Assembly: GCA_964016885.1 (NCBI GenBank)
Contig: OZ024741.1
Span: 218,178,001 to 218,242,000, forward strand
Source of the DNA: Eledone cirrhosa
Lineage: Eukaryota
Direction: 5' to 3'
DNA length: 64,000 bases
The position numbers were made by a program, and so were the translations under genes. This document shows, piece after piece, positions 1 to 64,000 of this stretch; the first letter of the stretch is position 1, and the number at the start of each line of letters is the position of its first letter. A model generated the notes under the pieces. That model made no database searches. It saw only the letters and a list, made by a program, of their open reading frames with translations, and had not been told where the DNA came from.

Positions 1-3000
1 GACACTGGACGAGTGCGTGCAGGACGGTTTCGTCGCCCTGCGCGCATCTCGGACATACCCGGCTGACGGCACCTCCATGCCTGTAGAGTTTATCCCGAAC
101 TGGCAAAGCTCCTCGGTAGCACTGCCAGGCCAGGGATTTCTGGAAGTTGTCCATAGGCCCCGGCCCGAAAGTTCTTCCGAAGAGGTTGGCTAGTTGATTT
201 TCGTCGACGCCTAGAGTTTCCCAAGTACGTCGTCGCTCTTCCCCTCCAATAATCCTCTATAGAACGCCAAGGTGGAGTTTCCACCGATCACATTGCCCGA
301 TTGATCGAGGGCTGTGAGCGCCTGAAGACATTCCAGTCTCCAAGCGCTCCCTCTCGGTCTTCGCTTGACCCAGGACTGCAGCTCCGTCAAGGAGACGAGC
401 TGGGGGAAAGACGCGTCTAGCAAACGGTGACCACACCTGATCACCGTCGAGGAAGAGGTGGAGATGTCGTAGCCCGAGCGCGTGTCTGCGCATCACCAGC
501 CACAGCATTCCCAGTCCTCCACGTAGCGGGTGTTGACAGCAGATGGACTGCCTGACCATCGGAGCGCGTCCCTTCCACAAAAAGCTAAAGAGCAAACGCT
601 CCAGTGCAGTCAGGCGGGGCTTAGGACAAGGTACGACGGTCAGGCGGTAGGAGATGACGGACGCGATATACACGTTAGCCACCTCCGCTCGACGTTTCAG
701 GGATAGCTTCCGCTCGGCCCATTTCTGGGTGAGAGAAGCCACCCTGCTCGTCACCTCGCCCCAGTTTTTGTCCGTCAGGAGTTCCGGACCGAACCAGACC
801 CCGAGCAATTTAACCGGTCCGTCTGTCCAGCGCCCGACGACGCTGTTGGACGGCATGGACCTGCCTCTCCAGGTGCTGAGCTGCAGGCCCACTGACTTTT
901 CCTGGTTGATCATTGCTCCTGTCACCGCTTCGTATTCTCTTAGTGTAGTGCCGATCCCCTCGATGTGTTTGGCGTTCGACACCACTACGGTGACATCGTC
1001 CGCATATGCTGACACGGATCTTCCGTATCCTAGTTCGCGCAGGACGCCCCTCAACGTCTCCAGTTTGTGCAGTAATGGCTCGAAAGTCAATACGTACAAG
1101 AGGGACGAGAGGGGACATCCTTGGCGGACCGAGCGCATGATGTTGAACGGTTCCGAAAGGTGACCGTTCACTCTCACCACAGAGCAGATGTCGCTGTGCA
1201 TGGCAGCGATCCAGCCTCTGAAAACGGGCCCAAAGCCAGCTGCCCCCAGGACTGCCGCTAGGTAACGATGGTCGACCCTATCGAAAGCTTTCGACTGATC
1301 TAAATTGATCAAGGACCCACCCATGCCAGGTTCCCTAGCTACCCCCTCTACGATGCATCGCAAGAGGTCGAGGTTGTCATGGATGGATCTGTCCGGAATG
1401 GCGCATGTCTGCGCCTCTCCCACCAGACCACCAACGACAAGCGCCAACCTCTTTGCTAGCACCTTGGCTAAAATCTTGAACTCTGTGTTTAGCAGAGTTA
1501 TGGGCCTAAAATTATCTATGTTATCCCCCTTGTTCGGATCCTTTCTCAGCAGCGCCATAGCTCCTCGGCTCACAGAGCTGTAAGTTCTCCCGTTCTGTTG
1601 CTAGATGCAGTAGACGTCCGCCAAGAGGCCTCCGAACAAGCCTGGCATCGGTACGTAAAGTTCATAGAGCAGACCATCCAAACCAGGCGATTTACCCCTT
1701 GTGCAGCCAGTCATTGCCTCCCGTACTTCAGCGGCTGTTATCGGCTTTTCGCAACACTCCGCCTCAGTGGCCGAGAGCCGCGACAGTCCGTCGAGGTAGA
1801 CACTAAAGTCCATCCCTCGATCCGGCCCGCCGCTGCCCCCGAACAGCTGAGCGAAGTGTCGCTGAAAAGCTTCACACATTTTCCCAGGATCGAGTAGCAT
1901 GCGCCCGTCGTGGTCCACCAAAGACCGGATCGTGGCTTTGTTGCCAGGACGCGCCTCCGCCACTCGGGCCCATTGAACGGCTTTCGTCCCCTCGTGTCTG
2001 AGAGCACGCACCCTAGCTCTGACAACGCAACCTTCGTGCTTTGCATTGAAGAATTGGTCAAGGGCCAATTTCGCCGTAAGTACGTCGGTCGCGATGCCTT
2101 TGCTAAGCGCCTCGTCTAATTTTCTAACTAATTCTCCCTCTGCTCTATTTTTCTCTATTGTTAAAGCCTTACTAAACCTAATGGACTCTATTCTAATTGC
2201 TCTTTTCAGAGCAAACCACCACTTGTTGTTGACGATGACCCCCGTCAACGGCCGCTTAACTAGTTCGCTAATCCGCTCTCTGTAGGCCTTGCGCGCTGGT
2301 AAGGACGCGTTTAGCTTCCAGTAGCCGGGTCCTCGTCTATGAAGCCTATCTAAATCAAGCACACAGATCACGAATTTATGGTCCGTGTAGCTGAATATCT
2401 TGAATTGTGGACAGCCTATGCTACACCTGTCTATTTCTTTACAAAATACTCTATCTAGATATGATCTGGATGACTCTATGCGATTTGTCCAAGTCCACAT
2501 TGGCATATTCGGGAAATCCAATCGGTACCTGTCAGACAGTTCAAAACGCCTGAGCAGGTTGGTGAGGCTGTTGCACCATCCTCCCCTATCCGCTAATCCC
2601 GCACAGTCCCAGCGTGCATCTAAGATCCCGTTCCAGTCGCCCACTAACACTAAAGAGCGGGATGTTCCAAGAAAAGTCTCCAGACGCCGGAAGAAATCAG
2701 GCCGCCCTGCTCCTGTCAGCGCATAGACGGCCACTAGCCTGAAAGCTTGCCCGTCTCCGCTGGTCACGTCTAGCACCACCAACTTACCCTCTGGGTCCAG
2801 GAAGATGGCCCGTATGGCGAGATCCAAACCTCTCCGAAAAAGCACAGCAACCCCCCCCCGATTCCGGACGGCTGGGAGATGCGTACACATCGTAGCCGCC
2901 GAAGATCGGTGCGAAGGCCCGTGCTTCGGAGATTCTGGTCTCGCTGATGGCCACTACATCTACGTTTAGTGACCTGAGGTCGTTGAGCAGGTGGCCCTGC

Positions 3001-3056
3001 TTCCATGACGACCCCAAGCCACGCGCATTTATGCTGCCTATTCTGAGTGAGGTCAT
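1..3056 (-). pseudogene. ORF2 (APE endonuclease + reverse transcriptase) of copy A, with frameshifts and stops
   Basis: ORF-track pieces 2784-3056, 1601-2890, 257-1573 and 211-444 are colinear with ORF2 of copy D. Confidence 0.93.
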
Positions 3057-3090
3057 GTTGAAAACGAGTGGAAAAGATGGGAAAGACCAC

Positions 3091-4262
3091 TTACCTTACT
3101 TCTCCTAGAAGAAGGATGGATTCTCCATCCTTCCCACTGCTTGTGACCTCCTCCGGAAGGATGTCCTTATAAATCCTCCTGGAGAGTGTTTGTCGGAAGT
3201 CTGCGATGTCTTTGGGGAATTTTTGTTTTAGTGTCGTGTACGTTTTCTGTGTGATGCGAGTGATTTGTATGTGTGGACGTGGTGTGAACTTTTGGGTTGT
3301 TGTGTAGTCTTTTTCTGTGATGCTGGTGTTGTGTTGCATGTAGTGTAATAATTGGTTGTTCAAATTTAATGCTGTGTAGTGTGTATCGTTTTGGTTGTTT
3401 TGTTTTGTTTGCGTTTGTTGTGGATTTGTTTCTGTTACGCTTTTTGGTGACTTTTGTGGTGTTGGCGTTAATGATGGTGATGGTGTTGGTGTTTGTGGTG
3501 ATGGGGTTGGTGATCCTGGTGTGGATGGTGGCATATCTGTCCGAACTTTTTTGTTTGATAATTTATTTGTTTCCCTCTGTATTTTGTTTTTGGAGGGGGA
3601 AGGAAGAGAATTTTTTCTTTTTTGGTTTCTTTTTTTCTTTTTTCCTGATACCGTTTTCCACTCCTCGTCGTCACAATCTGTCTCCAGTTGCGATAAGCCG
3701 GGGAGTGGAAAATCCTCCACAGGCGTTGGTTTTGGTTGTGGCGTGGTGGATGGTGTAGGCGCTGTACCCATCTTTCTTTACCATTCTTTTGGCTTCTTCT
3801 AATTCCCCCTGAGTTACCTGGATCGCTTCGCACGTTTTTGCTACTCTGGCAAAACTCAGGGTGGTTTTCTTAATTTCATTGTTGCTGTTGTTGTTATCGT
3901 TAATTTTGTTATTGTTAATTTTAGTTTCAGTTGTGGTGGTGGTGGCGTCAGTGGTGTTCGGTGTGGAAGAGTTCATTTTGGTTGAATTCATTTCGATATC
4001 ACGAGTTAATTTATTTTTTTCTTTTGTTTCTGTTGTCGCTGTGGTGGGGGGGGGGGGTTGTCGCTGTGGTAGTGGTGGTGGGGGTGGCGGCTTTAACACC
4101 TGCAGTCATTGGTAATGGCGGGAAATGAATGTCTGGCTGAGACAAATTTAAAATATTGCTACTGCTTATATTTTTAGTGTTGGCAAACGTAGTAATATTT
4201 ACAATGGTGGTGTCGGTGTGAGGTGTTAGTTTGTGAGGAAGGTGTGGCTCTGAGCCGGCCAT
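3091..4262 (-). pseudogene. ORF1 of copy A, frameshifted, lacking the central zinc-knuckle region
   Basis: N-rich N-terminus, SFARVAK..ELEEAKRMV block similar to C/D ORF1, EEWKTVSGKKKK basic block, FPKDIADFR C-terminus. Confidence 0.8.
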
Positions 4263-5149
4263 GATTTTTCAAAGAAATTTTTTTTTTTGTTTGTTTGATA
4301 ATTATAAAAAGTTTAAATTTTGGGCTCAAGGCCCCAATATTTTTGAGTGTCTTTTTCAGAAATCAATGTATGTGCACTTATATACAGTTAACAATAAAAA
4401 TGTTCCATGAATGGCAATTTTAAACAACTGAAAATAACAAACCTTTGCGGAGCTCACGATGATACGATTTACTACGTAGGTCGCCAATAATAATAATAAT
4501 AATAATAATAAATCATCAGTATACGGATCCTATACTTCATCCCTATAACAATTGTGTTTGCTTCAAGCGAGGGAGTGAGGGACTCTATGCGGTTGCTTGA
4601 CCTGCTGGAGGCGACGGCCAAATTTCTTTCAGGTCACACCACAACATCCTGTATTGAAGAAGAACTCTTTTATCGATAGCTTCGGGCCCCAGTTTGGTGA
4701 CAATCCTGTACTAAACGGTGGTGGGTTCCTGGTGGAAATATGTTCCGGGATTGTGTGAACGAACTTTCGATTTGACATTTTGTTGGTGATGGCGCTTGCC
4801 ACGTGTATTGTGAACGGATCATATACTTGTGTCTTTTTCCTCCACAGTCTCTGATACTTCTCGGAATTCTCCAGTTTTGGCTTCCTCTCTTCGGTGCCTT
4901 AGCATCTTTCGACTCCAACTTTGTACTTTTGTCGAATTTGCCGTTTGGAAGGCGTGCGCGCGCACACACACACACGGCATCCATCTCGGCACTTCTTCGT
5001 TTCAGTGCATCTCAGGACCTCAGGGCCCCTTCCGCAATTTCCTCTCTCCTCTCTCCTTCATCTTTGTGACCCACTGCTTTAAAAAAAAAAAAAGAAATTC
5101 CCTTTTTCACCCTTTTTTTCTTCTCTTTCCTCCTTCACTGTTATCGAAC

Positions 5150-7520
5150 TTGCTGCTTAGGTTGCCCGGACACCCACGGCACTCGTCTCAACACCATACG
5201 TGCACTCGCCCTCAGGCACAGTTCACAATCATCCGGTCTAGCTCGCTCCCAACCTCCTAATCCGTGCGCTCCAGGCATCTCTTCTCCTTACCCTAATGGC
5301 GGAAGATCTGACTCCCCTCACCCCTGAACGCAATTCCAACCTCTCCTCAACCTTCCACCCCACGGGAGGTTGACCGGTGCCACTCGTGTGCCATGCGCAA
5401 CAGGCGCAAGAGAGAAAGGGACTGCTCCAACTGCTTGCGTCAAACCTCTCTTGCGTCAAACTCACAAGACGTCGGATTCCTTGCACCGGTGGCACTGCCC
5501 ATCAGGCCTATCCACCCCGACACCACAGGTGGTCACGGGCGCCCGACCTAACGGGGACCTGGACCCGCTCGACTCGTATGAGTGTTCGGTGGCGACCTCC
5601 CACCTCAGGCAGTCGCGGAGAGTCATCACCAGTATACCCAGGTCTGTCCGCACTCCCGTGGCTGACGCGCTAGCAACTTCAATCGACCGAGCGCTTGGCT
5701 CGGGCCATCCACGGAATGGAACAGACTGTTCAATTTTGCTACTCTCGTACTCGGAATCCCGTTGGTGGGGAACCCAACGGCGAGAGGCAGATCTGGCCCC
5801 TTCCTGGCTTCGAGGCTCAAGAGCAATGTCACATCTTTCTACGACCCTTCACCCACGAGCCTCTCGGCAATCTCGTGCTACCCACCAGTGCCAACACAAC
5901 GACCCCAGTTCATCCACGACAGCACGAAACGTCCCCGGGACAGAGTCAACCTCAAACTAATTGAGGGCGACGTTTCGACGGCTGTTCGTGTGCTGGCCTC
6001 AAGCGACGCTGTGCTCCCACCAGCACCGGATGTTTTGTCAGCGCTCCGCCTCAAACATCCAGACCATCCTGCCGACATCAGAGACGTTCCAGTCCCGGCC
6101 AGCAATCTCTCCCCGGCAGCATCCAGCGAGGACGTGGACGCCGCATGCATTCTCGGCTTCCCCATTCTCCCGAAAGCCATAAGAGAATGCCAGGAGTCCA
6201 AGCACGCGGATTTGTTCCGATTAGCAGAAATACTGCGCCTCAATGACGCTCACCTCGCGCTATTCCTCTTGAGGAACTGTTTCGCCCTCCCCAAAATCAC
6301 ATTCACGCTGCGCGGTGCATCCTGCCACCACCATTCGACGCTGTGCGGAACTCGTCTGCAATGTCAACCTTGATAGCGCAGGCTGGCAACAGGCAACACT
6401 CCAAGCGAAGTTCGGTGGCCTCGGCCTCCGATCAGCTTCGGACCTAGATTCACCTACCTACCTCTCTTCGTCAGCGAGGTTCTCAGCGAAACGGCCGAAC
6501 TTGACCTGGCCCCTGAGATGGAACAGGCTCTGGCCTACTGGACAGGCGAAGGTCTCTCTATCCCCCAATATACCACGGTCCAACGTAACTAGGACGACAT
6601 CAATTGCGGGTCTTCTGTCAGGCGGATCGAGTCTGGCTTGAACCAACACCGCCTCGTCTGCCTCTGCTCCGCTTCTCAGCCCAACAGCGGCGCGTGGCGC
6701 AATTCAGTACCCTCCTCATCAACCAGTACCCTTCTTGAAGGTGAGTGCATGTGTGAGCCACATAAATACTGCTGCGGTGCGGTTGTTGATAAGTTCGGTC
6801 TGCACCCTCTGTCTTGCCGCCAGAGCGCAGGCCGTTCCCCCGACACACCGCTCTCAACGACATATTGAGAAGAAGCCTGGAAGCAACTGGCTTTCCATCT
6901 CAACTGGAGCCAGCGGGCCTAGACTGCGGAGATGGCAAGCGCCCCGACGGAATCACCCTCTTCCCATTCGAAGGAGGTAGATCCCTCATCTGGGACACCA
7001 CCTGCTGCGGCACGTTCTCCGCCTCCAACTTAGTTGCTTCGGCCACAAACACCGGCATCGCAGCCGTCTCGCAGAAGAAGGTAAAATAAACAAATACCGG
7101 GGTTTGTCCGGCCGCTTCCTCTTCGCATCGGTCGCCGTCGAGACCTCAGGCGTACTTGGACCCCGTACTGCCGGCCTCCTCCGCAAGATCGGAGCGTCGG
7201 CGGTCTGTCTGAGCAGGGAGTCCTGCGAGGTTGGGTGGCTGTTGCAGCGGGTGTCACTTGCCATTGTCCGCGGGAATGCTTTTGCCGTCTTGTCAGCGGG
7301 GTGCAGTACTTCTGCTTTTTGCCCTAGGCCCAAAGCCCAATTACCCTCCCCCTTCACCCCCCTCTCCTCTGCGGCACCTGAGCTCTTGCTACCCCTCCCC
7401 TTCCCGTTCTTTTTCTTCTTTCTTTCTCTCTCCCTTTTTTTTGACATATATTTCCCTATTCTTTCTTTCCTTTTGTCCCACCCCCTTTTTAAAAAATTAT
7501 TTCTATATTGAAAATAAAAA
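5150..7520 (+). mobile_element. CRE-like non-LTR retrotransposon (restriction-like endonuclease), internally deleted relic
   Basis: EGDVSTAVRVLASSD pre-RT block, WQQATL..KFGGLGLRS, Cys/His motif + RH, KRPDG..LIWD..FASVAVETSGVLG, WLLQRVSLAIVRGNA; RT core missing (junction near 6140). Confidence 0.85.
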
Positions 7521-7704
7521 GCCATTTCAGCTGAAAGTTTATCAGAATGTCTGTTAATTAATTTAAATGCAACTTCAGTTTGTTTTACTTTGTTTAGAAT
7601 CTGATGTTTTGATCAGGTTTTTAAAAGTTGAACTGCAGCTCAAAAGAGGGATCTAATAAATGTAGGAGGGTAGTTACAGCACAGAATGAATCATATTTAA
7701 CTGG

Positions 7705-7895
7705 GTGATGTCTAAAAACATCTGACTGATGAAATGACAAGTCAGTCAATCATATTGTTGGCCTCCCCACAGTCCCGGAGGACAGAATGGAGAAGGCGTT
7801 TCCCCGGAGGACAGCAAGGGAAATTGCTGGAAAAGCCATTCCAGCACGCGAGGCTCACACCTGCGGCTGGCCAGTTCAGCGTCTATGGTGGTGAG
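7705..7895 (-). mobile_element. 5'-truncated 3' end of a second CRE-like family
   Basis: Reverse complement encodes EWLFQ..SLAVLRGNAFSILSSG; homologous to 9935-10125. Confidence 0.75.
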
Positions 7896-8204
7896 TAGGA
7901 AGATGAACTGTCCGCTTAACAATTTACTTCAGAGATGAAGCATCTGTTTTCCGTTTAGGTAAAGCTGTACCATGTGTTTATTAGAAGGTCTATTCCATTC
8001 TCAGACCATTTATTTATTTTTTTATTGAGTAGTCATTCTGGGGTGACTATATTTTATTTTGTTGTTTACTCTTGTGTGTGTGTGTATATGTGTGACACAC
8101 ACATATATATATGTATAGTAATAATAATAAATGCGAAGACTAAAATCCAAAGAGGGCTCGATAAGGATGAATATATATCAAATATATAAGAACCCTAGAG
8201 CAAA

Positions 8205-8340
8205 TATTTATTAAAATAACAGCTTAAAATTTAAGCAAAGAATCGCTGCTTTCACACTTAACGGGATCTTCAGACGGTCCCGTTAAGGGTGAAAGCAGCG
8301 ATTCTTTGCTTAAACTTTAATCTGTTATTTTAATAAATAA
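8205..8340. repeat. Inverted duplication of a Penelope-like pLTR end (same family as 50860-50925)
   Basis: Arms 8205-8277 and 8278-8340 are reverse complements carrying tcccgttaagggtgaaagcagcgattctttgc. Confidence 0.75.
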
Positions 8341-8354
8341 ATAAATAAATATGT

Positions 8355-9861
8355 GGTGGTGTCATACCCAAAGACTGGTGCAGCAGTACTCTCATAAATT
8401 GCTACAAAGGTAAAGGAGGGGGGGGGATGCTCTAGAGAGGAGCAATTATAGGGGCATAAAGCTGATGGATCAGGTTATGAAAGTGGCAGAGAGAATATTA
8501 GCGCAACTGATTAGAGAAAGGGTCAAATTAGATGAGATGCAGTTTGGTTTTGTGCCTCGGAAAAGTACAACAGATGCTCTCTTCTTAGTGAGGCAACTAC
8601 AAGAGAAGTTATTAGAGAAGAATAAGCCACTATACTTAGCTTTTATTGACCTAGGGAAGGCCTTTGATAGGGTACCCCGATCTGTCACCTCGTGGTCCCT
8701 AATGAAACTAGGTGTAGAGGAATGGCTTGTGAGGGCAGTGCAAGCTATGTATAGGGGTGCTGTCAGTAAAGTGAGAGTAGGTATGGAGTTTAGTGGGGAA
8801 TTCCAGATACAAGTAGGTGTACATCAGGGTTCGGTCCTCAGCCCCCTCTTGTTCATTATTGTCCTCCAAGCCATAACAGAGGGGTTTAAGACTGGATGCT
8901 CATGAGATGCAAAATCAGTAGAGGAGTTAGAGAATAAATTCGGGCTCTGGAAATAGCAGTTGGAATCAAGAGGACTGAGAGTGAACATAGCTAAAACAAA
9001 AGTGTTGATAAGTAGAAGAGAGGACAACACTCCGATTCCATCAGGGAAATGGCCATGTTCGATATGTAGGAAATGAACTGGCATAAATTCCATAAAATGT
9101 ACGCAATGCAGATCTTGGGTACACAAGAGATGTAGTGGGATAGCAGGCAAACTAACAGGTAGAGAAAACTACGTATGCAGTAGATGTACAGGGAAAGTTG
9201 GCAGTATTAATCGCAGTGATAGACACATTTTTCCAATGCAGGTGGGTTCTATAGAAGTGGTTGATAGCATCCGGTACCTAGGTGATCAGATTAGCATGGG
9301 ATGGGGGGGGGGGTGTTCCGAACCCATAGTATCTAGAATAAGGACTGGTTGGAAGAAGTTTAGGGAGCTGCTTCCTTTGTTGACAAAGAAGGGTTTCTCC
9401 CTGCGTACGAAAGGACGGTTATATGATGCCTGTGTGAGATGCATGATGCTGCATGGTAGTGAGACATGGGCAGCAACTGCAGAGGATATGCGACGGCTGC
9501 AGAGAAATGAAGCAATTATGCTCCGTTGGATGTGCAATGTCAATGTGCGTGAACGACCAAGCATAGACGAGTTGAGAAAGAAACTGGGTATAAGAAGGAT
9601 AAGTTGTGGAGAGAAGGCTGAGATGGTATGGACATGTGATGCGCATGGAGGATGACCGCTGGGTAAAGAAGTGCCAAGAAATCCCAGTAGAAGGAAGACG
9701 CAGTAGAGGTAGTCCACGTAAAACATGGGCGGAGGTGGTGAAACTCGCCGAGGAGATGACGAAGGGCCGTGACAAGTGGAGAGATGCTGTGCTGAATAGG
9801 ACCCGTCCAATCCTTGCAAGCAGGGAAAAGCGGACGTAAAATGATGATGATGATGATGATG
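8355..9861 (+). mobile_element. RTE-clade LINE, 5'-truncated and degenerate, with a PHD-like finger inside the RT
   Basis: NYRGIKL, QFGFVP..STTDA, DLGKAFDRV, GVHQGSVLSPLLF, RLRWYGHV, GRRSRGSPRKTW; (ATG)n tail at 9841-9861. Confidence 0.9.
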
Positions 9862-9934
9862 ATATATATATATTTGTTATATATATATATTTGTTTATAT
9901 GACAGAGAGTTTAATTCATCTGCTACTACGGTAA

Positions 9935-10125
9935 GATATCTAAAAAACATCTGACTGATGAAATGACAAGCCAGTCAATAATATTGGTGACCTCCCCACA
10001 GCCCGGCGGACAGAATGAAGAAGGCGTTTCCTCGGAGGACGGCAAGGGAGACGCGCTGGAAAAGCCATTCCAACTCGCGAGGCTCACACTTGCGGCTGGC
10101 CAGCTGAGCGACTCTGGTGGTGAGT
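9935..10125 (-). mobile_element. 5'-truncated 3' end of CRE-like element
   Basis: Reverse complement reads CEPRELEWLFQRVSLAVLRGNAFFILSAGLWGGHQYY*. Confidence 0.8.
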
Positions 10126-10826
10126 TTGTTGTTAATATGGTGGGTGTTGTTGTGATTGTTGTTGTTGTTACTGTTGTTGTTGTTGTGATTATTGCTGTTG
10201 TTATTGTTACTGTTGTTGTGATTATTACTGTTGTTGTTGTTGTTGTTGTTCTTGTTGTTATTTTTGTTATTACTGTTGTGGTTGGTGTTGCTGCTGCTGC
10301 TGCTGCTGTTGTTGTTGTTGTTTTTATTGCTGTTGTTATTGTTACTGTTGTTGTGATTATTGCTGTTGATGTTGTTGTTGTTGTTGTGATTATTGCTGTT
10401 GTTATTGTTACTGTTGTTGTGATTATTGCTGCTGCTGTTGTTGTTGTTGTTTTTATTGCTGTTGTTATTGTTACTGTTGTTGTGATTATTGCTGTTGATG
10501 TTGTTGTTGTTGTTGTGATTATTGCTGTTGTTATTGTTACTGTTGTTGTGATTATTGCTGTTGATGTTGTTGTTGTTGTGATTATTGCTGTTGTTATTGT
10601 TACTGTTGTTGTGATTATTGCTGTTGATGTTGTTGTTGTTGTTGTTGTTCTTGTTATTTTTGTTATTACTGTTGTGGTTGGTGTTGCTGCTGCTGTTGCT
10701 GCTGCTGCTGTTGTTGTTTTTATTGTTTTGTTGTTGCTACTATTGCCCCTGCTGCTGCTGTCGTTGTTGGCGTTGTTGTCGTTGTTGTTGTGGTTGTTGT
10801 GGTTGTTGTTGTTGTCGTTGTTGTTG
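10124..10826. repeat. (GTT/ATT/GCT)n compound trinucleotide repeat with higher-order units
   Basis: Recurrent gttgttgtgattattgctgttgttattgttact units. Confidence 0.95.
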
Positions 10827-13430
10827 TAGTGTAGTGTAGAGTGGTGTGGTGTAGTGTAGTGTAGTGTGGTGTAGTGTGGTGTGGTGTAGTGTAGTGTAAT
10901 GTAGTGTGGCGTAGTGTGGTGTAGTGTAGTGTAGGGTGCTGTGGTGTAGTGTAGTGTAGGGTGCTGTGGTGTAGTGTAGTGTGGTGTAGTGAGGTGAGGT
11001 GTAGTGTAGTGTGGTTCAGTGTAGTGTAGTGTAGTGTGGTGTAGTGTGGTGTAGTGTAGTGTGGTGTAGTGTAGTGTGGTGTAGTGTGGTGTAGTTAGTG
11101 TGGTTTAGTGTAGTGTGGTTTAGTGTAGTGTAGTGTAGTGTGGTGTGATGTAGTGCGGTGTAGTGTAGTGTGGTGTAGTGTAGTGTGGTGTAGTGTAGTG
11201 TGGTGTAGTGTGGTGTAGTTAGTGTGGTTTAGTGTAGTGTGGTTTAGTGTAGTGTAGTGTAGTGTGGTGTGATGTAGTGCGGTGTAGTGTAGTGTGGTGT
11301 GGTGTAGTGTGGTGTAGTGTGGTGTAGTGTGGTGTAGTGTACTGTGGTGTGGTGTAGTGTGGTGTAGTGTAGTGTAGTGTGGTGTGGTGTAGTGTAGTGT
11401 AGTGTGGTGTGGTGTAGTGTGGTGTAGTGTAGTGTAGTGTGGTGTAGTGTGGTGTAATCTAGTGTGGTTTAGTGTAGTGTACTGTACTGTAGTGTGGTGT
11501 GGTGTAGTGTGGTTTAGTGTAGTGTGGTGTGGTGTAGTGTGGTGTAGTGTAGTGTAGTGTGGTGTGGTGTAGTGTAGTGTGGTGTAGTGTAGTGTGGTGT
11601 GGTGAAGTGTGGTGTAGTGTAGTGTAGTGTAGTGTAGTGTGGTGTAATGTGGTGTAGTGTAGTGTGGTGTAATGTGACGTGGTGTAGTGTAGTGTGGTGT
11701 AGTGTAGTGTGGTGAAGTGTGGTGTAGTGTAGTGTAGTGTAGTGTAGTGTAGTGTAGTGTGGTGTAGTGTGGTGTAGTGTAGGGTGCTGTGGTGTAGTGT
11801 AGTGTAGTGTGGTGTAGTGTGGTGTAGTGTAGTGTAGTGTGGTGAGGTGTAGTGTGGTGTAGTGTGGTGTGGTTTAGTGTAGTGTGGTTTAGTGTAGTGT
11901 AGTGTGGTGTGGTGTAGTGTGGTGTAGTGTAGTGTAGTGTAGTGTGGTAAGGTGTAGTGTGGTGTAGTGTGGTGTGGTTTAGTGTAGTGTGGTTTAGTGT
12001 AGTGTAGTGTGGTGTGGTGTAGTGTGGTGTAGTGTAGTGTAGTGTGGTGTGGTGTAGTGTGGTGTAGTGTAGTGTGGTGTAGTGTGGTGTAGTCTAGTGT
12101 GGTTTAGTGTAGTGTACTGTACTGTAGTGTGGTGTGGTGTAGTGTGGTGTAGTGTAGTGTGGTGTAGTGTAGTGTAGTGTAGTGTGGTGTAGTGTAGTGT
12201 GGTGTGGTGAAGTGTGGTGTAGTGTAGTGTAGTGTAGTGTAGTGTAGTGTAGTGTAGTGTGGTGTAGTGTAGTGTAGTGTAGTGTGGTGTGGTGTAGTGT
12301 GGTGTAGTGTAGTGTAGTGTGGTGAGGTGCAGTGTGGTGTAGTGTGGTGTGGTTTAGTGTAGTGTGGTTTAGTGTAGTGTAGTGTGGTGTGGTGTAGTGT
12401 GGTGTAGTGTAGTGTAGTGTGGTGTAGTGTGGTGTAGTGTAGTGTGGTGTAGTGTGGTGTGGTTTAGTGTAGTGTGGTCTAGTGTAGTGTAATGTGGCGT
12501 GGTGTAGTGTGGTGTAGTGTGGTTTGGTGTAGTGTAGTGTGGTTTAGTGTAGTGTAGTGTTGTGTAGTGTAGTGTGGTGTGGTGTAGTGTAGTGTAGTGT
12601 GGTGTAGTGTAATGTGGTGTGGTGTAGTGTGGTGTAGAGTACTGTGGTGTGGTGTAGTTTAGTGTAGTGTAGTATGGTGTGGTGTAGTGTAGTGTAGTGT
12701 ACTGTAGTGTGGTTTAGTGTAGTGTAGTTTAGTGTAGTGTAGTGTGGTGTAGTGTAGTGTAGTGTTGTGTGGTGTAATGTACTGTGGTGTGGTGTAGTGT
12801 GGTGTAGTTTAGTGTAGTGTAGTTTGCTGTGGTGTAGTGTGGTGTAGTGTGGTGTAGTGTAGCGTGGTGTAGTGTGGTGTAGTGTAGTGTGGTGTAGTGT
12901 AGTGGAGTGTAGTGTAGTGTAGTGTGGTGTAGTGTGGTGTAGTGTAGTGTGGTGTAGTGTAGTGTAGTATGGTGTGGTGTAGTGTAGCGTGGTGTAGTGT
13001 GGTGTGGTGTAGTGTAGTGTGGTGTAGTGTAGTGTAGTGTGGTGTAGTGTGGTGTAGTGTAGTGTGGTGTAGTGTAGTGTAGTATGGTGTGGTGTAGTGT
13101 AGCGTGAGTGTAGCGTGGTGTAGTGTGGTGTGGTGTAGTGTGGTGTAGTGTAGTGTGGTGTAGTGTAGTGTGACGTAGTGTGTTGTAGTGTGGTGTAGTG
13201 TAGTGTGGTGTAGTGTAGTGTGACGTAGTGTGTTGTAGTGTGGTGTAGTGTAGTGTAGTGTGGTGTAGTGTACTGTAGTGTGGTGTAGTGTGGTGTAGTG
13301 TACTGTAGTGTGGTGTAGTGTGGTGTAGTGTAGTATGGTGTGGTGTAGTGTAGCGTGGTGTAGTGTGGTGTGGTGTAGTGTGGTGTGGTGTAGTGTGGTG
13401 TGATGTAGTGTAGAGTAGTGAAGTGTGGTT
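10827..13430. repeat. 2.6 kb pentanucleotide satellite (GTAGT/GTGGT)n
   Basis: Directly visible 5-nt periodicity. Confidence 0.98.
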
Positions 13431-13431
13431 T

Positions 13432-13512
13432 AGTACCAGTCATTTATTGGGGTGGATATAATTGACTTTCTCCTCCCCTCAAATTAATGGCCTTGTGTCT
13501 ATATTAGAAATT
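13432..13512 (+). mobile_element. SINE 3' fragment
   Basis: agtaccagt core end and ggccttgtgtc..agaaa tail, similar to other SINE copies here. Confidence 0.55.
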
Positions 13513-13775
13513 CCACGTTAAGGTGTCATTGCTGTTCTTCATCTTGTTTTCGCTTGGGTTTCCAATCTCACCAAAGTATTTAAATGACAGAGACAAGCCA
13601 TATATAAATTATATTTTGATAGGTTTCGTTGGCGCTTGTCTAGCATATTCTTCTTTCTTTTCTGGCTAAATCCCTGATCTCTTTCTTTTGCGATGTTGTG
13701 CGATGTTGTGCAAGATATTCTTCGTTATAGGCGTCCACGATTTTAATCAGCCCGAACCTATTATTACTATTATTA

Positions 13776-13954
13776 ATTGACAGTGTCGGTAGAAGGTCGG
13801 ACGCCATGCTTTCCAGCACAGAGTTACGCCCCTTTATGATCTGAGTTCTAATCCCGCCGAGGTTAACTTTGCCTTTCATCCTTACGAAGTCGATAAAATA
13901 AAGTACCAGTAAAGCACTGGGGTAATTGCTGGCCTTGTGCCAATAGTAGAAACA

Positions 13955-14002
<48 letters not shown>
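13776..14002 (+). mobile_element. tRNA-derived SINE with (ATT)n tail
   Basis: B-box-like gagttctaatcc, core ttgcctttcatccttacg..gtcgataaaataaagtaccagt (MetaSINE-like, inferred), 3' ggccttgtgcc..agaaacaATTATT. Confidence 0.85.
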
Positions 14003-14208
14003 GGTCTAAGCAGACGTATTTTGATCGCTCACAGTAAGTCGCTTTATTTGCCTGTTAAAATTATTTGTTGTTAAATATTTCTTGTTGTGTAAGGGATATA
14101 AGCCCTTAGACTTTTCCCCGTGAAGGGGAAAGTATAATATTTGGGCCTTTTGGCCCAAATATTTGAACTTTTTTTACATGTTAAAAAATTTACGAAGAAA
14201 AAAAAAAC

Positions 14209-16049
14209 ATGGCTGAGCCACGCCCGCCAGCGATATGTTTGCTGTCGTGCGACAACGACGTAGAAGTTGAGAGGAGCGCTACAGCGAAATTAACACACAT
14301 TGATAACACAAACACCACCACAAACAATGTAAACAAAGACACCAATGATACCAATGAGAACTCTAATTTTGAAAAAAATGACAGTAACAGCGACAACGAA
14401 AATACAGATAACAAAAAAAAAATAAATAACAAATACAACAACAATATCAACACCACTAATATGAAAACAAATAGCGACAACACCAACAGCAACAATACCA
14501 ACTGCACCGAGAACAACAGTGGCAACAAAGACAACAATGATAACAGCGACAGTGATAACAACAACACCAACAAGAACAACGACAACGACAACAACACCCC
14601 CAACGAAAACAAGAAGAACACTTTCGTTGCGGCAGCAGCAAAAAAGAGGCCATGCTTCAACATGGACCTCTCAAACAAAGATGAAAAGTTGGCCCAGGTA
14701 TGGAAGCTCATCAAGCAAGAGAAAACCTGGGCCAACTTAACTGTCCCGGTAGAAGCTATTGAGACAATGGAGCGCAGAACGGTGCATTACAGATGCATCT
14801 CAGCACAAACCAAAAGGGCAGTTTTAATCCCACAAGAAGATGTCGAAGTCGCCCTGAGATGCATCAGAGAAGACACCGAATACATAGAGAGGGGCAGACA
14901 GTACGGCACCATTTCGGTGTTGTTCAAGTCAGAAGCCCTCGCTATGAAACACGCTATGACTCCTTGCAAAACCAGCAAGGTCATAATGTACCCCTCCCAC
15001 ATGAGGACTGGTCCGGGGTTGACCTGGAGATCCTTCTCCAGATCAGACCCGAGAATGTGAAGACAATCCCGGACCACATCCGCCTTCAGAATGGGACGGT
15101 CATTCACATTATGACCGAAGGCAAAAGGCCGCAGTGTTTTGTTTGTGAGGAAAAAACCCATTTGCCAGCCTTCTGCCCTCAACTGCTGAAAGAGGCAAGG
15201 GGTCGAAAGGCTCCACTGCTGCCGACGCCGGGGCGAGGACCACAACCAACACCGGCACCGGCAAAACCACCAACAACAACACCAATAGAAAGACCACCAC
15301 CAACATTGACCACCAAAGGGGGAAACGAGGAAAACTATCAAATTCCTCCTCCCCCAAAAATCACACACCAATAAAACCATAAACTTACAGACACAGACCC
15401 CTCATCTACGAGTAGTGAAGATGAGGGAAAACCAAAATCCCCCAAAATACAAAAAGGAAACACAAAAAGAAAGAAAAAAACTCAACAAAGCACAAAATCA
15501 CCCACAATAAAAAACGCAGACACCACCCACGCAAACATCTCTCCAATAATACCAACATCAACACCACCATCACCATCACCATCACCATCACCAGAATCCC
15601 CCAAACGCAAACAACCTAAACAGACGCAAGAACAAATATACACACAAACATCTGAAACCACAGACACCGCACTCACAACAAACACAGATACAACCGAAAC
15701 AACACCACCACAGCCACGCAAACAAATAAAATCACACCAACAAAACATACAAAACTTCGTGCTCGTCAGGAGGGCCAACAAGAAACTGATGCCCCTCGTA
15801 GCACGAAGTGAAAATATACAAAAAGAGGAGGACATTTTTAAATCGAGCACATTTCGCGTGCTGGAAGATTTGATTCTGGTGCGAATGTCGCTCGATATAT
15901 TCAAAGAAATACGAGGCAGCTTTCCTCGGGACGTGGGAACCCCGAACGTAAAACCCACTTCAAGACTTTTAAAGGGGTTCCAAAAAGAAACCCCACCAAC
16001 TATGGAGGTCGAACAACCCGACCTTCACAAGAGCCCGGAAGGTAAGTAA
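14209..16049 (+). pseudogene. ORF1 of copy B (N-rich N-terminus, CCHC knuckle), frameshifted
   Basis: ORF-track pieces 14209-15060, 14793-15374 and 15759-16049. Confidence 0.85.
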
Positions 16050-16080
16050 ACCTTCCTCTCTCTTTTTTTAACCTGCCAAC

Positions 16081-19000
16081 ATGGCCGTATTAAGAGTAGG
16101 ATGTTTAAATGTTCGAGGCCTGGGATCGTCCTGGAAGCAGGGTCACCTGCTCAACGACCTCAGGTCTATAGAAATGGATGTAATTGCCGTCAGCGAGACC
16201 AGGATTTCCGACACGCGCGCACTAGCCCCCATTTTCGACGACTATCAGATCTTTGCATCTGTTAGCCGGCCGGGAATGGGAGGCGGGGTGGCAGTGCTGT
16301 TTAGGAAAGGCCTGGATCTCGAGGTAAGGTCGATCTTCCGGGACCCGGACGGGAAGTTGGTGGTCCTGGACGTGAACAATAACGAAGGTGGTGCCTTTAG
16401 ACTGGTGGCCGTCTATGCTCCTACTGGGGCAGGACGGCCGGACTTCTTTAGACGTCTGGAAGCCTTTCTGGGTACGTCTCGCCCTTTACTGTTAGCGGGG
16501 GACTGGAACGGCATCTTAGACGCACGCTGGGACTGTGTAGGAGTATCCGATAGGAGCGGGGGGTGCAAAAGCCTCAAGAACCTGATCAGCCAGTTCCAAC
16601 TGTCTGACAGGTACCGACTAGATTTCCCTAATGCGCCAGTGTGGACCTGGGCTAACCGCATAGGGTCATCTAGATCGTATATAGACAGGATATTCATTAG
16701 GAAAATAGACAGAAATAGTGTAAGCTGTCCACGTTTTGAAACGGTCGCCTATTCAGATCACAAGTTTGTGATCTGTATGGTCGACCTAGATAAAATGTGT
16801 AGGTTAGGACCTGGTTACTGGAAGCTAAACATGTCATTTCCGGCACGTAAGGCTTACAGGGACCAGGTCAACAATTTAGTTAAGAAAAAGTTGACAGGGG
16901 GAATCGTCAACAATAGATGGTGGGGGGGGCTCTCAAAAGAGAGATTAGAGTAATGTCGATAGAGTTTAGCAAAGAAGTAGCATTAGAGAAAAATAGAAAG
17001 GAGGGAGAGTTGGTAGATAAGTTAGACGAGGCTATTGGTAGTGGCATTGCAACTGATGTGCTAGCGGCGAGAATGGCATTAGACCATTTCTTCAATGCGA
17101 AACACGAAGGTTGCATTGTCAGAGCTAAGGCGCGTGCTCTGAGAAACGAGGGTACCAAAGCTGTTCGATGGGCCCGCGTGGCAGAGGCGCAGCGTGGTAA
17201 TAAAACCAAGATTCGGTCTTTGACGGACCGAGACGGTCTCGAGCTGAACGATTCCAAGAGGATGTGTGAGGCCTTTCGCCAACATTTTGCTCGGTTGTTC
17301 GGGGGAAGTGGCGGGTCAGAGATGGTGGCGGACTTCAGTCCCTACCTCGATGGCTTGCCGCAACTCTCGACGGCTGACGCTGGGCGCTGCGAAAGGCCAA
17401 TTACTTCAGCCGAGATTCAGGATGCCCTTGTAGGCTGCATGAGGCGCAAGTCACCCGGTTTGGATGGTCTGCCCTACGAGCTTTACGTAAATATGCCAGA
17501 CTTGTTCTCCAATCTCCTCGAAGCCCTCTACTGCAACTGGCAGCAAAACGGGAGTATTCCCAGTTCTGTGAGCCGGGGCGTAGTGACGCTGATAAGGAAA
17601 GACGAGAACAAGAGGGACGGACACATTAGACAATTTCAGGCCCATAACTCTGCTCAACACAGAGGTTAAGATTTTGGCCAGGATGTTAGCGAAGAGGTTG
17701 GCGCTTGTCGTCGGGGATTTGGTTGGGGAGGCGCAAACTTGCGCAATCCCAACCAGGTCCATACGCGACAACCTCCACCTAATGCGATACATCATAGAGA
17801 GGGTAGGGTGTAAACCTGGCTTCGGTGGGGCTCTGATCAATTTAGATCAATCGAAAGCATTCGATAGGGTCGACCATTGGTACCTGGAGGCTGTCCTCAA
17901 GGCGGCTGGCTTCGGCCCCATCTTCAGAAGCTGGATCGCTGCAATGCACAGCGGCACCTGCTCGATGGTCAAAATTAATGGCCACCTCTCGGAACCGTTT
18001 CAGGTCTCCCGATCGGTCCGTCAAGGGTGCCCTCTCTTCTCCCTTATGTACGTATTGACTCTCGAGCCTTTACTGCGGAAGCTGGAGCTGTTGCAGGGCA
18101 TCCCGCTCAAACCGGGACACGGAAAGGCTCTGTCGGCTTATGCGGACGACATCACCGTGATGGTGTCGGACACCTCAGAAATCGAGGTGGTCGGCAACTT
18201 ATTGGAGGAATATGAAAGGTTGACGGGAGCAAAACTTAACCCGGAAAAGTCAGTAGGCTTGCAACTCGGCACCTGGAGAGGCAAGTCCATGCCGTCCAAC
18301 AGCGTCGTTAGGCGCTGTACGGACGGACGGACCGGTAAAGTAGCTAGGAGTTTGGTTCGGGCCAGACTTCCAGGTGGATAGGAATTGGGACGAGGTGACG
18401 GGCAGGGTAGTCAGTCTCACCCAGAAATGGGCTGGGATAAAGCTATCACTGAAAGGTCGGGCGGAGGTGGCGAACGCGTACATCGCGTCCGTCATCTACT
18501 ACCGTCTGACTGTCGTCCCTTGCCCCCGTTCGCGCTTCGCCATCTTGGAGCGGCTCCTCTTCAAATTCTTGTGGAGGGGTCAGGTTCCGCTGGTGAGGCG
18601 GTCCATCTGCTGCCAGCACCCTCTACGTGGAGGGCTGGGCATGCCGTGGCTAATGATGCGCAGGCACGCGCTGAGGCTGCGGCATCTCCAGATATTCTGC
18701 CTAAACGGTGAACAGGTGTGGTCGCCGTTTGTCAGACGGGCCTTTCTGCAGCTCGTTTCTTTGACTGAGTTGCAGTCCTGGGTCAAGAAGAGACCGAGAC
18801 TGGGTGACTGGCATCTGGAATTTTGCCAGGCACTCACTGCCCTCTACCAGGCGGGCAATGCGGTCAGTAGAACTTCCACTCTCGAGTTCTATAGAGGATT
18901 AGTGGTGGGCAAGTGCGACGACGCACTCGGAGCGGCTCTGGGAGTCAACGAAGTCGAACTAACCAGTCTGTACCGGAGGACTTTCGAGCCAGGGACGATG

Positions 19001-19514
19001 GATAATTTCCAAAAATCCCTCGCTTGGCAGTGCTACCGGGGTGCACTACCGGTTCGAGATAAACTCTACAGGCACGGAAGTGCTATCAGACGGACCTGCC
19101 CGAGATGCGCGCAGAGCGACGAAACCGTTCTGCACGCACTCGTCCAGTGTCCGTGCATTACTGACTTGTGGAGTTATGTTGAACAGCTGTTGTTGCGTGT
19201 AGAACGGATCCGGCTATCGGCCGAGTCCATAGTGAAGATCGACCCGCCGCCTTCTTTTGGCCAGGAAGGGCAGGCAATTTTCCTCTGTCTGGTGGCAGTA
19301 GCGAAAGAGGTTGTATGGTGGATGAGGTTGAAAGGACTGAAGACAGACACTTTTCTCTTCGGCCAATCCCTCATCAACTTTTTCAAGTTTCACTTGGAAA
19401 GGAAGGTGAGGGTGGAGAGAGAAGTGCTCCCCCCCCAGTACATTTGCTGAAAGGTGGGTGAATGTGGCGAGAATGGCCCGTGTGAGTGGGCCTACTCTGG
19501 TCATGCGGCTGTAG
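16081..19514 (+). pseudogene. ORF2 of copy B (APE-RT-zf-RVT), frameshifted
   Basis: NVRGL, GDWN, YSDH, KSPGLDGLP, QGCPL, YADD, CPRCAQSDETVLHALVQC. Confidence 0.93.
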
Positions 19515-19803
19515 GTAGGTAAATTTGAAGAGGAGAGGGGTGCCCTTCCAAAGTTCTCTCGAAGCGTCGGGTCGTTCAGGACTGGTGGGGTACCTGAGCG
19601 AACCCTAGGTGGTCATCCCCCCTATTGGGAATGTTTTCTTGTTGTAATTTTCTTGTTACTTTATTGTTACTTTGTTATTGTTACTTTGTTTATTCATATT
19701 GTTTACTCGATTTTTCTGTAAAACCCCACTGTCCCAGTCTTTTGTATTGTCCCCTATATGTCGGCCCTTGTGGCCAATAAATGAAATCATTATTATTATT
19801 ATT

Positions 19804-22800
19804 GAATGCTATGGTTGACGGAGGCTCGGCTCTGTAAGGTATTGTAAATTTTGACCACTATAACAATTGTAAATTGTTTAAAACTGTAACCATATTGTAG
19901 ACAAAAACACCTTCCTCCTCGTGAGAGGGGTTTTTCTGCCCGTTATTTGGCCCTTCGGGGTTAAATAACCGCTTATTGGGGTTTTGTGCCCAATATTTAT
20001 TTTAAACAAAAAAACAACATGGCCACGAAAAAGAATTTTCATAGGTCACTCCCACTCATTCCGTCTTCTTCCTCAATCGTCACTACAGCAGAGAGAAGAT
20101 TGTCTCTCTCCCTCCTTTCTCTAAATGTGTCTCTCTCCCTCCCTCCCTTCTCTTTTGCAAGCGACGCCAGTAAAGAAAAATAGTTTACAAAATCACGTGA
20201 AAAACATGGAAGATTTCTCCACGACGACGACGACGAAAAAGGTGTGCGGGAAATACGAAAACCCATTTCATTCGTCTGACGTCATGAATAATAGCAGTAG
20301 CAGCCGTAATAACAGCAGCAGCAGCAATAGTGACGAGGAAAACAACGGTAGCAGCCGAAACAGCATCAGCGGCAGCATAAACAACAACAGCATTAGCAGC
20401 AACAGCAACAACAACAGCAGCAGCAGCAACAACAACAACAACCACAGCAACAGCGGCGGCGGCAGTCGTAGTACCTGCAGCAACAACAAAAGTAACAGCA
20501 GCTCTGACGACAACAACAACAACAGTAGCAAAGAAAAACCAATCTCGTTTGCAGGTATCGCAAAGAACCTGGAAACCATCCTCATAACAAATGAGGAATT
20601 AGAGGAAGCGAAGAAGATGGTGACGAAAACCGGACACCGAGCAATCTGCAAGGTAGCCGAAAATTTTTTCGAAACCCAACAGCACTGTACGGTCACGTAC
20701 CGTACAGTAAGAACAAAATCCCATAGAGTTGAAAGAGCCACAGAGGCTCAAATACAAAAAGCCTTAGGGTCTGTGTGGCAGCGTAAAACGCATATCACCC
20801 GAGGCAAGAAATATGCCACCGTAGACGTGCTTTTTGCCACACCCCAGGAGGCAAAGGCTCAATCCTTAGTGACCCTAAGAAGCGAGGAAATGGTGTTGGT
20901 GCCCTCCTACTGCGGGCAAAAAATTGTGAGGGTCAAACTGACCCCCCCCCCCCCCCGGGATGGCCTCTTCTTGGCTGGCCGCGTCTGTTCTCTTTGGAAT
21001 CGAGGACAAAACAACTGTACTGCAAGTACAGAAAGAGTAAGAGAAGATTGGATCGGCACCTCCATTGAGATGTTAATCCAAACCAACCAGGAGTGCATCG
21101 AAGCTATCCCGGATGTGATAGACTTCGATAACGGCACTCAACTGCCCATAAGTGTTGAGGGCAAACGCCCGAAATGCTTTCGCTGTGGATCGAAGACTCA
21201 CCTCAGGGCCTTCTGCAACGAGAAGACCCTGAGAAAGGAGAAAACCCCCTCCTTCCGAATCCGGCTCCACTGCTACCAGTAACAGGACAAGCGGCAACCA
21301 GGAACGATAGGTCCGTGGCACCCATACCCACGCCACGGAAATCAAGAACAGCAGCAGCAGTGGAAGTATTAACAACAACAACAGTAATACCAAATGCAGC
21401 TGCCACAGAGACTCCACTGCAAACATCACCAACAACAACAAGTGAAAGAGTGGAGCTGGTACCACTCCCCGACCTCACAGAATCAGACATGGAGTGTGAG
21501 GTGGGAGAGGGATGGCAAAAGGTCGTAAGAAGGCACAAACGCAGAAGCAGCGCATCGTCGCCTTCGAAAAGGGAGGAAAGAAATGAGAAAAGGGTAAAGG
21601 CTACTGCAAAGAGACTCACAGCAGCAACATCACTAACACCATCACCAGCCACACTAGCACCACCATCACCACCGGTGACAACCCCACCGCCAACAACAAC
21701 AACACCTTCAAAACCACCACCACAAGCAGCAACATCGCAAACACAACAACAAAACACACACACCCAGCAACAACGACAAGAAAATAGCAGAACCCCACCC
21801 CCAGAAAAACAAATGCACGGCAATAAATACACACAACAAGAAACTAATGACTTACATAATTGAACACACAGACATTTCACAGCACGACTACATAATACCA
21901 GCACCAATCAAAACGCCAACGAACATAGGACTGCTAAAAATAGCACAGAAACAATACACAAACATTAAAACGAAATTCCCCAACGCAGTTGGTGATTTCA
22001 GAGACCTAGGAGGGACTCTCAACCGGAGAGTATATTCGGACATACTCATAGAAGAGCCGACGACCAGCCGAAGGGACGATTCAACGGTCCCTTCACCAGA
22101 AATCAAGTGAAAAGGGATGGAGAAACCATCCTTCCTCTACGAAAAGTACGGTAAGTGGTCTTTCCCATCTTTTCCACTCTATTTTAAACATGACCTCACT
22201 CAGAATAGGCAGCATAAATGCGCGTGGCTTGGGGTCGTCATGGAAGCAGGGTCACCTGCTCAACGATCTCAGGTCACTAAACATAGATGTAGTGGCCTTC
22301 AGCGAGACCAGAATCTCCGAAGCACGGGCCTTAGCACCGATCTTCGGCGGCTACGATGTGTACGCATCTCCCAGCCGTCCTGGATCGGGGAAGGAGTTGC
22401 TGTGCTTTTTCGGAGAGGTTTGGATCTCGCCATACGGGCCATCTTCCTGGACCCAGAGGGTAAGTTGGTGGTGCTGGACGTGACCAGCGGAGACGAGCAA
22501 GCTTTCAGGCTAGTGGCCGTCTATGCGCTGACAGGAGCAGGGCGGCCTGATTTCTTCCGGCGTCTGGAGACCTTTCTTGGAACGTCCCGCTCTTTAGTGT
22601 TAGTGGGCGACTGGAACGGGATCTTAGATGCACGCTGGGACTGTGTGGGATTAGCGGATAGGGGAGTAGGGTGCAAGAGCCTCACCAACCTGCTCAGGCG
22701 TTTTGAACTGTCTGACAGGTACTGATTGGATTTCCCGAATGTGCCAATGTGGACTTGGACAAATCGCATATGGTCATCCAGATCATATCTAGATAGAGTA

Positions 22801-25800
22801 TTTTGTAGGGAAATAGATAGGTCTAGCATAGGCTGTCCACAATTCAAGATAGTCAGCTACACGGACCACAAATTCGTGATCTGTGTGCTTGACTTAGATA
22901 GGCTTCATAGACGAGGACCCGGCTACTGGAAGCTAAACGCGTCCTTACCAGCGCGCAAGGCCTACAGAGAGCGGATTAGCGAACTAGTTAAGCGGCCGTT
23001 GACGGGGGCCATCGTCAACAACAAGTGGTGGTTTGCTCTGAAAAGAGCGATTAGAATAAAATTCATTAGGTTTAGTAAGGCTTTAGCAATAAAGAAAAAT
23101 AGAGCAGAGGGAGAACTAGTTAGAAAATTAGACGAGGCGCTTAGCAAAGGCATCGCGACCGACGTGCTTACGGCGAAATTGGCCCTTGACCAATTCTTCA
23201 ATGCAAAGCACGAAGGCTGCGTTGTCAGAGCTAGGGTGCGTGCTCTCAGACACGAGGGGACGAAAGCCGTTCAATGGGCCCGAGTGGCGGAGGCGCGTCG
23301 TGGAAACAAAGCCACGATCCGGTCTTTGGAGGACCACGACAGGCGCATGCTACTCGATCCCGGGCAAATGTGTGAAGCTTTTCAGCGACACTTCGCTCAG
23401 CTGTTCGGGGGCAGCGGTGGGCCGGGTCGAGGGATGGACTTTAGTGTCTACCTCGACGGACTGCCGCGGCTCTCGGCCACTGAGGCGGAGTGTTGCGAAA
23501 AGCCGATAACAGGCGCTGAAGTACGGGAGGCTGCACAAGGGGTAAATCGCCTGGTTTGGATGGTCTGCCTTATGAACTTTACGTACAGATGCCAGACTTG
23601 TTCGGAGGCCTCTTGGCGGACGTCTACTGAAACTGGCAACAGAATGGGAGTATTCCCAGCTCTGTGAGCCGAGGTGCGGTGGCACTGCTGAGAAAGGATC
23701 CGAACAAGGGGGAAAACATAGATAATTTCAGGCTCATAACTCTGCTAAACACAGAGTTCAAGATTTTGGCCAAGGTGCAAGCAAAGAGGTTGGCGCTTGT
23801 CGTTGGTGTCTGCGCCATTCCCGACAGATCCATCCACGACAACCTCCACCTCATGCGATACATCGTAGAGAGGGTAGCTAGGGAACCTGGCACGGGTGGG
23901 TCCTTGATCAATTTAGATCAGTCGAAAGCTTTCGATAGGGTCGACCATCGTTACCTAGCGGCAGTCCTGAGGGCGGCTGGCTTTGGGCCCGTCTTCAGAG
24001 GCTGGATCGCTGCCATGCACAGCGACATCTGCTCTGTGGTGAGAGTGAACGGTCACCTTTCGGAACCGTTCAACATCATGCGCTCGGTCCGCCAAGGATG
24101 TCCCCTCTCGTTCATCTTGTACGTATTGACTCTCGAGCCATTACTGCACAAACTGGAGACGTTGAGGGGGGTCCCGCGCGAACTAGGATGCGGAAGTTCC
24201 GTGTCAGCATATTCGGACGATGTCACCGTAGTGGTGTCGAACGCCAAACACATCGAGGCGATCGGCACTACACTAAGAGAATACGAAGCGGTGACAGGAG
24301 CAATGATCAACCAGGAAAAGTCAGTGGGCCTGCAGCTCAGCACCTGGAGAGGCAGGTCCATGCCGTCCAACAGCGTCGTCGGGCGCTGGACGGACGGACC
24401 GGTTAAATTGCTTGGGGTCTGGTTCGGTCCGGAACTCCAGACGGACAAAAACTGGGACGAGGTGACGAGCAGAGTGGCTTCTCTCACCCAGAAATGGGCC
24501 GAGAGGAAGCTATCCCTGAAAGGTCGAGCGGAGGTGGCTAACGCGTACATCTCGTCCGTCATCTACTACCGCCTGACCGTCGTACCTTGTCCTAAGCCCC
24601 GCCTGACTGCGCTGGAGCGTTTGCTCTTTCGCTTCTTGTGGAAGGGACGCGCTCCGATGGTCAGGCGGTCCATCTGCTGTCAACACCCGCTACGTGGAGG
24701 ACTGGGCATGCCGTGGCTGATGATGCGCAGACACGCGCTCAGGCTACAACATCTCCACCTCTTCCTCGACGGTGATCAGGTGTGGTCGCCGTTTGCTAGA
24801 CACGTTTTTCCCCAGCTCGTCTCCTTGACGGAGCTGCAGTCCTGGGTCAAGCGAAGACCGAGAGGGAGCGCTTAGAGACTGGAATGTCTTCAGGCACTCA
24901 CAGCCCTCGACCAATCGGGCAATGTGATCGGTGGAAACTCCACCTTGGCGTTCTATAGGGGATTAGTGGAGGGTAAGAGCGACGACATACTTAGAGAAAC
25001 TCTAGGCGTCGACGAAAATCAACTAGCCAATCTCTTCGGAAGGACTTTCGGGCCGGGGCCTATGGACAACTTCCAGAAATCCCTGGCCTGGCAGTGCTAC
25101 CGGGGTGCTTTGCCAGTTCGGGATAAACTCTACAGGCATGGAGGTGCCGTCAGCTGGGCATGTCAGAGATGCGCACAGGGCGACGAAACCGTTCTGCACG
25201 CACTCGTCCAGTGTCCGAGCATTGCTGACTTGTGGGTTTATGTCGAACACCTGCTGTCACGTGTAGGACGGATTCAGCTATCAGCTGAGTCCATCGTGAG
25301 GATTACCCCGCCCTCTTCCTTTAGCCGGGAAGGGCAGGCAGTTTTTATCTGTCTGGTGGCCATGGCGAAAGAGATAGTATGGTGGACACGTTTGAAAGGG
25401 CTGAAGACGAGCACTTACCTCTTCGGTGATGCCCTGATTAACTTTTTCAAATTTCATTTGAAAAGGAAAATCAGGGTAGAGAGGGAAGTGCTCTCTTCCC
25501 AGCATTTTGTTGAAAGATGGGTGAGAGAAGCAAGTATGGCCCGAATGAATGGGCCTTCTCTGAGTATGTGTCTGTAAATTAAAGGTGGAAAACTGGGAGA
25601 GGGCACTTGACCTGGTGGTCAGGGTCACTGTGGTCTTTTAATGGGCTTTCTCCACAAATGTCCCTCGGAAGTCTCCCCCCTATTGGGGAATTTTTCTTTG
25701 TTATTTTATTACATCCTCTGTTTTTTACACGCAGAAATGCCCATTTGTACCGTCCTGTATTGTCCTGTACTGTCCTTAATGTCTACTTTATGTAAACCCT

Positions 25801-25818
25801 TGTGGTCAATAAAGAAAA

Positions 25819-25855
<37 letters not shown>
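19804..25855 (+). mobile_element. Tx1/L1-clade element, copy C (full length, disabled)
   Basis: Begins immediately after the (ATT)n tail of B; ORF1 about 20019-22154, ORF2 22190-25577 fragmented; ends AATAAA..(ATT)n. Confidence 0.95.
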
Positions 25856-26070
25856 GAATGCCATGGTTGACGGAGGCTCGGCTCTGTAAGGTATAGTAAT
25901 TTTTAACCGTTAAAACAATTGTAAATTGTTTAAAACTTGAACCAAATTGTTGATAAAGACACCCTCCTCCTCGTGAGAGGGGTCTTTCTGTCCGTTATTT
26001 GGCCCTTCGGGGTTAAATAATCAGTTATTGGGGTTTTGTACCCAAAATTTCATTTTAAACAAAAAACAAC

Positions 26071-28167
26071 ATGGCTACGAAAAAGAAATTTCATACGTCA
26101 CTCCCACTCATTCCGTCTTCTTCTTCCTCAATCATCACTACAGCAGAGAGAAGATTGTCTCTCTCCCTCCCTTCTTTAAATGTATCTCTCTCCCTCCCTT
26201 CTCTTTCGCAAGTGACGAAAGAAAAGAAAAGTCTCGTGCAAAGCGTGCAAGGTTTCTCCACGACGACGACGACAGCGACGAAACAGGTGTGCGGGAAATA
26301 CGAAAACCCAGTTCATTCGTCTGACGTCAGGAATAATAGCAGTAGCAGCCGTAATAACAACAGCAACAGTGACAATGAAAACAACAGTAGCAGCCGCAAC
26401 AGCATCACCAGCAGCATAAACAACAACAGCATTAGCAGCAGCAACACCAACAACAACCACAGCAACAGCGGCGGAGGCAGTAGTCGTAGTACCTGCAGCA
26501 ACAACAAAAGTACCAGCAGCTCTGACGACAACAACAACAGCAGAGAAAAACCAATCTCATTTGCAGGTATTGCGAAAAACTTGGAAACAATCCTCATAAC
26601 AAATGAGGAATTAGAGGAAGCGAAGAAGATGGTGACAAAGAACGGACACCGAGCAATCTGCAAGGCAGCGAAAAATTTTTTCGAAACCCAAGAGCACTGT
26701 ACGGTCACGTACCGTACAGTAAGTACAAAATCCCGTAGGGTGGAAAGAGCCACAGAGGCCCAAATACAAAAAGCCTTGGGGTCTGTGTGGCAGAGGAAAA
26801 CGCACATCACCCGAGGCAAAAAATACGCCACCGTAGACGTACTTTTTGCCACACCCCAGGAGGCAAAGGCCCAATCAGTAGTGACCCTAAGGAGCGAGGA
26901 AATGGTGTTGGTGCCCTCCTACTGCGGGCAAAAAATTGTGAGGGTCAAACTGACCCACGTCCCCCCCGGAATGACCCCTTCTTGGCTGGCCGCGTCTGTC
27001 CTCGTCGGAATCGAGGACAAAACAACTGTACTGCAAGTACAGAAAAAAGTAAGAGAAGATTGGGTCGGCTCCTCCATTGAGATGCTAATCCAAACCAACC
27101 AGGAGTGCATCGAAGCTATCCCGGATGTGATAGACTTCGATAACGGCACTCAACTGCCCATAAGTGTTGAGGGCAAACGCCCGAAATGCTTTCGCTGTGG
27201 ATCGAAGACTCACCTCAGGGCCTTCTGCAACGAGAAGACCCTGAGAAAGGAGAAAACCCCCCTCCTTCCGAATCCGGCTCCACGGCTACCAGCAACAGGA
27301 CAAGCGGCAACCAGGAACGATAGGTCCGTGGCACCCATACCCACTCCACGGAAATCAAAGACAGCAGCAGCAGTGGAAATATTAACAACAACAACAGCAA
27401 TACCAAATGCAGCTGCAACAGAGACTCCAGTGCAAACATCACCAACAACAACAAGTGAAAGAGTGGAGCTGGTACCCCTCCCCGACCTTACAGAATCAGA
27501 CATGGAGTGTGAGGTGGGAGAGGGATGGCAAAAGGTCGCAAGAAGGCACAAACGCAGAAGCAGCGCATCGTCGCCTTTGAAAAGGGAGGAAAGAAATGAG
27601 AAAAGGGTAAAGTCTACTGCAAAGAGACCCACAGCAGCAACACCACCAACACCATCACCACCCACACCAGCACCACCATCACCACCGGCGACAACCCCAC
27701 CGCCAACAACACCTTCAACACCACCACCACAAGCACCAACATCGCAAACACAACAACAAAACACACACACCCAGCAACAACGACAAGAAAATAGCAGAAC
27801 CACACCCCACCCCCAGAAAAACAAATGCACGGCAATAAACACACACAACAAGAAACGAATGACTTACATAATTGAACACACAGACATTTCACAACAGGAC
27901 TACATAATACCAGCACCAATCAAAACGCCAACTAACATAAGACTGCTAAAAATAGCACAGAAACAATACACAAACATTAAAACGAAATTCCCCAACGCAG
28001 TTGGTGATTTCAGGGACCTAGGAGGAACCATCAATCGAAGAGTATATTCAGACATTCTCTTAGAAGACCCGACGACCAGCCGAAGGGACGATTCAACGGT
28101 CCCTTCACCAGACGATCAAGTGAAAAGGGATGTAAAAACCATCCCTCCTCTACCAAAAGTACGGTAA
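26071..28167 (+). CDS. ORF1p, gag-like nucleic-acid-binding protein (698 aa)
   Basis: Open frame; N/S-rich N-terminus, central folded domain, CFRCGSKTHLRAFC (Cx2Cx4Hx4C), P/T-rich linker, basic RRHKRR. Confidence 0.9.
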   Translation: MATKKKFHTSLPLIPSSSSSIITTAERRLSLSLPSLNVSLSLPSLSQVTKEKKSLVQSVQGFSTTTTTATKQVCGKYENPVHSSDVRNNSSSSRNNNSNSDNENNSSSRNSITSSINNNSISSSNTNNNHSNSGGGSSRSTCSNNKSTSSSDDNNNSREKPISFAGIAKNLETILITNEELEEAKKMVTKNGHRAICKAAKNFFETQEHCTVTYRTVSTKSRRVERATEAQIQKALGSVWQRKTHITRGKKYATVDVLFATPQEAKAQSVVTLRSEEMVLVPSYCGQKIVRVKLTHVPPGMTPSWLAASVLVGIEDKTTVLQVQKKVREDWVGSSIEMLIQTNQECIEAIPDVIDFDNGTQLPISVEGKRPKCFRCGSKTHLRAFCNEKTLRKEKTPLLPNPAPRLPATGQAATRNDRSVAPIPTPRKSKTAAAVEILTTTTAIPNAAATETPVQTSPTTTSERVELVPLPDLTESDMECEVGEGWQKVARRHKRRSSASSPLKREERNEKRVKSTAKRPTAATPPTPSPPTPAPPSPPATTPPPTTPSTPPPQAPTSQTQQQNTHTQQQRQENSRTTPHPQKNKCTAINTHNKKRMTYIIEHTDISQQDYIIPAPIKTPTNIRLLKIAQKQYTNIKTKFPNAVGDFRDLGGTINRRVYSDILLEDPTTSRRDDSTVPSPDDQVKRDVKTIPPLPKVR

Positions 28168-28202
28168 GTGGTCTTTCCCATCTTTTCCACTCTATTTTAA
28201 AC

Positions 28203-31200
28203 ATGACCTCACTCAGAATAGGCAGCATAAATGCGCGTGGCTTGGGGTCGTCATGGAAGCAGGGTCACCTGCTCAACGACCTCAGGACACTAAACATAGA
28301 TGTAGTGGCCATCAGCGAGACCAGAATCTCCGAGGCACGGGCCTTCGCACCGATCTTCGGCGGCTACGATGTGTACGCATCTCCCAGCCGTCCTGGATCG
28401 GGTGGAGGAGTTGCTGTGCTTTTTCGGAGAGGTTTGGATCTCGCCATACGGGCCATCTTTCTGGACCCAGAGGGAAAGCTGGTGGTGCTGGACGTGACCA
28501 GCGGAGACGGGCAAGCTTTCAGGCTAGTGGCCGTCTATGCCCCGACAGGAGCAGGGCGGCCTGATTTCTTCCGGCGTCTGGAGACGTCCCGCTCTTTAGT
28601 GTTAGTGGGCGACTGGAACGGGATCTTAGATGCACGCTGGGACTGTGTGGGATTAGCGGATAGGGGTGGAGGGTGCAAGAGCCTCACCAACCTGCTCAGG
28701 CGTTTTGAACTGTCTGACAGGTACCGATTGGATTTCCCGAATGTGCCAATGTGGACTTGGACAAACCGCATAGGGTCATCCAGATCATATCTAGATAGAG
28801 TATTTTGTAGGGAAATAGATAGGTCTAGCATAGGCTGTCCACAATTCAAGATAGTCAGCTACACGGACCACAAATTCGTGACCTGTGTGCTTGACTTAGA
28901 TAGGCTTCATAGACGAGGACCCGGCTACTGGAAGCTAAACGCGTCCTTACCAGCGCGCAAGGCCTACAGAGACCGGATTAGCGAACTAGTTAAGCGGGCG
29001 TTGACGGGGGCCATCGTCAACAACAAGTGGTGGTTTGCTCTGAAAAGAGCGATTAGAATAGAATCGATTAGGTTTAGTAAGGCTTTAGCAATAGAGAAAA
29101 ATAGAGCAGAGGGAGAACTAGTTAAAAAATTAGACGAGGCGCTTAGCAAAGGCATTGCGACCGACGTGCTTGCGGCGAAATTGGCCCTTGACCAATTCTT
29201 CAATGCAAAGCACGAAGGCTGCGTTGTCAGAGCTAGGGTGCGTGCTCTCAGACACGAGGGGACGAAAGCCGTTCAATGGGCCCGAGTGGCGGAGGCGCGT
29301 CGTGGCAACAAAGCCACGATCCGGTCTTTGGTGGACCACGACGGGCGCATGCTACTCGATCCCGGGCAAATGTGTGAAGCTTTTCAGCGACACTTCGCTC
29401 AGCTGTTCGGGGGAAGCGGGGGGCCGGGTAGAGGGATGGACTTTAGTGTCTACCTCGACGGACTGCCGCGGCTCTCGGCCACTGAGGCGAAGTGTTGCGA
29501 AAAGCCGATAACAGCCGCTGAAGTAAGGGAGGCAATGACTGGCTGCACAAGGGGTAAATCGCCTGGTTTGGATGGTCTGCCCTATGAACTTTACGTACAG
29601 ATGCCAGACTTGTTCGGAGGCCTCTTGGCGGACGTCTACTGCAACTGGCAACAGAACGGGAGAATTCCCAGTTCTGTGAGCCGAGGAGCGGTGGCACTGC
29701 TGAGAAAGGATCCGAACAAGGGGGATAACATAGACAATTTCCGGCCCATAACTCTGCTAAACACAGAGTTTAAGATTTTGGCCAAGGTGCTAGCAAAGAG
29801 GTTGGCGCTTGTCGTTGGTGGTCTGGTGGGAGAGGCGCAGACATGCGCCATTCCCGACAGATCCATCCACGACAACCTCCACCTCATGCGATACATCGTA
29901 GAGAGGGTAGCTAGGGAACCTGGCACGGGTGGGTCCTTGATCAGTTTAGATCAGTCGAAAGCTTTCGATAGGGTCGACCATCGTTACCTAGCGGCAGTCC
30001 TGAGGGCGGCTGGCTTTGGGCCCGTCTTCAGAGGCTGGATCGCTGCCATGCACAGCGACATCTGCTCTGTGGTGAGAGTGAACGGTCACCTGTCGGAACC
30101 GTTCAACATCATGCGCTCGGTCCGCCAAGGATGTCCCCTCTCGTCCCTCTTGTACGTATTGACTCTCGAGCCATTACTGCACAAACTGGAGACGTTGAGG
30201 GGAGTCCCGCGCGAACTAGGATGCGGAAGATCCGTGTCAGCATATGCGGACGATGTCACCGTAGTGGTGTCGAACGCCAAACACATCGAGGCGATCGGCA
30301 CTACACTAAGAGAATACGAAGCGGTGACAGGAGCAATGATCAACCAGGAAAAGTCAGTGGGCCTGCAGCTCGGCACCTGGAGAGGCAGGTCCATGCCGTC
30401 CAACAGCGTCGTCGGGCGCTGGACGGATGGACCGGTTAAATTGCTAGGGGTCTGGTTCGGTCCGGACCTGCAGACGGACAAAAACTGGGACGAGGTGACG
30501 AGCAGGGTGGCTTCTCTCACCCAGAAATGGGCGGAGAGGAAGCTATCCCTGAAAGGTCGAGCGGAGGTGGCTAACGCGTACATCGCGTCTGTCATCTGCT
30601 ACCGCCTAACCGTCGTACCTTGTCCTAAGCCTCGCCTGACTGCGCTGGAGCGTTTGCTCTTTCGCTTTTTGTGGAAGGGACGTGCTCCGATGGTCAGGCG
30701 GTCCATCTGTTGTCAACACCCGCTACGTGGAGGGCTGGGCATGCCGTGGCTGATGATGCGCAGGCACGCGCTCAGGCTACGACATCTCCACCTCTTCCTC
30801 GACGGTGATCAGGTGTGGTCGCCGTTTGCTAGACGCGTTTTTCCCCAGCTCGTTTCCTTGACGGAGCTGCAGTCCTGGGTCAAGCGAAGACCGAGAGGGA
30901 GCGCTTAGAGACTGGAATGTCTTCAGGCGCTCACAGCCCTCGACCAATCGGGCAATGTGATCGGTGGAAACTCCACCTCGGCGTTCTATAGAGGATTAGT
31001 GGAGGGGAAGAGCGACGACGTACTTGGGGAAACTCTAGGCGTCGACGAAAATCAACTAGCCAATCTCTTCGGAAGAACTTTCGGGCCAGGGCCTATGGAC
31101 AACTTCCAGAAATCTCTGGCCTGGCAGTGCTACCGAGGAGCCTTGCCAGTTCGGGATAAACTCTACAGGCATGGAGGTGCCGTCAGCCGGGCATGTCCGA

Positions 31201-31610
31201 GATGCGCGCAGGGCGACGAAACCGTCCTGCACGCACTCGTCCAGTGTCCGAAAATTGCTGACTTGTGGGTTTATGTCGAACACCTGCTGTCGCGTTTAGG
31301 ACGGATCCAGCTATCATCTGAGTCTATCGTGAGGATTGCCCCGCCCTCCTCCTTTAGCCGGGAAGGGCAGGCAGTTTTTATCTGTCTGGTGGCCATGGCG
31401 AAAGAGATAGTATGGTGGACACGTTTGAAAGGGCTGAAGACGAGCACTTACCTCTTCGGTGATGCTCTGATTGACTTTTTCAAATTTCATTTGAAAAGGA
31501 AAATCAGAGTAGAGAAGGAAGTGCTCTCTTCCCAGCATTTTGTTGAAAGATGGGTGAGAGAAGCAAGAATGGCCCGAGTGAATGGGCCGACTCTGAGTAT
31601 ATATCTGTAA
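28203..31610 (+). CDS. ORF2p APE endonuclease/reverse transcriptase/zf-RVT (1135 codons) with one in-frame TAG at 30906-30908
   Basis: ORFs 28203-30908 and 30957-31610 are in the same frame; a 12-nt in-frame deletion (FLGT) is present in the endonuclease relative to other copies. Confidence 0.9.
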
Positions 31611-31870
31611 ACTAAAGGTGGAAAACTGGGAGAGGGCACTTGCCTTGGTGGTCAGGGTCATTGTGGCTTTTTACTGGGCTTTCTCCACAAATGTCCCTCG
31701 GAAGTCTCCCCCCTATTGGGGAATTTTTCATTGTTATTTTCATTGTTATTTTTGTTACATCCTCTGTTTTTGTTTTTTTACACGCAGAAATGCCCATTTG
31801 TACCGTCCTGCATTGTCCTGCACTGTCCTTAATGTCTACTTTATGTAAACCCTTGTGGTTAATAAAGAAA

Positions 31871-31910
<40 letters not shown>

Positions 31911-31911
<1 letters not shown>

Positions 31912-32164
31912 ATAATTGTTTCTACCTTTTGGCACAAGGCCAGCAATTACCCAGTACATTACTGGCGGTAGATTGGAAGTATCGGTAGAGTGTCGGACGC
32001 TATGCTTTCCAGCATAGTTACGTCCCTTTACGATCTGAGTTCAAATCCCGCCGAGGTTGACTTTGCCTTTCATCCTTACGGGGTCGATAAAATAAAGTAC
32101 CAGTAATGCACTGGGTAATTGCTGACCTTGTGCCTAAAGTAGAAACAATTATTATTATTATTAT
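31911..32164 (+). mobile_element. SINE (31966-32164) preceded by an inverted copy of a SINE 3' end (31911-31965)
   Basis: gagttcaaatcc B box, same core and tail as the 13776 SINE; 31911-31965 is the reverse complement of ccagtaatg..ggccttgtgcc..agaaacaattatt. Confidence 0.85.
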
Positions 32165-35100
32165 CGGTCTGTTCGGACGCTTTTTGCTCGCTCCCAGTAA
32201 GTCGCTTTATTTGCCTGTTAAAATTTTTTTGTTGTTAAATATTTCTTGTTGTGTAAGGGATATAAGCCCTTAGACATTGCCCTGTGAAGGGGAAAGTATA
32301 ATATTTGTGCCAAAAGGCCCAAATATTTGAACATTTTACTTTAAAAAAAAAAAGTTTAAAAAGACAAAACATGGCTGAGCAACGCCCCCCACCCCACCCC
32401 AGCAATATGTTTGCTGTCGTCTGACAACGGCGTAAAAGTTGAGAGGAGGGTTAGTGAAATTCATACAGCAAACACCACCACAAACAACGTGAACAAAGAC
32501 AACAACACATTTTGAAAAAATTACCACACCAACTACAACAATAACAGCGTCAACCAAAATACAGACAACAGAAAAAAATGACAACAAATGCAACAACGAT
32601 ATTAAACACCACTAACAAGAAAATAAACAACGACAACACCAACAGCAACAATACAAATTGCACCGAAAACAACAACAACGGTGGCACCAAAAACACAACC
32701 AACTACAACAGTGATAACAGCAACAACACCAACAACACCATTTGTAGCAGTAGCAACCGCAACAACACCAACAACAAGACCAGTAGCGGCAGTAATAATG
32801 GTGTGGCCCGAAATATAGAAACAGTGCTAGTCGCAGAGGAGGAGATGGCAGTCGCAAGAGCCATGGCATCGAGAAACGACAACAGAGTTTCCTTGAAACC
32901 TCCACCCGATTTCTTCAAAGACCAGCAACTGTGCACGGGACCAGCAACTGTGCACGGGATCCGACATGGAGTGTGAGGCGGGAGGGAAGTGGCAAACGGT
33001 CTGCCTCAAAAAAGAAAAAAAAAAGAAAAAAAACCCTAGCTTCACCCTTCAAAAGCTAAGGCAGACAAATAGGGGTAAAGACTGCAAGGAGACTTGCAGC
33101 AACACCACCACCATCACCACCAACAACCACCACACCGCCACCAGCATCGCCAAAAACACCAACATCGCAAACACAACAAAACACACACACCCAACAGCAA
33201 CAACAAGAAAACAGCAAGAAAATTGCCCCTCCCCCCAAAAAGTACACAGCCATAAACATGGCAAATAAAGAACTCCTACAACATATAAACAGCACACAGA
33301 CATCACAGAAAAAAAACTACTACACCCCACCAACACCAAGAACTCTACCGACAAACATAAGCATCATTGAAATCTCAATAGAACATTACACATTTTTAAA
33401 GCAAAAATTCCCCAACGCAGTTGGGGACTTCAGAGGGTCGGTTACCAAGAGGATATACACCAATATCTTCTTGGAAACACCCATGACCAGCTAAAGGGAC
33501 GGTTCTACGGTCCCTTCACCACACGATCAAGGTAAGTAATCCTTTCTCACTTACCCCGTTTCTCATCCAATATGGCAATACTTAGAAATGGAGTCATCTC
33601 GGAAGCAGGGTCACCTGCTCAACGACCTCAGGTCACTAAACATAGATGTGGTGGCCATCAGCGAGACCAGAATCTCCGAAGCACGAGCCTTCGCACCGAT
33701 CTTCGGCGGCTACGATGTATACGCATCTCCCAGCCGTCCAGGATCGGGGGGAGGGGTTGCCGTGCTTTTTCGGAGAGGCTTGGACCCAGAAGATAAGTCG
33801 GTAGTGCTGGACGTGACCGGCAGCGAAGGCAATGCTTTCAGGCTAGTAGCCGTCTACACCCCAACAGGGGAAGGACTCTCAGATTTCTTCAGGGGTCTAG
33901 AGACCTTTCTTGGAACGTCCCGCTCTTTAGTGTTAATCGGCAACTGGAACGGTATCTTAGATGCACACTGGGATTATGTGGGGCTAGTAGACGGGGCAGG
34001 AGGGTGTAAAAGCCTCAGCAACCTGCTCGGACGTTTTGAACTGTCTGACAGGTATATACTGGATTATCAGAATGTGCCAATGTGGACATGGGCAAACCGC
34101 ATCGGGTCATCCAGATCGTATTTGGATAGGGTATTCTGTAGGGAAACAGATAAGGCTAGTGTAGGTTGTCCACAATTTAAAGTAGTGGACTACACGCACC
34201 ATAAATTTGTGATCTGTGAAGTTGACTTAGATAGACTCCATAGGAAAGGGCCCGGCTACTGGAAGCTGAACGCGTCGTTCCCGGCGCACAAAGCTTACAG
34301 AGACCGGATTAGCGAATTAGTTAAGCCTGCGTTGACGGGTGCAATCGTTAACAAAGGTGGTGGTTTACCCTGAAAAGGGCTATTAGAGTAGAATCGATAA
34401 GGTTTAACAAAGGAGTAGTGATAGAGGAAAATAGAGTAGAGGGAGAGTTAGTTAGAAAGCTAGAAGAGGCGTTTAGGACAGGAAACGCAACCGACGTGCT
34501 TGCGGCGAGATTGGCACTCGACCAATTCTTCAACGCAAAGCATGAAGGCTGCGTTGTCAGAGATAGAGCGCGTGCTCTAAGACACGAGGGGACGAAAGCC
34601 GTTCAATGGGCCCGGGTGGTGGAGGCGCGACGTGGCAACACGTCCACAATTCGGTCTTTGCCTGATAAAAACGGGCGCATGTTGCTCGAACCGGAGCAGA
34701 TGTGTGCGGCTTTTCAACAGCACTTTGCTCAATTGTTCGGGAGCGGCGGCGGGCCGGATGGGAGTATGGACTTCGGTGCATACCTCGACGGACTGCGAAA
34801 AGCCGATAACAGCAGGTGAAATGCAGGGCGCGATGTCTGACTGCATGAGGGGTAAATCGCCAGGTTTGGATGGTCTGCCCTACGGGCTTTATGCGTATAT
34901 GCCAGACTTGTTCGGCGACCTCTTGGCAGATGTCTACTGCAAGTGGCAGCAGAACGGGAGCACTCCCAGTTTTGTGAGCCGGGGAGCGGTGGCGCTGCTG
35001 AGAAAAGACCGGATCAAGGGGGACGTTAAAGACAACTTCAGGCCCATAACTCTGCTAAACGCAGAGTTTAAGATTTTGGCCAAGGTGTTAGCAAAGAGAT

Positions 35101-37127
35101 TGGCGCTTGTCGTCGGTGATCTGAGGTGAGAGGCGCATATATGCGCCATTCCGGACAGATCCATCCACGACAACCTCCATCTCATGCGATACATCATAGA
35201 GAGGGTGGTTAAGGAACCTGGCACGGGTGGGGCCCTGATCAACTTGGATCAATCTAAATCATTTGATAGGGTCGACCATCGGTACCTGGCGTTTTTAGGG
35301 GCTGGATCGCTGCGATGCACAGCGCCATCCGCTCGATTGTGAGGGTGAATGGTCACTTGTCGCAGCCTTTCAGCATCATGAGCTCGGTCCGACAGGGTTG
35401 CTCACTCTCGTCCCTCTTGTACGTACTGTACTGGCCCTCGAGCCGTTGTTGCACAAATTGGAGACGATGAGGGGGGGGGGGGGGTCCCACGCGAACTGGG
35501 ATGCGAGAGATCCGTGTCAGCTTACGCCGACGACGTCACCGTAGTGGTGTCGAGCACCAAACACGTCCAGATGCTCGGCATCGCTCTCAAGGAATACGAA
35601 ACGGTGACAGATGCAAATATAAACCAGGAAAAGTCGGTCGGCTTGCAGCTCGGCACCTGGAGAGGTAAGTCCATGTCGTCCGACAGCGTCGTGGGGCGCT
35701 GGACGGAAGGACCGGTTAAATTGCTCGGGGTCTGCTTCGGTCCGGACCTCCAGATGGAGAAAAACTGGAGCGAAGTGACGAGCAGGGTGGCCTCTCTCAC
35801 CCAGAAATGGACCGAGAGAAGGCTGTCTCTGAAAGGTCGGGCGGAGGTGGCGAATGCGTACATAGCGTCCGTCATCTGCTACCGCCTAACTCTGATCAAA
35901 ATAGAGCGCCTTCTCTTCCGCTTTTTGTGGAAGGAAAGTGCTCCCATGGTCAGACGATCCATTTGCTGTCAACACCCGTTGCGTGGAGGACTAGGCATGC
36001 CGTGGCTGATGATGCGCAAACATGCGCTGAGGCTGCGACATCTCTGGTGCTTCCTTGACGGTGAACAGTTGTGGTTGCCGTTTGCCAGACGCGCTTTTCC
36101 CAGCTCATCTCCTTGACGGAGCTGCAGTCCTGGATCAGGAAAAGACCGAGGGATAGCGCTTGGAAGCAGGAATGTTTCCAAGCGCTCATCGCCCTCTACC
36201 AGCTGGGTACTAGTATCGGTGGATCATCCACCTCGGCGTTCTATAGAGGGCTAGTGGCGGGTAAGAGCGACGACATTCTCGGGGAGACCCAGGGCGTCGA
36301 AGACGATTAGCTGTTCGCTCTCTTCAAGAGAACTTTCAGACCGGGGCCTATGGACAACTTCCAGAAATCCCTGGCCTGGTAGTGCCACCGGGTAGCGTTG
36401 CCGGTTCGGGATACGCTCTACAGGCACGGAGGTGCTGTCAGCCGAGACTGTCCGAGATGCGCGCAGGGCGACGAAACCGTCCTGCACGCACTCGTTCAGT
36501 GTCAGAGAATTGCTGACTGGTGGAGCTATGTCGAACAGCTCCTGTCGCGTGTAGGACGGATCCAGCTATCGACTGAGTCCATTGAGCAGATAGCCCCGCC
36601 ATCCTCCTTTAAAGAGGAGGAAGGGCAGGCAGTTTTCATCTGCCTGGTGGCCATGGCGAAAGGGATTGTGTGGTGGACAAGGTTGAAAGAGTTGAAGACG
36701 AACACTTTCCTCTCCGGCCAATCCCTGATTAACTTTTTCAAGTTTCACTTGAAGAGGAAAATCAGGGTGGAGAGGCAAGTGCTGTCTTCTAGTAAGTTTG
36801 TTGAAAGGTGGGTGAAAGTGGCGAGTCTGGTTCGAGTGAACGGGCCCGCTCTGAGTATACACCTGTAGACTGAGTAATGGGAAAAGTGAGAGAGGGTGCT
36901 TGCCCTGGTGGTCAGGGTGGCCGTGGTCTTTTGTGTGGTTTTCACCACGAGTGACACTGGGAGGTTTCCCCCTTCTTGGGGAATTTTTGTTTGAATTTTT
37001 TGGATTTCTAGTCCAATTTTGTTATAACCTATTTAATCGACCAAAACCCACTTTGTATCGCCCTGTACTGTTCTGTGCCGTCTCTAATGTTTTTCTTCGT
37101 GTCAGCCCTTGTGGCCAATAAAGAAAC

Positions 37128-37180
<53 letters not shown>
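32165..37180 (+). mobile_element. Tx1/L1-clade element, copy E (chimeric, internally deleted, disabled)
   Basis: 5'UTR homologous to B; ORF1 about 32371-33540 shortened; ORF2 33572-36868 fragmented; AATAAA..(ATT)n tail. Confidence 0.93.
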
Positions 37181-37181
<1 letters not shown>

Positions 37182-37754
37182 ATCATACTACATTGTATTG
37201 CATCACATTATACTCCCTTCCACCCCGAGAATTATGTCCAGGGTACACGTGTCTGTGGAATGTTCAATCAGTCACTTACGTTGTAGTCCCGTTTGCAGGA
37301 TGTTCTGTTATTCAAAAGAACTGGAAAACATTCATCGTCGAAACCGACGTAGGTCCATTCCATTCAAGTAAACAATCATCGAAGCCAACCAAAGTAACAT
37401 TCTCTTTCGATATAGGAATGGAGGCATAACTTTACTTATTCTCTATAATATTGATCCGATCATGTTGTCACTTGGCTTTACCGAAGCAAATGTTTCAACT
37501 TCCTGTTTAATATGGCTACGGCATCTGGCATTTCCGGTTTTACAATCGCTGAGACAGATGTCCAGAACATTGTACCGTAGGAGTCTATGATAAGTATTTA
37601 TTCCTGGATTCGAGGAATATATGTTTTTTTTTTGGTTCATTCTGTAGTTTATCAATGGATGCCCGCCCCCACTCCCACCCCGTCAAACATCTCTCCCTAC
37701 CTCTAGATAAATTACTTCGAACTGATGTTCCCATGGTTATATTGTGTGTTGGTG

Positions 37755-37911
37755 TGCATATATATATATATATGTATATAATCTGTTAGTATAATGATAG
37801 TATGTATATATAAATATATATATATATACTGTACATATATGAAAATATAAATATAAATATATATATAAATAAATATATATATATGTATATGTATACATAT
37901 ATAAATAAATA

Positions 37912-38000
<89 letters not shown>
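37755..38000. repeat. (TA)n microsatellite region
   Basis: Direct. Confidence 0.95.
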
Positions 38001-38002
<2 letters not shown>

Positions 38003-38047
38003 CAAGTAAGTATGTTTTGAAACAGTGAGCAGGTTTGAAGTTAGAAA

Positions 38048-38245
38048 ATATATAGCTTTCACCGTATTTTTGACTAAAGGAATTTTAGCCTAACAATGGG
38101 GTTTAGAACCCTCAGATAAATGGAAAAAGATGAGTATTAACGTACATGTACGTCAATACTCATCTTTCTCCATTTATCTGAGGGTTCTAAACCCCATTGT
38201 TAGGCTAAAATTCCTTTAGTCAAAAATACGGTGAAAGCTATATAT
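38048..38245. repeat. About 195 bp near-perfect palindrome
   Basis: tatagctttcaccgtatttttgac... mirrored about acgtacatgtacgt (near 38146). Confidence 0.9.
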
Positions 38246-38256
38246 ATATATATATA

Positions 38257-38776
38257 GTTAAAAGAATAGAGGTGTAACACACAAGTTATTATATATTGGT
38301 AAACGGAATAGAAAATGCTGACAAATTGTTCACAGTTGAAAAATGGTTTAATTAGGAATAAAAGAGTATTAGTGATTGTATGGGTTAGTATTCAGTTGTG
38401 GTTTTAAGTTTTTAAGTTTTTACCGGTTGCGCATTTCTAAATGGTTTTCAAAAATAATTTTGAGATAGAGTGTCCGTGCTGTTTGCTCTGATCTGATTAG
38501 TTTTGGAAATTCTACTTGTTTTTATGTTAAAAAAGTGGCTCCAGCGTTATTTTTGTGTTGCAAAAATGCTTGTGGTCAAAACAATTTTGATTGGTCGGTA
38601 GAGGTCATGTGAATGTAAAAAGTTGATTTTGCGCCAAGACTGTTTTTATGTTAAAATGTTAAAAAAGTGGCTCCAGCAAAAATTATTGGTCAAAACAATT
38701 TTGATTGGTCGGTAGAGGTCATGTGGATAAAAAATTGGTTTTGCGCCAAGATTGAGAAATGACTCTTTCACAACAA

Positions 38777-38828
<52 letters not shown>

Positions 38829-41496
38829 TAGTAGTAGTAAGGTGTTCGATGCTGCGACAATGGCCAGCAGCGATGTGTGTCAAATGGCTATTAAGATAAG
38901 TGTGTGTCTGTGTGTGTATATATAGCAGAGTCATTCGAAGGTCAAAAGATATTTTTCAGCTTTTGTCTTATACGGAGAAGTGCGTGTGTGTGTGTGTGTG
39001 TGTGTATAAGTCTCTTTGTATGTTGATGTACGCGTGTGTATGTGTTTGTGTATATATATGTGTGTGTGTGTGTGTATGTGGGTGGACCAGTATTTTTTTC
39101 CCCCTGGTAAAATGGTGTACATTATTCGATTTTTTCAGTAAAATCGGTTCTCTTAATAGAACATCAAAAATCTTAACAATAAAAGGTGTGAAATGATATT
39201 CACTATATATATATACACACATACATACATTCACTACATATATATATACATATATACATACATATATATGCACATATATTTTTTGTATTGCACCATAGAG
39301 CATGTGTGTTTACGTGTGTCATTGTGTTTATATGTGGGTAGAGATGTGTGCTGATGTAGGTATGTATGTTGACGTGTGTATGTTGTGGGTTCGTCTTAGG
39401 GAGAAGTGTTTAGACGGGGTCCGTATTTGTTAATGAAGTAAGATTCCTTGCTGATGCGCTGGGTGTGGGTGGCATTATCTTTAAATTTGTAGAGGGGAAA
39501 GATTCTGAAGTTGGGATGATTTTGGGCGGCACAGGTATCAATGTGTTCACTCAGTGGTATTTTCCTGTATTCCCGTATTTTAATTTGGGATCTATGGACA
39601 GTCATGCGTTGGCGGAGGCTGTTTTTGGTCTGGCCTATGTATTGTTCTCGACAACCTGAACAAGTTAATACATATATTAGATTTTCCGATGCACATGTGA
39701 AATTGTGTTTTACTATAAAACGTTGTCCATCTTTGAAATAGAATTCCGAACCCTCTATTAGGTTGATGCAAATGCCACAGTTGGGTCTATCGCATTTTTT
39801 TACTGTGGGTTTCGTTGTTGTGGTTGGCAGTACTTTGGCATGTGTTAAGATGTTTTTCATTGACTTGGATTGTCTTTTGCTCTTTATGATATCGTGTGTT
39901 CGTAGAATTTGGTTCATTCTATGGTCCTTTTTCAATACAGGGATGTTCTGGAGGATGGTGTCAAAGGCCTCATTGTTGAGGGGGTTGTGTGTGGAGATGT
40001 ATGGAAGAGCTTTTAGTTTTGGTTGATTTACTTTAGGGTGTCTAAGGTCCTGGGTACTGAGTTTTAGGGCACGTTGGATTCCATTGTCAATTAGTGATGC
40101 AGGGTAGTCCCTGCCTATGAGTGTGTCCTTTAGTTCTTGTAGCCGTAAGTAGCAGATGTTTTTATTGGAGACTATAGTACAGATTCTCTTGGCTAAGTTG
40201 TAGGGAATATTAATTTTAACGTGTCTAGGGTGGCAAGAGTTGAAGGGGAGGTATTGCTTGGAGTCTGTGGGCTTGTAGTATATGTCTGTTTCTATTTTTT
40301 TGTTATGGATCTTAATGAGGATGTCGAGGAAGGGGAGTTGTTGATGGCTGTATTCCATCGTGAAGTTAATATTTGTGTTGAGCCCATTTATAAGGGTGTG
40401 AAATTCTTTAAGTTTTTCGATGTTTTCGTGCCAAAGGATGAAGCAGTCATCTAGATATCGCTTCCAGTTCCTTTCAATGTGTAAGTGGAGGGTGTTTCCA
40501 AATTTGTTTAGGACTTTAGTGTAGAGGGTGATTTCCAGGTATCCCATGACTAGGTTGGCATAAGTAGGGGCTGTTTTCGTTCCCATAGCGGTCCCAGATT
40601 TCTGCCTGTAGGGTTTGTTATTGAAAACGAAGTAATTGTTCTCCAAGATAAATTTGAGTCCCTCTATCACGAATTCTTTTTTGATGTGTTGTGAGAGTTC
40701 ATTGTGGAAATTATCCAGCCAGAATTGGATAGCTTCTATTCCTAGGTTGTGGGGGATGTTGGAGTATAGGTTGACTACAGCGAACGTCACTAGTAGGGTT
40801 TGTTCAGAAAGTGGCATATTAGGGAGGTGATTGAGCATATCTAGGTCGTCCCTTATATAGCTTTTGATGTGCTTGAGGAAGGGTTTGAGAAGGGTATCAA
40901 TGAAGTTGCTAAGACGGTGCGTTTCGCAAGCGGGGCCTGCTATTATAGGTCTTAATTTGAGATCATTGGGTGAGGGGACATTGATGACTATGTCTGTGGC
41001 TTCCTTGCATGCCTTACTGATTGATTCGCTTTTATGTACTTTAGGGATACCGTAGAAAAGGCTGGATTTACTTGTGAAGTCTGTGATGAAGCTGAATTCC
41101 TTGTTAGTGAGTCCTTCTTTGTATTGGTTGATTAGAGTTTTTAGGTTACTCATAATTTTCTGTTGATTGTAGTGTTCAGCCTTTTCGTAGTATGTTTCGT
41201 TTTCCAAAGTGGAGAGCGCTAAGTTGATATAGAATTCTGTCTCCATTAGGACTACTGTACTTCCTTTATCAGCCTCTTTAATTGAAATGGTTCTGTCGGT
41301 TTTTAATCTATTTAATTCTTCCCATTCTGTGAATGTAAAAAGTTGATTTTGCGCCAAGACTGTTTTTATGTTAAAATGTTAAAAAAGTGGCTCCAGCAAA
41401 AATTATTGGTCAAAACAATTTTGATTGGTCGGTAGAGGTCATGTGGATAAAAAATTGGTTTTGCGCCAAGATTGAGAAATGACTCTTTCACAACAA

Positions 41497-41571
<75 letters not shown>

Positions 41572-41673
41572 TGTATATGTGTGTGTGTGTGTGTGTGTGT
41601 AGTAGTAGTAGTAAGGTGTTCGATGCTGCGACAATGGCCAGCAGCGATGTGTGTCAAATGGCTATTAAGATAA

Positions 41674-41700
<27 letters not shown>
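38257..41700 (-). mobile_element. Penelope-like element (Neptune-type), 5'-truncated ORF flanked by pLTR sequence
   Basis: pLTR part 41330-41700 is repeated within 38257-39395; RT + GIY-YIG ORF lies between. Confidence 0.93.
39396..41330 (-). CDS. Penelope-like reverse transcriptase + GIY-YIG endonuclease (5'-truncated open frame)
   Basis: ADKG, FYGIPKVHK, LRPII, GTAMGTKTAP, RYLDD, LPFLD, KCDRPNCGIC linker, NLIY..QYIGQT; the first RT catalytic Asp appears as FAVVNLY. Confidence 0.92.
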   Translation of the reverse strand, partial: TEWEELNRLKTDRTISIKEADKGSTVVLMETEFYINLALSTLENETYYEKAEHYNQQKIMSNLKTLINQYKEGLTNKEFSFITDFTSKSSLFYGIPKVHKSESISKACKEATDIVINVPSPNDLKLRPIIAGPACETHRLSNFIDTLLKPFLKHIKSYIRDDLDMLNHLPNMPLSEQTLLVTFAVVNLYSNIPHNLGIEAIQFWLDNFHNELSQHIKKEFVIEGLKFILENNYFVFNNKPYRQKSGTAMGTKTAPTYANLVMGYLEITLYTKVLNKFGNTLHLHIERNWKRYLDDCFILWHENIEKLKEFHTLINGLNTNINFTMEYSHQQLPFLDILIKIHNKKIETDIYYKPTDSKQYLPFNSCHPRHVKINIPYNLAKRICTIVSNKNICYLRLQELKDTLIGRDYPASLIDNGIQRALKLSTQDLRHPKVNQPKLKALPYISTHNPLNNEAFDTILQNIPVLKKDHRMNQILRTHDIIKSKRQSKSMKNILTHAKVLPTTTTKPTVKKCDRPNCGICINLIEGSEFYFKDGQRFIVKHNFTCASENLIYVLTCSGCREQYIGQTKNSLRQRMTVHRSQIKIREYRKIPLSEHIDTCAAQNHPNFRIFPLYKFKDNATHTQRISKESYFINKYGPRLNTSP

Positions 41701-41705
<5 letters not shown>

Positions 41706-41709
<4 letters not shown>

Positions 41710-42474
41710 ATCGGAAAATCTAATATATGTATTAACTTGTTCAGGTTGTCGAGAACAATACATAGGCCAGACCAAAAACAGCCTCCGCCAACGCATGACT
41801 GTCCATAGATCCCAAATTAAAATACGGGAATACAGGAAAATACCACTGAGTAAACACATTGATACCTGTGCCGCCCAAAATCATCCCAACTTCAGAATCT
41901 TTCCCCTCTACAAATTTAAAGATAATGCCACCCACACCCAACGCATCAGCAAGGAATCTTACTTCATTAACAAATACGGACCCCGTCTAAACACTTCTCC
42001 CTAAGACGAACCCACAACATACACACGTCAACATACATACCTACATCAGCACACATCTCTACCCACATATAAACACAATGACACACGTAAACACACATGC
42101 TCTATGGTGCATTACAAAAAAATATATGTGCATATATATGTATGTATATATGTATATATATATATGTAGTGAATGTATGTATGTGTGTATATATATATAG
42201 TGAATATCATTTCACACCTTTTATTGTTAAGATTTTTGATGTTCTATTAAGAGAACCGATTTTACTGAAAAAATCGAATAATGTACACCATTTTACCAGG
42301 GGGAAAAAAATACTGGTCCACCCACACACATACACACACACATATATACACAAACACATACACACGCGTACATCAACATACAAAGAGGCTTATACACACA
42401 CACACACACACACACGCACTTCTCCGTATAAGACAAAAGCTGAAAAATATCTTTTGACCTTCGAATGACTCTGC

Positions 42475-42561
<87 letters not shown>

Positions 42562-42633
42562 ATCTTAATAGCCATTTGACACACATCGCTGCTGGCCATT
42601 GTCGCAGCATCGAACACCTTACTACTACTACTA

Positions 42634-42699
<66 letters not shown>

Positions 42700-44075
42700 A
42701 CACACACACACATATTTGTTGTGAAAGAGTCATTTCTCAATCTTGGCGCAAAACCAATTTTTTATCCACATGACCTCTACCGACCAATCAAAATTGTTTT
42801 GACCAATAATTTTTGCTGGAGCCACTTTTTAAACATTTTAACATAAAAACAGTCTTGGCGCAAAATCAACTTTTTACATTCACATGACCTCTACCGACCA
42901 ATCAAAATTGTTTTGACCACAAGCATCTTTGCAACACAAAAATAAGGCTGGAGCCACTTTTTTAACATAAAAACAGGTAGAATTCCCAAAACTAATCAGA
43001 TCAGAGCAAACAGCACGGACACTCTATCTCAAAATTATTTTTGAAAAGCATTTAGAAATGCGCAACCGGTAAAAACTTAAAAACTTAAAACCACAACTGA
43101 ATACTAACCCATACAATCACTAATACTCTTTTATTCCTAATTAAACCATTTTTCAACTGTGAACAATTTGTCAGCATTTTATTTTCCTTTTACCAATATA
43201 TAATAACTTGTGTGTTACACCTCTATTCTTTTAACTATCATATCCTCACACGAGATACAGAAAATGCCAACAAAAACGGATACAACCCTCATCAACTCAA
43301 ATGAAGAGATCCTACAGGAACTCAAGAAAATCAACACCAACCTATCTTTGCTGGTCGACAAACTTGACTCCACAAATAAGGAAACCGCCACCGGATACAA
43401 ACCCTCCGAAATCGGCGACAAACTCCAAAACCTTTGCGATACTATCCAAACTATGTTCACTACTACCAACCCAGGAAAAACCAACGAAGAACCATGTGAG
43501 ATTGATTCACACAAAATGAAAATTCGAACAATTCCAAAATGGAACAAATCCCTCAGAGACAGAAAGTTCTCATTCTGGAAGATGATACAAAATCACAACA
43601 AAGCAGAGATATATGAAAAATGGCTTAACTCAACCCCTCTAACTCTCCCCCGTAAACTACAAATAAAGTCCATTCCAAATGAACCCGAACCTCAAAGACA
43701 CCTTAGGGAAAGAATGGCATTGGAAAAAAATGAAGACAGAAATTGAACTTCTTAAACTGAGGGCCCAGACAAATGAGGAAAAAATCAAAACCATCGATGA
43801 AGAGATCCTCCTGGAAATCAACAACAAAACTGAAGGCCCCAAGGTAGAGAAGATCTCCAAATTATGGAAAGGGGACTGCAACAGAGAAGAACTGAAATCC
43901 CTTCAACGCTGGGAAAAAAGTGCCGCTTGGTTCCTACACTATGAATCGACTTTTCAAACGGATTACACCTCCAATAACCCGTTCATAAAAATAGGAAAAC
44001 CCATAACTGAACCGCACAACAACTTCTCAAACCCCCAAGCCTCAAACAAACGAAGAAGGAAGCACCTTTTACAAG
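41706..44075 (+). mobile_element. Inverted partial tandem copy of the same Penelope: ORF 3' end, full pLTR, then putative ORF 5' start
   Basis: 41706-43237 is the reverse complement of 38257-39693; coding-like sequence follows from about 43264. Confidence 0.88.
43264..44075 (+). pseudogene. Putative N-terminal part of the Penelope ORF (coiled-coil rich), one frameshift in an A-run near 43730
   Basis: ORFs 43210-43746 and 43679-44095 join across ggaaaaaaatg; lies directly downstream of the pLTR. Confidence 0.6.
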
Positions 44076-44365
44076 TAACTTATTCATTATTTTGAAAATT
44101 TGGAGGTGAATAACAGTTATTATCGAGTGGCTGCTATTTGCAGTATAGCGATATAAGGTTGCGCTTACCAATGAAACGGTCGTAAATACTTGGATAAAAT
44201 CCTTTTTTTTAATGCTTACTTGTGTTTTATCATTTATTGTATATATATATATATATACTTAAGGTAAACATTGATGGATGCAATTCAAATCAAGCACTCA
44301 ACGTACTTTTTCCACATAGGAGTGACGGAGTATATAACATCTGAAACTACTTCGCTTTTTCTTAT

Positions 44366-44467
<102 letters not shown>

Positions 44468-44515
44468 TACATATGTATGTATGTAGTATATATATATACA
44501 TACATATATATGTGT

Positions 44516-44547
<32 letters not shown>

Positions 44548-44607
44548 GTATATATATATTATAATGTAGTGAGGTGGTTTTCAATGTATATGCTCTGTTT
44601 ATTATAT

Positions 44608-44682
44608 AATCCTGTTATACGTATTTCGAAGACGTCAAAGTGATTACATAAGAACACTTTGACGTGTTCTTTTCAGACATGT
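44608..44682 (-). ncRNA. Degenerate minimal hammerhead ribozyme
   Basis: Reverse complement: tgt-CTGAAAA-stem II (acgtcaaagtg/cactttgacgt)-GAAA-tacgta-TA-aca; one core mismatch. Confidence 0.55.
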
Positions 44683-44685
44683 GCA

Positions 44686-44759
44686 TAGTAGTAGTAGTAG
44701 TAGTAGTGGTGGTAGTACTAGTAGTAGTAGAAGTAGCACAAGTAGTAGTAGTAGTGGTG

Positions 44760-44791
<32 letters not shown>

Positions 44792-44939
44792 GGTAGCAGT
44801 AGTAGTAATAGTAGTAGTGGTGGTGGTAGTAGTATTAGAGGTAGTAGTGGTAGTAGTAGTAATAGTGATAGTAGTAGTGGTGATGGTATTGGTAGTAGTA
44901 ATAGCAATAGTAATAGTAATAGTAGTGGTGGTAGTAGTG

Positions 44940-44991
<52 letters not shown>

Positions 44992-45081
44992 CAGTAGTAG
45001 TAATAATAGTAGTAATAGTAGTAGTGGTGGTGGTGTCGGTAGTAGTAATATCAGCAGTAGTAATAGCAGTAGTAGTAGTAC

Positions 45082-45142
<61 letters not shown>
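44686..45142. repeat. (GTA/GTG)n trinucleotide repeat
   Basis: Direct. Confidence 0.95.
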
Positions 45143-45143
<1 letters not shown>

Positions 45144-45393
45144 AAGAAAAAAAAACATTAATAGGATAATGTGTAGAGTATATGAATAATACAATATATA
45201 CACGTACCTGTATATATGTACATGTATATATACGCGTTTATATATATTGCAATCTATCTACCTAATCTCTCTTTCCTTCCCTCCCCCTCTCTGTTTTCTG
45301 TATATATATATATATATATATGCAAACATATGCATACATAGATACATACATATATACATGCATACATACATACACACATATATACATACACGC

Positions 45394-45436
<43 letters not shown>

Positions 45437-45563
45437 AAGTTATATTTAAATTGTTGGGTTACAACTAGTAAATATTTATAACTGATATAAAAGCACTCGA
45501 CAAATATTTGGAGTATATTTACAATATTAAATAAATGGAAAACTATATTTATAAAACCATATC

Positions 45564-45629
45564 TATTTCATTATATATATTTCGGGGATATCATATTAAC
45601 AATATGCTATGCCTTCATCAGACAAAATA
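45564..45629 (-). ncRNA. Type I hammerhead ribozyme (minimal, Penelope-type)
   Basis: Reverse-complement copy of 45766-45831. Confidence 0.75.
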
Positions 45630-45765
45630 CAATATAAACAGTTTTATAGATAAATATATTCGACATACCGTAATAAACATCAACTTCATTTGAAGAGGTT
45701 TACGCTAGCAGTCAAATGAAGTTGATGTTTATTACGGTATGTCGAATATAAAACTGTTTATATTG

Positions 45766-45831
45766 TATTTTGTCTGATGAAGGCATAGCATATTGTTAAT
45801 ATGATATCCCCGAAATATATATAATGAAATA
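45766..45831 (+). ncRNA. Type I hammerhead ribozyme (minimal, Penelope-type)
   Basis: tattttgt-CTGATGA-stem II-GAAA-tatata-TA-atgaaata; stem I pairs over 8 nt including G-U. Confidence 0.75.
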
Positions 45832-45869
45832 GATATGGTTTTATAAATATAGTTTTCCATTTATTTAAT

Positions 45870-45909
<40 letters not shown>

Positions 45910-46049
45910 TATAGACACACATATATATATACACATATATATGCACACACATAAACACATGCAAACATGAATGCAAACATACATACATACAAACATATAT
46001 CTCTGTACAGATGTATGGTATGTATATAATATATATGCATGAATACAAT

Positions 46050-46148
46050 ACACACATACATATATACATACATACATAATACATACATACATACATACAT
46101 ACATGCATACATACATACATACACACACATATACATACATACATACAT

Positions 46149-46179
<31 letters not shown>

Positions 46180-46202
46180 TACATACATACATACATACAC
46201 AC

Positions 46203-46235
<33 letters not shown>

Positions 46236-46240
46236 TACAT

Positions 46241-46273
<33 letters not shown>

Positions 46274-46424
46274 TACATACATACACACATACATACATAC
46301 ATACATACATACATACACACATACGTACATACATACATACATACATACACACATACATACATACATACATACATACATACATACACACACACACATACAT
46401 ACATACATACATACATACATACAT

Positions 46425-46455
<31 letters not shown>

Positions 46456-46578
46456 TACATACATACATACATACATACACACACATACATACACACACAC
46501 ATACATACATACATACATACATACACACATACATACACACATACATACACACATACATACACACATACATACATACAC

Positions 46579-46606
<28 letters not shown>
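46050..46606. repeat. (CATA)n/(CA)n compound microsatellite
   Basis: Direct. Confidence 0.95.
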
Positions 46607-46609
<3 letters not shown>

Positions 46610-46717
46610 GAGATATGTGAGAGAAAATGTGACAATTAATTCTGTCTATAGAGGGGACTAAGATGTGGAAATGTGCAATAAATATTATAATGTGAGCGTC
46701 ACAGCCATCGTCAACAG

Positions 46718-48398
46718 TAACACCTCCACCACCTCCACCACCTCCACCACCACCACGGCTAATACCTCCACCACCACCACTGTTAATACCACCAGTACCA
46801 CCACTACCAACACCACCACCACCAGCACCACCACTACCAACACCACCACCACCAACACCACCACCTCCACCACCACCACGGCTAATACCTCCACCACCAC
46901 CACTGTTAATACCACCAGTACCACCACTACCAACACCACCACCACCAGTACCACCACTACCAACACCACCACCACCAACACCACCACCTCCACCACCACC
47001 ACGGCTAATACCTCCACCACCACCACTGTTAATACCACCAGTACCACCACTACCACCACCACCACCACCAGTACCACCACTACCAACACCACCACCACCA
47101 ACACCACCACCTCCACCACCACCACGGCTAATACCTCCACCACCACCACTGTTAATACCACCAGTACCACCACTACCACCACCACCACCACCAGCACCAC
47201 CACTACCAACACCACCACCACCAACACCACCACCTCCACCACCACCACGGCTAATACCTCCACCACCACCACTGTTAATACCACCAGTACCACCACTACC
47301 AACACCACCACCACCAGTACCACCACCGCCATCACCACTACTGCTAATACCACCACCACCGCCATCACCACTACTGCTAATACCACCACTACCAACACCA
47401 CCACCACCAGTACCACCACCGCCATCACCACTACTGCTAATACCACCACCACCGCCATCACCACTACTGCTAATACCACCAGTACCACCACCACCAACAT
47501 CACCACCACCAGTACCACCACCACTGTTAATACTACCACCACCAGTACCACCACTACTGTTAATACCACCACCACCACCATCACCACTACTGCTAATACC
47601 ACCAGTACCACCGCCACCAACACCACCACCACCAGTACCGCCACCACTGCTAATACCACCAGTACCACCACCACCAACACCACCACCACCAGTACAACCA
47701 CCACCACCACCACCACCACCACCACCACCACCACCACCAACACCACCACCACCAGTACCACCACCACTGTTAATACCACCACCACCACCATCATCACTAC
47801 TGCTAATACCACCAGTACCACCACCACTGTTAATACCACCACCACCACCATCATCACTACTGCTAATACCACCAGTACCACCACCACCACCAGTACCACC
47901 ACCACTGTTAATACCACCACCACCACCATCATCACTACTGCTAATACCACCAGTACCACCACCACCACCAGTACCACCACCAGTACCACCACCACTGCTA
48001 ATACCACCACCACCATCACCACTACTGCTAATACCACGAGTACCACCACCACCAACACCACCACCGCCATCACCACTACTGCTAATACCACCACCACCGC
48101 CATCACCACTACTGCTAATACCACCACTACCAACACCACCACCACCAGTACCACCACCGCCATCACCACTACTGCTAATACCACCACCACCATCACCACT
48201 ACTGCTAATACCACCAGTACCACCACCACCAACACCACCACCACCAGTACCGCCACCACTGCTAATACCACCAGTACCACCACCACTACCATCAACAACA
48301 GTAACACCACCAACACCGCTAATATCACCAGCACCACCACTACCACTAGTACCCTCCGTGCCACCACCACCACCACCACCACCACCATTACTAACACC

Positions 48399-48402
<4 letters not shown>
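46718..48402. repeat. (ACC)-based minisatellite with a 123 bp higher-order repeat in its 5' third
   Basis: gctaatacctcc at 46758, 46881, 47004, 47127 and 47250. Confidence 0.92.
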
Positions 48403-48450
<48 letters not shown>

Positions 48451-48504
48451 AATCATTGTTAGAGACAGACGGCTTTAATAAAGAGACGTTTTAGTCATAT
48501 ACAT

Positions 48505-48688
48505 CATTTGTTATTCATGACAATATATATAGGCAATATATACCCCACATCTAAACATACATATTTGTTATTCATGACAATATATATAGGCAATATATAC
48601 CCCACATCTAAACATACATATTTGTTATTCATGACAATATATATAGGCAATATATACCCCATATCTAAACATACATATTTGTTATTCA
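48505..48688. repeat. 57 bp tandem repeat, about 3 copies
   Basis: atttgttattcatgacaatatatataggcaatatatacccc repeated. Confidence 0.9.
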
Positions 48689-48890
48689 CATCAATACCGT
48701 TCAGCTGAATTGACCAATAGAACACAGCCCAATACTAGTGTCTGTTGGTGTTTTAATACAACTTTCACCTTAATACAGTTATGAAGAGATGGATGGATAT
48801 ATGTATACATATATGTATGTAGACTGATAGGCATTTAGGTATATATACAACTTCCTCCCCCTCCCCCTCTCTCTCTCTCTCTCTCTCTCT

Positions 48891-50925
48891 AGAAAAGAAC
48901 TCACAGCCTTCTTTAAAGGCTTCAACCTCTCTATACAGGTTGAGGCCAATCTCTCGGTCGTGAATTACCTCGACGTTACCCTCAATTTATTGAATGGGTT
49001 GTATTACCCGTATAGAAAGCCGAATGATACGCTTAATTACATAAGTAAGCATTCCAACCATCCTGCCAGCATAACCAAGAACCTGGTAAGAAACGTTTCG
49101 TTGAGGCTTTCCCGTCTATCTACTAACGAGCATATTTTCAACGACCATTCCACTTATTACAATGAAGCTCTTGCTCGAAGTGGATTTGTCGATAAGGTAG
49201 CCTATACAGAGTACGAAAATAGACCTAGAAGAAATAGATCCCGTCGCATTTGTTGGTATAACCCACCATATAATATGGAGGTGGCCACACCATTAGCTAA
49301 GATCTTTCTTTCCCTTATTACGAAGCATTTTCCCCCTACACATAAATATAGTAAAATTTTTAATAGAAATACTATTAAAATTTCTTACTCTACGACTTGC
49401 ACATAACATCACAGCTTCAAATTTAGCTAAACTACCTAGCCGTAGGAATACGTGCAGCCCTGTAGTTAGTACTAACTGTAATTGTAGGAATCGGGTTGAT
49501 TGCCCCCTATCCGGGAAATGCCTCTCTAGTAACATTGTCTACAAATGTAAGGTTGTAACACCCACGTCCCGTAGGGCCTACATAGGGTTAACCGCCAATA
49601 GATTCAAGCAGCGTCTTTACATGCATACCCATTCTTTTCGATACCCTCTAAGAAGGAATATGACGTCACTTTCAGCTTATATCTGGAGTCTAAAAGACAA
49701 CCACACCCAATATAAGTTACACTGGGAGATCCTAGCTAGGGCTAGATCGTATAACGGAAATAAAAGACCATGTGACCTCTGCGCCGCTGAGGCCCTGGAA
49801 ATACTCTACGCCACAGACCACATCTTAAACAAAAAATCTGAGGCAATTTCAGCTTGTAAACATAAATTGCACAAAACTTTCCTGTATTACAGCCCCACGT
49901 TATACCCTAACGTATAGTACGATCTATACGTGGATATTTTACGTCTTGATGTGGGAGCTAAGTATATGTTTTGTTTATGCCATTACTTATTTGCATAGGT
50001 AAGTATATATTACCCGTATGTTTTGTGAAGGTACGTATACCTTCTCGTACGTATATTTGATTGTTTATGTGATGGCGTATAATTTTTATATATTCTGGTA
50101 CATATGGTTTGGCTATGTGTATACGGGAGTTTTGCGTCTGTGTGAGTATGCAGGTTCGTACGTATGTAGGGTGTGTGTATATTTGTACTTCATGTTTTGG
50201 TTGACTTACGTCTCCGTACATTCGTGTATTTACATGTAGGAATGTGTGTGCGCTTGTTATATACGTATTTATTTATTTATATACATTTATATAATTATTT
50301 ATTTATTTGTATACACGCATACACACACACACATATTTATATGTGCGTGGTTTTGTATACCTATGGTAAGTGTTTTGCGTATGCTTGTGTATGTACGTAT
50401 TTGTTTGCGGGTATGTATTTATTTATTTCTATTACTTCTGTATTGTATTTATTTACTTTGTTCTTAACTCTGTAGCGGAGGTTCATTCGGTCTCCTAGTT
50501 AGAATTTTAGTCTACGACTTCTGCTATACCATTTACGTGGTTTTGTCTTTGCGTGCTATTGTTCGCCACGCTCCACATATGACGTATTATCTTCGTTTTT
50601 TCGTTCATTGCCAGAGAACGTCTCTATGAACCACCTAAGAGAACATTAGTCTACGACCTCTTTTATACCATAAACGTGGTTCTGTCTTTGCGCGTAATTG
50701 TTTTTCACCGCTCCTATTAATGACGTATTATATTCGTTTTTTCCCGTTCTTTGCCAGCGAACGTCACCATGAACCAAAGTATCGTCTTCCTGTCTTCCTC
50801 CGGTTGCAACGTTTTTTGAAATATCCACTTCTGCGTTTACAGATTGACTTTGTTAGTTTCAGAAGATCCCGTTAAGGGTGAAAGCAGCGATTCTTTGCTT
50901 AAACTTTAATCTGTTATTTTAATAT
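48891..50925 (+). mobile_element. Penelope-like element (Naiad-like, inferred), 5'-truncated: RT thumb + GIY-YIG + 3'UTR/pLTR
   Basis: NYLDVTL, YRKPN, WYNPPY, CNCRNRVDCPLSGKCL, NIVY..AYIGLT, CDLC; ORF ends at 49917. Confidence 0.85.
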
Positions 50926-51011
50926 ATATATACTATCCGGGAGCTTCCAACAGAAATGGTCGCATTCTTTAAGGGTATGTCAATATTTATTTATAAAACT
51001 GATCTATATTA

Positions 51012-51076
51012 TATTTTATCTGATGAAAGCACACCATAATTTAACTTGGTGTCCTTGAAATCTGTATAATGAAATA
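51012..51076 (+). ncRNA. Hammerhead ribozyme-like motif in a pLTR fragment (family of 45766)
   Basis: tattttat-CTGATGA-(acacca/tggtgt stem II)-GAAA-tctgta-TA-atgaaata. Confidence 0.65.
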
Positions 51077-51107
51077 AATATGGTTTTATAAATATAGTTT
51101 CCATTTG

Positions 51108-51465
<358 letters not shown>

Positions 51466-51497
51466 ATATATATATATATATCTTTATATATATATAT

Positions 51498-51528
<31 letters not shown>

Positions 51529-52171
51529 GAGAGAGATTCTTGATTTCTTCAACTATTTTACGGTTAAAACCAAGCGTTGTGGAAGCTTTACAGAAAACAA
51601 ATACATTTCCAAATTTCATTCTTACTTTACACTTCATTGCTATTTCATTTGTTTATATCCTGGGTTAAAAGATAACATCTGTAAATAGACGGATAAGAAT
51701 GGCAGCATCCCATTGGTGCAGTGTTTATCCCGGCCTTCCGTTATACGGCAAGTGTGACGTCCAATTTCTCTAGACGGTTCTGTCCACTTTTTCAGTCCCA
51801 AAGATCCGTGATTTGTAGTTAAAATTATATGTTGTGGTAGCTTTGCAACAAGCAAAGCATATTTCCATTGCTCACCTCGCTGCCGTTTCATTTCTGTAGT
51901 AATTCTTTACATTGCACATTTAATCTTTTATTCGTCTTAAAATATTTATTGAACGATGTTATAGAATTTCCTACTTAAAGATAACATATTTTATAGTCTA
52001 AGAGGGTGAGCTGATGCTAGAGTTGTGAAATCTTGCATGCATTAATTTCATCTCTTTTTATTAATAACTACATTGTTTCTTTCCAGAAAATATGTTGAAA
52101 AGTATATCTCATTTGGTCATTCCATGAGAGTATCTTGGTTAGCCTCTGAACTTTTCAGCCAAACTCGTATA

Positions 52172-53825
52172 TCTATCTATATCCTTATAAAAAGGAAGTT
52201 TGCACGTTGAATGTTAATAACACGAAATAAAATTGCTAATAATTAAGGTTTTTCGTGTGTTTTCATCTAATCTGACCTTCAACAAGATCACTGTTGACTT
52301 TCTTTCCGATAACAGAATGGGTGGGAGCTAGTTGGGGGCGATTTTCCTGCTCTTTTTAGCACGTTGATACTGTCTGTTCGTTTGTCATGTATTTATATAT
52401 GTATAAAAGGGAAGTTTGTAGGTTGACCACTAATAAGACAGAATAAAATTGGTTTGGTAATAATCAAGGTTTTTCGTGTCTTTCCAGCTAATATTAACTC
52501 CAACATACCCGCAATCGATTTATTCTCCGAAAACAGAATGGGGTGATCCTCGGATTTTCCCAGCCTCGGAGATTTCTTCTATAGGATTTTTTTTCTAGGT
52601 TTTTTTTTCCTTTGTTTTTCACTCGCCAATGACTCCAGTTTCTGAAAATGGAGCCATGAAGTTGGAGTTTCCTCTGAGTTACAGATAAACACTTCTCAGT
52701 CGTTTAAATTGATAAAAAAAGCACCCGTTGGGGATCGTGAAGAAATTTGTTTTCTTAGGTTTTTTCGTGTTTTCAACTAATCTAACCTCCGACATGCATG
52801 CAATCGCCTTCTTTTCCAAAAACGGAATTTGGGGGAAGACCTACAGATTCTCCCAGTCTCGGAGATTTCTTCAGTACAAATAACAGCGGCGGGAAGGGAG
52901 GGGATAAACGAAGTTAGGGAGAAGCACCTCTCAGCTGTACTGTCGTGGAAAGCGTTGTAAACTTAATTAATTAAGTGTTCCCCAGTTTACAAATCCACCA
53001 TTCCAATGAGGAGTGGCTGTGTGAAAGAGCAATCCTTGCCCCCCAAAAAACACCACAGTGAAGGTCATCAATAAAATCTCCCCACAAATGATTCCTAGAG
53101 GTAGCCAGACCTATAAATATATCGACAAAGTTGTCAACGAGGACAATGCTCTCCATTATCCCGTTGAATTTCTCAACAATCTGGAACTGTCGGTATGCTG
53201 CCACACGATCTTGAATTGAAGAAGGGCACAGTCACCATGCTTCTCAGAAACCAGGGTCAGCCATAATTGTGTAATGGGATGCGTATGGTTGTGACTGAAC
53301 TACATCCTAACATTATCGAAGTCAAAATCCTCTCTGGATGTGGTAAAGGAGACATCGCATTTATAGCTAGAATACCTCTAATACTCCTTTCGTTTCTAAT
53401 GATTTCAATTCCCAGTGAGAATGAGTTATGCAACGACCATTTACAAATCCCAAGGCCAAACCCTGCAGGTTGTCAATCTAGGGGCTATTTCTAACATGGT
53501 CCATTATATATAGATTATTGCGAACTAGGAAAACGCCACAAACTCTTCATACATGGTCCAAAGAAAAAAATGTTACAAACATTGTATATACTGAAGTTCT
53601 GTAAATGTTTTATAATTTTCGTGGAATACATTTTTCTGTTATTTTCTTTATTACTTTCTGTATTTACATATTCTGAATAAATTTTTCAAAGTTATGTTAT
53701 TCAATATTTAAATACCTTTTAACATCTTTTATTTCAAGGAAAAGTGGCATTACGATAGATGCTAACAGGTGTCTTATGGAAGTAAGCACAGTACAGACCA
53801 GGGTGAAGGCCGGGAGGCCGTTAGT
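52172..53825 (+). mobile_element. Non-autonomous Helitron with a Pif1-like helicase remnant
   Basis: 52974-53604 encodes WLCERAILAP, LKKGTVTMLLRN, LCNGMRMVV, IARIPL, QFPVRMSYATTIYKSQGQTL; TC-start and GC-rich 3' end near ccgttagt. Confidence 0.8.
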
Positions 53826-53861
53826 ATATATATAATTATATATATATATAGTGCCGCCTAT

Positions 53862-53981
<120 letters not shown>

Positions 53982-54102
53982 AGGTGAGTTTTATTGTAGT
54001 ACAATAAAGCAATGCAGATATCGGATAAGAAGCACTCTACAGTTTGTAGGACTGGAGTATGCATAATATAAGATCAAAAGATGGTTAAAGGAGTTCCATG
54101 TA

Positions 54103-54169
54103 TTTTATTATGCGCATTTCAAAAACAAACATCATCATGCAATAATATTTGTGTTTTCATCAGATAAAA
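54103..54169 (-). ncRNA. Type I hammerhead ribozyme (minimal)
   Basis: Reverse complement: ttttat-CTGATGA-long stem II-GAAA-tgcgca-TA-ataaaa; intact core, palindromic stem III. Confidence 0.8.
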
Positions 54170-54436
54170 CAGGAGAACATGATATGAAGGCTAAAAAACA
54201 CTTGTGGATAGTGCAGTTTTAAATCAACATATGAAAAGTGGTTTTAGATTGATGTGTGATATTGGGAAAAATATTTTATTTAGGGAGGGGGGGGGGAAGG
54301 ATGAAAAAGGGGACGAGATGAGAGGGAGAGATGGGTGATAGAGAGAAAGAGATAGTTTTTATAACTGAGAGGAGATATATTGTTTTACATAGAGAGGTTG
54401 AAAACCGTTGGAAGATAGTGTATAAATTAAAAAAAA

Positions 54437-54522
54437 AATTTGAAAATTAACGAAGGGAGGATATGTGCGAGGAAAAAATATTTTTCCTCGCACATATCCT
54501 CCCTTCGTTAATTTTCAAATTT
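54437..54522. repeat. About 85 bp palindrome
   Basis: ttgaaaattaacgaagggaggatatgtgcgaggaaaaa followed by its reverse complement. Confidence 0.9.
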
Positions 54523-54544
54523 TCCTTTAACCATCTTTTGATCT

Positions 54545-54628
<84 letters not shown>

Positions 54629-55041
54629 TGGTCGGGTCGTCGACGACTAAACTGGCAACCCTACCAAGCTTGCTTGGTAAGGAGGGTGATATTTGGACAC
54701 CCTGTAGGATGAAATACAAGACCCGGCAGGGCGGAGGAACTCAGCAAAGTCAACTGCCATCTAACTAGTACTTTTTTCCCCACGTGGGAGTGAAAGGGCC
54801 CAGTTGTTGTCACAACACCTTTCTAAAAGTGGGAAACTCTGAAAAAAACCAAAAAAACCTGCAGCTTCAGAAGCATCCGATGATGTTGATAAGTTCTCTT
54901 TTTCGGGTAGTGTTTTGGATGCTCAGAGAGTGGGATTGGTCTAGTGTGAGGCCTTTCCACACTTAAAAAACCTTCAAAGTTCAGGCATTGTTTGTTCAGG
55001 ATTTGTTATAAGCGATTGCAATACTCTTAGCAGAGTTTGCA

Positions 55042-55079
<38 letters not shown>

Positions 55080-55091
55080 CATATATATACG

Positions 55092-55125
<34 letters not shown>

Positions 55126-55409
55126 CCCTCTCTCCCTCTCCCCCCTCTCTCCCTCTCTCTCTCTAACTCTCTCTAAAAGTACTTCCATAAATAAGTTTAT
55201 ATATACTCTATACGTTGTTAATATTATCAACACTGAGTCAATTTAGCTCCCTCTATAATTAATCTCTAGAACTAAACTCATAAATTTCCTCTCACAAAAC
55301 CATCAACTTTTATAATTACAACCATTTAACGATCTAACTTCCACTTTATCTCCCCTGTCTCTTTTACTTTATTTAATTTGACATTGAATGTTCTTTTCTC
55401 ACTTTAAGA

Positions 55410-56145
55410 CCGGCTGTAGCAAAGAGTTATGGCTCTTTATGGTCTGAGTTCAAATCCCGCCGAGGTTAACTTTGCCTTTCATCCTTACGGGGCCGATAAA
55501 ATAAAGTACCAGTAATGCACTGGGATAATTGCCGGCCTTGTGCCAAAAGTAGAAATAATTATTATTACTACGATATAATAATGTCGATCTTAAAGAGAGA
55601 ATGGATTGGCAGTATCGGTAGAAGGTCGGACGCCTTGCTTTGCAGCATAGTTACGCCCCTTTGCGGTCTGAGTTCAAATCCCACCGAGGTTAACTTTGCC
55701 TTTCATCCTTACGGGGTCGATAAAGTACCAGTCACGCACTGGGGTAATTGCTGGCCTTGTGCCAAAACGTAGAAACAATTATTATTACTACGATATATAA
55801 GGGCAGTGGATTGGCAGTGTCGGTAGGGCGTCGGACAACATGCTTTGCAGTATAGAGTCATGTCACTTTACGTTTTAAGTTAGAAAAACCAACCCTGGTT
55901 GGCTTTGCCTTTCATCCTTACGGGGTCGATAAATAAAGTACCAGTAACGTTTTCCTCTTTGTGTATAAATGAGAAACCATTATTGCAACATATAGCACAG
56001 TGGATTGGCAGAATCGTTACAGCGTCAGACAAATTGCTCTGCGGCAATTTGTCCTGGTTACGGTTCTTAACGTTCTCAGTTCAAATCCCGCCGAGGGCAA
56101 CTTTGCCTTTTATAGTTCCTAGGTAGATAAAATAAAGTGCCAGCA
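55410..56145 (+). mobile_element. Four tandem copies of the ATT-tailed SINE
   Basis: Core ctttgcctttcatccttacgggg at about 55470, 55695, 55903 and 56101. Confidence 0.85.
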
Positions 56146-56165
56146 TGTTTATTATATATATATAT

Positions 56166-56196
56166 ACTAGCATAATGACCCGGCGCTGCTCGGGAT
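56166..56196 (-). mobile_element. Helitron-type 3' terminus
   Basis: Reverse complement cccgagcagcgccggg hairpin followed by CTAG|T. Confidence 0.55.
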
Positions 56197-56337
56197 TTGC
56201 TCTAGGGTTCTTATATATTTGATATATATTTACCCTTATCGAGCCTCTTGAAATAAATACGTTTGTTTATAATTTGTTATTGTGTATGCAAAAATATCTG
56301 TACACGAATATATAATTATATATATATATATATCAAA

Positions 56338-58752
56338 GGAATTCCAGCTGATTTACTCGTTTTATTTACAATCTTTTTAAATTATAATGATATTATAACG
56401 AAATAGTATGGTAGAATATTAAATGTTGAGTGTTAATTGAACAAGTATTTTCATGCTTTCGCAATCTGAATACTACAAAGATTTGGTTGAGGAACAACTG
56501 AAAGACAACACATTCTATCATGAAATACCGTAAAACATCTTGAAGAAGATCAACAACGTGGCTTCAAAATGCTACAACTCACTTATTGATAAGGAAAGAG
56601 ACTACATCACCAATGTTGAGCTAAAACCCAGGACCTTTTATGGCCTACCGAAAGTTCATAAGTCAAAAGAAATCCAACTGGCAGTAAAAGAACAAAAAAG
56701 TGAGTACATTAAATTACTACACCCAAAAGACTTAAAACTTAAACCTATTATAGCTGGTCCAACATGCCCTACCCACCGTCTAAGCAATTTTGTTGACATT
56801 ATTTTGAAACCACTATGTATTCCCATACCCAGTTTCATCCGGGATGATATCGACTTCCTGTCCCATCTTCCCCAAACCACGGAAACGAATTCACTTCTAC
56901 TTAATTTTGATGTGGTAAGCCTTTACACCAACATTACACATACTTTAGGAATAAAGGCGGTTAAATACTGGGTGGAAAAACATAGAGAAGTAATTCCCAC
57001 CAGATTCACAGCGCCATTTATATTAGACGCAGTCAAACCTATTCTGGAAAACAACATTTTCTTCTTCAATGGAAAGAATTACATCCAAATTAGAGGCACA
57101 GCAATAGGAACGAAGTTTGCTCCCGTTTACACGAACTCTGTAATGGGATACTGAGTACAACAACTCTACCAAGAAATAGAGGAAAAATATAGCACTGACT
57201 TTAGAAAGTACATTGAAAAGTCTTGGAAGAGATACCTTGACGACTGTTTCATCATCTGGACAGAATCTCTAGATACTCTGGATGAGTTCAATATCCTCCT
57301 GAATAACCTACACCCATCTCTCCAATTCACAAAAGAGATGAGTAGTACCAAATTGCCATTCCTAGATATCCGAATTTTAAGTCGCGTCATCCACATCATA
57401 CAAAACGCAACATCCCATACTGCCTAGCCAGAATAATTGGTACCATTGTAGAAGATACGAATACCAGGTACAAACGCCTAACAGAACTGAGAGAATTTTT
57501 GCTCAAACAAAAATACCCATCTCTACTTATAGAAAATGGCATACAGCGGGCTATACAAATACCTATACAACAACTTAGGACAAGCCAAGGAAGAAGAAAC
57601 CAAGAACTGGTCATACCATGTCACCAGAATATCTTCAACACTGCCAAAGCAAACCTACCGATCATTGCTCAAAGTAATGAATTAAAAGGCTTAATCACAG
57701 ACCGATCTTTGACTTTTAGTAAAAGACAGCCGAAACATTTGAAGCAATTACTAACAAAGGCAAAGTTTGACCTTAACAACAAAGACCAATCATTCACTGT
57801 ATCTAAATGCAATGATAGTCGATGTGGAACATATCAATCCATACACACTGGTCAATATATGAACACGAAAACTGGAAAAATATTCCCAAATACAAATATG
57901 AACTGCAAAAGCAGAAATCTAATTTATTGCATTAAATGCCCGAATTGTGAAGAACTATATGTCGGTCAAACTGGAAATGCACTATCGGAACTTGCTCGGG
58001 TGCACCGACAGCAAATCAGAGATACAAATGTCCGTCAGATACCCCTGAGTAACCATCTAGCAACATGTGGTCAGAAAATATTTATATTTCCATTCTACAA
58101 ATTACACAGCCCAAGTGAAATCAAGAGAAAAATTAAAGAAAAGAATTTTATAGATAAATTCCAACCCAAGCTAAATGAACAATAATAATGCTTAGGGGTA
58201 TTACTCCTACTATGACTACGCCTACGACCATGTCGACTACCACCACTAACAACAACAACAACAATAATAATAATAAACAACAACAATAATAATAATAAAA
58301 GTGATGTTGATGATTACTGAAGACTTTTTATAAAAACCATAGAAAATGCTATTTTCATCATTTCTAAAAATAGCAAAACAATTGATGCTTTGGATAGGGT
58401 CAAATATAAGTCGTTAGGCATACTCAACCAACCTTGACGCCTAAACCAATCAGCTTTAGTAATCCAGTGAAACCACACACCGATTGGTCGAAATATAGTT
58501 TACGAAATTTAGCATTCTGTAGCCGCTTTTCACTGTATATAAGGTACACAATTTACCCATCTCATTACAGTTGAAAATTGCAAACTTGACTGTCACCACA
58601 GAATATGTACCTGAAGATTGCGAAAGCATGAAAGTACTTGTTCAATTAACACTCAACATTTAATATTCTACCATACTATTTCATTATAATATCATTAGAA
58701 TTTTAAAGGATTGTAAATAAAACGAGTAAATCAGCCAAAGTTGGAATTCCTT
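56338..58752 (+). mobile_element. Penelope-like element (Neptune-type), degenerate, with inverted 5' pLTR piece
   Basis: FYGLPKVHK, FDVVSLY, GTAIGTKFAP, RYLDD, NLIY..LYVGQT; 56338-56466 is the reverse complement of 58616-58750. Confidence 0.92.
58603..58647 (+). ncRNA. Hammerhead ribozyme-like motif in pLTR
   Basis: CTGAAGA-t-tgcgaaagca-t-GAAA-gtac-TT; weak stem I. Confidence 0.55.
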
Positions 58753-58829
58753 TTATTAATATAATCTTCTATACACAATCATACACACCCGTGTCTATTA
58801 ATTTATATATATATATATATATATATTAT

Positions 58830-58863
<34 letters not shown>

Positions 58864-58864
58864 G

Positions 58865-59203
<339 letters not shown>

Positions 59204-59230
59204 GGCGTGTGGCTGAGTGGTTAGAGAATT

Positions 59231-59288
<58 letters not shown>

Positions 59289-59655
59289 ATAAATGCTCTG
59301 AAATAGCGATATATATGTGAAGATAGACATAGAATATTCGAAAATATTCTGTATGTTTATAATAAACATTTTGAAAACCTAATCGCTATAGAATAGAATA
59401 CGTCACGTATTACAATTAGATTCTCGATAAAAGCAAGGGAAGTAACCTACGCGTTTCAAAATGTTTATTATAAACATACAGAATATTTTCGAATATTCTA
59501 TGTCTATCTTCACATATATATCGCTATTTCAGAGCATTTATTCCAATTTCTAATTTCTGCCGGACCGGCAACCGCTCTTTCAAACCAGTTCCTGTACACA
59601 GCTAAGTATTCTATAAGTCTCTAGCTGTGTCATTCTCGATAAAAGCACTGGATAT

Positions 59656-59698
59656 GTAATCCTGAAGATTTCTAATAAGAATGAAACGCGTAGGTTAC
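59656..59698 (+). ncRNA. Type I hammerhead ribozyme
   Basis: gtaatc-CTGAAGA-t-ttct aata agaa-t-GAAA-cgcg-TA-ggttac. Confidence 0.85.
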
Positions 59699-59965
59699 TT
59701 CCCTTGCTTTTATCGAGAATCTAATTGTAATACGTGACGTATTCTATTCTATAGCGATTAGGTCTTCAAAATGTTTATTATAAACATACAGAATATTTTC
59801 GAATATTCTATGTCTATCTTCACATATATATCGCTATTTCAGAGCATTTATTCCAATTTCTAATTTCTGCCGGACCGGCAACCGCTCTTTCAAACCAGTT
59901 CCTGTACACAGCTAAGTATTCTATAAGTCTCTAGCTGTGTCATTCTCGATAAAAGCACTGGATAT

Positions 59966-60008
59966 GTAATCCTGAAGATTTCTAATAAGAATGAAACGCG
60001 TAGGTTAC
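59966..60008 (+). ncRNA. Type I hammerhead ribozyme (second tandem copy)
   Basis: Identical to 59656-59698. Confidence 0.85.
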
Positions 60009-60130
60009 TTCCTTTGCTTTTATCGAGAATCTAATTGTAATACGTGACGTATTCTATTCTATAGCGATTAGGTCTTCAAAATGTTTATTATAAACATACA
60101 GAATATTTTCGAATATTCTATGTCTATCTT

Positions 60131-60238
<108 letters not shown>

Positions 60239-60347
60239 AGTGTGTGTGAAGAAAATCAATAATTTATCGCGAAATAAATACTTTTCTTTATATTTTGTTA
60301 TTGTGTATGCAAAAATATCTGTACACGAATATATAATTATATATATA

Positions 60348-60470
60348 TATTAAAATAACAGATTAAAGTTTAAGCAAAGAATCGCTGCTTTCACCCTTAA
60401 CAGGATCTTCTGAAACTAAAAATATCAATCTGTGAACGCAGAAGTAAATATTTCGAAAAACGTTACAAAC
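60348..60470 (-). mobile_element. pLTR 3' fragment of the Naiad-like family
   Basis: Reverse complement of about 50805-50925. Confidence 0.75.
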
Positions 60471-60629
60471 TATATATATATACACACTATATATATACGC
60501 ACACACACCGCGTCATAATGTCGTAATGCAGACAGCCAGACATACAGACAGATATTATAAGGGAGCAACGTTATATCTATGTATCTATCTAAATAGAGAA
60601 AGACTAAGAATTATAGAGAGAGATCACCA

Positions 60630-61230
60630 AATCGCCTAATGCTGTCCCTAGGGTATTGACAATTTGAAATTTCTTTTCCTCAAAACACTCACAGGACCAT
60701 AAGTATTACATGTGTAAAGTTTGAAAACAATCGGTTGTGTGGTTCTCGAGTTTTAGTGAGCTGACAGACAGACAGACATTCTCTGTTTTATATATATACT
60801 AGCAGAGGTACCCCTTTGCTCGGGTATTAAATAGCAGTTATGTATACCATTTATGTCAATACTTCAGTGCTGCTTCGAAAAATATACTTTTACAAAATCA
60901 TCGGCTTTTTCCAAAAGGGGTTCCTGCCCCCAGGGGTCCCCTACTCAATATGTGCCAATTCTGAGAGTTCACATTCATCTGTAGAACAAACGTAGCCCAT
61001 GTGTCAAGTTTTGTGAAAATCGGTTGCGAACTCCAGAAGTTATGGCGTTTTTTGCATTGCACTGCAGTGCTTCAGTCAACTTCAAGGAAGTGGTTAAAGG
61101 GGGTTATCTGCCGGGAGGCCCTATAATCAATATCTGTAAAAATGAAAGTGCCCATGACCATCCGGAGTAAATAAGTAACCTATGTCTTAAGTTTGGTGAA
61201 AATACTGTAGAAATGCATAAGGTTTACACA
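60630..61230 (-). mobile_element. Non-autonomous Helitron-like fragments
   Basis: (GACA)n..ttttatatata terminus at 60765-60797; actag + ggtacc..gggta hairpin at 60798-60827; repeated aagttt..aaaatcgg motif. Confidence 0.55.
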
Positions 61231-61349
61231 CGCACGCGCGTGTGTGTGTGTTTGTGTGTGTGTATGTATTTGTGTATGCGTATGTATATGTATGTGTATG
61301 TCTGTCGGCGCATACGTATGTACTGGCCTAAATCTTCACTATTTACTTT

Positions 61350-61480
61350 TACTATTTTAAGGCAAAGTTAAAATCCCGTCGAGGTAAATTTTGCCTTTCA
61401 TCCTTACGGGCTCGATAAAATAAAGTACCAGTAATGTACTGGTTTATTGCTGGCCTTGTGCTAAAAGTAGAAACAACTAT
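61350..61480 (+). mobile_element. ATT-family SINE 3' half
   Basis: ttgcctttcatccttacggg..aaagtaccagt..ggccttgtgc. Confidence 0.8.
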
Positions 61481-61524
61481 TTTAATAACCTCTGTCATTT
61501 TCGTTTACAGTTTTATATACATCA

Positions 61525-61833
61525 TTCTTAAACTCCGGGGCTGGAAATCATTCGGTTATTTTAAATAGAATATTAGTCTAACGACTCCATTTACACCATA
61601 AACTTGGTCTTGTCTTTGCATGAAATTGTTCTTCTCGATCCACATAACGACGTATTATCCTCGCTTTTTGTCTGTTCATTACCAGGGAACGTCTTCACGA
61701 ACCAAAATATCGTCTTCCTGTTTTCCTTCGGTTGCAACGTTTCTCGAAATATTTAATTCTGTTCACATTTTGAATTTTTTAGTTTAAGAAGATCCCCTTA
61801 ATGTTGAAAGCAGCGATTCTTTGCTTAAACTTT
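61525..61833 (+). mobile_element. pLTR fragment of the Naiad-like family
   Basis: Homologous to about 50480-50905. Confidence 0.75.
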
Positions 61834-61947
61834 CTTTCTTTCTCAACCCCTCTCCCTTTTTTCTCATACCCCCTCTCTCTCTCTCTCTTTCTTTCTCACT
61901 CATACCCTCTCTCTCTTCCTCTACAGAATGGAGAACAATAAAGAACG

Positions 61948-62018
<71 letters not shown>

Positions 62019-62065
62019 TTATGTATATATATGTGTTTGTGTGTGTGTGAACCAACGTTCGTCGC

Positions 62066-62119
<54 letters not shown>

Positions 62120-62394
62120 ATCTGATTATCTTGTACCTCTCTCTGTATAACGACCTATCCCACTCTCTCTCTACATCTCCCTTTCTCTCTTTACATGTAT
62201 ATGTATATGTGTGTGTGTGTGTGTGTGTGATATATATAGAGAGAGAGTTGCAACATGCATGTAGTTTCATAGATTTTTTAGGGTAGTAGTGTATTCAAAT
62301 AGGTTTGTTTTCAAGTAAAAATATTTTATTCATAGTTGTACGAACAACATTACAAATCGTTTGCAATTCCTTCAGAATGAAAATATAAACAGAG

Positions 62395-62685
62395 CATATA
62401 AATAAATTTACAGTAGAAAAACATAACAAATATGTTTTAAATATATACATAAATAACATTACAAATGCCTCGGTAACAATACAAAGGATGATATAATGAA
62501 AGATATATTCCTTCAATGCTACAATATTAAAGGAAATGTAAAAGAAGGGGTGAACAACGGAGCCAACACCAGAGCAAAAGACAGCAGCGTCGCGAGTACT
62601 GGGCAACCTCTCTAATGATTTTTGAGGCAAGCCAGCACACTCGCAGCGTTGCCTCGGGTGATGGCGAGGCTGGTGCGCTGAAATA
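62395..62685 (-). mobile_element. 3' end of a third CRE-like element
   Basis: Reverse complement encodes FQRTSLAITRGNAASVLACLKNH*, followed by a U-rich 3'UTR. Confidence 0.7.
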
Positions 62686-62889
62686 TTGTTTTAAAAGACT
62701 TTTTGATGGAAATGAAGCAAAACGGAAGCTTAATGTTGAAACTTCGAACTCATGAATTTTGCTGAGTCGAAAACTGTTGCGTATTTTTGTACCTTTGCAC
62801 GTTTATTCGTAACGTAAATAGATAAACAAATGACGCCATAAAAGGGAAATAACTCGTCTCTCATTTCTATTTATACATTTGAACTGAAA

Positions 62890-63069
62890 AATCAATACAT
62901 TACAAATTTGATTTTTGCACTTGGCGTGGGTCGATTTGAAAATGTTTTTGACCAATGTCTCCGCCGGACCTTCATCTATAAGTGTAGCAATTTTAGCGAA
63001 ATTTGAACGTACAGTTTAGGAGGAGATGTGTACCAACCGTTTTAGTAGACAGACAGACAGACAACCTCA

Positions 63070-63080
<11 letters not shown>
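62890..63080 (-). mobile_element. Helitron-like terminal fragment
   Basis: (GACA)n..gttttatatata terminus like 60765-60797. Confidence 0.45.
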
Positions 63081-63127
<47 letters not shown>

Positions 63128-63561
63128 TCAATACATAAACAGAGAAAGCCTTAAGCGATACTCCGACCAACTCCATCTCACTCAACAAACATTAGGATAT
63201 ACTAAAGTATTATCCCAATTTAGTGTTTGGGTGCTAACTAATCAGTATTTCGTGGATAGCTGGTTGTATTATTTTATATGAGACATTATTAAATAAATAT
63301 CTCATTTCTTCCAGACGGCCGTTTCGTTATAAGATTTCTACAATTTGGGATAAATAATTTCCAGGTTATGTAGAAACTTGTATATAATCCATAGTTTTAT
63401 ACACAAGCGTTCGGTTTAGGGTGTATGCTGAGGGTCTGTAGACTGATTGGAGCATATATATATATATGTGTGTGTATGTAAAAGGTAAACAGAAATAACA
63501 ACACAATCGGTACAGTATATGGAAGGGATATATTAGGTTGACGCTTGATACATCAGGAAGA

Positions 63562-63605
63562 AGGTCTTAACGTTTCGGACTCTAGTCCTTCATCAGAAAA
63601 AGAAT
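63562..63605 (-). ncRNA. Minimal hammerhead-like motif in a probable Penelope pLTR (about 63480-64000)
   Basis: Reverse complement: CTGATGA-a-ggac taga gtcc-GAAA-cgtt; weak stem I. Confidence 0.6.
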
Positions 63606-64000
63606 GAGAAATAAGATAGATTGAGGGGACGGGCGGGCTGGAATTGGAAAAACTATCTTTAGATAAAAATAACAGGTCCATTCATGTTGACATCTCTTGC
63701 AAAACTGTTGGTGCTGCCGTTTTGTGTATGATTTATTGTTTTAGAAAAGTGGATGATGGAGCACGTCTACCTGAAATGGAAAAAAAAACTGTTTTGTAAA
63801 AAGAGCTATACTTGAACACGTGCTTAAGCATGTGTGTGTGTGTGTGTGTGTTATTATACGTCCGTACGAAGCTAAAAATAAATGTGTGTGTATATGTGAG
63901 TAAAAGAGTGTGTATGCATGTAAGTACGAAGCTATGAGCAAAAGTGTGTTAATATAAGGGTGTGTATGCGTGTATACAGAACAGTGAAGGGTAAAGTGGA

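Follow-up and report, generated by a model that had tools for sequence, protein, structure and literature searches.

A predicted 3' hairpin in a microsatellite-targeting Tx1-like LINE clade of octopods and, in variant form, in an abundant SINE of Eledone cirrhosa

Here we report that an octopod clade of Tx1-like LINEs, which insert at microsatellites, ends in a conserved predicted hairpin, and that a very abundant SINE ends in a variant of it. On balance, we favor a reading in which the SINE is copied by the ORF2 protein of the ATT-tailed LINE subfamilies, probably through binding of the hairpin. We hold the partnership between SINE and LINE with considerable confidence and, if it is granted, regard dependence on the hairpin as probable. 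The window from which these observations start is a 64,000-nt stretch of the Eledone cirrhosa genome (assembly GCA_964016885.1, contig OZ024741.1, positions 218,178,001 to 218,242,000).

All four complete LINE 3' ends in the window (copies B to E) carry a CUUGU loop on a stem of 3-4 bp just 5' of the ATT tail (Table 1); downstream of each hairpin come AATAAA, a spacer rich in A and then (ATT)n. The stem-loops that a first-pass annotation had described in these LINE copies and in three SINE copies are all present, and a minus-strand SINE fragment has a further one. When both strands were scanned, CTTGT occurred at 115 sites in the window, nine of them closed by at least three Watson-Crick pairs; eight of these nine stand immediately 5' of an ATT tail, in LINE copies B, C, D and E and in four SINE copies. 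Across the 3.0-Gb genome the LINE-tail pattern has 8,053 exact matches and the SINE-tail pattern 177,349, and the reversed control of either has none. The placement of the hairpin is therefore not due to chance. Copies B and E are 72-80% identical to C and D, and C and D are 94.5% identical to each other, so that the four LINE copies represent three independent stems, not four.

Table 1. Tx1-like LINE copies, SINE copies and LINE 3' hairpins, in coordinates of the window
Feature	Positions	Strand	Remarks
Tx1-like LINE copy A	1..4486	-	(ATT)8 flanks 5' end; 3' end beyond the window
Short-type SINE	13776..13954	+	hairpin 13930-13942 (loop at 13934), then (ATT)16
Tx1-like LINE copy B	14003..19788	+	apparently full length, frameshifted; begins right after the SINE's ATT tract
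3' hairpin, copy B	19763..19775	+	loop CUUGU from 19767; GC stem of 4 Watson-Crick pairs; AATAAA at 19776, (ATT)5 at 19789-19803
Tx1-like LINE copy C	19804..25819	+	head-to-tail, 3' of B's ATT tract
3' hairpin, copy C	25795..25807	+	loop from 25799; 3 Watson-Crick pairs; (ATT)12 at 25820-25855
Tx1-like LINE copy D	25856..31872	+	ORF1 26059-28167, one CCHC knuckle; ORF2 28008-31610
3' hairpin, copy D	31848..31860	+	loop from 31852; 4 Watson-Crick pairs, two of them A-U; (ATT)12 from 31873
SINE 3' fragment, 48 nt	31918..31965	-	hairpin intact (loop at 31938); back to back with the full copy
Full SINE copy	31971..32147	+	one mismatch within the stem (at about 32127)
Tx1-like LINE copy E	32164..37128	+	degraded; placed after a SINE's ATT tract
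3' hairpin, copy E	37104..37116	+	loop from 37108; 3 Watson-Crick pairs; (ATT)17 at 37129-37180
Two tandem SINE copies	55415..55790	+	hairpins 55533-55545 and 55752-55764 (loops at 55537 and 55756); a third, degenerate copy follows to about 55985
5'-truncated SINE	61366..61481	+	target duplication 10 bp

Copies B to E form a head-to-tail array (14003-37128) whose joints are ATT tracts and SINE copies, and the 5' ends of all five LINE copies in the window lie on ATT tracts. Genome-wide, the 8,053 exact LINE tails run on as ATTATT, against 254 that break after ATTAT. Taken together, these observations identify the LINE as site-specific, inserting at (ATT)n. In the window (31918-32147) and at one further locus, an opposite-strand 3' SINE fragment lies directly 5' of another SINE, beside a Tx1 tail; it could reflect a 5' inversion by twin priming or a separate insertion. 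Within the (AAT)n tails of two LINE families of R4/Dong type, Tx1 copies and SINEs were, on inspection, very often found in antisense orientation, and two repeat-targeting LINE clades thereby build nested arrays from opposite strands of one microsatellite. Other repeats in the window are Penelope-like elements with RT and GIY-YIG domains (38250-43243 and 56534-58185), the first within long inverted repeats (38254-38826 with 42666-43238, 98%), an RTE-type LINE remnant ending in (GAT)n (8414-9836), and two long simple satellites, a 2.6-kb 5/10-mer array (10829-13411) and a 1.7-kb ACC-rich array with a 123-nt higher-order period (46721-48400).

The LINE ORF2 carries an APE endonuclease (PF03372), a reverse transcriptase (RT, PF00078) and a zf-RVT domain (PF13966); in copy D all three are present in a frame with one in-frame stop. 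Its best PDB match is human L1 ORF2p (E 4e-52; R2, E 1e-21), and a search of the ESM Atlas returned generic APE and RT clusters only. ORF1 of copy D has no Pfam match and a single C-x2-C-x4-H-x4-C motif; a CCHC knuckle in ORF1 is a feature of the Tx1 clade. The nearest named protein is from Argonauta hians (73%), pointing to an octopod host. A quick tree of 71 RT rows places it in one clade with this genome's LINE copies (support 100), set apart from CR1, RTE and Dong rows with support 99, the L1-superclade backbone around it being without resolution. RT identity is 38-41% to a Keno-type group that includes an element with U2 snRNA on both sides, versus 29-37% to other metagenomic L1-like rows, the comparison rows being metagenomic with no named Tx1 among them. 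On these grounds the LINE belongs to the L1 superclade, and the L1/Tx1 identity first proposed for it holds in the form that, within the superclade, it appears Tx1-like. At least three unrelated 5' ends and ORF1 types (A; B and E; C and D) sit on closely related ORF2s, and each 5' UTR of about 190 nt (at 14003, 19804, 25856, 32164 and, on the minus strand, 4486) has a small GC hairpin shortly 5' of the start codon. Five metagenome contigs hold L1-superclade elements adjoining U2 snRNA or 5S rRNA sequence, as in Keno-type and 5S-targeting elements.

The first-pass annotation had called the CUUGU loop invariant. In a survey of the clade whose copies were found through their protein, with loci not picked by the hairpin pattern, 39 3' ends could be anchored and eight matches had no usable 3' end. 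Of the 25 ATT-tailed rows, 21 have CUUGU as the loop and 21 a stem of at least three pairs, one mis-anchored row having been corrected by eye (otherwise 20 and 20). From the 14 remaining rows we dropped three that were anchored on an internal AATAAT and one of ATT type with a broken tail. The 10 left, whose tails are (ATCT)n or (AT)n, form part of a sister lineage; the stem holds in nine of them and the loop is CUUGU in three, the other loops being CCUGU, CUGGU, CUAGU, UUUGU and UUUAU, several of them repeated subfamily states. A fixed loop is thus found in the window and in the ATT-tailed subfamilies but not in the (ATCT)n lineage, and the loop is lineage-specific rather than invariant. The hairpin as such is retained across subfamilies at 67-100% RT identity, the (ATCT)n lineage included. 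Copy B groups with the (ATCT)n-tailed lineage in the quick tree (support 95), and copies of that lineage were seen stacked one upon another within ATCT tracts, their loop varying by subfamily while the stem stays the same. Farther afield, 80 metagenomic relatives are mostly 23-36% identical (one 42%), and the displayed 3' regions of the 21 inspected, several of them cut short, contain no such hairpin; given these distant relatives, we rejected deep conservation of the hairpin outside octopods. Another group of relatives, at 48-54% identity, is known from protein without DNA context.

Covariation in the stem was assessed in 16 hand-picked representatives (14 Tx1, 2 SINE), in which 89% of cells are paired versus 75.7% after shuffling and the named register beats all slid registers. 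The innermost pair is C-G in all 16; at the second position the 14 Tx1 ends have C-G and both SINEs have G-C; the third pair is G-C in 12 representatives, A-U in three and G-U in one; and the outer pair is unpaired in seven. RNAalifold, applied to 13 Tx1 ends, returned exactly this 3-bp hairpin as the consensus and nothing else, and one 13-mer of the (ATCT)n lineage differs from that of the SINE only at both partners of the second pair. The covariation claimed for the stem is therefore real in that compensatory changes and a consensus structure exist, but it amounts to about three independent events, including the C-G/G-C flip in the SINE. Since the two inner pairs are constant among Tx1, conservation may concern the sequence and not the structure. 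Variation at 5% or more among assembled contigs was absent from the hairpin of copy D versus 12 sites in the preceding 237 nt of UTR, the expected count for the hairpin being below 1.

Predicted folding differs among copies and contexts. In the whole 3' UTR the pair probability of the hairpin is 0.96-1.0 in B, 0.58-0.61 in C, about 0.5 in D and 0.87-0.90 in E, and in 86-nt segments 12 of 15 Tx1 ends reach at least 0.75, the hairpin being poorly populated in the other three. SINE segments of the same length gave 0.57, 0.01 and 0.0 for the short type and 0.70 and 0.78 for the long type. Inside the whole short SINE RNA the hairpin is weakly predicted, as a minor fold (probability 0.17-0.18), its 5' arm pairing with the body instead, and in isolation it is weak (-0.8 to -6.6 kcal/mol). 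A longer lower stem, formed by a U-rich arm and the AAUAAA region, appears in 10 of 15 single Tx1 folds but is missing from the consensus structure, and we do not claim it.

In the short-type SINE, about 185 nt long, a tRNA-like head is followed by a conserved body and then by the hairpin tail; a pyrimidine-rich linker distinguishes a longer form. The head has motifs that, judged by eye against the consensus, we take to be A- and B-box-like, and neither ARAGORN nor Rfam found a tRNA in it. In a sample of 169 copies found through the body alone, with loci not picked by the SINE hairpin pattern, the hairpin tail is present in 147. Conservation in these tails is 92% or higher at each of the 11 hairpin sites, none of which is polymorphic, while downstream the majority base falls below 89% at 5 of 13 sites (p 0.04). 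Some of the other 22 copies are sister SINEs whose tails differ, being RTE-like in one and (CATA)n-terminated in another, and tails therefore behave as exchangeable modules in this SINE family. For the (CATA)n family no partner was found, and the RTE-like 3' end, followed by (GAT)n, was seen in one copy. A SINE pattern with free stem positions (121,357 matches) revealed no alternative paired subfamily among the 100 matches listed.

The insertion footprint points to the LINE that moves the SINE. We applied one method to the SINE, Tx1 and a CR1-type family over 1.68 Mb of DNA, a duplication being at least 8 bp at copies with a mapped 5' junction. Duplications flank 96 of 169 SINE copies; 66 are not pure ATT, with a median of 15.5 bp, and 44 of these begin with ATTAT (3.1 in shuffled pairs). 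For Tx1 they flank 21 of 45 copies, in a sample enriched for short tails since 30 loci were chosen for such tails so that duplications would be visible; eight, one of them a tandem-array artefact, are not pure ATT, with a median of 15 bp, and seven begin with ATTAT (control 0.6). The same method found duplications in 0 of 42 copies of the CR1-type family, which is ATT-tailed. Fisher tests gave p = 2e-13 for SINE versus CR1, 0.012 for Tx1 (7/45) versus CR1 (0/42) and 0.24 for SINE versus Tx1, about ten Tx1 and six CR1 "junctions" being internal breaks or later insertions and not true 5' ends. A looser first pass over 49 CR1 copies gave a 40-nt duplication at one of them; three further matches, 10-16 nt long, lie in simple or tandem repeats.

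The hairpin was also sought by eye in other sampled LINE 3' ends, which we assigned to clades by known motifs and by their similarity to seeds rather than by means of a library. It was found in none of them (two R4/Dong ends with (AAT)n, an RTE end with (GAT)n, four CR1 types and an I-like end with (CAA)n), and none matches the SINE tail better than Tx1 does. The SINE and Tx1 3' ends share the loop, its closing pair, the end of the A-rich spacer and ATT over about 30 nt, with many differences, and examples inspected within Dong (AAT)n tails have the two in the same orientation. The partnership first proposed from the window is thus well founded: the common duplication signature, missing from the CR1 rival, and the lack of the hairpin in any other sampled LINE end make the SINE very likely a Tx1 passenger.

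The ATT tail itself we rejected as evidence of partnership: the ATT of the SINE is for the most part target sequence, and (ATT)n also terminates the CR1-type family. That the hairpin resemblance arose by chance and the CR1-type family moves the SINE is very improbable: the family is young, with 2,835 exact tail matches, and CR1 is among the commonest SINE partners in the accessible part of a published compilation (PMC3747384, Table 1), but its (ATT)n stands behind a different hairpin, with another stem and a 6-nt loop, and the duplications present in the SINE are absent from its 42 copies, which largely refutes this explanation. One ATTATT site in the CR1-type 3' UTR has been hit repeatedly by SINEs (five loci), and one copy of the family has an internal 3' duplication.

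It is also improbable, if less so, that the SINE's actual partner is a less common or extinct LINE, of another Tx1/L1 lineage or another clade, which matches the SINE tail exactly, the sampled Tx1 elements being its relatives or look-alikes. Both the G-C pair of the SINE and its spacer are missing from every sampled Tx1, and our sampling fell short of the 47 LINE families that, going by the accessible part of the annotation, have recently been active in O. vulgaris (PMC13282606). The SINE tail occurs with a non-SINE flank in only 211 matches, heterogeneous among the 100 listed, in a test blind to any LINE sharing the seven bases 5' of the SINE stem. Against such a partner, all 30 inspected SINE-tail loci have SINE sequence 5' of the tail, and this Tx1 clade is the commonest RT type (4 of 40) in 40 evenly spaced 10-kb stretches. 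By copy identity all three families, SINE, Tx1 and CR1-type, include young copies, and those of SINE and Tx1 are interleaved.

The main rival to hairpin-dependent copying keeps the same Tx1 element as the mover. In relaxed mobilization any RNA ending in AUUAU would be primed at an ATTAT nick; the SINE hairpin would be a relic of tail capture, and the LINE hairpin would be kept for another job, such as presenting AAUAAA for 3' processing. We consider this unlikely, although it accords with several observations: the hairpin abuts AATAAA in every Tx1 subfamily, in the SINE it competes with pairing to the body, its loop tolerates change in the (ATCT)n lineage, and Tx1-Mar is thought to move SINEU without a common tail (PMC4494074, accessible text). 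On the other side, the SINE lacks AATAAA and still keeps loop and stem, with one pair compensated, and its subfamily variation avoids the hairpin, a weak indication. Stringent recognition is a plausible reading.

Based on these observations, we propose that hairpin-guided copying may proceed as follows. The endonuclease would nick the strand reading ATAAT at an ATTAT site, as duplications starting with ATTAT suggest, and the freed DNA end would anneal to AUUAU at the RNA 3' end, in keeping with the overlap of tail and duplication in the copies; the SINE's short ATT "tail" would then be largely target sequence. By analogy with ZfL2 and UnaL2, ORF2 may hold the RNA by the stem and pyrimidine loop 12-16 nt upstream. 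A second-strand cut about 15 bp away would give the duplication whose footprint we observed. SINE fragments comprising little beyond hairpin and tail carry their own duplications (four loci), which indicates that copying starts at the 3' end. The SINE likely took its last 30 nt or so from an ancestral member of the LINE clade and would later have flipped one stem pair from C-G to G-C.

Several features recall known systems, which we cite from the accessible parts of the sources. The first-pass contrast with relaxed mammalian L1 is incomplete, as stringent-looking L1-clade/SINE pairs have been published for monocots and Chlamydomonas (PMC3472496). As in LINE1-1_ZM with ZmSINE2/3 and L1-1_CR with SINEX-3_CR (PMC3472496, PMC3747384), an L1-superclade LINE and a tRNA-type or, here, tRNA-like SINE share a short predicted 3' hairpin, with a conserved loop and compensatory stem changes; stringency in the plant and algal pairs is likewise argued from sequence (PMC3472496). 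Unlike those pairs (PMC3472496), the host here is an animal, the LINE is Tx1-like and microsatellite-targeting with an (ATT)n tail that equals its target, the shared stretch is about 30 nt versus 50-80 nt, and the stem has only 3-4 bp. By comparison, the classic TS/RTE pair is nearly identical over about 100 nt (PMC3747384); our 30 nt contain several differences. A 3' stem-loop followed by a short tandem repeat is also found in UnaL2/UnaSINE and in ZfL2-1/ZfL2-2 (PMC4176376). In ZfL2 the stem is recognized as structure and the loop gives family specificity (PMC4176376), a model that fits the constant stem and lineage-specific loops seen here. UnaL2 and ZfL2 belong to the L2 clade and have been assayed (PMC4176376), while our ORF2 is L1-like and described from sequence.

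Among Tx1 elements, the crocodilian Tx1-Mar was inferred to be the mover of SINEU because the two have targets in common, and no LINE was found to have the 3' end of SINEU-1 (Kojima 2015, PMC4494074). That case resembles ours in its Tx1-SINE link through target preference and in tandem stacking at the target; it differs in that SINEU has snRNA heads and poly(A) tails, whereas our SINE shares the LINE's 3' end itself (PMC4494074). Insertion into microsatellites is known from Kibi at (TC)n, Koshi at (TTC)n and crocodilian Tx1 families at (TTCC)n/(TTTC)n (PMC4494074); the targets here are instead (ATT)n and, in the sister lineage, (ATCT)n. The L1-clade tails in Ohshima's pair table, in the accessible text of PMC3747384, number three, two from maize and one from Chlamydomonas, and the table contains no pair involving Tx1 or a mollusc. 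Tx1 does not occur in the accessible text of Kojima 2018 (PMC5786205) or of PMC11481361, and the O. vulgaris repeat annotation, in which SINEs make up 11.6% of the genome and are mostly unclassified, names no SINE partners in its accessible part (PMC13282606). We found no tail-sharing Tx1-SINE pair in the accessible literature searched; Repbase, Dfam, SINEBase, Ohshima & Okada 1994 and supplements could hold one.

In the sources accessible to us, the case for stringent 3' recognition within the L1 superclade comes solely from plants and algae, and the sole Tx1-SINE partnership in print rests on shared targets and not on a shared tail. We put forward, with the scales about level, an animal LINE of the L1/Tx1 superclade that still recognizes its template RNA through a minimal pentaloop hairpin of 3 bp and for which the AUU tail used in priming is also the DNA target; in this way it would have raised a SINE to over 170,000 copies. 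Its sister lineages, with loop and target repeat both changed, would, as part of the same evenly weighted reading, offer a natural series for shifts of L1-type elements between stringent and relaxed recognition. If this is true, a young, high-copy animal case would make a stringent ancestry of the relaxed mammalian L1 directly testable. LINEs that combine site specificity with a very short element for RNA recognition would also be of interest as insertion tools, and the partnership names the probable engine of a very abundant octopod repeat.

Follow-up and report, generated by a model that had tools for sequence, protein, structure and literature searches.

LINEs are regarded as intronless elements, any spliced RNA losing its intron when it is copied, and their ORF1:ORF2 ratio is ascribed to a poor efficiency of reinitiation. 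RNAs in which a 5' splice site stays unspliced are reported to be retained in the nucleus of human cells, and intronless mRNAs are depleted of such sites (PMC4380460). On both grounds, a perfect splice donor standing at the ORF1 stop of LINEs, and this across families whose reverse transcriptases (RT) are about 45% divergent, is unexpected. The five elements carried by the present window, i.e. the whole 64,000-nt stretch of Eledone cirrhosa DNA that was analysed, raise the question of what such a donor does. Were it to splice, LINEs would have arrived by convergence at the way in which copia adjusts its protein stoichiometry; otherwise, the case would be one of U1 being recruited by a retroelement to process its RNA. 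Its function also bears on the design of site-specific LINE vectors.

The elements of the window and their class

The elements, and the main parts of the element D used as reference, are as follows:

1..4485, minus strand, element A, whose 3' end lies beyond the window edge
14003..19789, plus strand, element B
19805..25819, plus strand, element C
25856..31872, plus strand, element D
32166..37128, plus strand, element E
26071..28167, plus strand, ORF1 of D, 698 aa, intact, with an RRM-like and CCHC region resembling ZCCHC3/zf-CCHC clusters
28203..31610, plus strand, ORF2 of D, with APE endonuclease, RT and zf-RVT, split into two frames near 30908-31095
31849..31866, plus strand, terminal 3-bp hairpin and AATAAA of D, then (ATT)n

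According to their ORF2 domains, their RRM-like/CCHC ORF1 and their lack of LTRs, the window elements are non-LTR retrotransposons of L1/Tx1 type. ORF2 matches the Pfam domains Exo_endo_phos, RVT_1 and zf-RVT, corresponding to an N-terminal APE endonuclease, an RT and a C-terminal zinc finger, and its top PDB match is the human L1 ORF2p (E 4e-52). The window ORF1, taken whole, gave no Pfam match at E 0.01; its Atlas neighbours are zf-CCHC and ZCCHC3 RNA-binding clusters (0.91-0.93), and zf-CCHC was also found in related loci. The 3' ends of B, C, D and E display AATAAA followed by (ATT)n, and all five elements start directly 3' of an (ATT)n run, in which tail and target are not fully separable. 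An Rfam search of the window returned no match. The RT tree was composed of the window elements and the fetched loci only. The ORF2s of A, C and D share 93-95% identity, so that the five elements represent three lineages. Three copies are decayed: A by a deletion inside ORF1, C by a 1-nt deletion and E by an in-frame stop at 33494 and a 23-nt deletion after the ATG.

A splice donor at the end of ORF1

The donors and associated sites are located as follows, the slash marking the splice point:

3089..3097, minus strand, A donor AAG/GTAAGT, phase 2, ORF2 ATG 38 nt on
16039..16047, plus strand, B donor AAG/GTAAGT, phase 1, ORF1 ending Gly-Lys-stop
22148..22156, plus strand, C donor ACG/GTAAGT
28161..28169, plus strand, D donor ACG/GTAAGT, phase 2, the internal TAA being the ORF1 stop
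33529..33537, plus strand, E donor AAG/GTAAGT, phase 1, complementary to 7 nt of its own spacer, with which it can pair
28170..28202, plus strand, AG-free pyrimidine spacer of D, 33 nt, 76% pyrimidine, ORF2 ATG at 28203
14031..14039, plus strand, donor-like CA/GTAAGT in the 5'UTR of B, about 30 nt from the 5' end, with a U-rich stretch behind
32194..32202, plus strand, donor-like CA/GTAAGT in the 5'UTR of E

The original prediction placed G/GTAAGT at the ORF1 end of all five elements, and the motif was retrieved in each of them, with GT at 3094 (minus strand), 16042, 22151, 28164 and 33532; as independent cases, however, these count for three lineages only. The full consensus AAG/GTAAGT is present in A, B and E and ACG/GTAAGT in C and D, giving zero or one mismatch to MAG/GTRAGT in the five donors. 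The reading frame over the motif differs, as had been claimed: A, C and D are in phase 2, the TAA within the motif being their stop, and B and E are in phase 1, where ORF1 ends as Gly-Lys-stop. The survival of the donor through this change of frame indicates a constraint on the nucleotides and not on Gly-Lys. In a donor-anchored comparison, the nine positions of the motif are all matched while the 27 upstream positions match at only 10 (A-B), 6 (A-E) and 6 (B-E); the flank of the A, B and E donors is thus near random and the donor identical. The per-position probability of the 7-mer is 6e-5. The AG-free pyrimidine spacer that had been described was also verified, covering 32-34 nt after the hexamer with 76-78% pyrimidine and bringing the donor GT to 38-40 nt from the ORF2 ATG. 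Taken by themselves, the local hairpins that mask the B and E donors do not reach significance (z -0.9 and -1.3). Overall, we consider it probable that the motif is a U1-type site under nucleotide-level selection.

Distribution of the donor among other LINE families

An RT-based scan of the genome contigs provided 41 loci, and an endonuclease-based scan of these contigs none. Conservation across the wider family, on which the original prediction had made itself dependent, was found in a distant family whose RT is 54-56% identical and which presents TAA G/GTAAGT at 43 of 43 distinct ORF1 ends. In this family the stop lies before the donor, so that splicing would leave ORF1p unchanged, and the donor is 13 nt from the ORF2 ATG with no pyrimidine spacer, which is therefore not part of the conserved unit. 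Further sites recur in the same family: GTRAGT is located 15 nt past the ORF2 stop at 45/45 ends, where only position +3 varies (A/G, 28 vs 17), and a 5'UTR donor is present in 37/41, followed 176-193 nt later by a U-rich TTTCAG acceptor to form an intron-like pair. An internal AATAAA, 435-468 nt into the 3'UTR, precedes the terminal one in the five units examined.

The donor was found at none of the three ORF1 ends of another family (L027/L032) although its elements are intact, and it is consequently not essential; a third family displays a weak version. Positive cases thus amount to four independent lineages only. At the protein level, a C-terminal GK ends 4 of 23 ORF1 homologues, and two homologues have GE at this point and continue through a spacer coded by pyrimidines, as a GTGAG variant of the donor might produce. 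Word-index protein searches gave no match with the ORF1 C-terminus alone, one with an RRM profile on longer proteins and five, including one new, with a C-terminal profile. Two candidates from the protein set were rejected: P0013, being an unrelated repeat protein, and P0005, whose tail scored 34 as an ORF1-ORF2 fusion vs a shuffle maximum of 39 and aligns with the normal ORF1 end of A.

Acceptor-like sites and search for spliced copies

31768..31787, plus strand, acceptor-like site of D (U-rich tract, CAG), best of 266 AGs past the donor, 14/500 shuffles as high
25715..25734, plus strand, acceptor-like site of C, 19/500 shuffles as high
36992..37011, plus strand, acceptor-like site of E, second best in E, not aligned with the C/D site
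31708..31721, plus strand, C-run/G-run hairpin in the 3'UTR of D, conserved in B, C and E, upstream of the acceptor

Acceptors were ranked with a hand-made score, against 500 dinucleotide shuffles of each U-rich 3'UTR. The acceptor-like strings previously pointed out in the 3'UTRs are present, ending at 31787, 25734 and 37011, but do not fall in aligned 3'UTR columns; the lack of an obvious acceptor in B was borne out, 493 of 500 shuffles scoring as high. The best acceptor past the donor sits in the 3'UTR of C, D, E, 6/6 distant-family units and L027, and not in that of B. Among 10 UTRs, only C, D and L020 (8/500) stand above the shuffles, the others being reached by 47 (L002), 44 (L015), 73 (L035), 82 (L024), 154 (E), 277 (L027) and, for B, nearly all of the 500. 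The distant-family acceptor is aligned, with 45 matches vs 45 ORF2 ends, the search pattern itself having required TAG. In the window, a long splice would append unrelated tails, 20 residues long in C/D, 36 in E and 15 in B. It had been expected to keep the 3' stem-loop: the terminal hairpin would be kept, but the conserved C-run/G-run hairpin, being upstream of the acceptor, would be removed. Compared with synonymous-codon shuffles, ORF2 is not depleted in competing acceptors or in poly(A) hexamers, and donors in it are weakly scarce (1 observed vs 3.8, 22/200 shuffles). No A(A/T)TAAA was detected from the donor up to the element end in D or E, nor in the distant-family ORF2.

Spliced DNA junctions were absent from the window and the 41 loci, which were chosen by RT and are biased against ORF1-only copies, and the tails of the 22 ORF1-like proteins tested showed no match to the 3'UTR or ORF2 in a spliced frame. 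The predicted ORF1-only splice is supported in part: the conservation of its donor in the distant family speaks for it, and the absence of spliced copies, the unaligned window acceptors and the case of B speak against it.

Proposed mechanism

From the motif and where it lies, from its conservation in distant families and in different frames, and from the acceptor-like sites, we infer a role that we hold tentatively: a regulated splicing from the donor to a 3'UTR acceptor would give an ORF1-only mRNA, after the model of Drosophila copia more than that of EVD. U1 snRNP would read the selected 5' splice site at the ORF1/ORF2 boundary of this Tx1-type LINE lineage and, in a fraction of the transcripts, the donor would be joined to the U-rich 3'UTR acceptor. 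This splice would remove ORF2 (about 3.6 kb) and leave a monocistronic ORF1 mRNA with its exon junction at the stop codon, which could supply the excess of ORF1p required by LINE particles. The unspliced RNA would provide ORF2p through reinitiation at its own ATG and serve as template for new copies, and genomic copies would keep the donor because this unspliced RNA is the template. Precedents for a gag-only spliced RNA are copia and BARE (PMC3735527) and EVD (PMC5580714).

A broader scheme, which we regard as doubtful, would credit this Tx1 lineage with an RNA programme like that of retroviruses. The transcripts would be sorted by U1 sites, some of them hairpin-masked, placed in the 5'UTR, at the ORF1 stop and shortly past the ORF2 stop: spliced or early-polyadenylated mRNAs (ORF1-only, bicistronic) would be translated and unspliced full-length RNA alone reverse-transcribed, real introns thereby persisting inside a LINE. 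The literature searched contained no description of such a programme for any LINE.

Alternative explanations

The main rival is still the U1-binding site that had been offered as an alternative from the start, and we judge it rather unlikely. U1 would bind with little or no splicing and control how the LINE RNA is elongated, which poly(A) site it uses or whether it is retained in the nucleus. This fits with donors recurring at three fixed places, often with a U/Y-rich tract behind, with the perfect donor of B facing no acceptor and with the zero count of spliced copies; moreover, the internal AATAAA of the distant family must be bypassed to obtain full-length RNA, and U1 is reported to suppress premature termination in EVD (PMC5580714). 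Against it, the ORF2 of D and of the distant family offers no A(A/T)TAAA for the ORF1-end site to protect, the hexamer that the window shows 268-330 nt upstream is what an A-rich ORF1 would lead one to expect, and the retention and decay imposed on RNA with an unspliced 5' splice site in human cells (PMC4380460) would be a cost to a retroelement. Escape from HUSH was set aside, the protection reported there being independent of the 5' splice site (PMC8770142).

It is improbable that the motif only resembles a donor and is kept as a termination-reinitiation signal or as a DNA or RNA site for a protein. Its location is where ORF2 reinitiation occurs, the donor-less family has instead a TAATG stop-start overlap, a known coupling device (PMC5972666), and the persistence of the human L1 5'UTR donor has been ascribed to its belonging to a RUNX3 site (PMC5860796). 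However, the distance to the ATG shifts from 38-40 to 13 nt between the window and the distant family, the motif also occurs at places that call for no reinitiation, past ORF2 and within the 5'UTR, and its variation obeys the splice consensus (A/G at +3).

That the motif is free of selection and reflects shared ancestry and chance is very improbable. The positive lineages are few, one family being without the motif and one having it weak, and the motif is partly made of a stop codon or Gly-Lys codons; yet it is identical amid near-random flanks, these ORF1s use GGT and AAG for a minority of their residues (7/64 Gly and 54/177 Lys codons), and the out-of-sample test leaves a probability of about 0.008 that chance would put a G/GTRAGT 10 nt or less from the stop in one or more of the three new lineages.

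The last explanation is a micro-intron of 52-58 nt that would start at the donor, end at the first YAG of ORF2, in codons 5-7, and fuse ORF1 and ORF2. It is in frame in A/C/D (CAG, 52-53 nt) and B (TAG, 58 nt) despite their different donor phases, and the pyrimidine tract behind the donor is reminiscent of small invertebrate introns, but as a conserved function it is largely refuted and hardly credible: the stop is 5' of the donor at all 43 distant-family ends, where the first YAG is 107 nt on and no fusion is possible; relative to the ATG of E itself the E site is out of frame, and it is in frame only through the 23-nt decay deletion; an RNA fused in this way would be expected to be copied in its turn, with loss of the intron; and neither intronless copies (5 window copies and 41 loci) nor fused proteins (0/22) were found.

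Comparison with known systems

The proposed ORF1-only splicing can be set beside several described elements. The Ogre LTR retrotransposon, known here from second-hand accounts (PMC3735527, PMC12786077), has an inter-ORF splice and matches only the rejected micro-intron fusion. The Tx1-clade LINEs (Kibi, Koshi, Keno, crocodilian Tx1) share with the window elements an ORF2 with APE, RT and zinc finger, a CCHC ORF1 and insertion into microsatellites, (ATT)n being however outside the targets named for them in the part of the source available (PMC4494074). No splice signals were described for Tx1 in the literature searched. Human L1 also has functional donors within a LINE RNA, and its spliced copies (SpIREs) are rare, about 2% of full-length insertions; its donor, however, sits in the 5'UTR and is thought a by-product of the RUNX3 site, and the accessible text describes no conserved ORF1-stop donor (PMC5860796).

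The analogy with EVD initially proposed proved loose. EVD, with the shGAG of Arabidopsis Ty1/copia, and barley BARE1 have a conserved donor of U1 type where the structural gene ends, and U1 is reported there to suppress premature termination as well, the translated and replicated RNA pools being separate (PMC5580714, PMC3735527). Their introns are nevertheless short, protease-centred in EVD, and coupled to a nearby poly(A) site and premature termination, and their splice creates the stop, whereas the ORF2 of D holds no poly(A) hexamer past the donor; a short intron of EVD type with a nearby premature poly(A) site was thus not found, and the closest part to EVD is the 3'UTR donor of the distant family with its internal AATAAA. 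Drosophila copia is closer. As an LTR element it has a single ORF and depends on the splice for the termination of gag, where the window elements are non-LTR with two ORFs and a stop at the donor, and splicing is proven in copia and only inferred for the window LINEs. In copia, one long splice excises 2950 nt, nearly the whole enzyme gene, and the RNA left serves the structural protein (PMC3735527); the likeness lies in this long pol-deleting splice leaving a structural-protein RNA.

Organization of the elements

Five non-LTR elements, each with ORF1 and ORF2, lie in the window, surrounded by animal DNA rich in microsatellites and perhaps cephalopod-like, judging by the look of its SINEs:

1-4485, - strand, element A, non-LTR element
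14003-19789, + strand, element B, non-LTR element
19805-25819, + strand, element C, non-LTR element
25856-31872, + strand, element D, non-LTR element
32166-37128, + strand, element E, non-LTR element

ORF2 encodes an APE endonuclease, an RT and a zf-RVT domain, with human L1 ORF2p as its top match among solved structures, and ORF1 shows likeness to zf-CCHC and ZCCHC3 clusters; judged by sequence, the layout is that of L1/Tx1. An (ATT)n run precedes the start of every element (5/5), and the 3' ends of B-E show AATAAA, then (ATT)n. B, C and D are chained head-to-tail through (ATT)n (13955-37180), and B and E each take their start from the (ATT)n that ends a SINE-like repeat (13776-13967 for B, 31971-32160 for E); more copies of this repeat occur near 55418-56143 and 61366. 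The chain and the SINE-tail starts suggest an (ATT)n-specific family of Tx1, of which microsatellite targeting is a trait (PMC4494074, in part).

An ORF2 identity of 93-95% unites A, C and D, which reduces the five elements to three lineages. The similarity of A to C/D sets in only 36 nt before the donor (3130, - strand), and E (32170-32737) combines a B-like 5' end with a D-like ORF1 C-terminus; these similarities indicate module swapping (A versus C/D, E versus B/D). In C and D the end of ORF1 also contains 42 nt duplicated in tandem (28075-28160). Other repeats comprise a Penelope-like element (39396-41246, - strand; 616-aa ORF, RT plus GIY-YIG) flanked by inverted and direct partial repeats (38250-43243) and, as large arrays of low complexity, a 2.6-kb 5-nt-based satellite (10825-13434), a 1.7-kb CAC/TAC array (46721-48402) and a 310-nt tandem duplication (59455-60134).

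A donor motif at the end of ORF1

The G|GTAAGT announced by the original prediction (the bar marks the would-be cut) is present at all five positions, within a complete AAG|GTAAGT in A, B and E and within ACG|GTAAGT in C and D. The reading frame over it differs as described, the TAA within the motif being the ORF1 stop in A, C and D and the terminus being Gly-Lys-stop in B and E, and the spacer before the ORF2 ATG, 38-40 nt from the donor GT, is indeed AG-free and pyrimidine-rich (76-78%). The five elements represent only three lineages, however, A, C and D counting as one. Between lineages, 10, 6 and 6 positions match in the 27 nt upstream, against 9/9 in the motif itself. GGT (7/64 Gly) and AAG (54/177 Lys) are minority codons in these ORF1s, which, together with the preservation of the motif through the frame change, places the constraint on the nucleotides.

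Further G|GTAAGT sites occur inside ORF2 (A 2787, - strand; C 22460; E 35665), those of A and C being missing in D. B and E have a 5'UTR donor in common, and a donor-like site at the ORF2 stop is found in B and in none of C, D and E.

Homologues and distant families

A profile of four ORF1 C-termini, searched against 1.84 billion representative proteins, returned 23 proteins; the ORF1-like set, again 23 after removal of the unrelated P0013 and one addition by a later search, has termini GK (4), SK (1), G (2) and R (3). Two others read GE at this point and continue through pyrimidine-coded residues into the start of ORF2 out of frame, suggesting a GTGAG variant, and the remaining 11/23 are frameshifted, uninformative or negative. 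Four GK ends in the first 22 proteins lie well above composition (p 8e-7), an excess in protein sequences only, for which protein conservation alone could suffice. A tail matching the 3'UTR or ORF2 in the spliced frame was found in 0/22; the junction-matching tails of two ORF1-like proteins, P0002 and P0016, are unspliced read-throughs.

An RT-based scan of genome contigs yielded 41 loci, 39 of them in one bacterial-labelled assembly as tandem arrays of intact two-ORF LINEs, which we infer to be animal DNA binned by mistake. These copies (L001-L039) are full-length and head to tail, without (ATT)n spacer; like them, L040 and L041 are eukaryote-type LINEs in assemblies labelled bacterial, probably all contaminated by animal DNA. 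The main distant family (37 loci; RT 54-56% identical to intact window RTs) forms a separate clade and bears TAA G|GTAAGT at 43/43 distinct ORF1 ends, the base 3' of the motif being variable, so that conservation extends to the wider family; the 43 copies, with RT 91-100% identical where sampled (8 rows), count as one lineage. There the stop lies 5' of the donor and the ATG 13 nt on, without pyrimidine spacer. The donor is absent at 3/3 ORF1 ends of the L027/L032 family, where a TAATG stop-start overlap forms the junction, the motif is weak in L040 (RT ~41%; TAA A|GTAAAT), and L041 is without junction. The chance of one perfect donor in three new lineages is ~0.008. On sequence grounds, the ORF1-end donor is a real, selected feature.

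L027, where the junction donor is absent, contains a G|GTAAGT 222 nt inside ORF2 as a possible substitute. In the main family a second in-frame stop, overlapping the ORF2 start (TGATG), follows the first ORF1 stop (L002, 4520-4539) in 13/13 junction variants listed. L040 holds an intact Tx1-like element between two U1 snRNA gene copies (2607-2770; 9532-9708), possibly from a family targeting U1 arrays.

Outside the ORF1 end, GTRAGT stands 15 nt beyond the ORF2 stop at 45/45 main-family ends (28 GTAAGT, 17 GTGAGT), and CAG|GTAAGT at +41 in the L027 family. GTAAG occurs within 200 nt in 37/41 distinct 5' ends, in three unrelated-looking contexts; some subfamilies have a U-rich TTTCAG acceptor-like site 176-193 nt after the 5'UTR donor, and at L015 (1991-2053) a 17-bp stem encloses this donor (segment energy -21.1 kcal/mol), with U-rich TTTCAG after it. 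The main-family 3'UTR contains an acceptor-like TAG ~250-277 nt in, ~260 nt beyond the post-ORF2 donor, followed between +435 and +468 by an internal AATAAA, ahead of a terminal hairpin and AATAAA, as in L002, one array locus:

2313, 5'UTR donor
8019, post-ORF2 donor
~8268, acceptor-like TAG
8447, internal AATAAA

A second intron plus an alternative poly(A) switch is possible.

Possible roles of the donor

Summed over three models, a selected U1-type site at the ORF1 end is likely. Spliced to a 3'UTR acceptor, the donor would give an mRNA for ORF1 alone. An exon junction near the stop codon does not trigger NMD (50-nt rule), and each donor lies at most ~40 nt from a stop codon, so a junction there would not trigger it. 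With acceptors ranked by a hand-made pyrimidine-tract score, the top one after the donor falls in the 3'UTR in C, D, E, 6/6 main-family units and L027, but not in B. The 3'UTRs are U-rich, and against 500 shuffles for each of 10 UTRs only three stood out: C (19/500), D (14/500) and L020 (8/500). On alignment, the window 3'UTR acceptor sites do not coincide, their use would append unlike tails of 20, 36 and 15 residues, and no depletion of competing acceptors was found in ORF2. The 3'UTR stem-loop expected to survive the splice would be kept as the terminal hairpin, the C-run/G-run hairpin being lost.

The spliced retrocopies that had been looked for failed to appear: nine junction patterns gave 0 matches in the window and 41 loci (unspliced controls 33, 20 and 4). 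Spliced copies make up ~2% of full-length human L1 insertions (PMC5860796, in part) and the loci, picked by RT, cover 317,797 of 586,450 nt of array contigs; zero in ~48 copies is therefore weak evidence. Given the NMD-safe position, the usual 3'UTR location of the best acceptor and the complete intron-like pairs of the distant family, we tentatively place productive splicing a little below an even chance.

That U1 acts at the site without splicing is rather unlikely, though favoured by the internal poly(A) site of the distant family, by element B, whose best acceptor lies outside the 3'UTR, and by the EVD precedent (PMC5580714, in part). A translation or protein-binding role is improbable, and drift of an unselected motif still more so. 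Least probable of all is a micro-intron joining ORF1 to ORF2, because the fusion, in frame in A/C/D and B, is impossible in the main distant family.

Comparison with known systems

The portion of the open-licence literature consulted yielded no description of a donor conserved at the ORF1 stop of a LINE, PMC9341512 offering nothing relevant in its accessible text; a Repbase curator's note may exist. Recently active L1-Tx1 families are listed for Octopus vulgaris, splicing being unmentioned in the accessible part of PMC13282606. Also considered, in part, were PMC12786077, PMC5972666, PMC8770142 and PMC4380460. Among non-LTR elements, splicing is described for L1 SpIREs (PMC5860796) and introns for antisense TART RNA (PMC1636488, in part). 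The window elements, being non-LTR, belong to neither copia nor EVD. The analogy originally drawn with EVD provides a U1-type precedent, but the EVD intron is short and coupled to early termination (PMC5580714), and the splice proposed here would be closer to the mode of Drosophila copia (PMC3735527, in part).

Follow-up and report, generated by a model that had tools for sequence, protein, structure and literature searches.

A predicted hairpin among many conserved stems along ORF2 of a LINE array in Eledone cirrhosa

The LINE array and its neighbours

The window (the whole 64-kb stretch of Eledone cirrhosa DNA analysed here) holds five copies, A to E, of an L1/Tx1-type LINE. At the start of the window, copy A is encoded on the minus strand; the remaining four form an array with (ATT)n repeats between copies:

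14003..37128, plus strand: LINE array, copies B, C, D and E, head-to-tail, 5-6 kb each
13955-14002, 19789-19803, 25820-25855, 31873-31908, 32148-32162 and 37129-37179: (ATT)n runs separating the array copies
26059..28167, plus strand: ORF1 frame of copy D, A-rich, without Pfam match; mean folding z -0.9 +/- 0.5
28203..31610, plus strand: ORF2 of copy D, with AP endonuclease, reverse transcriptase (RT) and zf-RVT domains; folds 17.5% better than dinucleotide shuffles

Judged by its sequence, the element is an L1/Tx1-type LINE on three grounds: the domains of ORF2 (Pfam matches PF03372, PF00078 and PF13966), a two-ORF layout in which a 702-aa ORF1 frame precedes ORF2 (copy D), and a microsatellite target preference, all four array copies in this window sitting between (ATT)n runs. 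Its closest named homolog, at 66% identity, is from Argonauta hians. A pattern anchored outside the hairpin described below has 8,615 matches in the 3.0-Gb genome. Target-specific LINEs of the Tx1 clade are already known to insert into microsatellites, Kibi into (TC)n and Koshi into (TTC)n (PMC4494074), and L1-Tx1 families have been recently active in Octopus vulgaris (PMC13282606). The present element shares with these two ORFs, the combination of AP endonuclease, RT and zinc finger, and microsatellite insertion; it differs in its repeat, (ATT)n, and ORF2 RNA structure is absent from the available parts of those descriptions (PMC4494074, PMC13282606).

Several other features surround the array. 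An abundant short element lies directly upstream of copies B and E (13776-13954 and 31972-32147). At its 3' end it is similar to the tail of the LINE and likewise terminates in (ATT)n, and it may be mobilised by the LINE. An inverted piece of the short element's 3' tail, at 31912-31965 immediately before the forward copy, has what we take to be the appearance of a twin-priming inversion. A degraded GC-rich (59%) fragment without Pfam match (5330-7310, plus strand), presumably the C-terminal part of a restriction-like-endonuclease retrotransposon by its motif, served as a folding control. A Penelope-like element with RT and GIY-YIG domains (39396-41378, minus strand) is bracketed by long inverted duplications at 38250-39695 and 41705-43243. 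Within the LINE itself, the sequence GTAAGT overlaps the ORF1 stop at 28163-28169 in copy D, about 22163-22170 in copy C and about 33530-33537 in copy E.

The hairpin in copies and lineages

A predicted hairpin with a register of 14 pairs around a 6-nt loop aligns without gaps in all five copies:

36154..36187, plus strand: hairpin of copy E (lineage E1, a dead copy), 14-pair register and 6-nt loop
30899..30932, plus strand: hairpin of copy D (lineage A), TAG at the Trp codon producing an A-C mismatch
24866..24899, plus strand: hairpin of copy C (lineage A), TAG plus one further private break
18802..18835, plus strand: hairpin of copy B (lineage B1), mismatches at pairs 6 and 13
316..349, minus strand: hairpin of copy A (lineage A), 14 of 14 pairs, TGG

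The original prediction placed a covarying hairpin at 36155-36186 of copy E, which corresponds to pairs 2-14 plus one private extra pair, and described it as a 14-bp stem closed by a GNRA loop. The fold is confirmed: copy E forms a 14-pair stem with a GGAA loop at -23.3 kcal/mol (z -7.2, none of 200 shuffles as good). The loop, however, is private to this copy. It occurs in 1 of 29 E1 copies, 26 of which carry UGGAAU, and the GNRA tetraloop is accordingly rejected as a family motif; the C>T change that perfects pair 12 in copy E is found in 2 of the 29. Copy E is dead, with a frameshift just upstream of the hairpin and stops downstream. Its hairpin lies inside ORF2, about 940 nt upstream of the element's 3' end; a stringent LINE 3' recognition stem-loop, a structure of the 3' UTR near the tail, was rejected on this position.

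The other stems that had been claimed are also present. The one at 18801-18836 in copy B folds with z -4.3, and the common stem of copies A, C and D exists in one ungapped register (z -3.5 in D and -2.3 in C). When folded in 400 nt of context, copies A, B, D and E have most of their stem pairs at a probability of 0.8 or more. Pairing in copy C is less secure: two pairs are broken and three have probabilities of 0.5-0.65. Among 147 copies sampled without the hairpin pattern, 136 keep at least 11 of the 14 pairs; the hairpin is present in most copies, as the original prediction requires. Rfam covariance models run over 13400-37400 at E<=1 gave no match at the hairpins and two chance-level matches elsewhere, and a tRNA scan gave nothing relevant. 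A small predicted stem just upstream of the hairpin in copy D (about 30875-30895) recurs in the consensus fold of seven lineages.

The UAG that faces a C inside the stem of copies C and D presumably invites comparison with the ADAR-recoded amber/Trp site of hepatitis delta virus, and stop recoding by editing was considered and rejected. Genome-wide, 28 exact 22-mers carry TAG and 2,839 carry TGG, so that the TAG of copies C and D is best read as decay, and the hairpin is independent of any stop, as had been argued. An ADAR-type stop-recoding hairpin requires a UAG fixed in a replicating lineage; here TAG is found in about 1% of lineage-A copies, and the intact frames of the element read through TGG. 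No clear excess of A>G changes was found in the copies (445/83,339 for A>G, 393/80,387 for T>C); the counts were 105/18,935 at paired adenosines and 208/41,074 at unpaired ones.

We assigned copies to lineages from a tree with the hairpin masked, which gave F, B1, B2, B3, E1, E2, A and the old lineages G and H; A2 was separated from A on the basis of the hairpin variant that it carries. Decay excluded G and H from the analysis (259 and 430 of 722 codons unresolved); two near-identical duplicate pairs, single decayed copies and windows with too few lineages were also left out. Eight lineages, 2-25% apart with an omega of 0.23, were used over the whole of ORF2 on fixed tree topologies, F being left out for the first 200 codons. 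Intact ORF2 frames of 1,150 codons occur in lineages B3 and A. B3 is very young: its copies are about 99.7% identical, many retain the intact 1,150-codon ORF2, and they often stand in tandem 5.84 kb apart (for example L119, most of L131-L160 and L309-L312). An older B subfamily (L361-L400) has Ala for Asp in the hairpin, as does NCBI protein P0001 at that residue; this old paired subfamily was left out of the null comparisons. A metagenome scan returned 80 loci at 22-32% identity, too distant for alignment at the hairpin; such loci served as folding controls, 12 in a dicodon-shuffle test and four in a window-local test. Four sets of contigs from sequencing runs yielded fragments only.

Local pairing exceeds a codon-aware null, in line with the covariation that had been claimed. 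Across the eight lineages 98 of 112 cells are paired, against 87.8 in a null that preserves codons and each column's conservation pattern (P=0.013, 1000 draws); for third-position pairs the count is 34 of 40 against 23.8 under the conservation-preserving null. Because third codon positions face each other in the stem, a synonymous change on one arm can be compensated by one on the other. Pair 4 is C-G or U-A with both changes synonymous, and pair 7 is C-G, U-G or U-A, also synonymously. At pairs 11 and 12 both arms have changed and the amino acids with them. One residue of the original prediction needs correcting: the Phe of copy B is private, the B family having Cys. Copy B differs from lineage A by double changes at pairs 4, 11 and 12. 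In all, four pairs show double changes, the most of any of 18 stems, although the lineages are few and related and these four amount to about four events. Breaks affect pairs 1 and 12 in E, 6 and 13 in B and 11-14 in F, which re-forms its inner stem by a one-base slip. Pair 6 is intact in the old B subfamily; the A-G mismatch arose later and persists in B1, B2 and B3.

Other comparisons give a similar picture. In ten natural copies 87.9% of cells are paired, and double-change cells number 10 against 4.4 in shuffled data; counted as pairs, double changes show no excess over that control (4 against 3.2). A codon model that holds the amino acids fixed gives 74.0 paired cells of 98, where 84 are observed (P=0.011), and holding one lineage fixed at a time gives P=0.003-0.034. 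Since this synonymous null already pairs 74 of 98 cells, the protein sequence accounts for most of the pairing, with a modest excess beyond it. From codon reasoning, the residues of the Argonauta homolog would allow at most 8 of 14 pairs in the hairpin register.

Folding along ORF2

According to these models, the hairpin is one of about 18 stems conserved in place across the eight lineages. Of the 18 ungapped stems, three surpass it in pairing and none in double changes. Its energy z in sliding scans is -2.0 (family-wise P 0.97) and -2.05, behind many other peaks; an earlier value of -2.8 came from a homogeneous codon model, which overstates z-scores, and was replaced by the conservation-keeping null. 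ORFs holding a stem as good as this one numbered 2 of 150 when relabelled and 1 of 150 when column-shuffled, with thresholds set after seeing the hairpin. Other conserved structures, in copy D coordinates, include:

28237..28290, plus strand: stem, 94% of cells paired, one double change
28854..28895, plus strand: stem, 88% paired, three double changes
29631..29696, plus strand: strongest conserved fold by energy, z -5.4, family-wise 0/249
29819..29864, plus strand: stem, 89% paired, three double changes
30358..30393, plus strand: stem, 86% paired, three double changes, some altering amino acids
30557..30609, plus strand: long conserved hairpin, inner part 91% paired, two double changes
31201..31237, plus strand: conserved hairpin over the CCHC zinc-finger codons
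31472..31502, plus strand: conserved hairpin near the ORF2 end, two double changes

The excess extends over the whole ORF. The 18 stems compare with 9.0 in the null (maximum 17), and their 23 double-change pairs with 5.6 (maximum 14). Watson-Crick stems number 17 against 3.8 and 2.4 in two nulls (0/150 each), compensated pairs 12 against 1.5 and 0.5, and 35 of the 228 windows fall below z -2, where the null predicts 3.9 and never exceeds 9. The MFED of three natural ORF2 copies is 21.7%, 18.1% and 17.5%, against 5.5% for the 59%-GC fragment and 1.7% for Penelope, the two controls in the window; these values come from non-overlapping 350-nt fragments with eight dinucleotide shuffles each, and the sole GC-matched control is that one degraded fragment. 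With 120-nt windows the values are 14.5-21.3%, and for RT frames from four distant metagenome loci they range from -2.8 to 6.7%. Overall, ORF2 folds 15-22% better than dinucleotide shuffles, and two other elements in the window 0-6% better. Whole-ORF dicodon shuffling can be inflated by composition gradients, and window-local shuffles were preferred; under local synonymous shuffles the excess shrinks to 15.0% in A and 5.6% in B3, and one distant control reaches 6.5%. Each ORF2 is predicted to form 60-61 hairpin loops with 67-68% of its bases paired, the longest uninterrupted helix being 14-15 bp.

Origin and possible role of the stems

Stems of this kind may arise from selection on the RNA or from the mutation process. 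If the template switches between inverted repeats that lie close together, during replication by the host or during reverse transcription of the element itself, stems could be made and repaired, including the adjacent, amino-acid-changing pairs 11-12. Such switching can create compensated stems without selection, and the available parts of two reports describe it for RNA hairpins (PMC8794818) and for coding DNA (PMC8604942). The antisense strand indeed also folds in excess, and for stems of 9 bp its excess is the larger (5 against 1.6; sense 8 against 5.8). Several tests likewise show no preference for G-U over A-C: single-lineage stems gave 296 against 354 and 262 against 326, and Watson-Crick-defined stems 0.52 against 0.51. 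In most tests, however, the excess favours the sense strand: the energy excess is greater there, at -1.8 against -1.24 kcal per 50 nt, a gap matched in 0 of 103 nulls (P=0.10 for the 3' 2.1 kb alone), and long stems that allow G-U number 10 against 1.9 in the null for sense and 1 against 0.7 for antisense.

The fate of individual mutations also bears on this alternative. Fixed lineage differences break single-lineage stems about 18% less often than the null (952 against 1,156, summed over 12 non-independent comparisons), whereas private mutations in copies break stems just 3% less often, which is not significant (2,237 against 2,298). That stems are spared by fixed differences and not by private mutations favours selection in replicating lineages. 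Private mutations that perfect a stem, which template switching should supply, show no clear excess (250 against 232, P=0.13). Counted by eye, the pair is restored at the A-G mismatch of the B family in 46 of 66 variant copies; of 39 mapped (40 of the 46 were fetched), 37 are old, 10-21% from B1, and two fall in a young clade. The seeming excess of repair is thus due to the ancestral paired subfamily, and the mismatch itself has persisted through B1, B2 and B3. We infer that the ORF2 stems are maintained by selection acting on the sense RNA and not by a bias in mutation. A mutation bias confined to reverse transcription is a possible source, and template switching as a whole has, in our estimate, roughly a one-in-six standing among the explanations.

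Folding might instead control expression, by compacting or slowing an ORF2 flanked by a splice donor at the stop of ORF1; the output of ORF1 relative to ORF2 would be set in this way. The donor-like GTAAGT at the ORF1 stop recurs in lineages A, B1 and B3 and in copies C, D and E, and excess folding, strong in ORF2, drops to a weak level in ORF1 and is missing from the 3' UTR (two windows). Against it, ORF2 shows no depletion of cryptic donor, acceptor or polyA motifs. We consider this explanation unlikely, a shade behind template switching. The lack of depletion also led us to reject the masking of splice or polyA signals by folding.

The original prediction saw in the hairpin a dedicated cis element for RNP assembly, ribosome pausing or editing. 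An element of this kind, lying between the RT and zinc-finger coding regions and acting through a conserved loop that binds a protein or pauses the ribosome, would account for the largest number of double changes among 18 stems, for an ORF-wide P of about 0.01 on a combined criterion and for a nearly invariant loop. The loop, though, encodes a conserved Leu-Glu-Cys, and even homologs with about 36% identity retain the Glu-Cys. In E, B and F the inner stem is broken or shifted in register, mismatches within the stem are tolerated in young lineages, and there is neither an Rfam match nor an A>G footprint. The energy z is only about -2 (family-wise P 0.97) in an ORF with some 18 conserved stems, the GNRA loop is private, and the hairpin appears not to be encodable in the Argonauta homolog. 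The observation of the hairpin is confirmed and the original interpretation is partly supported, but a dedicated element for RNP assembly, pausing or editing is not supported and is a less probable reading again. Chance combined with protein constraint, conserved residues happening to encode complementary bases, fits the 74 of 98 cells paired by the amino acids alone and an energy that is not significant after ORF-wide correction, and is nevertheless very improbable given the third-position pairs (34 of 40 against 23.8) and the ORF-wide excess of stems, compensated pairs and folding energy.

We therefore favour, with a probability of about 0.5, a reading in which the hairpin is one tile of an ORF2-wide folding selected in replicating elements, a folding that would likely keep the RNA compact and shield it from host silencing. 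Selection would keep the whole ORF2 RNA in short local hairpins. Such local self-pairing would keep antisense copies and small guide RNAs from annealing to the transcript, and short helices would avoid the long double-stranded RNA on which Dicer or ADAR act. That the hairpins form in the cell is suggested by the folding models. The nature of the benefit is the least certain part: shielding is proposed here by analogy with GORS of viruses, together with general knowledge of piRNA, Dicer and ADAR.

As in viral GORS, MFED is high along the coding region, with many consecutive short stem-loops not tied to gene ends, and shielding is the proposed role in both cases (PMC7642675, in its available parts). 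The 17.5-21.7% of the LINE ORF2 matches or exceeds the values given there for SARS-CoV-2 (15%) and HCV (7-9%), figures that are comparable, with a different protocol (PMC7642675). The element differs in being a nuclear retrotransposon mRNA and not the genome of a persistent positive-strand RNA virus, and we describe it as GORS-like rather than as a member. Furthermore, about 18 LINE stems keep their position across lineages 25% apart, unlike the poorly conserved pairings described in the accessible parts of the GORS paper (PMC7642675).

Among retrotransposons, hairpins at the end of human L1 ORF2 are already known: position-conserved stem-loops have been described there (PMC5135761), and like ours they are predicted, fall within the 3' part of the ORF2 of a LINE and have a putative function. 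As far as the available text of that report goes, the human case concerns two regions with repeat-containing loops and includes neither a codon-aware covariation test nor an ORF-wide folding excess (PMC5135761). Structural work on R2, from what is accessible of it, covers the 3' RNA only (PMC11194090). In a literature search at abstract level, with partial coverage of subscription journals, we found no report of ORF-wide conserved structure in ORF2 of Tx1 or other LINEs. LINE RNAs are usually described as having structured untranslated ends and poorly folded, A-rich coding regions.

A bolder version, which we offer tentatively and hold to be clearly less probable than the reading above, is that the RT gene of an octopod LINE has acquired, over its entire length, RNA structure on a genome scale in the manner of viruses, exceeding that of most RNA viruses and trading amino-acid changes for pairing, and that the element thereby conceals its RNA from silencing by small RNAs and from the highly active ADAR system of cephalopods. 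More generally, a striking hairpin in one dead copy may be part of a larger pattern, and this calls for caution. The bolder version, if correct, would help explain how several lineages have reached thousands of copies and are still active. A LINE whose 3.4-kb ORF2 matches coronavirus RNA in strength of folding, its stems preserved by compensated and even residue-changing substitutions, would carry GORS beyond viruses to a transposon, and its many lineages, with young intact members, would offer a natural system for asking whether pervasive folding shields RNA.
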